The notes under the pieces: generated by a model | Told to the model about the DNA's origin: nothing | Databases searched by the model: none | Seen by the model: only the letters and a program-made list of their open reading frames with translations | Position numbers and translations under genes: made by a program | Part shown: piece after piece, positions 1 to 64,000 of the stretch | Numbering within the stretch: the stretch's first letter is position 1 | Layout: the number at the start of each line of letters is the position of its first letter | NCBI GenBank assembly: GCA_964016885.1 | Contig: OZ024743.1 | Coordinates: 86,428,001 to 86,492,000 of the forward strand | Source: Eledone cirrhosa | Lineage: Eukaryota | Direction: 5' to 3' | DNA length: 64,000 bases

Positions 1-231
1 ACGGGCATAATGTAGGGCATAAAGAGTCAACGTGGAAGAAAAAATAATGTTATTTACAGGCATAGTTCTTGAAGTTAAGCAGATCAAAATGTGTTAATAT
101 AGCAAGAGTGCTTAGTTGATCCATAATTCCATGATGGAGGCAAATGGTGGACTGAGGTTTGATATGATTTCCCTCTTTAGAGAGTTAATATGCAGGGGGA
201 AGCAATTCTTGCTGGATGATATTTAATTTAT

Positions 232-810
232 TTAAGAAAAAGGATTAGGTAGGGTGTGAGGGAGGTAACTCTTGTAAATGTTTGATTGTTTGTTACAGTT
301 GTAGATTGGTCCGATTTTTAGAGCATTAAGTAGAGGTTGGAATTTGTTAATGAAATATGTTTCCTTATTGGTACGTTGGATGAAAGTAGCGTTGTCTATG
401 AATTTGTAAATGGGGAACATTTTTAAGTTTGGATGTTGGTTGTGAGCACAATTGGCGATATGTTCACTTTCTGTATTCCTGTATTTTAATTTGTGATTTA
501 TGGACGGTCATACGTTGACGGAGGGTGTTTTTTGTCTGTCCTATGTAGTGCTCTTGACAACCTGAGCAGGTCAAAACATAGATTAGGTTTTCAGATACAC
601 ATGTAAAGTTGTGTTTAACTGTGAAACGCTGTCCTTGTTTAAAATGGAATGTTGAACCTTCTATTATATTTATGCATATGCCACAGTTGGGCCTTCCGCA
701 TTTTGTTACTGTAGGGTTCACTCTGAGGGTTTGTTGGATTTTGGCTTGTGTGAGGATGTTTTTATGGATTTAGGTTGTCTTTTGCTCTTTATGATGTTGT
801 GTGTTTGGAG
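232..810 (-). mobile_element. Penelope-like element (Neptune-type) 3' fragment, GIY-YIG endonuclease
   Basis: ORF 464-721 CGRPNCGIC...CVSENLIYVLTCSGCQEHYIGQT..LRQRMTVH; ORF 232-420 continues with KETYFINKFQPLLN; 5' end abuts (TA)n. Confidence 0.85.
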
Positions 811-811
811 G

Positions 812-870
<59 letters not shown>

Positions 871-1321
871 ATACACACGCGCGCGCTCTCTCTCATACAC
901 ACATCACGAAATAAAAAAGAAATGATTCATACACATATTTTCCAAAAATAACCCCTCTCAAAATTCTTGATTGAACGCTATCACTAATACTATACTCTGC
1001 TTTTTTAATTACCCACCACAAAAAAAAAACATGTGACAAACAAACTAAAACGCACACACACACCACGTGACAAAAGCAAACAAAAGAGCTTTGACAATAT
1101 ATAAACAACTATCCGGTTATCAAACCAACCAAACGAAAATGTATGATAAATTGGAGTGAAAACCAACAGGTGCATGTGTTTTTATTGGTAACATGACCCT
1201 CCCAAAGTATAACAATATCTGTTTCAACACACGTTTTCAGATAAGAAATCTCGTAAAACAAATTCAATAACGAAATACACATACACACACGCACATAAAC
1301 ACGTGCGCGCGCGCACATACA

Positions 1322-1425
<104 letters not shown>

Positions 1426-1989
1426 AATATATATATTAGTTTTTCTTTCTTTCCCCACCTTTTCCCTTTTTCTTTTTTAAATGTATACAACTGAATATGA
1501 AGTTTTAAATCAATAAAACTCACATGAAGTTTCTGAAGATATCTATAAATGGCACAACTGGTAAATTATCCAGTCTTGACATTAATTCTAAATACCACCT
1601 CTTTTACAGCTCCGATATGAGAACTCTTGTAGCTGTTGCTTGCGATATTTTAAACTGTTCAAATACTTATGAATAAGATTTGATTTCCATGTAACATCTT
1701 AAGTTTGGTTTTATTACAATTGATCTTGATAAAACCAAACTTATTGAAATTTTTAACCTTAAAAAAAAACGTATCTTCCTTCTTATCAGAAAAAAAAACG
1801 TTATCTTCCTTCATATATCTGGCAACATGTTGAACTAAATTGATTACAAGATTGGCAATATAATTCATAAGTTCATCGTCATCGTCGTCGTCATCGTAAT
1901 CACCACGATCACCATAACCACCACCACCATCCAAGTTTTCTACACTTGGATACCATTTCTATCATCAATCACATTGGCGTGTGTACTGT

Positions 1990-2186
1990 GTAATAGGAAA
2001 AAGTATGATCCCGACGGCAGAGCTCAAGCCGTTTCGACAGCTATTTCTGGGTTCAGAAATAGCCGTCGAAACGGCTTAAGCTCTGCCGTCGGGGCCATAC
2101 TTTTTCCTATTACCCACTCTACTACCCTAAGTATTGAGTACTCTGGTGCGTTATGGTCTATCTGGTTCCTTACCACAATTCCTTCG

Positions 2187-2188
<2 letters not shown>
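1990..2188 (+). repeat. Fold-back element containing the 3' half of a hammerhead ribozyme
   Basis: Near-perfect palindrome 1990-2113 centred ~2051; GAAACGGC-loop-GCCGTC; tail ends in (TA)n; related copies at 2350-2420, 15673-15830, 26383-26574. Confidence 0.75.
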
Positions 2189-2266
<78 letters not shown>

Positions 2267-2434
2267 ATATATATGTGTGTGTTTGTGTGTGTGTGTATAC
2301 ACACGCGCGCGCGCTCTTTCTCATACACACATCATGAAATAAAAAAGAAACGGCTATTTCTGAACCCAGAAATAGCCGTCGAAACGGCTTGAGCTCTGCC
2401 GTCGCGGTCATAATTTTTCCTTTATATATATATG

Positions 2435-2538
<104 letters not shown>

Positions 2539-2589
2539 AATATATATGCAAATGTATCGATCTGTCTGCATATGTGTATGTGCTTAGTC

Positions 2590-4450
2590 AATAGGTCCTT
2601 ATGTATAATCTAATGGGGGTGATTACATATTTAATTTTGGTTTAAATCTGTTAATAAATAGTTTTTCTTTATTTATTCTTTTCTTTATTTATTCTTTGCT
2701 ATGTGAAAGAATCTGACCACTTAGAAATCGGGGAAGATTTTAAAGTTGCGTAGGGTCATTCGTGCACAATCTGCAATGCGGCTACTTAAGGGGATTTTTC
2801 TTGTGTTTACGTCTCGGATTTGACGATGGATGGTCATTCTTTTGCGTAATGACACATCCGTCTGTCCTATGTAGTTATGTCGACACCCACCGCATGTGAT
2901 TATGTAGATCAGGTTCTTTGAGTTGCAAATGAAGTTGTTTTTCACTGTAAAAGTTTGGCCATCTTTAAATGTGAATGTTTGCCCTTCAATTAAGTATAGG
3001 CATGTGCCACAGTCTGTTCTTCCGCATTTTGTTACCATAGGGTTGGAGATTGGTTTGTGTATATTTGTTCCAGTGAGAATGTGTTTTAGTGATTTGGGTT
3101 GCTTTTAATGATCTTGTATGTTTCTAGGATGTTTTTCATTTTTTTCATCTTTAAATAGAATGGGGAAGTTTTTGTGTAGGTGCTCGAACATTTCGGTGTT
3201 TCTGGGGTTTAAGAGGGATACATGAAGTAAGGTATTGTTTGTGGTTCTGTATTTTTGGGTTGTTGGGTTGATGAAAATTTACGTGTTTTGCTCTGTCTAT
3301 TCCGTTATTAATTATGTCAAGTGGGAAGGCTCTTAAGGTAAGTGTGTTTTTAGTTCATTTAGTCTTTGTTTCCGTTTAGCTGGGTCTGATACTATGGTGC
3401 ATATACGTTTGGCTAAGTTAAAAGGAATGTTAAGTTTTGTATGTTTTAGGTGACTTGATGTGAAGAGGAAGTACTGTTTGGAGTCCGTGGGTTTATAAAA
3501 GATGTCTGTTTCTATTTTCCCACCTGTTTTTAAAACAAGGATATCCAAGAAGGCTAATTCCTTGGAGTTGGATTCCATTGTGAATTGTATGGTGTTGTTT
3601 ACGTTGTTTATCATATTTTTTTAATAATGGGTGTGTTCATGTCTTCCTGCCATTGTATAAAGCAATCATTTAGGTATCTCGTCCAATTGTTTTGAGATGT
3701 GTAAGGAAAGAGTCTCCGAATAATAGAAGGGATTGGTTGTAGATTTGTTGTTCGTGGAATCCCATGACTAAGTTGGCGTTGTGGGAGATACCTTCGAGCC
3801 CATTACAGTACCTGAGATTTGTCGGTATGTTGAACCATTGAAAGTAAAGAAATTATTCTGTAAGATAAATCGGAGTCCGTCAATAATAAAGATTTTGTTG
3901 ATGCCTGTTGGTATTTCAGATTGGTGTGTGACTAGTCAGTACTGGATTTCCGTTGTTCCATAGTTGTGGGGTATGCTTGTGTAAAGGTTTACTACGTCAA
4001 AGACGACGAGAATTGTGTCTTCACTTACTGTTTTAGGTAGGTGGTTCAGCATATCAAGGTCATGCCGTAATTGTTTTAGGAAGGGCTTTAGTAGGATGTC
4101 CAGGAAGTTGCTAAGTCTGTGGGTTTCACATGCAGGACTTGCTATAATTGGTCTGAGTTTTAAGTCTTCTGGTGGTGTTAATTGTATGTATTTGTTAGTC
4201 GAAGTGTCACATGCATCCTTTATGAGTCTACATTTGTGGATCTTCGGAAAGCCGTAAAAAGTACTTATTTTGTATTTGAAATAGCTTATGTATTCAAATG
4301 CTTTTGTGGTTAGGCGATTGCGATATTTTTGTAGTAATACTAGGAGATTCCCCATTGTTTTAGTTTGTTTGTAGTTTTCTGTTTTGTCGTAGTATTTGTT
4401 GTCGTCTAAGATTTTAAGTGCCAAGTCCCTATAATAGTCAATATTTCTTA
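2590..4450 (-). mobile_element. Penelope-like element (Neptune-type), decayed RT + GIY-YIG
   Basis: FYGFPKIHK, LRPIIAS, FDVVNLYTSIPH, LAFLDILV, IFYKPTDSKQY, CNSKNLIYIITCGGCRHNYIGQT in broken ORFs 2721-4424. Confidence 0.9.
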
Positions 4451-4687
4451 TGCAATCCTATTCTTTTGACAATCCCATTTACCGCTCTCCCCTATAGCTT
4501 ACATTTACCTCTCTCCCCTCTAGCTTACATTTCCCCTCTTCGCCACTCCCATCTGAACTCTTGACCAGTCCTTTAACACAATTGAGATACACACACATAT
4601 TTACAGAAAAATTTCCTCTCCCTAAAAATAATTTTGTTCTGTGAAGACATAACCACCACCACCACCACCACCACCACCACCACCACC

Positions 4688-4720
<33 letters not shown>

Positions 4721-5124
4721 TCTACTACTACTACTACTACTACTTTGCTGCTGCTGCTGCTACTCTCTCTATATAAGGTTCCATTTTAGATCCAGTCTTC
4801 TCAACAAGAAAGATGAACACTTAATTTTACATTTTTAATTATTAATTCTTTTTAATTCTTTTTAATTGTAATATTCAACATTTGATAAATTGGATTACAC
4901 TGATACATCGAAACCGATTATATTTTATATAGTTTATATACATTATAAAACTCCTTATTTATTTTTTTAAAATTGTTCCTCTCATTTTTTCAATAATGTC
5001 ACTTTGACGAAACAAAGAAGAAAAAACAGATACTTTAAATATATTTTTCGTGCTATTTCCAATTCCACTTTTTCTCTATAACCTCTGTTTTGTATAGAAC
5101 CTTACTCCCTTTTCAAATATACAT

Positions 5125-7560
5125 ACATCATTATCATCATCATCATTTTACGTCCGCTTTTCCCTGCTTGCAAGGGTGGGACGGGTCCTATTTAGCACAG
5201 CATCTCCCCACTTGTCACGGTCCTTCGTCATCTCCTCCGTGAGCTTCAGCGATCTGAGGTCTGCTCTCACCACCTCCGCCCATGTTTTTCGTGGTCTTCC
5301 TCCACTGCGTCTTCCTTCTACTGGGATTTCTTGGCACTTCTTTACCCAGAGGTCATCCTCCATGCGCATCACATGTCCATACCATCGCAGTCTTCTCTCC
5401 CGCACACTACAACTTATCCCTCTTATACATAGTTTCTCTCTCAACTCATCTGTGCTTGGTCGTTCACGCACATTGACATTGCACATCCAACGGAGCATGC
5501 TTGCTTCATTTCTCTCCAGCCGTCGCATATCCTCTGCAGTTGCTGCCCATGTCTGACCACCATGCAGCATTGCGCATCTCACACAGGCATCATATAACCG
5601 GCCTTTCGTATGCAGGGAGAAACCCTTCTTTGTCAACAGAGGAAGCAGCTCCCTAAACTTCTTCCAACCCGTCCTTATTCTAGATACTATGGCCTCGGAA
5701 CATGCCCCCCCCCTCTCCCATGCTAATCTGATCACCTAGGTACCGGAAGCTATTAACGACTTCTATAGAACCCGCCTGCATTTAAAAAATGTGTCTATCA
5801 CTGCGACTTCTACTGTCAAATTCCCCTGTACATCTACTGCATACGTAGTTTTCAATTTATGAGAATATTGTTGCACCAGTCTTTGGGTATGACGCCGCCA
5901 TATATAGCTTGATTGATGATGCGTGCAACCAGTTTAGTGCCTACTTCTCCTGATGCCTTCAGCATCTCAGCAACTATCCCCGACGGTCCAGCGGCCTTAC
6001 CTCTTGGATCCTATATTCACCAATCTCAATAGCTGATCCCACTGTCGGGTCTACTGAGGGTAATTTCTCTCTCTCCCATTTGTTCTCCACATTCATCAGT
6101 CTCTCATAATGACATTTCCAGGCCTCCTTTTTCTGATCATTCGAGACACTAAGTACACCAGCATTATTCTGGACACACTTATCTCCAACAACATCCTGAT
6201 TTAGACTGACACACTGCCTTGCAATGCGGAACACCACATGTCTCTGATCTTCCCGTCGCAGAACATTGGCAAACCTCCTACTCTCAGCCTCCCTGCGTGC
6301 TGAGTACACCTGACGTCTAGCTTCTCTCTTAGCGGATGTGTATCGGTCTCTACTCCCACCATTTTTCCAAGCGTTCCATGCTAGTCTTTTGTCTCTAATA
6401 GCCCTATCTACCGCGCTGTTCCACCACCAGGTCACTCTCTGTCTGGTCGGAGCTCTGCTCCAGCCGCAAGTTTCTACAGTAGCCTGCAGTAAGTTGTCAC
6501 GTAAGAAATTCCAGTTATCATCTATATCATACGATTCTAAATCGCCTTATTTTCCGTCATACACATCTTGAAGGGCTTTCCTAAATTTATATTTTAGTGA
6601 AAGGTCTTTTAGCTTCCAGACCTTCCTTTTCCACACCTACCTGTATGTCTCATTTTGTCTCTTGCAAGTTAGTGTTGCAATTGGTTAGTGCACTTGCATC
6701 ACAAAATTCAAGAAGCCTCACTCCTTCATTTCTTGAGCAATAACCGTGCCCACCATGTACCCCAGTGTATCCATCCTGGAGCTGTACAACATGACTATTG
6801 AAGTCTCCGTCTTCTGTCATTGTGGTTGTTTCTAAAAGTTGCCCGTAAACGCAGTCTTTGTCTTCTTTACCTAGGCCTGCCTGGGGAGCATAGGTAGAGA
6901 TGATTGTCAACAGTCTCTTGCTTACAACTAATCTAAGCTTAATTATTCTATTACTAACTCTAACTACCTATTGTCTTATCGATCCATCTCTCAGCCAGTA
7001 AAATTCCTACCCCACCTAACCCATCATCATTACCTACCCAGAAAAGCTTATAACTAATATGTTTGCCTGCGATTAGTCTCGCTGAGGCACCTCTCCATCT
7101 TACCTCTTGCACGCAGCACACATCCACATGCCTTCTCTCTCCACTATCTCACCAGATCTACCTGTTAGAGTTCCAACATTAAGTGAGGCAACTCTGAGAT
7201 GCGACGTCTTCATATTCTTGTTCTTGTTGTGCGATTGCTTGATGACGGTTGCGGGGTTCTCACACATGGCCGCACCAGCCACCCCACTACCGTGCACAGC
7301 CCTAACATGGTTAGTGTTATTGCTGTTTAAGCATTTGTTGTGCTCATAGTTTTTGGCATTAATATATACTGGTTGGATGCCCTTCCTAACATGGACTGGG
7401 TGCTTTTATTCATGCCACCAGCACTAGAGAGGTTGTCTTACTGGACTCAGGGGCCCTCTCCACCACTCCATTTTACAGCATGGACTGGGTGCTTTTATTC
7501 ATGCCACCAGCACTAGGGAAGTTATCTTACTGGACTTAGGGGACTTCTCTACCCCGCACC
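5125..7560 (-). mobile_element. RTE-clade LINE, decayed and internally deleted (APE + RT C-terminus)
   Basis: VASLNVGTLTGR, YAPQAGL, DFNSHV, TWWWN, RRLRWYGHVMRM, GRPRKTW; (ATG)n-type tail; 89-bp tandem duplication in 5' region (7390/7479). Confidence 0.9.
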
Positions 7561-7834
7561 AATTTATTCGGAGTGCTAGCTCTCCTAGACGGGTTGCCTA
7601 CGCTATGGCTTACGGAGCCACCGTCTACCCCATGTCTGCGCTGAGCGGAACTGGGTTTAACGTGCTATGTGCATGAGTGTTTAACGTACAGCGTCAGGCA
7701 TGCATACCAGATGTTGATATATATTGGGTGGATGGGTGGGATGAGAAATGGTGATTTCCTAGCCTCTCTTATCCTAAACACGGTTATTCTATATGAGCGA
7801 TTTTCCGTTTCGAATATACGCACGTTCACAACAC

Positions 7835-7914
<80 letters not shown>

Positions 7915-7919
7915 ATATA

Positions 7920-10740
7920 TATCATCATCATCATCATCGTTTAACGTCCATCTTCCACGCTAGCATGGGTCTGGACGGGAATTGTCCCACTTGAGGCAAG
8001 ATTGGTTGTCTTGCTCAGGACTGTCTGGCGGGTTTTCTATGGCTGGATGCCCTTCCTAACACCAACCACGTTTACAGTGAGGACTGGGAGGTTTTTACCG
8101 TGTAACCTACACGGCCACATTACAGCGTGGACTGTGTGTTTTTTTGTCTTGACACCTACACGACCTTATTTATTTAGGACTGGATGTTGTGGTACCAACA
8201 TAGCTTTACATCGAAAGGGGTGGTGTAGATGGCGATGGGGGTAGGGGTAGTGGGACGGGGGTGTATTTTGGTTAAGAGGTGCCTACTGACTGTAGGTTTC
8301 GCATTGTACTTAGGCAAGGCGGGTCTTCTGTATTACTACGTAGCGCCAAAGATCTCGGTCCAGTGACATTATCTTGGAGAGGTGTAAGTGTGTGAGGTCG
8401 GATTTTATCAAGTCGTCCCAGGTTTTTCTGGGTCTGCCTACTCCGTAGCTACCATCTATTTTGAGATCGCTCTGCACTTTTTTATACAGCTGTCGTCTTT
8501 CATGCGCATCACGTGACCATACCAATGTAGTCTTCTCTCGAGTAAACAGCATCTAAATCCCTCTTATACCTAATTTCTCACTTAGTTCATTTATGCTTTG
8601 CCGTTCGCGTATATTACTATTACACACCCAACGGAGCATCCAAGCTTCGTTCCTCTCCAGTCTGCGTATATCCTCTGCACACAATGCCCATGTCTCACTG
8701 CCATGGAACTTCGCTGTTCGTATGCAGGCATCATACAGCCTGCCTTTCATTTTTAGAGAGAAACCTTTAGCAGCCAATAGTGGTATAAGCTCTCTGAACT
8801 TTTTCCATCCCGTTCTGACTCTAGCTACTGTACTTTCAGAGCACCCTCCACCACTGCTGATTTTGTCACCCAGGTAATGGAAGCTGTCCACTATTTCTAT
8901 AGAACCATCTGTGCAATGGAATGAGCTAGTATTCTGTGGGCACTTGCTGCTACTTATTGCACCTGAGCACCGGCCACATATAAAATCTATATTCTTAGTT
9001 AGCTTACCTGTGATCCCACTACATCTTTTATGCACCCATACTTTGCATTTGGGACATAAAATGGAGTTTCTGCCTACTCCTTTCCTACACACTGAGCATG
9101 GCCATTTCCCAGATGGGACCAGTGCCCTATTTTCCTTCCTACAAACTAGAACTTTAGTCTTAGACAGGTTAATTTTAAGGCCTTTTGATTCTAGGCCATT
9201 CTTCCATGTTTGGAATTTCTTCTCTAATTCAGCCATTGATTCAGCTATGAGCATTAGATCATCTGCATATAGGAGTTCCCATGGGCAGCTGGTCTTGAAC
9301 TCTTCTGTTATAGCCTGAAGGGCAATAATAAATAGGAGGGGGCTAAGGACGGAGCCCTGATGAACACCAACTTTTACGCTAAACTCTTCACTATATTCGT
9401 TGTTAATTCTAACCTTGCTGACTGTTTCTTTATACATGGCTTATATAGCTCTCACAAGCCATTTGTCAACACTTAGTTTTCTGAGAGCCCACCAGATAAT
9501 GGGGCGTGGGGCTCTGTCAAAGGCTTTCTACAAGTCAACAAAAGCTAAGTATAGGGGTTTACTTTTAGCTAGGTACTTCTCCTGTAGTTGTCGTACAATG
9601 AAAAAAATGTCTGTGGTACTTTTACCTGACACAAACCCGAACATTTCACCTAGATCAATTCGCTCTTTGATTAGTTGCGCTATTACTTTTTCTGTGACCT
9701 TCATGACCTGGTCAATTAATTTAATGCCTCTATAGTTTCCCATATCTAGGGCATCTCCTTTACCCTTGTCACAGTTAATGATGCTGCTGCTACGCCAGTC
9801 CTTCGGAACGACCCCATTCTGTATGACTTGGTTTACTATCCGGGTGACCATAGTGTGTTCCAGATGCTTTTAGCATTTCAGCAACTATTTTCGAAGGCTC
9901 AGCCGCCTTGCCTGTCTTCATATCTTTGATCGCCTTACTTATTATACTACCTTCAACTTGCACTGCTGGTCCCTCTCCATTTATTCTCCTCATTTAGTAG
10001 CCTTTTGTAGTGACACTTCCAAGCTACCTTCTTATCAGCGTCAGTGATGGCAAGTACACCACCATCATTAAGGATACACTTCTCCCCGACAATATCACGG
10101 TTTTCCTTGACACATTGCCTAGCAATCCTGAACACCTCACGTTTTTGGTCCTCGCATTGTAGAACATGCTTGAACTTTCTTTCCTCTGCTTCCCTTCTTG
10201 CGAAGTACACTTGTCTCCTAGCTTCCCTCCTGGCCACTTGATAGTCTTCTCTACTTCCCCCATCCCACCATACTTTCCAAGCCTGCTTTTTGACCTTGAT
10301 TGACTTCTCCACCTTACTGTTCCACCACCAAGTTACTCTCCTCCTGCCTATAGGTCTGCTCCAGCCACAGATTTTATCTGTCGCCTTCAGCAGGTTAGCT
10401 TTCAGGAATTCCCACTGTTCCTCTATATTGTACGACTGTAATTGCTCTTCCTTACTGTCAAAAGCATCAAGTAATATGCTTTTAAATTTATTACTGGCTG
10501 TGGGGTCCTTTAGCTTCCATATTTTTCTCCTGAGGATAATCCTTCTCTGTTGTCGAGTACGTCTCGTCCTGACTATGAGGTCGCTAATTATGAGTCTATG
10601 TTGAGAGGTGCATTCTTCATGGGGGAGGGATTTAGTGTTTACAACAGACACTCTGTCACGTCTTCTGGTAAGGATATAATCTTGTCACATCTTCTGATAA
10701 GGATATAATCTATTTAGCTGGTGTGTTCCCCTGATCTATA
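7920..10740 (-). mobile_element. RTE-clade LINE, 5'-truncated
   Basis: GVHQGSVLSPLLF, LYADDL, PHD-like CSVC..C..CKVWVHKRC insert, NYRGIKL, AFVDL, GRPRKTW; ends in (ATG)n. Confidence 0.92.
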
Positions 10741-10759
10741 GGTGATCAAGTGATCACCA

Positions 10760-13609
10760 AATAGGTGCTTATATGGTTCATACTGCTTAGCCTTTGAGCC
10801 TCCCAACACTTGTAATCTATCACCCTTTGTATGTGGCTTTAATGATTACAGGCGTATTAGCCAGAGCTAGGCTTTACATGAATCTACAACACATATCGGA
10901 AATGCTCAGCAATATATCAATGTGGTTAATGATGGCACCTTAGGTAAATTTTTTTACAACATCACTAATTAAAAGAAAAGAAGAAGTATTGAAGCAGAGA
11001 AGTATTGTCATGAGAATTATAGATATCATAAAGATGTTAAGCAAGCAAACACTTCCTTTTCGAGGTCATAAAAATGAATCAGCCTACACTCCGGATAATG
11101 AGGTTCTGAATCATGGCAATTTTTTAGCTACAGTGCAGTTGATGGCTAAATATGACACCATTATAGCAGCTCACGTTTCTGCGGTGTAAAACAAGTCTGG
11201 ACACAGAATCAAACGATTAGAACAACAAGGAAAGGCTCAAAGTAAAGGTTGTGGTGGACTTGTTACATACTTGAGCAAAACAACTATTAATATGTTAATC
11301 CAAGTTATGAAGAATATGATACAAGAAAGAATTGGTCATGAAGTTTCTCAAGCAATATTTTATTCTATTCAGGATACAAGATAATTCATCTATCGATCAG
11401 TTTAGCATTGTTATTCGGTATGTGCTTAAAGGTGTTACCTGTAAGCGACTACTTTCAGTTGTGCCAAGTAATGATTGTGCAGGACAGGGACTTTTTGATC
11501 TATTGACTGTAATGCTACAGCATTTTAAAATTGACCCCCCAAAAATGTTTATCTGATAGCACAGATGGTGCTGCAAGCTACCATGGGCAGTATAGTGGTT
11601 TACAAAGTAAAATCAGTGACGTGGCAGATCAACATGTTCATATATGGTGTAATGCCCATGTCTTGAATTTGGTGATAATGTTTTTGTTTTTTTTTCAATT
11701 TACTCCAGAATTTAGCAACTTTTGTAAAGGCATCATACAAGAGAATGACTGTATGGATAGAAGTTGTTGGCAGACATCTAGGACAAGAAAAAAATGAAAC
11801 AATTAAAGCTAATTGGTGAAACCAGATGGTCAGGAAAATCCAATGCAGCAACAACTATATTTGGACGTTTTGATGATGCCACTGTCAGTACTTTTTAAAG
11901 TCTATTGACATGTTTATCAATGATACAAGATTCAGACAAGTTTGATGCAAAAACAAAATATTTTAAGCAAATATTTTACTTCAAAATTTTCTAAAGTTTG
12001 AAACCATATTGACAGCATTTACTTACTTGTATATATTTGAAACCACAGCCCCATTATCAAGTTATCTACAAATAAGTGGTTTACATATGTTTACTGCATG
12101 GAGATTCAGCTACAACAAAGTTGAAGGCACAGACAAGAACATGTGATAACGTTCACAACAAGACTTTAGAATTTGTAAATAAATGTAATGACAAGATTTC
12201 ACAGAGGAATATGGATGAAAATCAAATATTGGAAATTGATACTTTGGAAACAGCATTGCCAGTTAAAAGACAGAGGAAGAAAAAAAGAATGGCAGATGAG
12301 CTTGTTAATGATGAAGGAAATTACTCAGATTCTTTAGCTGATTTTTTAGTAAATGTGTTTAACCTAATAATGGATCGCATTATCCAGTCAATAGAATCAC
12401 TCTTTGTACAACACAAACAGTTGTATAAAGATTTATCTTGCTTGGACCCAGCAAAGTTTAAAACTATTGCAGAGAAGGGCCTTGAAGTTGCAGCATTAGA
12501 TGGTATTATTAAGTTGTTTCCACAAATCAGCAAAGATCAAGTAAAATTAGAATTGTGTTCTTTTGCTTCAACCTTTAATGTATTAAAGTTATTACTTAAT
12601 GATGGTGAGAATATGGATTCCAGTTGCAACAACTGTAAATTTTGCACCACTTGCTCATCATGTGTACTAAGAATTCTGACATCCAACAGACTTCATGACA
12701 AGGCATATGATAATCTTTATGAACTTTATAAAGTTATCTGCATACTATCAGGTACCCAAGTCCAATGTGAGAGGACATTTTCAAAGCTAAAGATCACAAA
12801 GACAAGGTTAAGAAATTCACTGTCTGAGGAGAACTTGGAATCCTACATGTTGCTATCCATTGAAAAGGAATTCTTAGATGAATTGGATGCAGAAGCAATT
12901 ATTGATAGATTTGCACAATCATCCAGTGAACTCAATCAATTGCTCTGAATATAGTGGACTGCATATAATACACTTTTGAACTATTTGTTAATATGTAAAG
13001 TGTGCAGTGTGAGTAAACTATTTAAAAAAATTTTAAAGATTGGTATGTGTATAATATACTGTTATTTTGAAAAAAATTATAAGGGCCTTATAAAAACAGT
13101 AATGGTAAGAGCAGGGGAAAACGAATAATAGAAGGATGTAACATATTAAAAGTAGAAGAAATCAAAACCATGAAAGAAATCTCCTTTGTAAAGAGCAAAC
13201 AAACAAATGATGTATATGTATGAAGATGTGGTATTGACTGCATTGCCGGGATTTTATAAGAAGCCATAGTTTTCATTAAGAATATTGAAATTGATTTATA
13301 GATTTATAGGAATTTATTTTCAGTTTGGTTAAAACTTTTCAAAATAACAGTATACTACACATTCACAATTATTTAAAAATTCAATTATAATATTCTGTAT
13401 TTACATTTGTTTTTACTACTGCCAGTAATATGTATAGTATATATACACGATAAGTAAAAACAAAAATATACATTTTTTTCCGCAGAAATTTGATTGCACT
13501 TTTTTGTTTCCAGTTATGTATTTTTTTAAAATATTGTTTATTTGTTATAAAAATTAAATGATAGTATTCTATATATGGGTGGACCCCCTTTTTTAGACCC
13601 AGTCTGCCA

Positions 13610-13612
<3 letters not shown>
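10760..13612 (+). mobile_element. hAT DNA transposon (ZMYM1/DUF4371-like transposase), pseudogenised, 3' end intact
   Basis: LPFRGHKNE, GNFLA, DQFSIVIRYV, TDGAASY, HIWCNAHVLNL, ETRWS, CERTFSKLK..LRNSL dimerisation motif; ends ...CCCAGTCTGCCACTG (CAG TIR). Confidence 0.88.
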
Positions 13613-13685
<73 letters not shown>

Positions 13686-13694
13686 ATGTGTGTG

Positions 13695-13759
<65 letters not shown>

Positions 13760-13766
<7 letters not shown>

Positions 13767-15600
13767 TAACAGATTAAAGTTTAAGCAAAGAATCGCTGCT
13801 TTCACCCTTAACGGGATCTTCTGAAACTATAGTTCGTGGAAACGTTCCCTGGCAAAGAACAATTTCACGCACAGACAAAACCACGTAAATGGTATAACTG
13901 AAGTCGTAGACTAAAATTCTATTTAGGAAACCGAATGATCCTCGGCTTCAGAGTTAAGAATAAAGTAAATAAATTACAGAGGTAATTGAAATTAAATATA
14001 TACATAGACGCATCCATATACGTACATACACAAGCATATGCGAAAACACTCGCCATGAGTATACAAATACAAGCACGTACACAAAAAACACGCACGCACA
14101 TACAGAACACACACAACGCCTGTACCCGCACTCATACGAACGTATACACCAAATACACATAAAAATCTATACAAAAAAAAAAAATATGTGTGTGTGTGTG
14201 TGTGCGTGTATACATATAATTAAATAAACGTAAATAAATATACACACATCTCTATACGTATATAACGAGCGCACACACATACCTACATGTAAATACACAT
14301 GTTCGCAGACGTACGTCAACCAAAACACAAAGTACACATACACACACACCCTACATACGTACGAACCCGCATACTCACACAGACGCAAAACTCACGTATA
14401 CACATAACCAAATGCACATGTACCATATACACCATAACATATACAAGTCAATATACGTACGAGAAAGTATACGTACCCTCACAAAACATACAGGTAATAT
14501 ATACTTACCTACACAAATAAGTAATGGTATAAACATAACATATACTTAGTACCACATCAAGACGTAAAATATCCGCGTATAGTTCATACTATCCGTTAGG
14601 GTATAATGTGGGGCTGTAATATAGGAAAGTTATGTTTACAAGCCGAAATTGCCTCAGATTTTTTGTTTAAGATGTGGTCTTTGGCGTAGCGTATTTCCAG
14701 GGACTCAGTGGCGCAGAGGTCACATGGTCTTTTATTTCCGTTATACGATCTAGCCTTAGCTAGGATCTCCCAGTGTAACTTATATTGGGTGTGGTTGTCT
14801 TTTAAACTCCAGATATAAGTTGAAAGTGACGTCATATTCCTTCTTAAAGGGTTAAGAAAAGAATGGGTATGCATGTAAAGACGCTGCTTGAATCTATTGG
14901 CGGATAACCCTAAGTAGGCCCTACGGGACGTGGGTGTTTCAACCTTACATTTGTAGACAATGTTACTAGAGAGGCATTTCCCGGATAGGGGGTAGTCAAC
15001 CCGATTCCCCAATTACAGTTAGTACTAGCTACAGGGTTGCACGTGTTCCTACGGCTAGGTAATTTAGCTAAATTTGAAGCTGTGGTGTTATGTGCAAGGT
15101 TGGAAGTCGTAGAGTAAGAAATTTTAATGGTATTTCTATTGAAAATTTTACTATATTTATGTGCTGGGGGAAATGCTTCATAATAAGGGAGAGAAAGATC
15201 TTAGCTAATGGTGTGGCCACCTCCATATTATATGGTTATACCATATAATGCGTCGGGATCTATTTTTCCTAGGTCTATTCTCGTACTCTGTATAGGCTAC
15301 CTTATCAACAAATCCACTCCGAGCAAGAGCTTCATTGTAATATGTGGAATGGTCGTTGAAAATATGCTCGTTTGTAGATAGACGGGAAAGCCTCAAAGAA
15401 ACGTTTCTTACCAGGTTCTTGGTTATGCTGCCAGGATGGTTAGAATGCTTACTTATGTAATTAAGCGTATCATTCGGCTTTCTATACGGGTAGTGTAAGC
15501 CATTCGACAAATTGAGGGTAACGTCGAGGTAATTAACGACCGAGAGGTTGGCCTCAAACTGTATGGAGAGGTTTTTAGTCTTCAAATTTATTATTATTAC
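13760..15600 (-). mobile_element. Penelope-like element (possibly Hydra clade), RT thumb + GIY-YIG + 3' UTR
   Basis: [26 protein letters not shown]; PLSGKCL..NIVYKC..YLGL..FKQR..H..SF..LSTYIW..CDLC..E..LNKKSE..CKH; flanked by (TA)n. Confidence 0.85.
13778..13828 (-). ncRNA. Type I hammerhead-like motif with variant core CAGAAGA
   Basis: agttt-CAGAAGA-tccc gttaa gggt-GAAA-GCA..TGC-TT-aaact; identical copy at 25036-25086. Confidence 0.6.
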
Positions 15601-15602
15601 TA

Positions 15603-15672
<70 letters not shown>

Positions 15673-15674
<2 letters not shown>

Positions 15675-15830
15675 GGAAAAGAGTCAGGATCCCAACGGCT
15701 GAGCTGTCGAGACTACCGGAGCTCAGCCGTCGGGGTCCTGACTCTTTTCCTACTACCCACTCTACTACCCATAGTATCGAGTACTCTGGTCTGTTATGGT
15801 CAACCTGGATCCTCACCACATTTCCTTCAT
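15673..15830 (+). repeat. Fold-back element related to 1990-2188, centred on hammerhead stem III
   Basis: taggaaaagagtcagga...acggctgagct-loop-agctcagccgtc...tcctgactcttttccta, then shared tail; between (TA)n tracts. Confidence 0.7.
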
Positions 15831-15983
15831 TATATATATATACGTATATATACATATGCATATGTATATGTATACATATGTATATAACCATGAAACTAAT
15901 ACACTTTGTTATTGCATCTTCATGTTCGTTCGTTTCGTATGTCCTTGACTTATATATATATATGTATATATATGTGTATATAC

Positions 15984-16023
<40 letters not shown>

Positions 16024-16119
16024 GTATATATATGTGTATATATATGTATATATATATATATGTATATACATAAATATATATATGTATAATATACATATAT
16101 ATACATATATGACGATATG

Positions 16120-18917
16120 AACTTTCCTTGCTTACGGTGAACCCTATACCCCCGACCGATCTGGCACCCTCTGCTTTCCCGAGTCTCAAGGCGCATCCAT
16201 CTTGCCATCGCGAACTCGCCCCCTTCTTCTGGCGGGTCTCGCACACCCCTAACACGTCGCACCTCATCTTCTTCTCCTCCATTAGGTGGTTCAGTCCTTT
16301 CCCCCTGCCATAGACCTGCAGTTGTAGGTGCATATGGCAAGGTTAGTCCTGTTCCTTGGCGGCCTTCGGGAACCTGTGATTGGTGTACTGAACGTGAACC
16401 TCTCAGGGAACGCCACCCTCAAGATCGTCCAGACCTACGCTCCCACAAGTGCCAGCGACGACGATGAGGTGAAAGAAGTCTATCGCCAGCTAGACAAAGT
16501 GCTAGCTGTGAAGTCCACATACACCATCGTGATGGGAGACTTCAACGCAAAGGTCGGACAGGGACGCAAGGAGAAGAGTATGTCGGAAGATTCGGCCTAG
16601 GAGAGCGAAATGAGAGAGGAGAGCGTCTGGTCACCATGGCGGAGGTGAGACGGCTCTACATCGGAAACAGCCTATTCAGGAAGAAGAATGAGAAGAGATG
16701 GACCTGGGTATCGCCAAATTCTGAGCACCGAAACGAGATTGACTACATCTTGGTCGACAAGCGATGCATACTGCAGGACGTCTCCGTCATAACGCCATTC
16801 AACACTGGCAGTGATCATCGTCTGGTGAGGGCGAAGGTCGTCATCGACCGGACGAGGGAGAAGAAGGCGCTGCATTTGGCGTCGAAGGGAGAACGCGACC
16901 GGGTCTTCAACGAGGCGCAGCTGCAGGAAGCTATCATGCAAGAAAACTGGCGTCAAAGAGACGGCATAGACGCTGACTACGACTCACTGATAAGGAAACT
17001 GAAGGAGTGCTTGAGGAAGGCTAAGGGTGTGTGCCCGAGGGAGCGGAAGGGAAGAGTCTCGGAGGAAACTATGAAGTTGCTTGAGAAGAGGAAGAATATG
17101 AAGAGGACACCTGAAGATCACCTCGAATATTCCCTTCCCAGCAGAGTGATACGTCAACAACTGAAGAGAGACTTCGAGGCATACCGGATGGAGAAGCTCC
17201 TGAAGGCCGCAAAGGAAAAGAAGAGCCTCAAGAAATGCGAGAGGGACATGACAATGTACAGATCAGAGGTGACGACCCTGAAAAACACAGATGGAGTACC
17301 GGTCAGCGACAAGAGTGAGGTGGAAAAGGTTTGCGAAGACTTCTTCACCAAGCTCTTCAAGTATGCCGGGAATGTGCAGCCGTTGCCGTCACTCCAACAG
17401 GAAGAAAATGTGCCACCCATCCTTGTCGGTGAGGTCGAAAGAGCCGTCGGCTTGATGAAAAGCGAAAAGGCGCCAGGGAAAGACGGCATAACATCGGAGG
17501 TGTTGAAGTCAGGCGGAGAGCAGCTCCGGAAAATCCTCGCCGAGCGATTCACACGCTATCTGGACGAGGGAAGAATACCCTCGCAGTGGAAAGAGTCGAA
17601 TACCATACTGCTATACAAGAAGGGCGATAGAGAAGATCTGAAGAACTACCGACCCATATGCCTGCTGTCTCACGTGTACAAGCTGTTCACGAAGATAAAC
17701 CTGAACAGGTTATCACGTCATCTGGACGAACAGCAACCGAGAGAGCAAGCCGGCTTCCGGAAAAACTACAGCAGGATGGACCACATATTTACTCTAACAC
17801 AACTGCTTGAGCGAACAAAAGAGTACAAGATACTCTTTGCGTCGCGTTCGTAGACTACGAGAAGGCCTTCGACAGCGTCGAAATCAACGCAGTGCTGAAC
17901 TCGCTGCAGAGGCAAGGAGTCGAGGCGCAATACGTTCAACTGCCCAGGGAGGCGGATTCCGGATGCACCACCGACATAGCTCTGCTGTCATCACCGGTAC
18001 GAGTGCCGGTCGAGAAGGGAGTGAAGCAAGGAGATACGATCTCTCCAAAAGTTTTCACCGCGTGTCTCGAGCAGATCATCAGAGGCATTGACTGGGAAGG
18101 CGGTGTCAACATCAACGGCGAGATACTTACCCAGCTCCGTTTCGCTGATGACATCGTACTCATCACTGAAACCACGGATCAGCTTCAGACCCTGCTGACG
18201 GAGCTCGACATCAAAAGCTCTGCAGTAGGCCTCAAGATGAACCGCATGAAAACGAAGTTCATGCGGTCCGACAACGTGCCAACAGGTCGAATGGTGGTTG
18301 GCGGTGATGAAATAGAGGAGGTGGAGGAATAAGTCTACCTATGACAAGAAGTGAACATACGCCGAGATATTGAGAGGGAGATTTCGCGGAGAGTAAGGGC
18401 CGGATGGAAGGCGTTCAACGGCATAAGGGATGTGCTCAAGGGGAGGTTGGACAAGACCACTCGCCCCAACCTCTTCAATAGCACAGTTTTACCTGCAATG
18501 TTATATGGCAGTGAAACTTGGGCTACAACGAAGAGAGAAGAGCAGAGGCTGGTAACGGCTCAAAGAGCCATGGAGAGAACAATGCTAGGAATCTCGTTGA
18601 GAGAGCACACCAGGAGCGAAATCATCAGACAGAAGTCCGGCATGAGGGACGTCATCACGGAATATATGCGCAGCAAGTTCAGATGGGCTGGACACGTGAC
18701 CTGGTTCACCGAAAATCGGTGGATCCGCGCAGTTGCCGAGTGGTACCCGCGCGAGCGGAAACGACCACTCGAAAGGCCTCCACGAGGGTGGAGTTACGAT
18801 TTGAAGAATACGATTGGGACTACATGGATGAGGAAAGCACGATCCAGATAAGAATGGACGGCGTGCTGTGACCAGCGGCGCCGAATGGACGCCCGACAGA
18901 CTGGTCGGTCAAGGTGA
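16120..18917 (+). mobile_element. RTE-clade LINE, near full ORF with inverted 5' segment
   Basis: YAPTS, MGDFNAKVG, EIDYIL, SDHRLV, NYRPICLL, EQAGFR, GVKQGDTISP, FADDIV, FRWAGHV; APE N-terminus on minus strand at 16120-16370. Confidence 0.93.
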
Positions 18918-18999
18918 TATACATATACATATATATATATGTGTGTATATATATATGTATATACACATATATATATATGTGTTTATATATATATGTGTT

Positions 19000-19030
<31 letters not shown>

Positions 19031-19266
19031 GTTAAAAAGTTAAAAAAAAGTTTAAAAAATGTACATCCACATATGTATACTGAAATACTAGTATGCATAT
19101 GATTACACACACGTATACATATGTAGATGTACCGAGTTTTTCACTGGTCACTTTACTGTGAGTGTCCAGCTATTCTGTATGTAAACACACAGACAAACCG
19201 GTTTTTAGAGTCATACTGGTTTTTTAGGAAACACCTTTCCTCTATTCTCCAGAAAGCCAGACAAGG

Positions 19267-19311
19267 AATATTGAACTAGTTTCGATGTTGTTACATCTCA
19301 TCAGCAATATT
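19267..19311 (-). ncRNA. Minimal type I hammerhead ribozyme
   Basis: aatattg-CTGATGA-gatgt aaca acatc-GAAAC TA GTT-caatatt; palindromic stem III ACTAGT. Confidence 0.85.
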
Positions 19312-19733
19312 TACCTATCTTCCGGCCTCTCTAGAGAATCGTAAAAGCACATATCGTTATATGCTTTTTCTATGAAAATTAGTAGTGGGCAGACTAATTT
19401 GCATAGAGCGTGAGTACGTACCGGTTCAACGGAGACGATAAAAACAAATAACGAAACGAAATTAAATTTCGTTTCGTTTGTAACTCACTTTTGTATGACT
19501 GACGCTTAAACAATTAAGTTAAAAAATGTACATCCACATATGTATACTGAAATACTAGTATGCATATGATTACACACACGTATACATATGTAGATGTACC
19601 GAGTTTTTCACTGGTCACTTTACTGTGAGTGTCCAGCTATTCTGTATGTAAACACACAGACAAACCGGTTTTTAGAGTCATACTGGTTTTTTAGGAAACA
19701 CCTTTCCTCTATTCTCCAGAAAGCCAGACAAGG

Positions 19734-19778
19734 AATATTGAACTAGTTTCGATGTTGTTACATCTCATCAGCAATATT
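19734..19778 (-). ncRNA. Minimal type I hammerhead ribozyme (second copy)
   Basis: Identical to 19267-19311. Confidence 0.85.
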
Positions 19779-19943
19779 TACCTATCTTCCGGCCTCTCTA
19801 GAGAATCGTAAAAGCACATATCGTTATATGCTTTTTCTATGAAAATTAGTAGTGGGCAGACTAATTTGCATAGAGCGTGAGTACGTACCGGTTCAACGGA
19901 GACGATAAAAACAAATAACGAAACGAAATTAAATTTCGTTTCG

Positions 19944-20023
<80 letters not shown>

Positions 20024-20247
20024 GAGTATTTAACCTTGATTTTATTCTGAGTTAAGACTCTATTGGTTTTTTCCCTGGTTTCACAAAATCTGTGGATAAA
20101 ATTTCTGTCGTAACTTTTTTTTTTTTAATTGAGTTTGAATTATTTTCTCATATTTTACGTTAAATATTTTTCATTTTGACCTTATAGTCACTTATATATT
20201 ATGAAATACTGTTGGCTTCTTGCTCACATTAATTTCTCTATTTTCAT

Positions 20248-20311
<64 letters not shown>

Positions 20312-20396
20312 ACACACACACACACAGATATATATATATATATAAACAAGAAGTGTAAATCAACAGGTTAAAATTAATTTCGTTTATTCAAATTCA

Positions 20397-20453
20397 CTGT
20401 TATATATATTTCGGTGATAACCATTATTCAACAGTTATGACCTCATCAGACAG
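20397..20453 (-). ncRNA. Type I hammerhead ribozyme inside an imperfect inverted repeat (20343-20547)
   Basis: ctgt-CTGATGA-ggtcataac...gttatcacc-GAAA-TATATA-TA-acag. Confidence 0.75.
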
Positions 20454-21599
20454 CTAGAACTTGAACAGAAAAAAACAGAAAAACATTCTGTTTTTCTGTT
20501 TTTTTTCATTCATTTGTTTTTAATCTGTTGACTCACACTTCTTGTTTTTAAATTACTCCGGAGTAAATGGGCCCACCTGTACACTTCATTGAGTGCTCTA
20601 CCCTGCATACTGAAGTGTCGATAACCAACCAACACATACTCAAATTTATATATATATATTCTCTATTTGCCGATTTGCTAAGTTGCATAGCGACATCAGT
20701 GTAACTACAATCACGGACACAGACCCAAACACTTGCTTGTTTATTGTTGTCCACCGAATTGGATGAAGACCATTTTTTCCTTCAATAGTGGATAACTGTT
20801 CGTGTAGCAATAGTTGAAGAAGAATGTTTGTTGGTTTGTTTGTTGTCTGGTTGATTCGTTCATTTGTAGTAATGGTATTGATGGAATGTGAAGTTGATGA
20901 GTGAGTAGCTTGTTGGTCGAACAATGTCAAGTGGGTAAGTGAAGTTGGTCTCAATGAGTTGAGAGAAGTTTTGCCATATTTATGGAAACAAGAAGTTGAC
21001 CCTACTTGTTGTGGTATGAAGTGATATTACCATGGGGAAGATGATCTTCCCAGATCTCATGGACAAGAATCAACGAATGAACAAAACACGGCTAATTTTA
21101 ATGTTTTTATTTGTAACATGATTTACTTCAAAATTCAATGAACAACGGAAAAAGATGCAGGTATTGTTGCAGTATGTTATGTATGCAAATGTAGTAATAT
21201 CCAGTAACCTGTGTTGGTAACTTTCTCAGTTAGTGCCGATCCCAGTGAGTGTGTGCGACTGTGTATGTCTCTACATTGCAAGGTTAAATGAACAAGCTGT
21301 CTCTCTCAGAGTCGGGAAACAGTCTGTCTTTTGTAAAGTCGAAAAAACAGACTGATCTTCACAAAGGTAATTTATCTAATATTATCCCTGCGTAACATTG
21401 GAGCCATTAGTCCTTCCACCAGAGAATGTTATCTAAGATATGGGACTCTGGGGTCATAGGTAAATATTAAGGTGGTCATGTGTGACCGACTAAGAAAAAC
21501 CATTGTGGGAAAATGTGACGAGATTTCGCTACATACAGACAGTTACAGACAGGATGTATGAATATCTAGTTTGTGAGATAAGGTATTAATTTGTGGTCA

Positions 21600-21950
21600 T
21601 GTCTTCTTTCTCACACATTTTGTTTAGTGTTGAGTGTATTTCTCTCTCATATCATCAAAAACGAGAATGCCAGAGTGAATGGTTAGTATCGATGCTTTCC
21701 ACTCTTGAGGGGTTGGTGTTATCTGGTCTTTAAACAGCATTTTTGATTCTGCAGCCATTTGATGACCATGGTGTAGCTGGTCATAGAATATCGTATGAGG
21801 CAGGCGCGAGATAGCCATGAGCATTCTTAGTTGATGCGTGGATTCAATGTAGGCTGTATTGGTTTAACGAAGGATTTCTATGTGTACAATATTATCTAAC
21901 CATGCGACTGAAAGGATCTTCTTGAGATCCCGGATAATAAAGACCTCGGT
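21600..21950 (-). mobile_element. Old RTE LINE C-terminal fragment
   Basis: RLPHTIFYDQLHHG..SKMLFKDQI resembles RTE RLPK.IFYGEL..G..K.RFKD. Confidence 0.5.
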
Positions 21951-21974
21951 GGTCATAATGCTTTGGCAGAATGT

Positions 21975-22110
21975 GCTCCGATGACCCTGTGTTAAACAGG
22001 CGAAACTCTAGAGTAACAAAACTCACAATCCAGCTTTAATAAAATGAATATTAAAACTCTACTTTGGTATTGAGTAGTCTTTTCTCTCCGCCGTCAACCA
22101 TATATGAATT
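21975..22110 (+). ncRNA. Degenerate hammerhead plus PLE-like 3' tail
   Basis: CCGATGA-ccctgt gttaa acagg-c-GAAACTCTAGAGTA; stem I weak; followed by GTATTGAGTAGTCT. Confidence 0.5.
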
Positions 22111-22154
22111 TACACCCCCAGCTACTTGTAGCCGGTAGAACACATACACTCTCT

Positions 22155-22195
<41 letters not shown>

Positions 22196-22243
22196 CAATA
22201 TATATATGTATATATCTAGAATAAGGATTTGTAGCCGGTAGAG

Positions 22244-22343
<100 letters not shown>

Positions 22344-22389
22344 TCTTCCCCATGGTAATATATATATATATATATATATATATTGGGTA

Positions 22390-22927
22390 TCTAGAATAAG
22401 GACGGGTTGGAAGAAGTTTAGGGAGCTGCTTCCTCTGCTGACGAAGAAGGGTTTCTCCCTGCGTACGAAAGGCCAGTTGTATGATGCCTGTGTGAGGAGC
22501 GCGATGCTGCATGGTAGTGAGACATGGGCAGCAACTGCAGAGGATATGCGACGGCTGGAGAGAAGTGAGGCAAGCATGCTCCGTTGGATGTGCAGTGTAA
22601 ATGTGCGTGAACGACCCAGCATGAATGTGTTGAGAGAGAAACTGTGTCTGAGAGGGATAGAATGTAGTGTACGGGAGAGGAGACTGAGGTGGTATGGACA
22701 TGTGATGCGCATGGAGGATGACCGATGGGTGAAGAGGTGCCAGGAAATGCCAGTTGAAGGAAGACGTGGTAGAGGTGGACCACGAAAAACATGGGCGGAG
22801 GTGGTGAGAACAGATCTCAGATCGTTGAAGCTCACGGTGGAGATGACGAAGGACCGTGACGAGTGGAGAGATGCTGTGCTGAATAAGACCCGTCCCACCC
22901 TTGCAAGCAGGGAAGAGCGGACGTAAA

Positions 22928-22958
<31 letters not shown>
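22390..22958 (+). mobile_element. RTE LINE 3' fragment, same family as 5125-5735
   Basis: ORF 22477-22926 nearly identical to 5148-5735; (ATG)n tail. Confidence 0.9.
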
Positions 22959-23017
<59 letters not shown>

Positions 23018-23021
<4 letters not shown>

Positions 23022-23580
23022 TCACCGTTTTACGTCCGTTCTTCCACGCTAGCATGGGTTAGACGGGTTGTCCTGTTGTGGGCAGTGTCCGGTCGGCTGA
23101 CCATGCCTTGCTCATACGAGAATTGATTATGGCTTGATTTCTACAGCTGGATGCCCTTCCTAACACCAATGCCATTTATAGTGAGTGCGGGGTGCTTTTT
23201 TCCGTGGTGCTTACACGTCCACTTTACAGTGTGGGCTGGATGCTTTTTTGCCGTGGCACCTCTACGACCACTTTGCAGTGGGAGGGTGTGGGGGGGCATA
23301 TATGTTTCAGCTTCGGCTTGTACCCGTGGGGGGTCGGGTCTTCTATATTACTGCGTGACGCCAGAGGTCACGGTCGTGTGTCATCGCCTTTGAGAGGTGT
23401 AAATGGGTAAGGTCGGCTTTATTACCTCATCCCAGGTCTTCTCGGGTCTTCCCACTCCGCGGTTTCCATCGACTTCTAGTGCTCTGCGCCTTTTTATGCA
23501 GCTGTCATCCTTCATACGCATCACATGTCCATACCAACGCAACCACCTCTCCTGCACACAGCATTTGATTCCTCTTATTG
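23018..23580 (-). mobile_element. RTE LINE 3' fragment with 3' UTR
   Basis: Minus-strand LRWYGHVMRM..GRPEKTWDEV; UTR similar to 7920-8300. Confidence 0.75.
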
Positions 23581-23670
23581 ATTCCTCTTATTTGATTCCT
23601 CTTATTTATGTATCAATAATATTAATAAATGGAAACTATCTTTATAAAACCATATTTATTTTATTATATA

Positions 23671-24005
23671 CTAGCTGAATGGCTCGGCGTTGCTCGGGAT
23701 TTGCTCTAGGGTATTTATATATTTGATATATATTTATCCGTCTCGAGCCTCGTGAAGTAAATACGTTTCTTTATATTTTTTTTAATGTGTATGCAAAAAT
23801 ATCTGTACACGAATATATAAATAACAGTACAGAGAAGTACGGAATACCTCGGCCTCGGCATGGTGTCTACATTTTGTGGTTATAAAAAAAATATTGTTGT
23901 ACATTACCAGGGGTTTTTTTCCGTGCGAAGAAAATCAATACTTTATCGCGAAATAAATACTTTTGTTTATATTTTGTTATTGTGTATGCACAAATATCTG
24001 CACAC

Positions 24006-24010
<5 letters not shown>
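23671..24010 (-). mobile_element. Non-autonomous Helitron-like 3' end
   Basis: Minus strand GC hairpin (cccgagcaacgccgag) ~8 nt before terminal CTAG; second copy 43814-43960; fragment ~31115. Confidence 0.6.
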
Positions 24011-24091
<81 letters not shown>

Positions 24092-24175
24092 AGGAGGTGA
24101 GTTTTATTGTAGTACAATAAAGCAATGCAGATATCGGATAAGAAGCACTCTACAGTTTGTAGGACTGGAGTATAC

Positions 24176-24504
24176 ATAATATATAAGATCAAAAGATGGT
24201 TAAAGGAGTTCCATGTATTTTATTATGCGCATTTCAAAAACAAACATCATCATGCAATAATATTTGTGTTTTCATCAGATAAAACAGGAGAACATGATAT
24301 GAAGGCTAAAAAACACTTGTGGATAGTGCAGTTTTAAATCAACATATATGTTGATTTAAAACTGCACTATCCACAAGTGTTTTTTAGCCTTCATATCATG
24401 TTCTGTTTTATATGATGAAAACACAAATATTATTGCATGATGATGTTTGTTTTTGAAATGCGCATAATAAAATACATGGAACTCCTTTAACCATCTTTTG
24501 ATCT

Positions 24505-24514
<10 letters not shown>
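24176..24514. repeat. Near-perfect ~340-bp palindrome with a hammerhead in each arm
   Basis: Centre aatcaacatatatgttgatt ~24346; left arm minus: ttttat-CTGATGA-..-GAAA-TGCGCA-TA-ataaaa (24218-24284); right arm core mutated to ATGATGA (24406-24472). Confidence 0.9.
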
Positions 24515-24552
<38 letters not shown>

Positions 24553-24691
24553 AGGTGCATTATTGGTTGTGTAAAATGGTCCAATAACTTTATGTTAGCA
24601 ATATTAAGTTCTCCACGCTTTTGTATATCTCCAATTCCATTCAAGGGAACAGCTAGATGATGTAAAACGGAGTATAAGTATCAAAATTAAA

Positions 24692-24888
24692 ATCCGAAGG
24701 CAAGGTAAAATTCCAATCATTTAATCACGACACATGTTTCAATGAGAGATAGATCGATTGTGAATTTGAAGACAATTCATTTTCACCTGATGAGATCAGT
24801 GATAATCGATCATGGCTTCACAATCGATCTATCTCTCATTGAAACATGTGTCGTGATTAAATGATTGGAATTTTACCTTGCCTTCGGA

Positions 24889-24889
<1 letters not shown>
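24692..24889 (+). repeat. Inverted repeat (~73-bp arms) with hammerhead at 24783-24856
   Basis: tcac-CTGATGA-...-GAAAC ATGT GTC-gtga; left arm is the reverse complement of stem II 3' strand plus downstream sequence. Confidence 0.8.
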
Positions 24890-24968
<79 letters not shown>

Positions 24969-24969
24969 T

Positions 24970-25024
<55 letters not shown>

Positions 25025-25035
25025 TAACAGATTAA

Positions 25036-25086
25036 AGTTTAAGCAAAGAATCGCTGCTTTCACCCTTAACGGGATCTTCTGAAACT
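25036..25086 (-). ncRNA. Variant hammerhead (CAGAAGA), solo copy of the PLE 3' end at 13760
   Basis: Sequence 25018-25087 identical to 13760-13829, abutting (TA)n. Confidence 0.6.
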
Positions 25087-25458
25087 AAAATAATAAATCT
25101 CTGAACGCAGAAGTAAATATTTCGAAAAACGTTACACACTATATATACATACACACACACACCACGTCATAATTACGTAATGCAGACAGCCAGGCATACA
25201 GACAGATATTATAAGGGCGCAACGTAATATCTATGTATCTATCTAAAAAGAGAAAGACTGAGAGAGGAAGAGATCGCTAAATCGCTTAATGCGGTCCCTA
25301 GGGCATTGAATTTTTTTTTGCTCAGAACACTCAATAGGACCATAAGTATTACATGTGTAAATGCAACCTGCACGGTTGGAGTCTCCAGGAGACTCCAACC
25401 GTGAAGGTTGCATTTTTCAGGGTATGTCAATATTTATTTATAAAACTAATCTATATTA

Positions 25459-25524
25459 TATTTTATCTGATGAAAACGCACCATAATTTGCCTTGGTGGC
25501 CCTTGAAATATGTATAATGAAATA
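25459..25524 (+). ncRNA. Type I hammerhead ribozyme
   Basis: tattttat-CTGATGA-..cacca..tggtg..-GAAA-TATGTA-TA-atgaaata. Confidence 0.65.
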
Positions 25525-26052
25525 AATATGGTTTTATAAATGTGGTTTCCATTTGCTAATATATTGTATATTTACTCCAATAATTTGTTGAGTGCTTTAT
25601 ATCAGTTATAAAAATATTTTGCTTGTTGTATCCCAACAAATTAAATATAACCTCTACATATATATATATATGTTTTTGGCAACCATTCACGGTGTGGCTC
25701 AATGACGAATTAATTAATTAAATAATCAACAATCAGAGCAATATATAAGAAAGTAAGTTCATAGAATCATTAGATAAAATATATACAGTATTTCTTCTCC
25801 CAATCAGCATAATCAGCCACATAAATAATCAATTAAACGAGGCTATAAGTTTAAAATGTACTTATGAAGAAACAATAGATAAATAAATGATAGCTTTTTA
25901 TCCGCGATCCACAGCCACAGAAGATTTACCTAGTATTTCTGATAGCCTGTAGAAATTGAAAGACATATAGCTTACCAAACACAATTAGGTACAAATTGTG
26001 TATGGTTAACTATATGTCTAGTCAATTTCTACGGGCTATTAGAAATACTGGG

Positions 26053-26085
<33 letters not shown>

Positions 26086-26240
26086 CCAGTATAATATGTA
26101 TATATATATATATATGGGTATATAGGTATATATATGTATATATATATATATATACCCAGTATAATATGTATATATATATATATATATATGGGTATATGGG
26201 TATATATATGTATATATATATATATGGGTATATGGGTATA

Positions 26241-26341
<101 letters not shown>

Positions 26342-26382
26342 TATATATATACACACATATACAATATATATATATATATAAA

Positions 26383-26570
26383 ACGAAAGAAGTGTGGTAA
26401 GGAACCAGGTGGACATAACGCCCCAGAGTACTCGATACTTAGGGTAGTAGAGTGGGTAATAGGAAAATGTTTAACCTCGACGGCAGAGCTCAAGCCGTTT
26501 CGACGGCTATTTCTGGAACAGAAATAGTTGTCGAAACGGCTTGAGCTCTGCCGTCGGGGTTAAACATTTT

Positions 26571-26574
<4 letters not shown>
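26383..26574 (-). repeat. Fold-back element, same family as 1990-2188
   Basis: Palindrome 26460-26574 centred on ctatttctg-gaa-cagaaatag; shared tail; between (TA)n. Confidence 0.75.
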
Positions 26575-26631
<57 letters not shown>

Positions 26632-26634
<3 letters not shown>

Positions 26635-27595
26635 ATAGTGGACCTGATATCACTGCTCTACACCAACACCAAAGCCCAAGTCATTACACCTGATGGGGTG
26701 ACAGAGTTCTTTGAGATACTGGCTGGAGTGCTCCAGGGAGATACATTGGCTCCCTACTTTTTTATCATCGTAGTAGACTATTGTATGCGCCTTGCACTGG
26801 AGAAACACCAGGACTCTGGCTTTACTGTAGCACCAGCTCAGAGCAAGAGAATTAAGGCGAAAAAGATATCAGATGCTGAATTTGCCGAAGACATAGTTTT
26901 GCTGACAAATACAGTGAAGGAGGCAGAGGATTTGATGCAGGAGGTTGAGACTGTGTCGATGAGTGTGGGGCTGAGAATGAATGAGACTAAAACAAAATAT
27001 CTGGTAGAGAATGTTGAGAAGCCAGAGGGGATCATTAATGTAGGCGGGAAGCCGTTAGAATTGGTTGAGGACTTCCTGTATTTGGGAGCAAAGGTTGGGA
27101 ATACGGAAGATGATGTGGTTGAGAGGAAGAGCAAAGCCTGGGCGGCGTGCCACAGCTTGATATCGGTGTGGAAGTCGGACCTTCGTAAAGACCTGCAAAT
27201 CCGCCTCTTCATTGCTGTAGTGGAGTCTGGGCTGCTGTACAAGTCTGAAACTTGGACACTGACCAAGAAACTCACTTAGATGGTGGATGGGTGCTACACG
27301 AGAATGCTGAGGATGGCTCTGAACATTAATCAGTATACACTGAGGATGAAAAACTCAGAGCTGTATGAGAGCCTCCCAAAAGTCAGCTCAAAAGTAACAC
27401 AGGAGTCTGAGGTTAGCTGGACATGCTCACCGACATGGACACACTGGAAGAGGAAGACCAAGGTTAACGTATCTTGATGCCCTAAGGACAGACACTGGCC
27501 TGTTGGAGACGCAGGACATGGCAGCGATAATGAGGGACAGAGACCGCTGGAGAGAACTCGTCCATGGATCTCGGGAATTTTACCCGGCCTAGAAA
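26632..27595 (+). mobile_element. RTE-like LINE, 5'-truncated RT C-half
   Basis: GVLQGDTLAPYFF, FAEDIVLL, GLRMNETKTKY, FLYLG, SETWTLT. Confidence 0.88.
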
Positions 27596-27669
27596 TATAA
27601 ATATATATATATATATATATATGAATAAAGTGGTCCCTCATCAGTGATCTTCCAACCATCATCGGTATT

Positions 27670-27732
<63 letters not shown>

Positions 27733-27829
27733 ATGTGAATATGTATATATGTATAAATATGTATATGTGTATATGTATATATATATAAATATGTGTATGT
27801 ATATATATATATATATATATAAATATGTA

Positions 27830-27888
<59 letters not shown>

Positions 27889-27894
27889 AGATAT

Positions 27895-28205
27895 ATTTCT
27901 TTATTAGCCACAGGGGCACAAAAGAAGGGGACAAATACAAAGGGGGAAGTTTACATACAATAAAAACGTGTAAAATGTTATCACAGATGGAATTTAAAAG
28001 TTAGTCGATTTTCCCCAATAGAGGGAGACAGTTTATATGGGTAACACAGACCCCCGAAAAAAATGTGCAACCCTCATCTCCAGGAGTACGAAGAGCTTGT
28101 ACTCCTTTCCTCTCCTCCTCCTTTTCCTCAACCTACAGGCTGATATAGAGAGAAGGCCCATTCACCCGGGCCATTCTCGCCACTTTCACCCACCTTTCAT
28201 AAAAC
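27895..28205 (-). mobile_element. Probable 3' end of a LINE (Tx1/L1-like)
   Basis: Minus-strand reading RWVKVARMARVNG..* followed by UTR and AATAAA next to (TA)n; recognised by resemblance only. Confidence 0.35.
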
Positions 28206-28266
28206 TTGCTATGTATAGATAGATAGATAAATATACACGGGTGTGTAAGATTGTGTATAGAAGATT

Positions 28267-28604
28267 ATATTAATAAGAGGAATTCCAACTTTGTCTGATT
28301 TACTCGTTATATTTACAATCCTTTAAAATTTATAATGGTATTATAATGAAATAGTATGATAGAATATTAAATGTTAAGTGTTAATTGAATTGTGTGGTGA
28401 CAGTCAAGTTTGCAATTTTGAACTATTGAAAATTGCAAACTTGACTGTCACCACACATTATGAACCTGAAGATTGCGAAAGCATGAAAGTACTTGTTCAA
28501 TTAACATTTAATATTCTATCATACTATTTCATTATAATACCATTATAAATTTTAAAGGATTGTAAATAAAACGAGTAAATCAGACAAAGTTGGAATTCCT
28601 CTTA

Positions 28605-28610
<6 letters not shown>
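28267..28610 (+). repeat. Nested palindrome with hammerhead at 28461-28499
   Basis: Outer arms ~100 bp, inner hairpin 28392-28457; tgaac-CTGAAGA-ttgc gaaa gcat-GAAAG TA CTT-gttca. Confidence 0.85.
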
Positions 28611-28651
<41 letters not shown>

Positions 28652-28656
<5 letters not shown>

Positions 28657-28861
28657 TTAGTTAAGCAAAACAAGACCACAAATTTCACAAGGAAGACATT
28701 ATTTAAAGATTGTCAACATAGTTGTAGTTTAATGTAAGGAATGTAAAGAATAATAATAATTGTTTCTACTTTAGGCACAAGGCCAGCAAATACCCAATGC
28801 ATTATTGGTACTTTATTTTATCGACCCCGTAAGGATGAAAGGCAAAATCAACCTCGGCGGG

Positions 28862-28892
<31 letters not shown>

Positions 28893-29050
28893 TAATAATG
28901 TCCGTTTACAATTGTTTCGCTACTCCATATAATGTATATTAGTATTATTATTATTATTCTTTACATTCTTTACATTAAACTACAACTATGTTGACAATCT
29001 TTATATAATGTCTTCCTTGTGAAATTTGTGGTCTTGCTTAACTAATGAAT
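28652..29050. repeat. Inverted repeat (~105-bp arms) enclosing a SINE fragment and a half-hammerhead
   Basis: attcattagttaagcaa.. / ..ttgcttaactaatgaat; loop contains SINE 3' half (28755-28862) and minus-strand GAAACAATTGTA. Confidence 0.8.
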
Positions 29051-29219
29051 ATTTCCAGCTCTGTGCACCTAACCTGTGCATGAACCCAGCCACCTAGCTG
29101 CCTTCCACTGCATATTGCACATTGAACATGCCTTTACGCTTTTGACTTCTAACTAATTCACCAATCTCTCTTCTCCTCCCCTATCTCCATCTCTTTCTTT
29201 GAGATTGGTTACTCTTGAA

Positions 29220-29334
<115 letters not shown>

Positions 29335-29460
29335 AACATTAATGATTTCTCACGAATGAAACAGTTCTAGTCCTGTAGAAGCTCTTCTATATTAAAACTT
29401 TTATACTCTGCTATGTATTGAGTACCTTACTGTAGTTACCTCCGATTCAACCCGGATTAA

Positions 29461-29539
<79 letters not shown>

Positions 29540-29594
29540 AATCAGGAAAGAAGATTGACATGGTTTGCAATACAAAAAAGGTTTTTAATCTAAT

Positions 29595-29702
29595 TGCTGA
29601 CAATTGTTTCTCTGAACTGGTAGGTCTAGAGATCGCTATTCGCTTGTTTTCACGTTACTCGATCGCCAATACAAAATTATAACCAGTCAGTTCTTCGGAG
29701 CA
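29595..29702 (-). ncRNA. Hammerhead with CCGAAGA core and long stem II
   Basis: tgct-CCGAAGA-actgactggt...accagttcaga-GAAAC AATT GTC-agca; hairpin at 29782-29838 upstream. Confidence 0.6.
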
Positions 29703-30152
29703 TGCGAGAATGAAGAGAATATACAGGCATGAATGGAATATACAGGCTACTATATGAAGTAGTAATGGCATTCAGTTAGAACAATAGCAACAATTACAAC
29801 AATGCTAGTAATAAGCATTGTTGTAATTGTTGCTATTGGGGGGGGGGGGTATAGTGTATCTAAGATTTCGGCGTGTAAAACTAGCTGACATGAAGCAGAA
29901 GTATAAGTTTGGCATGTCGTAGGGTGTATTGTATCAATTTTAAAGATAAGCCGGTGTTTATCACCAATATAGGTCAGGTGGCCGTAATGTTCAGTATTTA
30001 TCTGACCGACGAAGTATTTATCATTGAGTAGAATTTGTGTGGTCTACATTAGATGAGAATACAGTCTTTCTTTTCATCTTCAATAACATACATGAATGGA
30101 ACAACACTGTCAAAGCTAAATAGTGGGCGAGTTAATACAGAGGTTAAGGAGG

Positions 30153-30205
<53 letters not shown>

Positions 30206-30599
30206 TATATACACATATATACACACACACATATATATACACACGCATGTGTACATAGACACATACACATCAATATACACTCGTACAAATACATACATAT
30301 ATGCAAAGAGATAAACATGCTGACTGTAATTATGGCAAAAGGAAGGTAAAGTTACATTGTAGTAGTGATTTGAGAAATTCTTGGATTTAGGATTAAATGA
30401 TGGCAGCAGCTGAGAAGGAATAAGTTTATGGGTTGATGAGGTACTTACAGACATTTGTGTGGTAAAGACTTGTGAAGGCTAGAGTGTACTTAATGAGTAT
30501 ATTTCTGTGGTGATTTATGTATTGATATCATCCACTACCAGGAATACCATAACTGGACTACACCTAAGGGGACTGGATATAACTATTATTTGTTACCCC

Positions 30600-30700
<101 letters not shown>

Positions 30701-30820
30701 TGTATGTATGTATGTATGTATGTATGTATGTATGTATGTATGTATGTATGTATGTATGTATGTATGTATAAATAAATGAAAGGTATAGAAAGTATTGTAG
30801 CAAGAAGCCAACAGTATTCC

Positions 30821-30911
<91 letters not shown>

Positions 30912-31199
30912 GTTTAAATCATCATCATTTTCATAATCATCATTTTACGTCCGCTTTTCCCTGCTTGCAAGGGTGGGACGGGAACTGATTCTGGCTTGAT
31001 TTCTACAGCTGGATGCCCTTCATAACACCAACCTCATTTACAGCGAGTGGTGGGTGTGTTAAGGGTGAAAGCAGCTATTCTTTGCTTAAACTTTAATCAG
31101 TTATTTAAATAAATATTTGCTCTAGGGTTCTTATATATTTTATATATATTTATCCTTATTGAGCCCTCTTTAGATTTTAGTCTTCGCATTTATTATTAT

Positions 31200-31242
<43 letters not shown>

Positions 31243-31771
31243 GTGCCCCCTCGTTATCGAGTATGGCCATTGCACGATATACCATTATTCATAATTATTA
31301 ATTAATTCTATCGTGCAATGCATGTGCGTGAAGATATTTTTTAAAGTGAGGAAAGACTGTGCACTGAGCCAATCCCACTCCCTAAGCGACAGTAGCTATA
31401 ACCCGAAAAGAAGAAAAGTTCAACATCATCGGTAACTACTGAGACGAATGCCCTGACAAAGGCTAGGAGTCCTTCACTCCCAGTGGTTTAACCGCGTGAG
31501 CGGGTGTCCAGCCCGACTATTTCTATGTCCCGCACATATACATACATAGGTACATGTGTATATACATATTTACACACTTTTGGGTGGCCGTTGACTCTTA
31601 TGAGTTCTTCCGCCCTTTGTCAGGTTTTGTTTTTTGTGCTGCAGGGTGTCCAAAATCACCCTCCTCACCAAGTAAACTTGGTGGGGTTGCCGGTTTAGTC
31701 GCCAACGACCCGACCATGCGACAGGTTGTACTGGGTTACATGCTACCAGTAGTACTCAAGAGCGACCCGAC

Positions 31772-31819
<48 letters not shown>

Positions 31820-32085
31820 AGTTATACACGTTAATATAAATTAATATATATGATAAAACACAAATACCAACATATAAGTGTTTGTATTGTATTGTAAATG
31901 ACTAAGTTAGCTAGATTGAAAAATACTAATTATAATAATACAGTTTGCCTGTCTCGATTTAAAATAATAAATCAATAAAAACAAACGATATTGGCAAAAG
32001 GCCGTGGTACTTAGACAAATTTAAATTTCAAAATCAAGCCTGTTCCGTAGATAGGACTGCTTGAGTTTAGAACTCATTATTCTTA

Positions 32086-32124
<39 letters not shown>

Positions 32125-32131
32125 AACATTT

Positions 32132-32176
<45 letters not shown>

Positions 32177-32246
32177 TACATACATATATACATATATATA
32201 TAAATATACATACATATATATATAAAATATATATATACATATATAC

Positions 32247-32281
<35 letters not shown>

Positions 32282-33028
32282 CAGGTAGTAAATTAAACAT
32301 CAACCGTAGTTTATTGGAACTCAACCCACACGACCAACCACCGCCGCCAGTTCTAACCGTTGCAATATAATTTCTTTATTTTATTAGTCAACCCTCTCCA
32401 CCACACTCACAATTACACTTACACCCACCCACACCAAATGTTTGATTTGATTTATTAGACTTTGATTAATGTGGACATTAATTCTCTCCCTCTGCTCTCT
32501 GTCTTTTATCTTTAAATTTTTTTTCATGTTTTGAAGATTTTTCTTCATTTCTTCATTTCATATTATCTTTCCTTCCTTCGACTTTACTTTTTTTTTTTTT
32601 GACGATTATCTCGTTTTCTTTCGTTTTTTGGTTGATTTTTTTACAATTGTTAATTGTTTATTTGTCTAAAGCTCTTTCTAAATGAAGTCTCTGTACCTAT
32701 TTGCCATCCCCTAGCTTGTACGCCTGCTGCGTTAAACTTGTGCTTCTAATGTTAACTTAACCCACTTGGTACTTAACCATATATATAATCTTCCTGATTG
32801 CTTCCAATGTAACAGCTGCGTTATTCTATGCTTTTGATATTTCAGACACTAACACGTGAACCACATTAACCCAGTCGTTTCCACTTTAAATTTTCTTGTA
32901 TCACATTGTATCCAATATTTCCGTTTTCCTTTCTTTTTTTCCGTCTACCATTTCATATTAATATTTCAGAAATAATACTTTCACTTCAAAATAGTTTCTC
33001 TGCCATTAAAAAAAAAAGAAGATAAACG

Positions 33029-33397
33029 CAGTGGAACCTCGACCCACAAACTTAATTCGTTCGTCAACCAAAATGTTTGTAAGCCGAAACTATTGATCTC
33101 ATACGAAATGTTGAGAGAGAGAGACTGTGTGTTACAGCCACTCAACCAACAACAACAGAAAAAACACACACAACACCCATGAAGAACACAGATAGATATT
33201 ACCATAGTAACTAACTACACAGCAATTGACGCTTTCTCACCGATACTCTCAGTTTGTCGTCAACCGTTGTTGCCGGCTTGCGTGTTCGTTACTCAAGACA
33301 CCGTTTGTCAGCTGAGACGTTTTTTTTTTTGTCGTAAAAATTGTTTGTGAACTGATTTGTTCGTGATGGGAGGCGTTCGTGAACCGAAATTCCACTA
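33029..33397. mobile_element. MITE (Tc1/mariner-pogo/Tigger-like ends)
   Basis: CAGTGGAACCTCGACCCACAAAC ... GTTCGTGAACCGAAATTCCACT imperfect TIRs. Confidence 0.55.
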
Positions 33398-33399
33398 TT

Positions 33400-33476
33400 A
33401 TTTTATTGCCTTTCATCCTTACGAAGTCGATAGAATAACGCACCAATAATACACTGGGTTCGATTTAATCGACTCC

Positions 33477-33508
<32 letters not shown>

Positions 33509-33938
33509 TGTTGGCCTTGTGCCTAAATCAGAAACCATTATTTTATAGAGGTAGTAGTATCGGTAGAGGGTCGGACGCCATGCTTTCCAGCATAGTTACG
33601 TCCCTTTACGATCTGAGTTCAAATCCCGCCGAGGTTGACTTTGCTTTTCATCCTTACGGGGTCGATAAAATAAAGTACCAGTAATGCACTGGGTAATTGC
33701 TGGCCTTGTGCCTAAAGTAGAAACAATTATTTTATAAATGGCGGTGAATTGGCAGTATCAGTAGAGGGTCGGACACCATGCTTTGACGCATAGAGTTACG
33801 GCCTTTGCCATTCTGAGTTCAAATCCCGCCGAGGTTAACTTTGCCTTTCATCCTTACGGGGTCGATAAAATAAAGTACCAGTAATGTACTGGGTAATTGC
33901 TGGCCTTGTGCCAATAGTAGAAACAATTATTTTATAAA
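33400..33938 (+). mobile_element. Tandem tRNA-derived SINEs (one partial + two near-full copies)
   Basis: A-box-like TGGCAGTATCAGT, B-box GAGTTCAAATCCC, shared body ctttcatccttacggggtcgataaaataaagtaccagt. Confidence 0.8.
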
Positions 33939-34071
33939 TGTTTCTTTTCTTTTAAACGTTTGCTCACAATTCATTTCATTGGTATATGTAATAAAACAAT
34001 ATTGACACAAACTTTTTAGCTAACATACGGTCTTTTCTTTTATTATCGCCATTCCTCTACAGCTGTTATTA

Positions 34072-34292
34072 AAATAATTGTTTCTACTTTAGGCACAAGC
34101 CCACCAATTTTCGGGGAGGAGAAAGTCGATTAAATCGACCCCAGTATTTACTGCTACTTTATTTTATCGATCCCGTAAGGATGAAAGGCAAAGCTAACCC
34201 CAGCCGGATTTTAACTCAGAACGTAAAGAACCGTAACTTTATGTCGCTAAGCATGTTGTCTGACGCTAAAATAATTGTTTCTACTTTTGGCA
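34072..34292 (-). mobile_element. SINE, same family, reverse orientation
   Basis: Reverse complement of the SINE body; also at 28755-28862 and 43715-43812. Confidence 0.75.
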
Positions 34293-34899
34293 CAACGCCC
34301 TGAGCTTATGACATGGTCTGACTCGATAAAAAAAATCTTTGATTTTTTATTTGACACTCCCTTGGGAAGGCAGTATGTTGTGGACATACTACATAAAATA
34401 TGACGAACTAATAAGTCGTATATAGGTCAAGACTACTTCCAGTTGAGGTGCAATGTTGTGGATTTGTGGCTAGATTTACCATGTCCTACTTATAAGGCTT
34501 GGAAAAGAAAGTAGAAAGGTAATGTCAGAACTGGAGAATAGAGAATAGGGAACTGGAAAAGTTTCATTATAGATATGGCAAAAACATTTAAGTAAAAAAA
34601 AAAAAAAACAGCACTGAGAGCAAAGAGCAACCCCTCATCAAGGAGAAAACATTATAATTCCCTGAATGATGGAAGTGGTTACAACAGCATCATGATTCTG
34701 GTAATAGGAGTGTGGATAATGAGGGAAATTGTGTTACAGCGTGGAGCATCAGACTCGTTGCAAGGAGTGATAATGTCGGAAGGTTTCCGAAATTGTACAG
34801 ATCTTGAGTATATACAGATCTATTTATCTATCTATCTACCTGACGCGTGGAACATCGCTGGTAAGCTTTTTTGTAAATTTCTATACAAAAAACTGAACT

Positions 34900-37428
34900 A
34901 AGTGTTTGAAAAAAAATATCATTTTGTAGATTAACCCCCAAGCTGAATTGTCAGCTGGGTGGTAATCCCATTTTTCGTCCCTTTAGGGGCGAACATTTTA
35001 TTTTAAAATTGTTTTAAAAAATCAAATTTTGCCGACTATAACACATGAATAACCCGGAAAGAACACCGGAGAACGTTAACAGAGAGAAGAGAGGTAGTAA
35101 GGCAGATATTAAGGTTGTATCTGCTTCTGCCACTTTGGGCGTCGTCAGAGATACGACTGTCAACAAGGAAAAAAGAATATTGCCAATTGAACATTTAAAA
35201 ATTTCTACCGTCGAAGCGGAGAAAAATAACACACAACAGTAATTAAACCTATTAATATACATACACATGAAACAGCCAACAACAAAAACTCCATAGATAC
35301 ATCTACAGATAAAATTTCACCTCGTCAAGAAATTGCGATTTCCAACACCGAGGCTAACAACGATAACAACAACAACAACACCACAAAAAAAAATGTCTTT
35401 CACTGAAACAGTGAACAAAAAACAAAATTTTATAAATCTTGACATCTCCAATGCAAGAGATGTGCTCCAGCAAGGGAGAACATTTGTAATTTTCGAAGAC
35501 AAGGGTGGGTTTAGAATCAACTCACCCCTCGAAATAAAACAAGAGACAGTTCGAAGTACAGTGACCTTCAGGACTGTCTCAAACACAACGAGAAAGCCAA
35601 TATTTGTGAGTCAAGGAGACATAGAAGCCACTTTGAAGGAGACTCTAGAAAATATTGACTTTCTTCAACGAGGAAAACAGTACGGAAGTATTTCTGTACT
35701 GTTTAAAAGCGAAGCACTCGCCCCAAAACATTCTGTGACACCAATGGTGTCAAAAGCATTCACCTTTTTCCCTACGTACATGGGAAAAAGGACACAAAAA
35801 ATAAAAATAAAAAAATATACCACCAAACATTAACATCTGGTGGATCTTGGCTGGCTTCGTAGAGCCAGAGACTGATGCTATTCTTTCAATACGAAAGTCT
35901 ATTAGACAAAGGTGGGCGGGTACTGATTTGGAGATTCTGATGCAAATGAAACCGGAGAGAGTCTCCAAAATACCCGAAAAAGTCGTCATCGACGACAACA
36001 ACAAAATAGACATTTCGGTGGAGGGGCGTAAACTTCATTGCTTTCGCTGTGGTAGCACAACACACCTAAAGGCCTCCTGTCCTTCACAAACACACCACAA
36101 CAACATCATTAAAAAAACACTATTACCAACACCAACACCAAAACAACCACCACCACAAGTACAACAGACGAAACGAGCAAACACACCAAAACAAACAGCC
36201 ACTCAACCAACAACAACAGAAAAAACACACACAACACCCCTGAAGAACACAGCCCCACCCCATCCCACTCTAACAAACACTACCACAAACACGCACACTG
36301 AAACACAACCACCACACAACATACCCCTACCCCACACCCCTGACGATGATTATTCATTAACAGATGAGGCTGCTTCTCCTTCTTTAAGTGAAGAAGGAGA
36401 GCCTCGGAAATCTAAAAAACAAAAAATAGAGACACAACAAAACTCCAATCACCAACACCAACACACAACCACAGACACAAACAACAACACAAACAACACC
36501 ACAGTCAAACATCCCCCTACCAGCAAAACCAACACCAACACCACCCCAAACACAAGCACCCACCATAAAAAGAAAACTCCCGGACGAACAACAAACTAAA
36601 ACAACACAACAAAAACACAAACAACAAGAGTTTGATGGAGGTCATCTCCCAAAACCCCAAGGTGGAGACGGAGGGCAAAACTTTCGTCAAAGCAGAATCG
36701 TCTCCACACCTAAAACTAATAAGGGTTTCGATAGAAACCTATCAGAAATTGAAAGAACAATTTTCGCAAGATGTTGGCAACCCCTGTCAAAAACCTATTA
36801 ACCGCGTCTTATTAAAATGTTTCCCCACCCCACCTAACACCCCCACCAGAACTGAAATGGAGATTGAACAACCCGATCTCCAGTAAACGAAAAGGTAAGT
36901 GCACCTTTCGTCCTTTTCGCCAATTCTTCTCCACCAACATGGCTGACTTACGAGTTGGAAGCGTGAATGTGCGTGGCCTAGGGATGCCCTGGAAACAGGG
37001 CCAACTTTTAAACGACCTTAGGTCACACAGTATGGATGTGATAGCAATCACCGAGTCCAGGATTCACAACAGGCAGTAACTAACCGCCATCTTCGACGAC
37101 TTTGAGATCTACGCATCTCTCTGTCAGCCAGGAGGAGGAGGAGTGGCTGTCATGTTTCGGAAGAACCTGGACGTCGAAGTACAGCAAGTACACTTGGACC
37201 CGGAGGGTAGACTGGTAGTCCTAGACGTGAACAGTATTTGAGGTGGAGCTTTCAGACTGGTGGCCGTTTATGCCCCGACCGGGCAATCACAATCACGGCC
37301 AGACTTCTTTAAGCGTCTAGAGTCTTTTCTGGGAACGTCTCGCTCCTTACTTTTAGTGGGGGACTGGAATGGTATCCTAGATGCACGATGGAACTATGTG
37401 GGAGCATGTCCCAGTAGAGAGGGGTGCA
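34900..37428 (+). mobile_element. Tx1/L1-type LINE 5' part: gag-like ORF1 and start of ORF2 endonuclease
   Basis: CFRCGSTTHLKASC zinc knuckle; MADLRVGSVNVRGL..DVIAITES; GRLVVLDV, FRLVAVYAP, LVGDWN; broken at 37429. Confidence 0.85.
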
Positions 37429-38942
37429 ACGATAATTAAAAATATAAATTAAAGCGTAAATAATACCTCCATAACTATATAACACACGTACAGATCCAAA
37501 GATATGTTTCACCAATAATTTGTTGAAAGAAATGGGTTAGTCTCTGTTCATCAGCGTGTGTAAGGCTATATATTTCAGACAACACTAAGAGAATTTTAAA
37601 ATTGACTGTCCAGCTACACGTGGGAGAGAGTAGTCACAGCGTGTTTAAGGGCAGTGAACCAGTGGCCTCTGAGATACGAACTGCTAGAAAGGGCAGCCCA
37701 AAGCCACTCAGAGAAGTGTGCTCAACCAAACAGAGATAGGAAAGACTGTTATTAGGAGCCAAATATCACGATAAATTAACGGAGGCATAGGCCCTCGCTA
37801 TTCCCTGTAAATAATGTGCTCAAAGGAGAAGAGATCCTGAGCTCTTTCAAATACAATATGTTGAGAAGGTAACACACCAGAGAGAGATATACAGTGCGTT
37901 ATCAATAATACAGGGAATAGCGAGGGCCTATGCCTCCGTTAATTTATCGTGATATTTCGCTCCTAATAACAGTCTTTCCTATCTCTGTTTGGTTGAGCAC
38001 ACTTCTCTGAGTGGCTTTGGGCTGCCCTTTCTAGCAGTTTGTCCCTCAGAGGCCACTGGTTCACTGCCCTTAAACACGCTGTGTCTTCTCTCTCCCACGT
38101 GTAGCTGGACAGTCAATTTTAAAATTCTCTTAGTGTTGTCTGAAATGTATAGCCTTACACACGCTGATGAACCGAGACTAACCCATTTCTTTCAACAAAT
38201 TATTGGTGAAACATATCTTTGGATTTGTACGTGTGTTATATAGTTATAGAGGTATTTATTTACGCTTTAATTTATATTTTTAATTATCGTGTCTATAGTC
38301 TGCCTTTCATAGGTTATAGATTCCATACACTGGTGGTTTTTTCCCCTGTATTATTGATAACGCACTGTATATCTCTCTCTGGTGTGTTACCTTTTCAACA
38401 TATTGTATTTTAAAGAGCTCAGGATCTCTTCTCCTTTGAGCACATTATTTACAGGGAATAGCGAGGGCCTATGCCTCCGTTAATTTATCGTGATATTTGG
38501 CTCCTAATAACAGTCTTTCCATCTCTGTTTGGTTGAGCACACTTCTCTGAGTGGCTTTGGGCTGCCCTTTCTAGCAGTTCGTCCCTTAGAGGCCACTGGT
38601 TCACTGCCCTTAAACACGCTGTGACTTCTCTCTCCCACGTGTTGTCTGAAATGTATAGCCTTACACACGCTGATGAACCGAGACTACCCATTTCTTTCAA
38701 CAAATTATTGGTGAAACATATCTTTGGATTTGTACGTGTGTTATATAGTTATAGAGGTATTTATTTACGCTTTAATTTATATTTTTAATTATCGTGTCTA
38801 TAGTCTGCCTTTCATAGGTTATAGATTCCATACACTGGTGGTTTTTTCCTTTGTATTATTGATAACGCACTGTATATCTCTTCTCCTTTGAGCACATTAT
38901 TTACAGGGAATAGCGAGGGCCTATGCCTCCGTTAATTTATCG

Positions 38943-38943
<1 letters not shown>
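37429..38943. repeat. Inverted + tandem array of a ~540-bp non-coding unit with three hammerheads
   Basis: Marker acagggaatagcgagggcc at 37910, 38451, 38903; inverted copy 37429-37905; HHR at 37482-37561(-), 38157-38236(+), 38663-38741(+). Confidence 0.9.
38157..38236 (+). ncRNA. Type I hammerhead ribozyme
   Basis: acacacg-CTGATGA-accga..ttggt-GAAACA..T GTA-cgtgtgt (7-bp stem I). Confidence 0.85.
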
Positions 38944-38974
<31 letters not shown>

Positions 38975-38975
<1 letters not shown>

Positions 38976-41900
38976 GGAAAATTTGAACAGGAACAAAACA
39001 GAGAGGCAGTACAACGAATGTTTATTAATTTCACGCTCTGGAGAGTGGGGTGGTGGTGGGGAACGACGTTTCGGGCATAAGCCCTTCTTCAGATGAAAAG
39101 TGTGTGGGAAGAGAGTTCAAAGAGTGTGTAGGGGAGTGGTGGAGAGACATATAGCGAAAAGGGGGTGGGAGGAAACGGTGCGAATGAAATTAAAAATAAA
39201 AGCATGATCAAAATAAAATAAAATTAAAATGGGGTAAAACAGGTGGTGGAAGGATGTGGGGTGTGTAGGGGTGGTGGAGAGTGGAGTGGGGAGACGGGGT
39301 GTCCGAGCGGGGAGGGCTGAAGGTGGTGTGTGTGTGTAGGTGTACGTGTGTGTGTGTATGTGAAAGCAAGGGTTGGGGGAAGAACGGGGTTGCATGTTCA
39401 GGAAGAGGTGTGTGTGGGGTGGGGTGTGGGTCGGAGTGTGTGTGCGTCTGTGGATAGAGGGGTGGGGGGAGAGGAATCCGGAGGCTGAAGGTGTAAATAT
39501 GTGGTGGAAAGCACGTGTGTGGGGTTTAAGCGTGTTGTGGGTGTAGGTGGCGTGTGGGAAAACAAATTTTTTTTGGGTGTGTGTGTGAGTTATAAAGGTG
39601 ATTCCGTAAGAAGATGTGGTTGAAAGGTTGGTAAACTCCTAGGATGGTAGTTGATTCCGCGGTCAAGCTCCACATACGAGTAATCCATGGAGAGATGGTC
39701 GGAAGAGGAGAGATGTGGGGTGCGCGCGCAACAGGAAGTGGTCAAGGCGGTAGGAGTGCTGTGTGTGCTGGGAGGTGGTCAGAGGGCATAGCAGCAGACG
39801 GGTGGAATGGTAAAGGGGCGAGGATGGGTAGGTGTAAAAGTTGGAGTGAGGAGGGTGTGTGTGTGTATTAGTAGAGGTGTTAGTGGCATGAGTAAGTGTG
39901 GAGAAAGGGTGTGGGTGGAGCGGGGAGAGAAGGTTGTGGGGGTCGATGGAGAGAGTGTGGTGTACTGGTGTGTGTGTAGTTTGATGAAGGGGGTGTTAGT
40001 GGGTGTTAGTATACGGGAGGTGGAGAAAGGGTTGAATGCAGGTGTGAGTGGGGGTTAGTGGTGGTAGGGTGTGTAGAGTTGGTGGTGTACGAGGGTGTGG
40101 GTACGTGTGCGTGGGGTTGGGGGGTATTAGTGATGTTAGTTGTGTGTGGGGTGGGTGGGTAAGTGGGTGCGTGTGTTCGTGTGCTTGGGGTCAGGGGGTG
40201 TTAGTGATGTTAGTTGCGGGGTGGTGGGATGGATGTGTGGGGGTGAGGGTTAGTGGTGGTAGTAGGGTGTGTGTTTAGTGTGAGCGCGTGTATATATGTG
40301 CCGGTGGGTGTGTGCGTGTGATAAGGAGGGGGGGGGGGGTAGAAGAAGGGAGGGATGTTAGTATGTTAGTTGGGGAAGGGTGGTCGGATGAGGGGTGGAG
40401 TGGAGGTGTTAGTATTGTTAGTTGTGGGGTAGGCGGTGAAAAGGAGGGGTGTGTTAGTGGTGTTAGTGGGGGATATGTGTGGGGGAGGGGGGCGGCCGAA
40501 GGCTAAAGGAATAAGGGTGGGGAGTTCAGGCCGGGGGGAGTGTGGGTCTGTAAGATGAATATGGTTCTTTGTTCAACTCTGAGGAGATTGGCGGGTGTTC
40601 CGTGGCATTGGAGTAGGCCACAGACTGTGAGATGGCGTGCGGAATGTCCAGGGGCACCAAAGTGGCGGGCGATGGGGGAACTACCACCGAGACGAATATC
40701 CCGGAGGTGCTCAGTGAATCGGTCCGCCAGGCGACGTCCCGTCTGTCCGACGTAAGTCGCGCTGCACTCCGTGCAGCGAAGTCCGTAGACTAGGTTGGAG
40801 GAGGTGCATCGGAAGGCATGCCGGACCGAGAGAGAGTGGCCGTTGGGACCCTGGAAGGTGGTGGTGTTGGTGATGTGGGGACAGGTGTTGCAGCGGGGCC
40901 TAAAACAGGGAAAGAAACCGGGGGGGGGGGAGCGTGGGTTGGGGGGTAGGGAGCTGTGGACGAGGAGAGTGCGGAGATTGCGTGCGCGTTTGAAGGAGGG
41001 GAGTGGTGGGGTTGGGAAGATGTGGGAGGTGGAGGGGTCGGACTGGAGGCGGCGGATGGTGCTGTGGAGGAGTGGTAGGTGATGGGGAAGGGGAGACGGT
41101 GTGTGGTGGCGTGGGGTGAGGGTGGTGGAGCGGTGGACAGCACGGGCGCGGGTGAGAGCGGTGTGGACGAGAGAGGGGGGTAACCTCTGCGGATGAAATG
41201 GCTGACTAGGGAAAGGGCCTGGGACTCGAAGTCAGCATCTCAGCTACAGAGGCGGCGGATCCTGAGGAGTTGGGAGTAGGGAATAGAGTGTTTAGTGTGT
41301 GTGGGGTGGGAAGAGGTGAAGTCGAGGTAAGAGTGGGAGTCGGTTGTTTTGAAAAAGGCGGAGGTGACGAGGGAGTGGTGGGAGGGGTCGAAGGCGATAG
41401 AGATGTCTAAGAAGTGGACGCGGGTGGTGGAGATAGAGGTGGTGAAGTGGAGGGAGGGGTGGAAGGAGCAGAAGAAGGAGAGAAAGGAGTCGAGCTGTTC
41501 TCGGGTGAGGGTCGTGGCTCCGATACAGTCGTCGATGTAACGACCGTACAGTTCGGGCGTGGGGCCGGTGTACTGGGCAAAGATTTGGGCCTCAACATGG
41601 CCAACGAAAAGGTTGGCATAGTTCGGGCCCTTTCTTGTACCCATGGCTACCCCCGTGACCTGTTGGTAAAACTCACCCGAGAAGGAGAAACAATTGAGGG
41701 TGAGGACCAGCTCGGCGAGCCGAAGGAGGGTGGGGTAGAGGGAATGGGGGAGGGGCGAAGGTCGAGGTAGTGTTTGAGGGCGCGTAGGCCGTCGGCGTGG
41801 GGGATGACGGTATAGAGGGACTTGATGTCTAGGGTGAAGAGGAAGGGCTGTGGGCCGGGTGGGTAGGTGAAGGAGTCGAAAAGGCGCAGGGCGTGGTTGG

Positions 41901-43600
41901 TGTCGGAGATGTGGGAGGGGAGGGTGGTGACAAGGGGGGCGAGGATGGAGTCGAGAAAGGTGGAGATGAGTTCGGTGAGGCAGTTGCAAGCGGAGACGTT
42001 GGGGCGACCGGGGTTGTCGGGTTTGTGGAGTTTGGGGAGGAAGTAGATGGTGGGGGTGCGGGGGGTGCGGACGATGAGGTGGGAAGCGGTGGGGGAGGAG
42101 GGAGGAGGAGACAAGGTGTTGGATGGTGGAGGAAACTTGTTGTTGGTAGAGGGGTGTGGGATCGGAGGGTAGAGGGCGGTAGAAGAGGGGGTTACAGAGC
42201 TACCTGAGGGCTTCGGCCGTGTAGAGGTCCGCGCGTCACACCACCACAGCGCCTCCCTTGTCCGCCGGTTTGATGACGATATCATCTCGGCTACGGAGGG
42301 AGCGGAGAGCGAGGAGTTCGCCCCGTGAGATATTATTCCGTTTGGAACGGTGGCGGAAGTCGAAACGATTTACGGCGCTACGGCTGGCATCGACGAACGC
42401 GTCCAGGGTGCTAAATTGCCCTGGGGCCGGCGTCCAAGAAGATGGTCGTCGGCCCAGGGCGAGAAACGGGTCTGGGGCGTCCGGAGCCGGTGGCGTTCGG
42501 CTGAAATGTGCCTGTAGCTTCGTGCATCGCACGAATCGCTCGACTTCCGTTCGGGTGCGGAACTCGTCGCTGTGCGGAGTGTGGGGTATGAAGCGAAGGC
42601 CTCTACTAAGGAGTGAGCGCTCAGGTGCGGAGAGGGGGAGGTCAGGGGGTATGGTGACAACAAGTGGTGGGGTTTGGGTGTGTGGGGGGAAGGGAGGGTG
42701 TGGTGAGGTGGAGGGTGGAGATTGGGTAGGGGTGTGGGTCGAGGGAGGGGTGGAGAGTGGTGGGCTCATGGGGATGGGCGGGTGGTGGTGGATGGGGGTG
42801 GTTGGGAGGAGTGAGTGTAGCTTGCGGGCTTTGGTGGAGCTGAGGAAGGAGAAGAGGTTGTGGTTGAGGTTTTGGATGAAGGAGAGGGTGGCTTGGGCGA
42901 GGAGGGGGTGGCAGGTGGACTTAAGGCGGAGGAGGGGGTGGCAGGTGGACTTAAGGCGGAGGAGGGTGGGGGTCAGTTGGTGGTCAAGTTGGCGGAGGGT
43001 GGAACGGGAGGCGCGGATGGAGTTGCGCATCTGGAGGCATGAGGATCGGGTGAGGATACGTTGCGTGGAGGGGGAAGGGTGGAAGTGTAGACGGAAGCCG
43101 GGGGGGATAAGGTGGAGGCGGAGCCAGTGGCTGAGGAAATGTATGTGGCTGGAGTGCCGGGTTTTGGCGAAGAGAAGGTAGGAGAGTTGAAGGGCGGAGG
43201 GGAGATAGCAGGGGAGGGGGGGGTAGTTTGAGGCTAGTATGTAGTTGTTGGAGACAGGATCTCTGGCTGGGCATGGTGGGCGTTGGGTGAAAGCATGGGG
43301 AGGGATGAGAAAGCAGGTGTGTGAAGCGGGGTGGAGTGAACGAAGGAGTGCGTGCGAAGGATAGGCAGAGACGGGGAAGGGAAAATGAAACAGAAAAACG
43401 TAAGGAGTGGAGAGTATACACAGGAAAATTAAAGACAAAAAAATCATAAAGGTAAAAACACAGGCAATCGTGAACAAAAAATCATAGAAATAAAATCGTA
43501 AGAACACAGGCAAAAAATCATATACGGAAATAAACAAGTACAGTAACAAAATCAAACAAAGGTAATGCGTGCAAGGAAAGACCAAGTGTGGGAAGGTGTG
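38975..43600 (-). mobile_element. Near full-length GC-rich Penelope-like element (Neptune-type), frameshifted
   Basis: LLSRGLRFIP, IVIKPADKGGAVVV, YFLPKLHK, LDIKSLYTVIPH, GVAMGT, RYIDD, FLDISI, CTSSNLVYGLRCTECSATYVGQTGRRLADRFTEH; stop ~40504; long 3' UTR. Confidence 0.93.
39065..39092 (-). ncRNA. Hammerhead core at the PLE 3' end
   Basis: CTGAAGA-A-GGGC TTAT GCCC-GAAAC GTC; stem I poorly paired. Confidence 0.75.
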
Positions 43601-43971
43601 TAACTAACATTACAAATTGCTCACAAATCTTTCAGAGTAACATTACAAATATGTCGTTGATAAACACAAATCTATATTAATAAAGCTGACTACATTACTG
43701 GTACTTTATTATATATAATTGTTTCTACTTTAGGCACAAGGCCAGCAATCACCCAGTGCATTACTGGTACTTTATTTTATCGACCCCGTAAGGATGAAAG
43801 GCAAAGTCAACCGCTAGCAGAATAGCCCGGCGTTGCTCGGGATTTGCTCTAGGGTTCTTATATATTTGATATATATTTATCCTTATCGAGCCTCGTGAAA
43901 TAAATACTTTTGTTTATATTTTGTTATTGTGTATGCAAAAATATCTGTACACGAATATATAATATATAATT

Positions 43972-44054
<83 letters not shown>

Positions 44055-44096
44055 TATATATATATAGATTATATATATATATATAGAGAGAGAGAG

Positions 44097-44187
<91 letters not shown>

Positions 44188-44225
44188 AAACGAAGCATCA
44201 GTGATGCATCGGAATACAATTTATT

Positions 44226-44318
44226 ACGTATTACAATTGTTTCTCCAGCGAACAGCTCGAGGTGCGATCTGTTTGTGGATCGAATCTGACTCTGGATTCG
44301 CAAGTTTCTCAGATACGT
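44226..44318 (-). ncRNA. Degenerate hammerhead
   Basis: acgtat-CTGAGAA-branched stem II-GAAAC AATT GTA-atacgt; core non-canonical. Confidence 0.5.
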
Positions 44319-44879
44319 CTAGTGATTTCGAAGCAAATTCTCTTTCTGTTGGACTCCGACCCTTCGAATTTCTATCATCTGCCATCATCCTGTTTGCGCG
44401 GCACTTTGATTGGTTGATAGTTCCCGACGTCATCTTTGTGCTTGACCATTGAAATCTGCTCACTGACCATTTCCATTCAGGCGTGAGCTGTCACTCACCC
44501 CAATGCCGTCCCAGAAATTACTGCTATGTGTAGTATCATAACACCTAACTACACATAGCATCGCGGGTGCCTTGGGAACATAATCCTCGCGAATACCGGG
44601 GGACAGCTGTACATATACACCAGTACCGAACAGAAAAGAACCAAACTCCCACTGTCACTGCTTCCGTCTCCCCAGTTCTCCCCACCTCTCACTATTATGA
44701 GCAAATGTGAGCCCACGCACTGGCCGCCCTGCAACCCCGGCGGACAAAACAGAGAAGGCATTTCCCTGCAGGATGGTGAGGGAGACGCACTGGAAGAGCC
44801 ATTCCAGCTCGGAGGAAATAATAGAAAAAAAAAAAAAATGAAACTGGTGAAAACTAGAATCAGTGGTATTACAGTGTAA

Positions 44880-45000
44880 CTGATAGACTCTCTGAACTCC
44901 GAGCTACACACTCTATTGAGTAACGTTACTCCAAAGACCCTTCGATTGAACCCCATTTCGGCCGCTTGTATTCGGCGGCGGCGAGGAGGAAGAGCATTTA
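44880..45000 (-). mobile_element. Short RTE C-terminal fragment
   Basis: RIQAAEMGFNRRVFGVTLLNRVCSSEFRE. Confidence 0.55.
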
Positions 45001-45089
45001 ACAAAAGCAGTTGGTCAAATAATTCGCTAAGAAATTAATAGAAATCAAGAGAAATGAAACTGGTGTTAACTAAAATCAATGGTGATAGA

Positions 45090-48000
45090 ATCTATCAGAT
45101 AGAATGTACCAGATAGAGTGAACCAGATAGAGAGTAACTGGTAGAATGTACCTGATAGAATGTACCAGATAGAGTTAAATTGGTAGTGTGTACCAGATGG
45201 AGTGTAACTGGTAGAGTGTAGCAGATATAGTGGAACTGGTAGAGTGTAGCAGGTAGAGTATACCAGATAGAGTGTAGCAGATTGAGTGTAACCGGTAGAG
45301 TATAGCAGATAGAGTGTACAAATTAGAGTATAACAGATAGAGTGTACCAGATAGAGTGTAACAGATAGTGTACCAGATAGAGTGTAACAGATAGTGTGTA
45401 CCAGATAGTGTAACAGATAGAGTGTAGCAGATAGTGTGTACCAGATAGTGTGTAACAGATAGAGTGTAGCAGATAGTGTAACAGATAGTGTACCAGATAG
45501 AGTGTAACAGATAGAGTATAGCAGATAGTGTGTACCAGATAGAGTGTAGCAGATAGTGTACCAGATAGAGTGTAACAGATAGAGTGTAGCAGATAGAGTG
45601 TACCAGATAGTGTAACAGATAGAGTGTAACAGATAGAATGCAGCAGATAGAGTGTAGCAGATAGAGTGTACCAGATAGAGTGTACCAGATAGTGTAACAG
45701 ATAGAGTGTAGCAAATAGTGTGTAACAGATAGATTGTAACAGACAGAGTGTAGCAGATAGTGTGTAGCAGATAGTGTGTAACAGATAGAGTGTAACAGAT
45801 AGAGTGTAGCAGATAGAGTGTAACAGATAGAGTGTACCAGATAGAGTGTAGCAGATAGAGTGTAACAGATAGAGTGTACCAGATAGAGTATAGCAGATAG
45901 AGTGTAACAGATAGAGTATAGGAGATAGAGTGTAGCAGATAGAGTGTAACAGATAGAGTGTAGCAGATAGAGTGTAACAGATAGAGTATAGCAGATAGAG
46001 TATAACAGATAGAGTGTAACAGATAGAGTGTAGCGGATAAAGTGTAACAGATAGAGTGTAACAGATAGAGTATAACAGATAGAGTGTAGCAGATAGAGTG
46101 TAACAGATAGGGTGTAGCAGGTAGAGTGTAACAGATAGAGTGTAACAGATAGAGTGTAACAGATAGAGTGTAACAGATAGAGTGTAACAGATAGAGTGTA
46201 ACAGATAGAGTCTAGCAGATAGAGTGTAGCAGATAGAGTGTAACAGATAGAGTGTAGCAGGTAGAGTGTAGCAGATAGAGTGTAACAGATAGAGTGTAAC
46301 AGATAGAGTGTAACAGATAGAGTGTAACAGATAGAGTGTAGCACTTAGAGTGTAGCAGATAGTGCGTAACAGATAGAGTGTAGCAGATAGAGTGTAACAG
46401 ATAGAGTGTAACAGATAGAGTGTAACAGATAGAGTATAACAGATAGAGTGTAGCAGATAGAGTATAGCAGATAGAGTGTAACAGATAGAGAGTAACAGAT
46501 AGAGAGTAACAGATACAGTGTAACAGATAGAGTGTAACAGATAGAGTGTAGCAGATAGAGTGTAACAGATAGAGTGTAGCAGATAGAGTGTAGCAGATAG
46601 AGTGTAACAGATAGAGTGTAACAGATAGAGTGTAACAGATAGTGTGTAACAGATAGAGTATAGCAGATAGAGTGTAACAGATAGAGTGTAACAGATAGAG
46701 TATAGCAGATAGAGTGTAACAGATAGAGTGTAGCAGATAGAGTGTAGCAGATAGAGCGTAACAGATAGAGTGTAGCAGATAGAGTGTAACAGATATAGGG
46801 TAACAGATAGAGTATAGCAGATAGAGTGTAACAGATAGAGTGTAGCAGATAGAGTGTAACAGATAGAGTGTAACAGATAGAGTGTAACAGATAGAGTGTA
46901 ACAGATAGAGTGTAACAGATAGTGTGTAACAGATAGAGTATAGCAGATAGAGTGTAACAGATAAAGTGTAACAGATAGAGTATAGCAGATAGAGTGTAAC
47001 AGATAGAGTGTAGCAGATAGAGCGTAACAGATAGAGTGTAGCAGATAGAGTGTAACAGATATAGTGTAACAGATAGAGTATAGCAGATAGAGTGTAACAG
47101 ATAGAGTGTAGCAGATAGAGTGTAACAGATAGAGTGTAGCAGATAGAGTGTAACAGATAGAGTATAGCAGATAGAGTGTAACAGATAGGGTGTACCAGAT
47201 AGAGTGTACCAGATAGAGTGTAACAGATAGAGTGTAACAGATAGAGTGTAAAATATAGAGTATAGCGGATAGAGTGTAACAGATGGAGTGTAACAGATAG
47301 AGAGTAACAGATACAGTGTAACAGATAGAGTGTAACAGATAGAGTGTAGCAGATAGAGGATAACAGATAGAGTGTAGCAGATAGAGTGTACCAGATAGAG
47401 TGTTACAGATAGAGTGTAACAGATAGAGTGTAACAGATAGTGTGTAACAGATAGAGTGTAGCAGATAGAGTATAGCAGATAGAGTGTAACAGATAGAGTG
47501 TAACAGATAGAGTGTAACAGATAGAGTGTAACAGATGGAGTGTAACAGATAGAGTATAGCAGATAGAGTGTAACAGATAGAGAGTAACAGATAGAGAGTA
47601 ACAGATACAGTGTAACAGATAGAGTGTAGCAGATAGAGGATAACAGATAGAGTGTACCAGATAGAGTGTAACAGATAGAGTGCAACAGATAGAGTGCAAC
47701 AGATAGAGTGTAACAGATGGAGTGTAGCAGATAGAGTATAGCAGATAGAGTGTAACAGATAGAGTGTAACAGATAGAGTGTAACAGATAGAGTGTAACAG
47801 ATACAGAGTAACAGATAGAGTGTAGCAGATAGAGTGTAATAGATAGAGTGTAACAGATAGAGTGTAGCAGATAGAGTATAGCAGATAGAGTGTAGCAGAT
47901 AGAGTGTAACAGATAGAGTGTACCAGATAGAGTGTAACAGATAGAGTGTAACAGATAGAGTGTACCAGATAGAGTATAGCAGATAGAGAGTAACAGATAG

Positions 48001-51000
48001 AGAGTAACAGATAGAGTGTAGCAGATAGAGTGTAAGAGATAGTGTGTAACAGATAGAGTGTAGCAGATAGAGTATAGCAGATAGAGTGTAACAGATAGAG
48101 TGTAACATATAGAGTGTAACAGATAGAGAGTAACAGCTAGCGTGTAACAGATAGAGTGTAGCAGATAGAGTGTAGCAGATAGAGTGTAATAGATATAGTG
48201 TAGCAGATAGAGTGTAACAGATAGAGTGTAACAGATAGAGTGTAACAGATAGAGTGTAATAGATAGAGTGTAACAGATAGAGTGTACCAGATAGAGTGTA
48301 ACAGATAGAGTGTACCAGATAGAGTGTAGCAGATAGAGTGTAACAGATAGAGTGTAACAGATAGAGTGTAGCAGATAGAGTGTAAGAGATAGTGTGTAAC
48401 AGATAGAGTGTAGCAGATAAAGTATAGCAGATAGAGTGTAACAGATAGAGTGTAACATATAGAGTGTAACAGATAGAGAGTAACAGCTAGCGTGTAACAG
48501 ATAGTGTGTAGCAGATAGAGTGTAGCAGATAGAGTGTAATAGATAGAGTGTAATAGATATAGTGTAGCAGATAGAGTGTAACAGATAGAGTGTAACAGAT
48601 AGAGTGTAATAGATAGAGTGTAACAGATAGAGTGTACCAGATAGAGTGTAACAGATAGAGTGTACCAGATAGAGTGTAGCAGATAGAATGTAGCAGATAG
48701 AGTATAACAGATAGAGTGTACCAGATAGAGTGTAAGAGATAGTGTGTAACAGATAGAGTGTAGCAGATAGAGTATAGCAGATAGAGTGTAATAGATAGAG
48801 TGTAATAGATATAGTGTAGCAGATAGAGTGTAACAGATAGAGTGTAACAGATAGAGTGTAACAGATAGAGTGTAATAGATAGAGTGTAACAGATAGAGTG
48901 TACCAGATAGAGTGTAACAGATAGAGTGTACCAGATAGAGTGTAACAGATAGAGTGTAGCAGATAGAGTGTAGCAGATAGAGCGTAACAGATAGAGTGTA
49001 GCAGATAGAGTGTAACAGATATAGGGTAACAGATAGAGTATAGCAGATAGAGTGTAACAGATAGAGTGTAGCAGATAGAGTGTAACAGATAGAGTGTAAC
49101 AGATAGAGTGTAACAGATAGAGTGTAACAGATAGAGTGTAACAGATAGTGTGTAACAGATAGAGTATAGCAGATAGAGTGTAACAGATAAAGTGTAACAG
49201 ATAGAGTATAGCAGATAGAGTGTAACAGATAGAGTGTAGCAGATAGAGCGTAACAGATAGAGTGTAGCAGATAGAGTGTAACAGATATAGTGTAACAGAT
49301 AGAGTATAGCAGATAGAGTGTAACAGATAGAGTGTAGCAGATAGAGTGTAACAGATAGAGTGTAGCAGATAGAGTGTAACAGATAGAGTATAGCAGATAG
49401 AGTGTAACAGATAGGGTGTACCAGATAGAGTGTACCAGATAGAGTGTAACAGATAGAGTGTAACAGATAGAGTGTAAAATATAGAGTATAGCGGATAGAG
49501 TGTAACAGATGGAGTGTAACAGATAGAGAGTAACAGATACAGTGTAACAGATAGAGTGTAACAGATAGAGTGTAGCAGATAGAGGATAACAGATAGAGTG
49601 TAGCAGATAGAGTGTACCAGATAGAGTGTTACAGATAGAGTGTAACAGATAGAGTGTAACAGATAGTGTGTAACAGATAGAGTGTAGCAGATAGAGTATA
49701 GCAGATAGAGTGTAACAGATAGAGTGTAACAGATAGAGTGTAACAGATAGAGTGTAACAGATGGAGTGTAACAGATAGAGTATAGCAGATAGAGTGTAAC
49801 AGATAGAGAGTAACAGATAGAGAGTAACAGATACAGTGTAACAGATAGAGTGTAGCAGATAGAGGATAACAGATAGAGTGTACCAGATAGAGTGTAACAG
49901 ATAGAGTGCAACAGATAGAGTGCAACAGATAGAGTGTAACAGATGGAGTGTAGCAGATAGAGTATAGCAGATAGAGTGTAACAGATAGAGTGTAACAGAT
50001 AGAGTGTAACAGATAGAGTGTAACAGATACAGAGTAACAGATAGAGTGTAGCAGATAGAGTGTAATAGATAGAGTGTAACAGATAGAGTGTAGCAGATAG
50101 AGTATAGCAGATAGAGTGTAGCAGATAGAGTGTAACAGATAGAGTGTACCAGATAGAGTGTAACAGATAGAGTGTAACAGATAGAGTGTACCAGATAGAG
50201 TATAGCAGATAGAGAGTAACAGATAGAGAGTAACAGATAGAGTGTAGCAGATAGAGTGTAAGAGATAGTGTGTAACAGATAGAGTGTAGCAGATAGAGTA
50301 TAGCAGATAGAGTGTAACAGATAGAGTGTAACATATAGAGTGTAACAGATAGAGAGTAACAGCTAGCGTGTAACAGATAGAGTGTAGCAGATAGAGTGTA
50401 GCAGATAGAGTGTAATAGATATAGTGTAGCAGATAGAGTGTAACAGATAGAGTGTAACAGATAGAGTGTAACAGATAGAGTGTAATAGATAGAGTGTAAC
50501 AGATAGAGTGTACCAGATAGAGTGTAACAGATAGAGTGTACCAGATAGAGTGTAGCAGATAGAGTGTAACAGATAGAGTGTAACAGATAGAGTGTAGCAG
50601 ATAGAGTGTAAGAGATAGTGTGTAACAGATAGAGTGTAGCAGATAAAGTATAGCAGATAGAGTGTAACAGATAGAGTGTAACATATAGAGTGTAACAGAT
50701 AGAGAGTAACAGCTAGCGTGTAACAGATAGTGTGTAGCAGATAGAGTGTAGCAGATAGAGTGTAATAGATAGAGTGTAATAGATATAGTGTAGCAGATAG
50801 AGTGTAACAGATAGAGTGTAACAGATAGAGTGTAATAGATAGAGTGTAACAGATAGAGTGTACCAGATAGAGTGTAACAGATAGAGTGTACCAGATAGAG
50901 TGTAGCAGATAGAATGTAGCAGATAGAGTATAACAGATAGAGTGTACCAGATAGAGTGTAAGAGATAGTGTGTAACAGATAGAGTGTAGCAGATAGAGTA

Positions 51001-54000
51001 TAGCAGATAGAGTGTAATAGATAGAGTGTAATAGATATAGTGTAGCAGATAGAGTGTAACAGATAGAGTGTAACAGATAGAGTGTAACAGATAGAGTGTA
51101 ATAGATAGAGTGTAACAGATAGAGTGTACCAGATAGAGTGTAACAGATAGAGTGTACCAGATAGAGTGTAGCAGATAGAGTGTAGCAGATAGAGTATAAC
51201 AGATAGAGTGTACCAGATAGAGTGTAACAGATAGAGTGTAACAGATAGAGTGTAACAGATAGAGTGTAACAGATAGTGTGTAACAGATAGAGTATAGCAG
51301 ATAGAGTGTAACAGATAGAGTGTAACAGATAGAGTATAGCAGATAGAGTGTAACAGATAGAGTGTAGCAGATAGAGTGTAGCAGATAGAGCGTAACAGAT
51401 AGAGTGTAGCAGATAGAGTGTAACAGATATAATGTAACAGATAGAGTATAGCAGATAGAGTGTAACAGATAGAGTGTAGCAGATAGAGTGTAACAGATAG
51501 AGTATAGCAGATAGAGTGTAACAGATAGGGTGTACCAGATAGAGTGTACCAGATACAGTGTAACAGATAGAGTGTAAAATATAGAGTATAGCGGATAGAG
51601 TGTAACAGATGGAGTGTAACAGATACAGTGTAACAGATACAGTGTAACAGATAGAGTGTAGCAGATAGAGGATAACAGATAGAGTGTAGCAGATAGAGTG
51701 TACCAGATAGAGTGTAACAGATAGAGTGAAACAGATAGTGTGTAACAGATAGAGTGTAGCAGATAGAGTGTAGCAGATAGAGTGTAACAGATAGAGTGTA
51801 ACAGATAGAGTGTAACAGATAGAGTGTAACAGATAGAGTGTAACAGATAGAGTGTAACAGATAGAGTATAGCAGATAGAGTGTAACAGATAGAGAGTAAC
51901 AGATAGAGAGTAACAGATACAGTGTAAGAGATAGAGTGTAGCAGATAGAGGATAACAGATAGAGTGTAACAGATAGAGTGCAACAGATAGAGTGCAACAG
52001 ATAGAGTGTAACAGATGGAGTGTAGCAGATAGAGTGTAACAGATAGAGTGTAACAGATAGAGTGTAACAGATAGAGTGTAACAGATACAGAGTAACAGAT
52101 AGAGTGTAATAGATAGAGTGTAGCAGATAGAGTGTAATAGATAGAGTGTAACAGATAGAGTGTAGCAGATAGAGTATAGCAGATAGAGTGTAGCAGATAG
52201 AGTGTAACAGATAGAGTGTACCAGATAGAGTGTAACAGATAGAGTGTAACAGATAGAGTGTAGCAGATAGTGTGTAACAGATAGAGTGTAGCAGATAGAG
52301 TATAGCAGATAGAGTGTAACAGATAGAGTGTAACATATAGAGTGTAACAGATAGAGAGTAACAGCTAGCGTATAACAGATAGAGTGTAGCAGATAGAGTG
52401 TAGCAGATAGAGTGTAACAGATAGAGTGTACCAGATAGAGTGTAACAGATAGAGTGTAACAGATAGAGTGTACCAGATAGAGTGTAGCAGATAGAGTGTA
52501 ACAGATAGAGTGTAACAGATAGAGTGTAACAGATAGAGTGTAAGAGATAGTGTGTAACAGATAGAGTGTAGCAGATAGAGTATAGCAGATAGAGTGTAAC
52601 AGATAGAGTGTAATAGATATAGTGTAGCAGATAGAGTGTAACAGATAGAGTGTAACAGATAGAGTGTAACAGATAGGGTGTAACAGATGGAGTGTAACAG
52701 ATACAGTGTAACAGATACAGTGTAACAGATAGAGTGTAGCAGATAGAGGATAACAGATAGAGTGTAGCAGATAGAGTGTACCAGATAGAGTGTAACAGAT
52801 AGTGTGTAACAGATAGAGTGTAGCAGATAGAGTGTAGCAGATAGAGTGTAACAGATAGAGTGTAACAGATAGAGTGTAACAGATAGAGTGTAACAGATAG
52901 AGTGTAACAGATAGAGTGTAACAGATAGAGTATAGCAGATAGAGTGTAACAGATAGAGAGTAACAGAGAGAGAGTAACAGATACAGTGTAAGAGATAGAG
53001 TGTAGCAGATAGAGGATAACAGATAGAGTGTAACAGATAGAGTGCAACAGATAGAGTGCAACAGATAGAGTGTAACAGATGGAGTGTAGCAGATAGAGTA
53101 TAGCAGATAGAGTGTAACAGATAGAGTGTAACAGATAGAGTGTAACAGATACAGAGTAACAGATAGAGTGTAACAGATAGAGTGTAGCAGATAGAGTGTA
53201 ATAGATAGAGTGTAACAGATAGAGTGTAGCAGATAGAGTATAGCAGATAGAGTGTAGCAGATAGAGTGTAACAGATAGAGTGTACCAGATAGAGTGTAAC
53301 AGATAGAGTGTAACAGATAGAGTGTAACAGATAGAGTGTACCAGATAGAGTATAGCAGATAGAGTGTAACAGATAGAGTGTAGCAGGTAGAGTGTAACAG
53401 ATAGAGTGTAGCAGATAGAGTGTAACAGATAGAGTGTAGCAGATAGAGTGTAACAGATAGAGTGTAGCAGATAGAGTGTAACAGATAGAGTGTAGCAGAT
53501 AGAGTATAACAGATAGTGTACCAGATAGAGTGTAGCAGAGAGTGTGTAACAGATAGAGTGATACCAGATAGTGTAGCAGATAGAGTGTAGCAGATAGAGT
53601 GTAACAGATAGAGTGTAGCAGATAGAGTGTAGCAGATAGAGTGTTGCAGATAGAGTGTAGCAGATAGAGTGTAACAGATAGAGTATAGGAGATAGAGTAT
53701 AGCAGATAGAGTGTAACAGATATAGTGTAACAAATAGAGTATAGCAGATAGAGTGTAGCAGATAGAGTGTAACAGATAGAGTATAGCAGATAGAGTATAA
53801 CAGATAGAGTGTAACAGATAGAGTGTAGCAGATAGAGTGTAACAGATAGAGTGTAACAGATAGAGTATAACAGATAGAGTGTAGCAGATAGAGTGTAACA
53901 GATAGAGTGTAGCTGGTAGAGTGTAACAGATAGAGTGTAACAGATAGAGTGTAGCAGATAGAGGATAACAGATGGAGTGTAGCAGATAGAGTGTACCAGA

Positions 54001-57000
54001 TAGAGTGTAACAGATAGAGTGTAACAGATAGAGTGTAACAGATAGTGTGTAACAGATAGAGTGTAGCAGATAGAGTATAGCAGATAGAGTGTAACAGATA
54101 GAGTGTAACAGATAGAGTGTAACAGATAGAGTGTAACAGATAGAGTGTAACAGATAGAGTGTAACAGATAGAGTATAGCAGATAGAGTGTAACAGATAGA
54201 GAGTAACAGATAGAGAGTAACAGATACAGTGTAACAGATACAGTGTAACAGATAGAGTGTAGCAGATAGAGGATAACAGATAGAGTGTACCAGATAGAGT
54301 GTAACAGATAGAGTGCAACAGATAGAGTGCAACAGATAGAGTGTAACAGATGGAGTGTAGCAGATAGAGTATAGCAGATAGAGTGTAACAGATAGAGTGT
54401 AACAGATAGAGTGTAACAGATAGAGTGTAACAGATACAGAGTAACAGATAGAGTGTAACAGATAGAGTGTAGCAGATAGAGTGTAATAGATAGAGTGTAA
54501 CAGATAGAGTGTAGCAGATAGAGTATAGCAGATAGAGTGTAGCAGATAGAGTGTAACAGATAGAGTGTACCAGATAGAGTGTAACAGATAGAGTGTAACA
54601 GATAGAGTGTAACAGATAGAGTGTACCAGATAGAGTATAGCAGATAGAGAGTAACAGATAGAGAGTAACAGATACAGTGTTACAGATAGAGCGTAACAGA
54701 TAGAGTGTAGCAGATAGAGTGTAGCAGATAGAGTGTAATAGATATAGTGTAGCAGATAGAGTGGAACAGATAGAGTGTAACAGATAGAGTGTAATAGATA
54801 GAGTGTAACAGATAGAGTGTACCAGATAGAGTGTAACAGATAGAGTGTACCAGATAGAGTGTAGCAGATAGAGTGTAACAGATAGAGTGTAACAGATAGA
54901 GTGTAGCAGATAGAGTGTAAGAGATAGTGTGTAACAGATAGAGTGTAGCAGATAGAGTGTAACAGATAGAGTGTAACATATAGAGTGAAACAGATAGAGA
55001 GTAACAGCTAGCGTGTAACAGATAGAGTGTAGCAGATAGAGTGTAATAGATAGAGTGTAATAGATATAGTGTAGCAGATAGTGTGTAACAGATAGAGTGT
55101 AACAGATAGAGTGTAACAGATAGAGTGTAATAGATAGAGTGTAACAGATAGAGTGTACCAGATAGAGTGTAACAGATAGAGTGTACCAGATAGAGTGTAG
55201 CAGATAGAGTGTAGTAGATAGAGTATAACAGATAGAGTGTACCAGATAGAGTGTAACAGATAGAGTGTAACAGATAGAGTGTAACAGATAGAGTGTAACA
55301 GATAGTGTGTAACAGATAGAGTGTAGCAGATAGAGTGTAGCAGATAGAGTGTAACAGATAGAGTGTAGCAGATAGAGTGTAACAGATAGAGTATAGCAGA
55401 TAGAGTGTAACAGATAGAGTGTAACAGATAGAGTGTAGCAGATAGAGTGTAACAGATAGAGTATAGCAGATAGAGTATAACAGATAGAGTGTAACAGATA
55501 GAGTGTAGCGGATAGAGTGTAACAGATAGAGTGTAACAGATAGAGTATAACAGATAGAGTGTAGCAGATAGAGTGTAGCAGATAGAGTGTAACAGATAGA
55601 GTGTAACAGATATAGTGTAACAGATACAGTATAGCAGATAGAGTGTAACAGATAGAGTGTAGCAGATAGAGTGTAACAGATAAAGTATAACAGATAGAGT
55701 GTAACAGATAGAGTGTAGCAGATAGAGTGTAGCAGATAGAGTGTTGCAGATAGAGTGTAGCAGATAGAGTGTAACAGATTGAGTATAGGAGATAGAGTAT
55801 AGCAGATAGAGTGTAACAGATAGAGTGTAACAGATATAGTGTAACAGATAGAGTGTAACAGATAGAGTATAGCAGATAGAGTAAAACAGATAGAGTGTAG
55901 CAGACAGAGTGTAACAGATAGAGTGTAACAGATAGAGTATAACAGATAGAGTGTAGCAGATAGAGTGTTACAGATAGAGTGTAGCTGGTAGAGTGTAACA
56001 GATAGAGTGTAGCAGATAGAGTGTAGCAGATAGAGTGTAACAGATAGAGTGTAACAGATAGTGTGTAACAGATAGAGTGTAGCAGATAGAGTATAGCAGA
56101 TAGAGTGTAACAGATAGAGTGTAACAGATAGAGTGTAACAGATAGAGTGTAACAGATAGAGTGTAACAGATAGAGTATAGCAGATAGAGTGTAACAGATA
56201 GAGAGTAACAGATAGAGAGTAACAGATACAGTGTAACAGATAGAGTGTAGCAGATAGAGGATAACAGATAGAGTGTACCAGATAGAGTGTAACAGATAGA
56301 GTGCAACAGATAGAGTGCAACAGATAGAGTGTAACAGATGGAGTGTAGCAGATAGAGTATAGCAGATAGAGTATAGCAGATAGAGTGTAACAGATAGAGT
56401 GTAACAGATAGAGTGTAACAGATAGAGTGTAACAGATACAGAGTAACAGATAGAGTGTAACAGATAGAGTGTAGCAGATAGAGTGTAACAGATAGAGTGT
56501 AGCAGATAGCGTATAGCAGATAGAGTGTAGCAGATAGAGTGTAACAGATAGAGTGTACCAGATAGAGTGTAACAGATAGAGTGTAACAGATAGAGTGTAA
56601 CAGATAGAGTGTACCAGATAGAGTATAGCAGATAGAGAGTAACAGATAGAGAGTAACAGATACAGTGTAACAGATAGAGTGTAGCAGATAGAGTGTAGCA
56701 GATAGAGTGTAATAGATATAGTGTAGCAGATAGAGTGTAACAGATAGAGTATAGCAGATAGAGTGTAACAGATAGAGTGTAACAGATAGAGTGTAATAGA
56801 TAGAGTGTAACAGATAGAGTGTACCAGATAGAGTGTAACAGATAGAGTGTACCAGATAGAGTGTAGCAGATAGAGTGTAGCAGATAGAGTATAACAGATA
56901 GAGTGTACCAGATAGAGTGTAACAGATAGAGTGTAACAGATAGAGTGTAACAGATAGAGTGTAACAGATAGAGTGTAACAGATAATGTGTAACAGATAGA

Positions 57001-60000
57001 GTGTAGCAGATAGAGTGTAGCAGATAGAGTGTAACAGATAGAGTGTAGCAGATAGAGTGTAACAGATAGAGTATAGCAGATAGAGTGTAACAGATAGAGT
57101 GTAACAGATAGAGTGTAACAGATAGAGTGTAGCAGATAGAGTGTAACAGATAGAGTATAGCAGATAGAGTATAACAGATAGAGTGTAACAGATAGAGTGT
57201 AGCGGATAGAGTGTAACAGATAGAGTGTAACAGATAGAATATAACAGATAGAGTGTAGCAGATAGAGTGTAACAGATAGAGTATAGGAGATAGAGTATAG
57301 CAGATAGAGTGTAACAGATAAAATATAACAGATAGAGTGTAGCAGATAGAGTGTTGCAGATAGAGTGTAGCAGATAGAGTGTAACAGATAGAGTATAGGA
57401 GATAGAGTGTAACAGATAGAGTGTAACAGATAGTGTAGCAGATAGAGTGTAGCAGATAGAGTGTAACAGATAGAGTGTAGCAGATAGAGTGTAACAGATA
57501 GAGTGTAACAGATAGAGTGTAACAGATAGAGTGTAACAGATAGAGTGTAACAGATAGAGTGTAACAGATAGAGTGTACCAGATAGAGTGTAACAGATAGA
57601 ATATAACAGATAGAGTGTAGCAGATAGAGTGTAACAGATAGAGTATAGGAGATAGAGTATAGCAGATAGAGTGTAACAGATAGAGTGTAACAGATAGAGT
57701 ATAGCAGATAGAGTGTAACAGATAGAGTGTAGCAGATAGAGTGTAACAGATAGAGTATAGCAGATAGAGTATAACAGATAGAGTGTAACAGATAGAGTGT
57801 AGCGGATAGAGTGTAACAGATAGAGTGTAGCGGATAGAGTGTAACAGATAGAGTGTAACAGATAGAGTATAACAGATTGAGTGTAGCAGATAGAGTGTAA
57901 CAGATAGAGTGTAACAGATAGAGTGTAGCAGATAGAGTGTAACAGATAGAGTGTAACAGATAGAGTGTAGCAGATAGAGTGTAAGAGATAGTGTGTAACA
58001 GATAGAGTGTAGCAGATAGAGTGTAACAGATAGAGTCTAACATATAGAGTGTAACAGATAGAGAGTAACAGCTAGCGTGTAACAGATAGAGTGTAGCAGA
58101 TAGAGTGTAGCAGATAGAGTGTAATAGATAGAGTGTAATAGATATAGTGTAGCAGATAGAGTGTAACAGATAGAGTGTAACAGATAGAGTGTAACAGATA
58201 GAGTGTAACAGATAGAGTGTACCAGATAGAGTGTAACAGATAGAGTGTAGCAGATAGAGTGTAGCAGATAGAGTATAACAGATAGAGTGTACCAGATAGA
58301 GTGTAACAGATAGAGTGTAACAGATAGAGTGTAACAGATAGAGTGTAACAGATAGTGTGTAACAGATAGAGTGTAGCAGATAGAGTGTAGCAGATAGAGT
58401 GTAACAGATAGAGTATAGCAGATAGAGTATAACAGATAGAGTGTAACAGATAGAGTGTAGCGGATAGAGTGTAACAGATAGAGTGTAACAGATAGAGTAT
58501 AACAGATAGAGTGTAGCAGATAGAGTGTAGCAGATAGAGTGTAACAGATAGAGTGTAACAGATATAGTGTAACAGATACAGTATAGCAGATAGAGTGTAA
58601 CAGATAGAGTGTAGCAGATAGAGTGTAACAGATAAAGTATAACAGATAGAGTGTAACAGATAGAGTGTAGCAGATAGAGTGTTGCAGATAGAGTGTAGCA
58701 GATAGAGTGTAACAGATAGAGTATAGGAGATAGAGTATAGCAGATAGAGTGTAACAGATAGAGTGTAACAGATATAGTGTAACAGATAGAGTGTAACAGA
58801 TAGAGTATAGCAGATAGAGTAAAACAGATAGAGTGTAGCAGACAGAGTGTAACAGATAGAGTGTAACAGATAGAGTATAACAGATAGAGTGTAGCAGATA
58901 GAGTGTTACAGATAGAGTGTAGCTGGTAGAGTGTAACAGATAGAGTGTAGCAGATAGAGGATAACAGATAGAGTGTAGCAGATAGAGTGTAACAGATAGA
59001 GTGTAACAGATAGTGTGTAACAGATAGAGTGTAGCAGATAGAGTATAGCAGATAGAGTGTAACAGATAGAGTGTAACAGATAGAGTGTAACAGATAGAGT
59101 GTAACAGATAGAGTGTAACAGATAGAGTATAGCAGATAGAGTGTAACAGATAGAGAGTAACAGATACAGTGTAACAGATAGAGTGTAGCAGATAGAGTGT
59201 ACCAGATAGAGTGTAACAGATAGAGTGCAACAGATAGAGTGCAACAGATAGAGTGTAACAGATGGAGTGTAGCAGATAGAGTATAGCAGATAGAGTATAG
59301 CAGATAGAGTGTAACAGATAGAGTGTAACAGATAGAGTGTAACAGATAGAGTGTAACAGATACAGAGTAACAGATAGAGTGTAACAGATAGAGTGTAGCA
59401 GATAGAGTGTAACAGATAGAGTGTAGCAGATAGCGTATAGCAGATAGAGTGTAGCAGATAGAGTGTAACAGATAGAGTGTACCAGATAGAGTGTAACAGA
59501 TAGAGTGTAACAGATAGAGTGTAACAGATAGAGTGTACCAGATAGAGTATAGCAGATAGAGAGTAACAGATAGAGAGTAACAGATACAGTGTAACAGATA
59601 GAGTGTAGCAGATAGAGTGTAGCAGATAGAGTGTAATAGATATAGTGTAGCAGATAGAGTGTAACAGATAGAGTATAGCAGATAGAGTGTAACAGATAGA
59701 GTGTAACAGATAGAGTGTAATAGATAGAGTGTAACAGATAGAGTGTACCAGATAGAGTGTAACAGATAGAGTGTACCAGATAGAGTGTAGCAGATAGAGT
59801 GTAGCAGATAGAGTATAACAGATAGAGTGTACCAGATAGAGTGTAACAGATAGAGTGTAACAGATAGAGTGTAACAGATAGAGTGTAACAGATAATGTGT
59901 AACAGATAGAGTGTAGCAGATAGAGTGTAGCAGATAGAGTGTAACAGATAGAGTGTAGCAGATAGAGTGTAACAGATAGAGTATAGCAGATAGAGTGTAA

Positions 60001-63000
60001 CAGATAGAGTGTAACAGATAGAGTGTAACAGATAGAGTGTAGCAGATAGAGTGTAACAGATAGAGTATAGCAGATAGAGTATAACAGATAGAGTGTAACA
60101 GATAGAGTGTAGCGGATAGAGTGTAACAGATAGAATATAACAGATAGAGTGTAGCAGATAGAGTGTAACAGATAGAGTATAGGAGATAGAGTATAGCAGA
60201 TAGAGTGTAACAGATAAAATATAACAGATAGAGTGTAGCAGATAGAGTGTTGCAGATAGAGTGTAGCAGATAGAGTGTAACAGATAGAGTATAGGAGATA
60301 GAGTGTAACAGATAGAGTGTAACAGATAGTGTAGCAGATAGAGTGTAGCAGATAGAGTGTAACAGATAGAGTGTAGCAGATAGAGTGTAACAGATAGAGT
60401 GTAACAGATAGAGTGTAACAGATAGAGTGTAACAGATAGAGTGTAACAGATAGAGTGTAACAGATAGAGTGTACCAGATAGAGTGTAACAGATAGAATAT
60501 AACAGATAGAGTGTAGCAGATAGAGTGTAACAGATAGAGTATAGGAGATAGAGTATAGCAGATAGAGTGTAACAGATAGAGTGTAACAGATAGAGTATAG
60601 CAGATAGAGTGTAACAGATAGAGTGTAGCAGATAGAGTGTAACAGATAGAGTATAGCAGATAGAGTATAACAGATAGAGTGTAACAGATAGAGTGTAGCG
60701 GATAGAGTGTAACAGATAGAGTGTAGCGGATAGAGTGTAACAGATAGAGTGTAACAGATAGAGTATAACAGATTGAGTGTAGCAGATAGAGTGTAACAGA
60801 TAGAGTGTAACAGATAGAGTGTAGCAGATAGAGTGTAACAGATAGAGTGTAACAGATAGAGTGTAGCAGATAGAGTGTAAGAGATAGTGTGTAACAGATA
60901 GAGTGTAGCAGATAGAGTGTAACAGATAGAGTCTAACATATAGAGTGTAACAGATAGAGAGTAACAGCTAGCGTGTAACAGATAGAGTGTAGCAGATAGA
61001 GTGTAGCAGATAGAGTATAACAGATAGAGTGTACCAGATAGAGTGTAACAGATAGAGTGTAACAGATAGAGTGTAACAGATAGAGTGTAACAGATAGAGT
61101 GTAACAGATAGTGTGTAACAGATAGAGTGTAGCAGATAGAGTGTAGCAGATAGAGTGTAACAGATAGAGTGTAGCAGATAGAGTGTAACAGATAGAGTAT
61201 AGCAGATAGAGTGTAACAGATAGAGTGTAACAGATAGAGTGTAACAGATAGAGTGTAGCAGATAGAGTGTAACAGATAGAGTATAGCAGATAGAGTATAA
61301 CAGATAGAGTGTAACAGATAGAGTGTAGCGGATAGAGTGTAACAGATAGAGTGTAACAGATAGAGTATAACAGATAGAGTGTAGCAGATAGAGTGTAACA
61401 GATAGAGTGTAACAGATAGAGTGTAACAGATATAGTGTAACAGATACAGTATAGCAGATAGAGTGTAACAGATAGAGTGTAGCAGATAGAGTGTAACAGA
61501 TAGAGTATAGCAGATAGAGTATAACAGATAGTGTGTAACAGATAGAGTGTAGCGGATAGAGAGTAACAGATAGAGTGTAACAGATAGAGTATAACAGATA
61601 GAGTGTAGCAGATAGAGTGTAGCAGATAGAGTGTAGCAGGTAGAGTGTAACAGATAGAGTGTAACAGATAGAGTGTAGCAGATAGAGTGTAACAGATAGA
61701 GTGTAGCAGATAGAGTGTAACAGATAGAGTGTAGCAGATAGAGTGTAACAGATAGAGTGTAGCAGATAGAGTATAACAGATAGTGTACCAGATAGAGTGT
61801 AGCAGATAGTGTGTAACAGATAGAGTGATACCAGATAGAGTGTAACAGATAGTGTAGCAGATAGAGTGTAGCAGATAGAGTGTAGCAGATAGAGTGTAAC
61901 AGATAGAGTATAGCAGATAGAGTGTAACAGATAGAGTGTAACAGATAGAGTGTACCAGATAGAGTGTAACAGATAGAATATAACAGATAGAGTGTAGCAG
62001 ATAGAGTGTTGCAGATAGAGTGTAGCAGATAGAGTGTAACAGATAGAGTATAGGAGATAGAGTATAGCAGATAGAGTGTAACAGAGTGTAACAGATATAG
62101 TGTAACAGATAGAGTATAGCAGATAGAGTGTAACAGATAGAGTGTAGCAGATAGAGTGTAACAGATAGAGTATAGCAGATAGAGTATAACAGATAGAGTG
62201 TAACAGATAGAGTGTAGCAGATAGAGTGTAACAGATAGAGTGTAACAGATAGAGTATAACAGATAGAGTGTAGCAGATAGAGTGTAACAGATAGAGTGTA
62301 GCAGGTAGAGTGTAACAGATAGAGTGTAACAGATAGAGTGTAGCAGATAGAGTGTAACAGATAGAGTGATACCAGATAGAGTGTAACAGATAGTGTAGCA
62401 GATAGAGTGTAGCAGATAGAGTGTAACAGATAGAGTGTAGCAGATAGAGTGTAACAGATAGAGTATAGCAGATAGAGTGTAACAGATAGAGTGTACCAGA
62501 TAGAGTGTAACAGATAGAATATAACAGATAGAGTGTAGCAGATAGAGTATAGGAGATAGAGTATAGCAGATAGAGTGTAACAGATAGAATATAACAGATA
62601 GAGTGTAGCAGATAGAGTGTTGCAGATAGAGTGTAGCAGATAGAGTGTAACAGATAGAGAGTAACAGATAGAGAGTAACAGATACAGTGTAACAGATAGA
62701 GTGTAGCAGATAGAGTGTAGCAGATAGAGGATAACAGATAGAGTGTACCAGATAGAGTGTAACAGATAGAGTGCAACAGATAGAGTGCAACAGATAGAGT
62801 GTAACAGATGGAGTGTAGCAGATAGAGTATAGCAGATAGAGTATAGCAGATAGAGTGTAACAGATAGAGTGTAACAGATAGAGTGTAACAGATAGAGTGT
62901 AACAGATACAGAGTAACAGATAGAGTGTAACAGATAGAGTGTAGCAGATAGAGTGTAACAGATAGAGTGTAGCAGATAGCGTATAGCAGATAGAGTGTAG

Positions 63001-64000
63001 CAGATAGAGTGTAACAGATAGAGTGTACCAGATAGAGTGTAACAGATAGAGTGTAACAGATAGAGTGTAACAGATAGAGTGTACCAGATAGAGTATAGCA
63101 GATAGAGAGTAACAGATAGAGAGTAACAGATACAGTGTAACAGATAGAGTGTAGCAGATAGAGTGTAGCAGATAGAGTGTAATAGATATAGTGTAGCAGA
63201 TAGAGTGTAACAGATAGAGTATAGCAGATAGAGTGTAACAGATAGAGTGTAACAGATAGAGTGTAATAGATAGAGTGTAACAGATAGAGTGTACCAGATA
63301 GAGTGTAACAGATAGAGTGTACCAGATAGAGTGTAGCAGATAGAGTGTAGCAGATAGAGTATAACAGATAGAGTGTACCAGATAGAGTGTAACAGATAGA
63401 GTGTAACAGATAGAGTGTAACAGATAGAGTGTAACAGATAGAGTGTAACAGATAATGTGTAACAGATAGAGTGTAGCAGATAGAGTGTAGCAGATAGAGT
63501 GTAACAGATAGAGTGTAGCAGATAGAGTGTAACAGATAGAGTATAGCAGATAGAGTGTAACAGATAGAGTGTAACAGATAGAGTGTAACAGATAGAGTGT
63601 AGCAGATAGAGTGTAACAGATAGAGTATAGCAGATAGAGTATAACAGATAGAGTGTAACAGATAGAGTGTAGCGGATAGAGTGTAACAGATAGAGTGTAA
63701 CAGATAGAATATAACAGATAGAGTGTAGCAGATAGAGTGTAACAGATAGAGTATAGGAGATAGAGTATAGCAGATAGAGTGTAACAGATAAAATATAACA
63801 GATAGAGTGTAGCAGATAGAGTGTTGCAGATAGAGTGTAGCAGATAGAGTGTAACAGATAGAGTATAGGAGATAGAGTGTAACAGATAGAGTGTAACAGA
63901 TAGTGTAGCAGATAGAGTGTAGCAGATAGAGTGTAACAGATAGAGTGTAGCAGATAGAGTGTAACAGATAGAGTGTAACAGATAGAGTGTAACAGATAGA
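45090..64000. repeat. 14-bp satellite, consensus CAGATAGAGTGTAA, >18.9 kb, runs off the window
   Basis: Continuous tandem units with variants (GTAG, GTAC, GTAT, 12-bp units) and higher-order duplications. Confidence 0.98.

Follow-up and report, generated by a model that had tools for sequence, protein, structure and literature searches.

A 541-nt hammerhead retrozyme family in Eledone cirrhosa with insertion ends resembling those of Penelope-like elements

Animal non-LTR retrozymes are built of tandem units that lack an ORF and each carry one type I hammerhead; they have a low GC content (below 45-50%), occur in thousands of copies and co-exist with Penelope-like elements (PLEs) (Cervera & de la Pena 2020, PMC7229834). 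In Xenopus, Li, Clavereau & Pollet (2026, bioRxiv 10.64898/2026.07.22.740005) described co-occurrence and pLTR homology, left the mechanism open and reported cleavage in one of nine dimers tested. EN+ PLEs and the non-autonomous Chlamys/MRC1 (PMC8557442, PMC3846280) are described as having partial tandems, an inverted 5'-truncated copy and a bias towards microsatellites. The PLE "tail" is often found at one end only (Craig et al., PMC8557442), and non-autonomous head-to-tail copies have been described in Chlamydomonas (PMC8557442, PMC3846280). For Poseidon_Ac in vitro (Frangieh et al. 2024, PMC11167929), both strands of an AT-rich target are cut and extended, reverse transcription initiates within the RNA at two sites, between which the tail lies, and a dimer is predicted; ribozyme cleavage is dispensable in vitro, unprocessed RNA being the main substrate. 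Retrozyme mobility and the origin of the tandem and inverted ends of PLEs are called open in these sources (bioRxiv 10.64898/2026.07.22.740005, PMC8557442, PMC11167929). Here we describe an array in the cephalopod Eledone cirrhosa that is, by sequence criteria, an insertion of a non-LTR retrozyme with a predicted ribozyme. Any novelty of class implied by a first, sequence-only reading of this DNA is not supported: both the class and the PLE tail are already in print, and the 541-nt family is a further member.

The array lies in a stretch of 64,000 nucleotides (GCA_964016885.1, contig OZ024743.1, positions 86,428,001 to 86,492,000), called the window below, to which all coordinates refer (Table 1). 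It comprises a 487-bp inverted arm and approximately 1.9 tandem copies of a 541-bp ORF-less unit, whose length and numbering (u1-u541, set on window 37950-38490) come from the sequence and a self-comparison. The description of one inverted and about two tandem copies of ~540 bp was thus borne out (0.9 unit inverted, ~1.9 direct, unit 541), as were the absence of an ORF (stop-to-stop frames of up to 96 aa, Met frames of up to 32 aa), the internal deletions and a 3' end that abuts (TA)n, here (TA)15. Both deletions, of 34 nt and 52 nt, are in the third unit, where site B was lost with a deletion. The 34-nt deletion junction has one exact match genome-wide, so that this deletion probably dates from the insertion or later and has not been propagated; both deletions likely arose at this locus. 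The outer end of the inverted arm, u341, is non-canonical and joined to a LINE, and is not a B end. We saw no sign of a host function at the locus.

Table 1. Features of the array and its flanks (window coordinates; u, position in the 541-nt unit;., no strand assigned)
Feature	Position	Strand	Remarks
LINE 5' part (ORF1 and ORF2 endonuclease start, with stops)	34818-37428	+	high-copy family
Inverted arm	37429-37915	-	u395-541 then u1-341; 487 nt, 0.9 unit
Type I hammerhead motif 1	37482-37561	-	core CTGATGA begins 37554; predicted cut between 37489 and 37488
Head-to-head junction	37909-37915	.	7-nt microhomology common to both arms
Direct arm	37909-38942	+	u501-541, full unit 37950-38490, third unit 38491-38942
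Type I hammerhead motif 2	38157-38236	+	stem I 38157-38163/38230-38236; core 38164-38170
Motif 2, remaining parts	GAAAC 38208-38212; GUA 38227-38229	+	motif
Site B, u454-463	38403-38412	+	second fixed 3' end of the family; internal in this array
Type I hammerhead motif 3	38663-38741	+	core 38670-38676; predicted cut after 38734
Site A terminus, u541	38932-38943	+	canonical end of the direct arm; commonest fixed 3' end in the family
(TA)15 target microsatellite	38944-38973	.	common to array and neighbouring PLE, tail-to-tail
Separate PLE: RT, Cys-rich linker, GIY-YIG	38975-43600	-	5' boundary approximate

Each of the three hammerhead motifs has a 7-bp stem I and a GUA site, in agreement with the sequence-only reading, and they are of type I topology, with stem I open; motif 1, in the inverted arm, carries a stem II mismatch (u224 C>A). 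Motifs 2 and 3 together are predicted to release a 505-nt monomer (38230-38734). A search of the window with Rfam at the gathering score gave 0 matches, and the hammerhead call is therefore based on motif, pairing and conservation. In a sister subfamily that is ~70% identical to the unit and has kept the ~540-nt length and both ends (29 loci), identity to the unit is 93.5% in the ribozyme core and 91.8% in stem I, compared with 71.5% elsewhere, the identity of the ribozyme 5' half being inflated because the seed copy of the subfamily was located through it. Pair counts over 44 ribozyme copies showed 89.8% of cells paired, with weak covariation (4 pairs changed on both sides, and also 4 in a slid control). 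The isolated ribozyme folds with a z of -0.39 and without a proper stem II; the circular unit gave an unremarkable z of -1.5, with 3 of 40 shuffles equally stable, and the linear fold z -2.2. Stems II and III are longer than in the small motifs of some PLEs of the same genome, and all 26 matches to a degenerate hammerhead pattern belong to the same lineage as the retrozyme unit. A 14-nt tandem duplication in ribozyme stem III marks a subfamily of ~10-17 loci (including L096, L098, L101, L102 and L149).

The unit has 2,711 candidate matches over many contigs of the 3.0-Gb genome. An exact 18-mer inside the ribozyme matches 962 times and an exact 17-mer upstream of both ends 1,590 times, with 0 matches for either reversed control; given these counts and the array self-matches down to E=0, the repeat is not due to chance. 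The first 100 matches of the 17-mer represent 68 insertions, which extrapolates to ~1,080 insertions with that exact word as a lower bound, and the family comprises well over a thousand genomic copies. We analyzed two position-ordered samples, both on one contig (C1). The first contained 84 insertions, after five duplicate loci were dropped and two matches known from the unit search were excluded; the second contained 68 insertions chosen by the 17-mer upstream of sites A and B, 28 of which were also in the first. With two further duplicates dropped, the union is 122 insertions. Contigs of runs X1, X2 and X4 (three of the four listed, of unrecorded kind) gave repeat-family coverage only, which has no bearing on expression.

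These data place the family among the non-LTR retrozymes. The units are a few hundred base pairs long, tandem and equipped with a type I hammerhead, including two consecutive complete plus-strand motifs; they have no coding capacity, a low GC content (38.8%) and no LTR-bounded layout, and the dispersed, multi-copy family shows the polarity of retrotransposition. A plant LTR retrozyme, with type III hammerheads in LTRs, does not match the type I topology and the tandem units without an LTR pair. Compared with the retrozymes of PMC7229834, the repeat is longer (541 nt as opposed to 150-450 bp). Copies here mostly span 0.3-2 units, as tandem or inverted fragments without paired terminal repeats, and have inverted arms and two fixed ends, whereas the words "inverted" and "microsatellite" occur 0 times in the main text of that paper. 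Circles and cleavage were demonstrated experimentally there, whereas here cleavage is predicted and a circle is plausible. Same-breakpoint locus pairs (L160/L165, L297/L298, L187/L188 and L012/L013) suggest segmental duplication or a re-mobilized two-armed composite.

Of the 134 outward 3' ends in the first sample, 63 are at site A (u541) and 52 at site B (u454-463), two sites ~82 nt apart; of these 115 canonical ends, 105 adjoin (TA)n. The 5' ends of the copies are scattered. Variable start points had been expected from the sequence, which is correct for the 5' ends but not for the 3' ends; similarly, the copies had been taken to be circularly permuted, but the apparent permutation reflects variable truncation on the 5' side combined with 3' ends fixed at two sites, rather than random starts. 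Head-to-head structures account for 75 of the 122 insertions in the union sample: 59 combine an A and a B end, 1 has A+A, 0 have B+B and 15 have at least one non-canonical end. When both ends are canonical, 59 of 60 two-armed insertions are therefore A+B, and the second sample gave 41 of 41 (binomial p 5e-13). Either end, A or B, can carry the long arm. Non-LTR retrozymes have target-site duplications of more than 4 bp where any are present; in these copies duplications are unreadable, the targets being (TA)n. Both ends adjoin short AT-like template bases, which could pair with (TA)n. The earlier proposal of a PLE-style inverted 5' end is thus upheld, in that the ends bear the two-site tail signature of PLEs.

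Twin priming of the LINE type yields non-overlapping segments, the first cDNA ending at the internal primer. If acting on one linear retrozyme RNA, whether through the neighbouring LINE family or another LINE, it could explain 5' inversions with junction microhomology, and overlaps of at least 2 nt are present in 33 of the 75 head-to-head junctions. The A arm, however, extends >15 nt beyond site B in 52 of 59 A+B insertions, so that the two arms overlap on the unit, which largely refutes this explanation. Moreover, the ends lie inside a tandem unit, lack poly(A) and do not resemble the neighbouring LINE, and the contact of the array with a LINE fragment, which might be read in its favour, is a single truncation junction. 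We thus consider LINE-type twin priming hardly credible for this family.

The alleles carried by the arms point to a common source. Arms of the same insertion agreed in 1602 of 1675 diagnostic-site comparisons (95.6%), compared with 71.3% under the null (maximum 75.2% over 40 resamplings), and tandem units agreed in 2574 of 2656 (96.9%; null 79.1%). Rare variants were shared 10- to 14-fold above the null. The comparison covered 121 loci, including best-hit loci and one duplicate locus, with identity-matched arms of other loci as the null; it was matched on identity and not on time of activity, and the pairs are not independent. Agreement above this null indicates that both arms usually derive from one source. 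Furthermore, the predicted cleavage site is read through in 55 of the 115 arms, and 23 of the 115 are longer than a single unit, indicating that the template was often continuous. Reverse transcription of a circular or multimeric ~540-nt RNA, as first proposed, is thus supported with regard to a continuous RNA but not with regard to a circle specifically.

A circular template is plausible, and a circle would account for both allele sharing and the constant unit length. The distribution of indels points the other way: only 2 of 30 indel rows covered by at least two units are present in all units, both from one event (L149). A deletion is present in two of three units in L292 and in three of four in L285, and the 14-nt insertion of the subfamily in one of two adjacent tandem units in L016. 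Indels that are seldom present in all units of an insertion argue against a single circular template, as do arrays that look duplicated at the DNA level, and some of the patterns fit linear multimers. Of the 5' ends between u200 and u360, 12 of 34 fall within u278-293, near the ribozyme 3' strands (scan-corrected p 0.003). Three of these 12 have TA-like or doubtful joints, two are at u280-281 and others lie upstream. We do not take this pile-up as proof of cleaved templates, since pausing of the RT at the ribozyme helices fits as well as run-off from cleaved RNA. Junction reads cannot tell a circle apart, because its junction sequence is that of a tandem genomic copy. We consider the odds about even between a ribozyme-made circle and an uncleaved tandem transcript as the template.

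The best explanation of the whole, to which we assign a probability of roughly 0.8, is that the retrozyme RNA is copied into (TA)n in trans by the RT and GIY-YIG endonuclease of a PLE. A PLE enzyme, probably a dimer, would cut both strands of the palindromic (TA)n; cDNA synthesis would be primed at A by one target strand and at B by its counterpart. Both cDNAs would be copied from the continuous RNA of one source, circle or uncleaved tandem transcript, and the two truncated products would be joined at their 5' ends, head to head, often by microhomology. The copies have fixed A and B ends on (TA)n, random 5' truncation and overlapping, allele-matched A+B arms; from these features we infer the PLE enzyme, the cut in both strands, priming at A and B and the joining of the cDNAs. 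A+B pairing, overlapping arms and shared alleles fit two cDNAs from one source, one per target strand. Together with the single haplotype, pairing and overlap argue against twin priming on a single RNA and likewise against self-priming on an antisense template, as proposed in PMC3846280.

In this respect the retrozyme would work like a non-autonomous PLE, with partial tandems and an inverted 5'-truncated copy (75 of 122 insertions), two internal 3' ends and a tail at one end. It differs from EN+ PLEs and Chlamys/MRC1 as described in PMC8557442 and PMC3846280 in having no ORF and a tail of ~82 nt instead of 30-40; also, we found no 3' end common to the retrozyme and an autonomous family among the PLEs sampled. 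Compared with Poseidon_Ac (PMC11167929), for which start sites are described as alike on both strands in vitro and not homologous to the target, the genomic copies here show near-strictly one site per arm, and A and B adjoin AT-like template bases.

A more specific and tentative version, which we hold to be somewhat less probable than its negation, has a 541-nt ribozyme-made circle copied by a Penelope dimer, with one start site per (TA)n strand and both RTs travelling round the same circle. If true, the inverted pLTR and one-end tail of all PLEs would be the join of two rolling-circle cDNAs, and the 541-nt family would be a genomic record of circRNA retrotransposition.

Irrespective of the template, the value of the family is a quantitative footprint of PLE-type two-site, two-strand priming on an ORF-less RNA with a predicted ribozyme. 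The constraints it provides can be counted: a two-armed insertion has one A end and one B end, its arms overlap, and they share one source haplotype. They predict how a PLE in vitro system should act on a linear or circular RNA of 541 nt. A search of mostly open-access literature found no paper on the 541-nt family or a count of A+B pairing; the family may already be catalogued.

Pairing of this kind is not confined to the retrozyme. Another PLE-type family of the genome, linked to a GIY-YIG in L054, pairs a long end with a short end in 14 of 16 loci with an inverted match, these 16 coming from 20 loci selected for the long end. A PLE-type 3' end with a GUC hammerhead motif (L235-L254) has 2,013 candidates, and many of its copies are two-armed and very short (~200 bp), with a (TA)n tract on either side. 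An autonomous-type PLE family (L059-L088) has a hammerhead motif with a long stem II, a ~135-nt tail and 3' ends at either of two distances from GAAAC, ~72-81 or 190-213 nt downstream. At several loci (L009/L048, L049, L135, L140 and L202), the retrozyme or its sister is joined head-to-head to a different PLE-type family, with no (TA)n between. These junctions do not clearly follow the A+B rule and could reflect two RNAs primed in one event, or later insertion and deletion.

The same layout could be expected if the unit were the pLTR or 3' end of an autonomous PLE and the copies its 5'-truncated partial tandems, since a partial tandem, an inverted 5' copy and a tail at one end are the PLE layout (PMC8557442). 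PLEs abound in the genome (one GIY-YIG alone has 61,835 candidates), their diversity is partly sampled here, and u395-459 in L049 is preceded by a GIY-YIG of like orientation. However, arms that extend beyond u1 run into u541 of the preceding unit, up to 4.4 units in the longest, and never into coding DNA. No ORF-linked copy of the unit was found in 84 + 56 + 40 loci with flanks of 1.5-3 kb, and L049 is a chimera, since 19 further copies of that PLE have another continuation and do not match the unit. We therefore regard a pLTR origin as improbable. None of the copies examined forms the 3' end of a PLE ORF, which removes the refutation named by the sequence-only reading, in which all copies are attached to a PLE ORF with fixed ends and circular RNA is lacking.

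The autonomous EN+ PLE layout, with RT and GIY-YIG ORF in cis, is absent from the unit and from the sampled copies. A search for an autonomous partner with the ends of the unit found none among the PLEs sampled, a small part of the PLE diversity of the genome, and none of 77 regions downstream of a GIY-YIG, which cover a similarly small part, contained a homologue of the unit; involvement of a PLE is thus argued from the structural signature. This differs from the Xenopus data in bioRxiv 10.64898/2026.07.22.740005, in that we found no pLTR homologue but a PLE signature in the insertion ends. Individual candidates were rejected. The PLE next to the array shows no similarity to the unit (best E 0.089), and 15 of 15 of its copies analyzed end independently on (TA)n. 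Among 30 loci of the L009-type PLE family there was no unit match except in L009 itself, the PLE of L049 falls with the chimera, and the PLEs of L187, L122, L140 and L169 are separate or opposite-strand neighbours.

Subsets of near-identical units in some long arrays (L006 and L164) suggest duplication at the DNA level. Such subsets, together with internal deletions between short repeats, would also be compatible with a foldback element or a minisatellite dispersed through recombination or fork switching, in which the hammerhead is incidental. The copies are nevertheless dispersed and inserted in (TA)n, their 3' ends being fixed and their 5' ends random, which is the polarity of reverse transcription, and the ribozyme core is conserved above background. 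A DNA-level repeat is thus a very unlikely explanation of the family, and copying by a PLE remains our preferred reading.

The LINE to the left, which looks L1/Tx1-like from its motifs, belongs to a family with 3,985 candidates in the genome; its fragments had no match in Pfam. It agrees with full-length copies from 34818 to 37430 and then ends, with a 2-nt microhomology to the array. The array had been thought to interrupt this LINE. Instead, the LINE is truncated at 37428-37430, and neither the downstream part of the window nor the following 10 kb, a satellite, contains its remaining ~3.2 kb. The microhomology favours a deletion, and the left end of the array and the 3' half of the LINE were likely lost by deletion at or after insertion. 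We do not favour u341 as a cryptic site A: the sequence is similar, but no other copy among those sampled ends there on (TA)n.

The PLE to the right is Neptune-like by the definition in PMC8557442, having a Cys-rich linker before the GIY-YIG. Its GIY-YIG domain matches PF01541 with E 0.0036, below Pfam's cutoff, its ORF is in pieces and it has a small hammerhead motif of its own near 39092. The 3' end has 1,881 candidate copies, the best 40 of which are 98-100% identical, indicating a young family. Two more GIY-YIG PLE fragments are present in the window, near 2808 (-) and 14644 (-). A 14-bp satellite with strong strand skew occupies 45084-64000, with >1,350 copies in the window, and continues for at least 10 kb beyond. 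At 19052-19945, a 467-bp unit is repeated 1.9 times with 100% identity and ends on (TA)n, and may be another PLE-type partial tandem.
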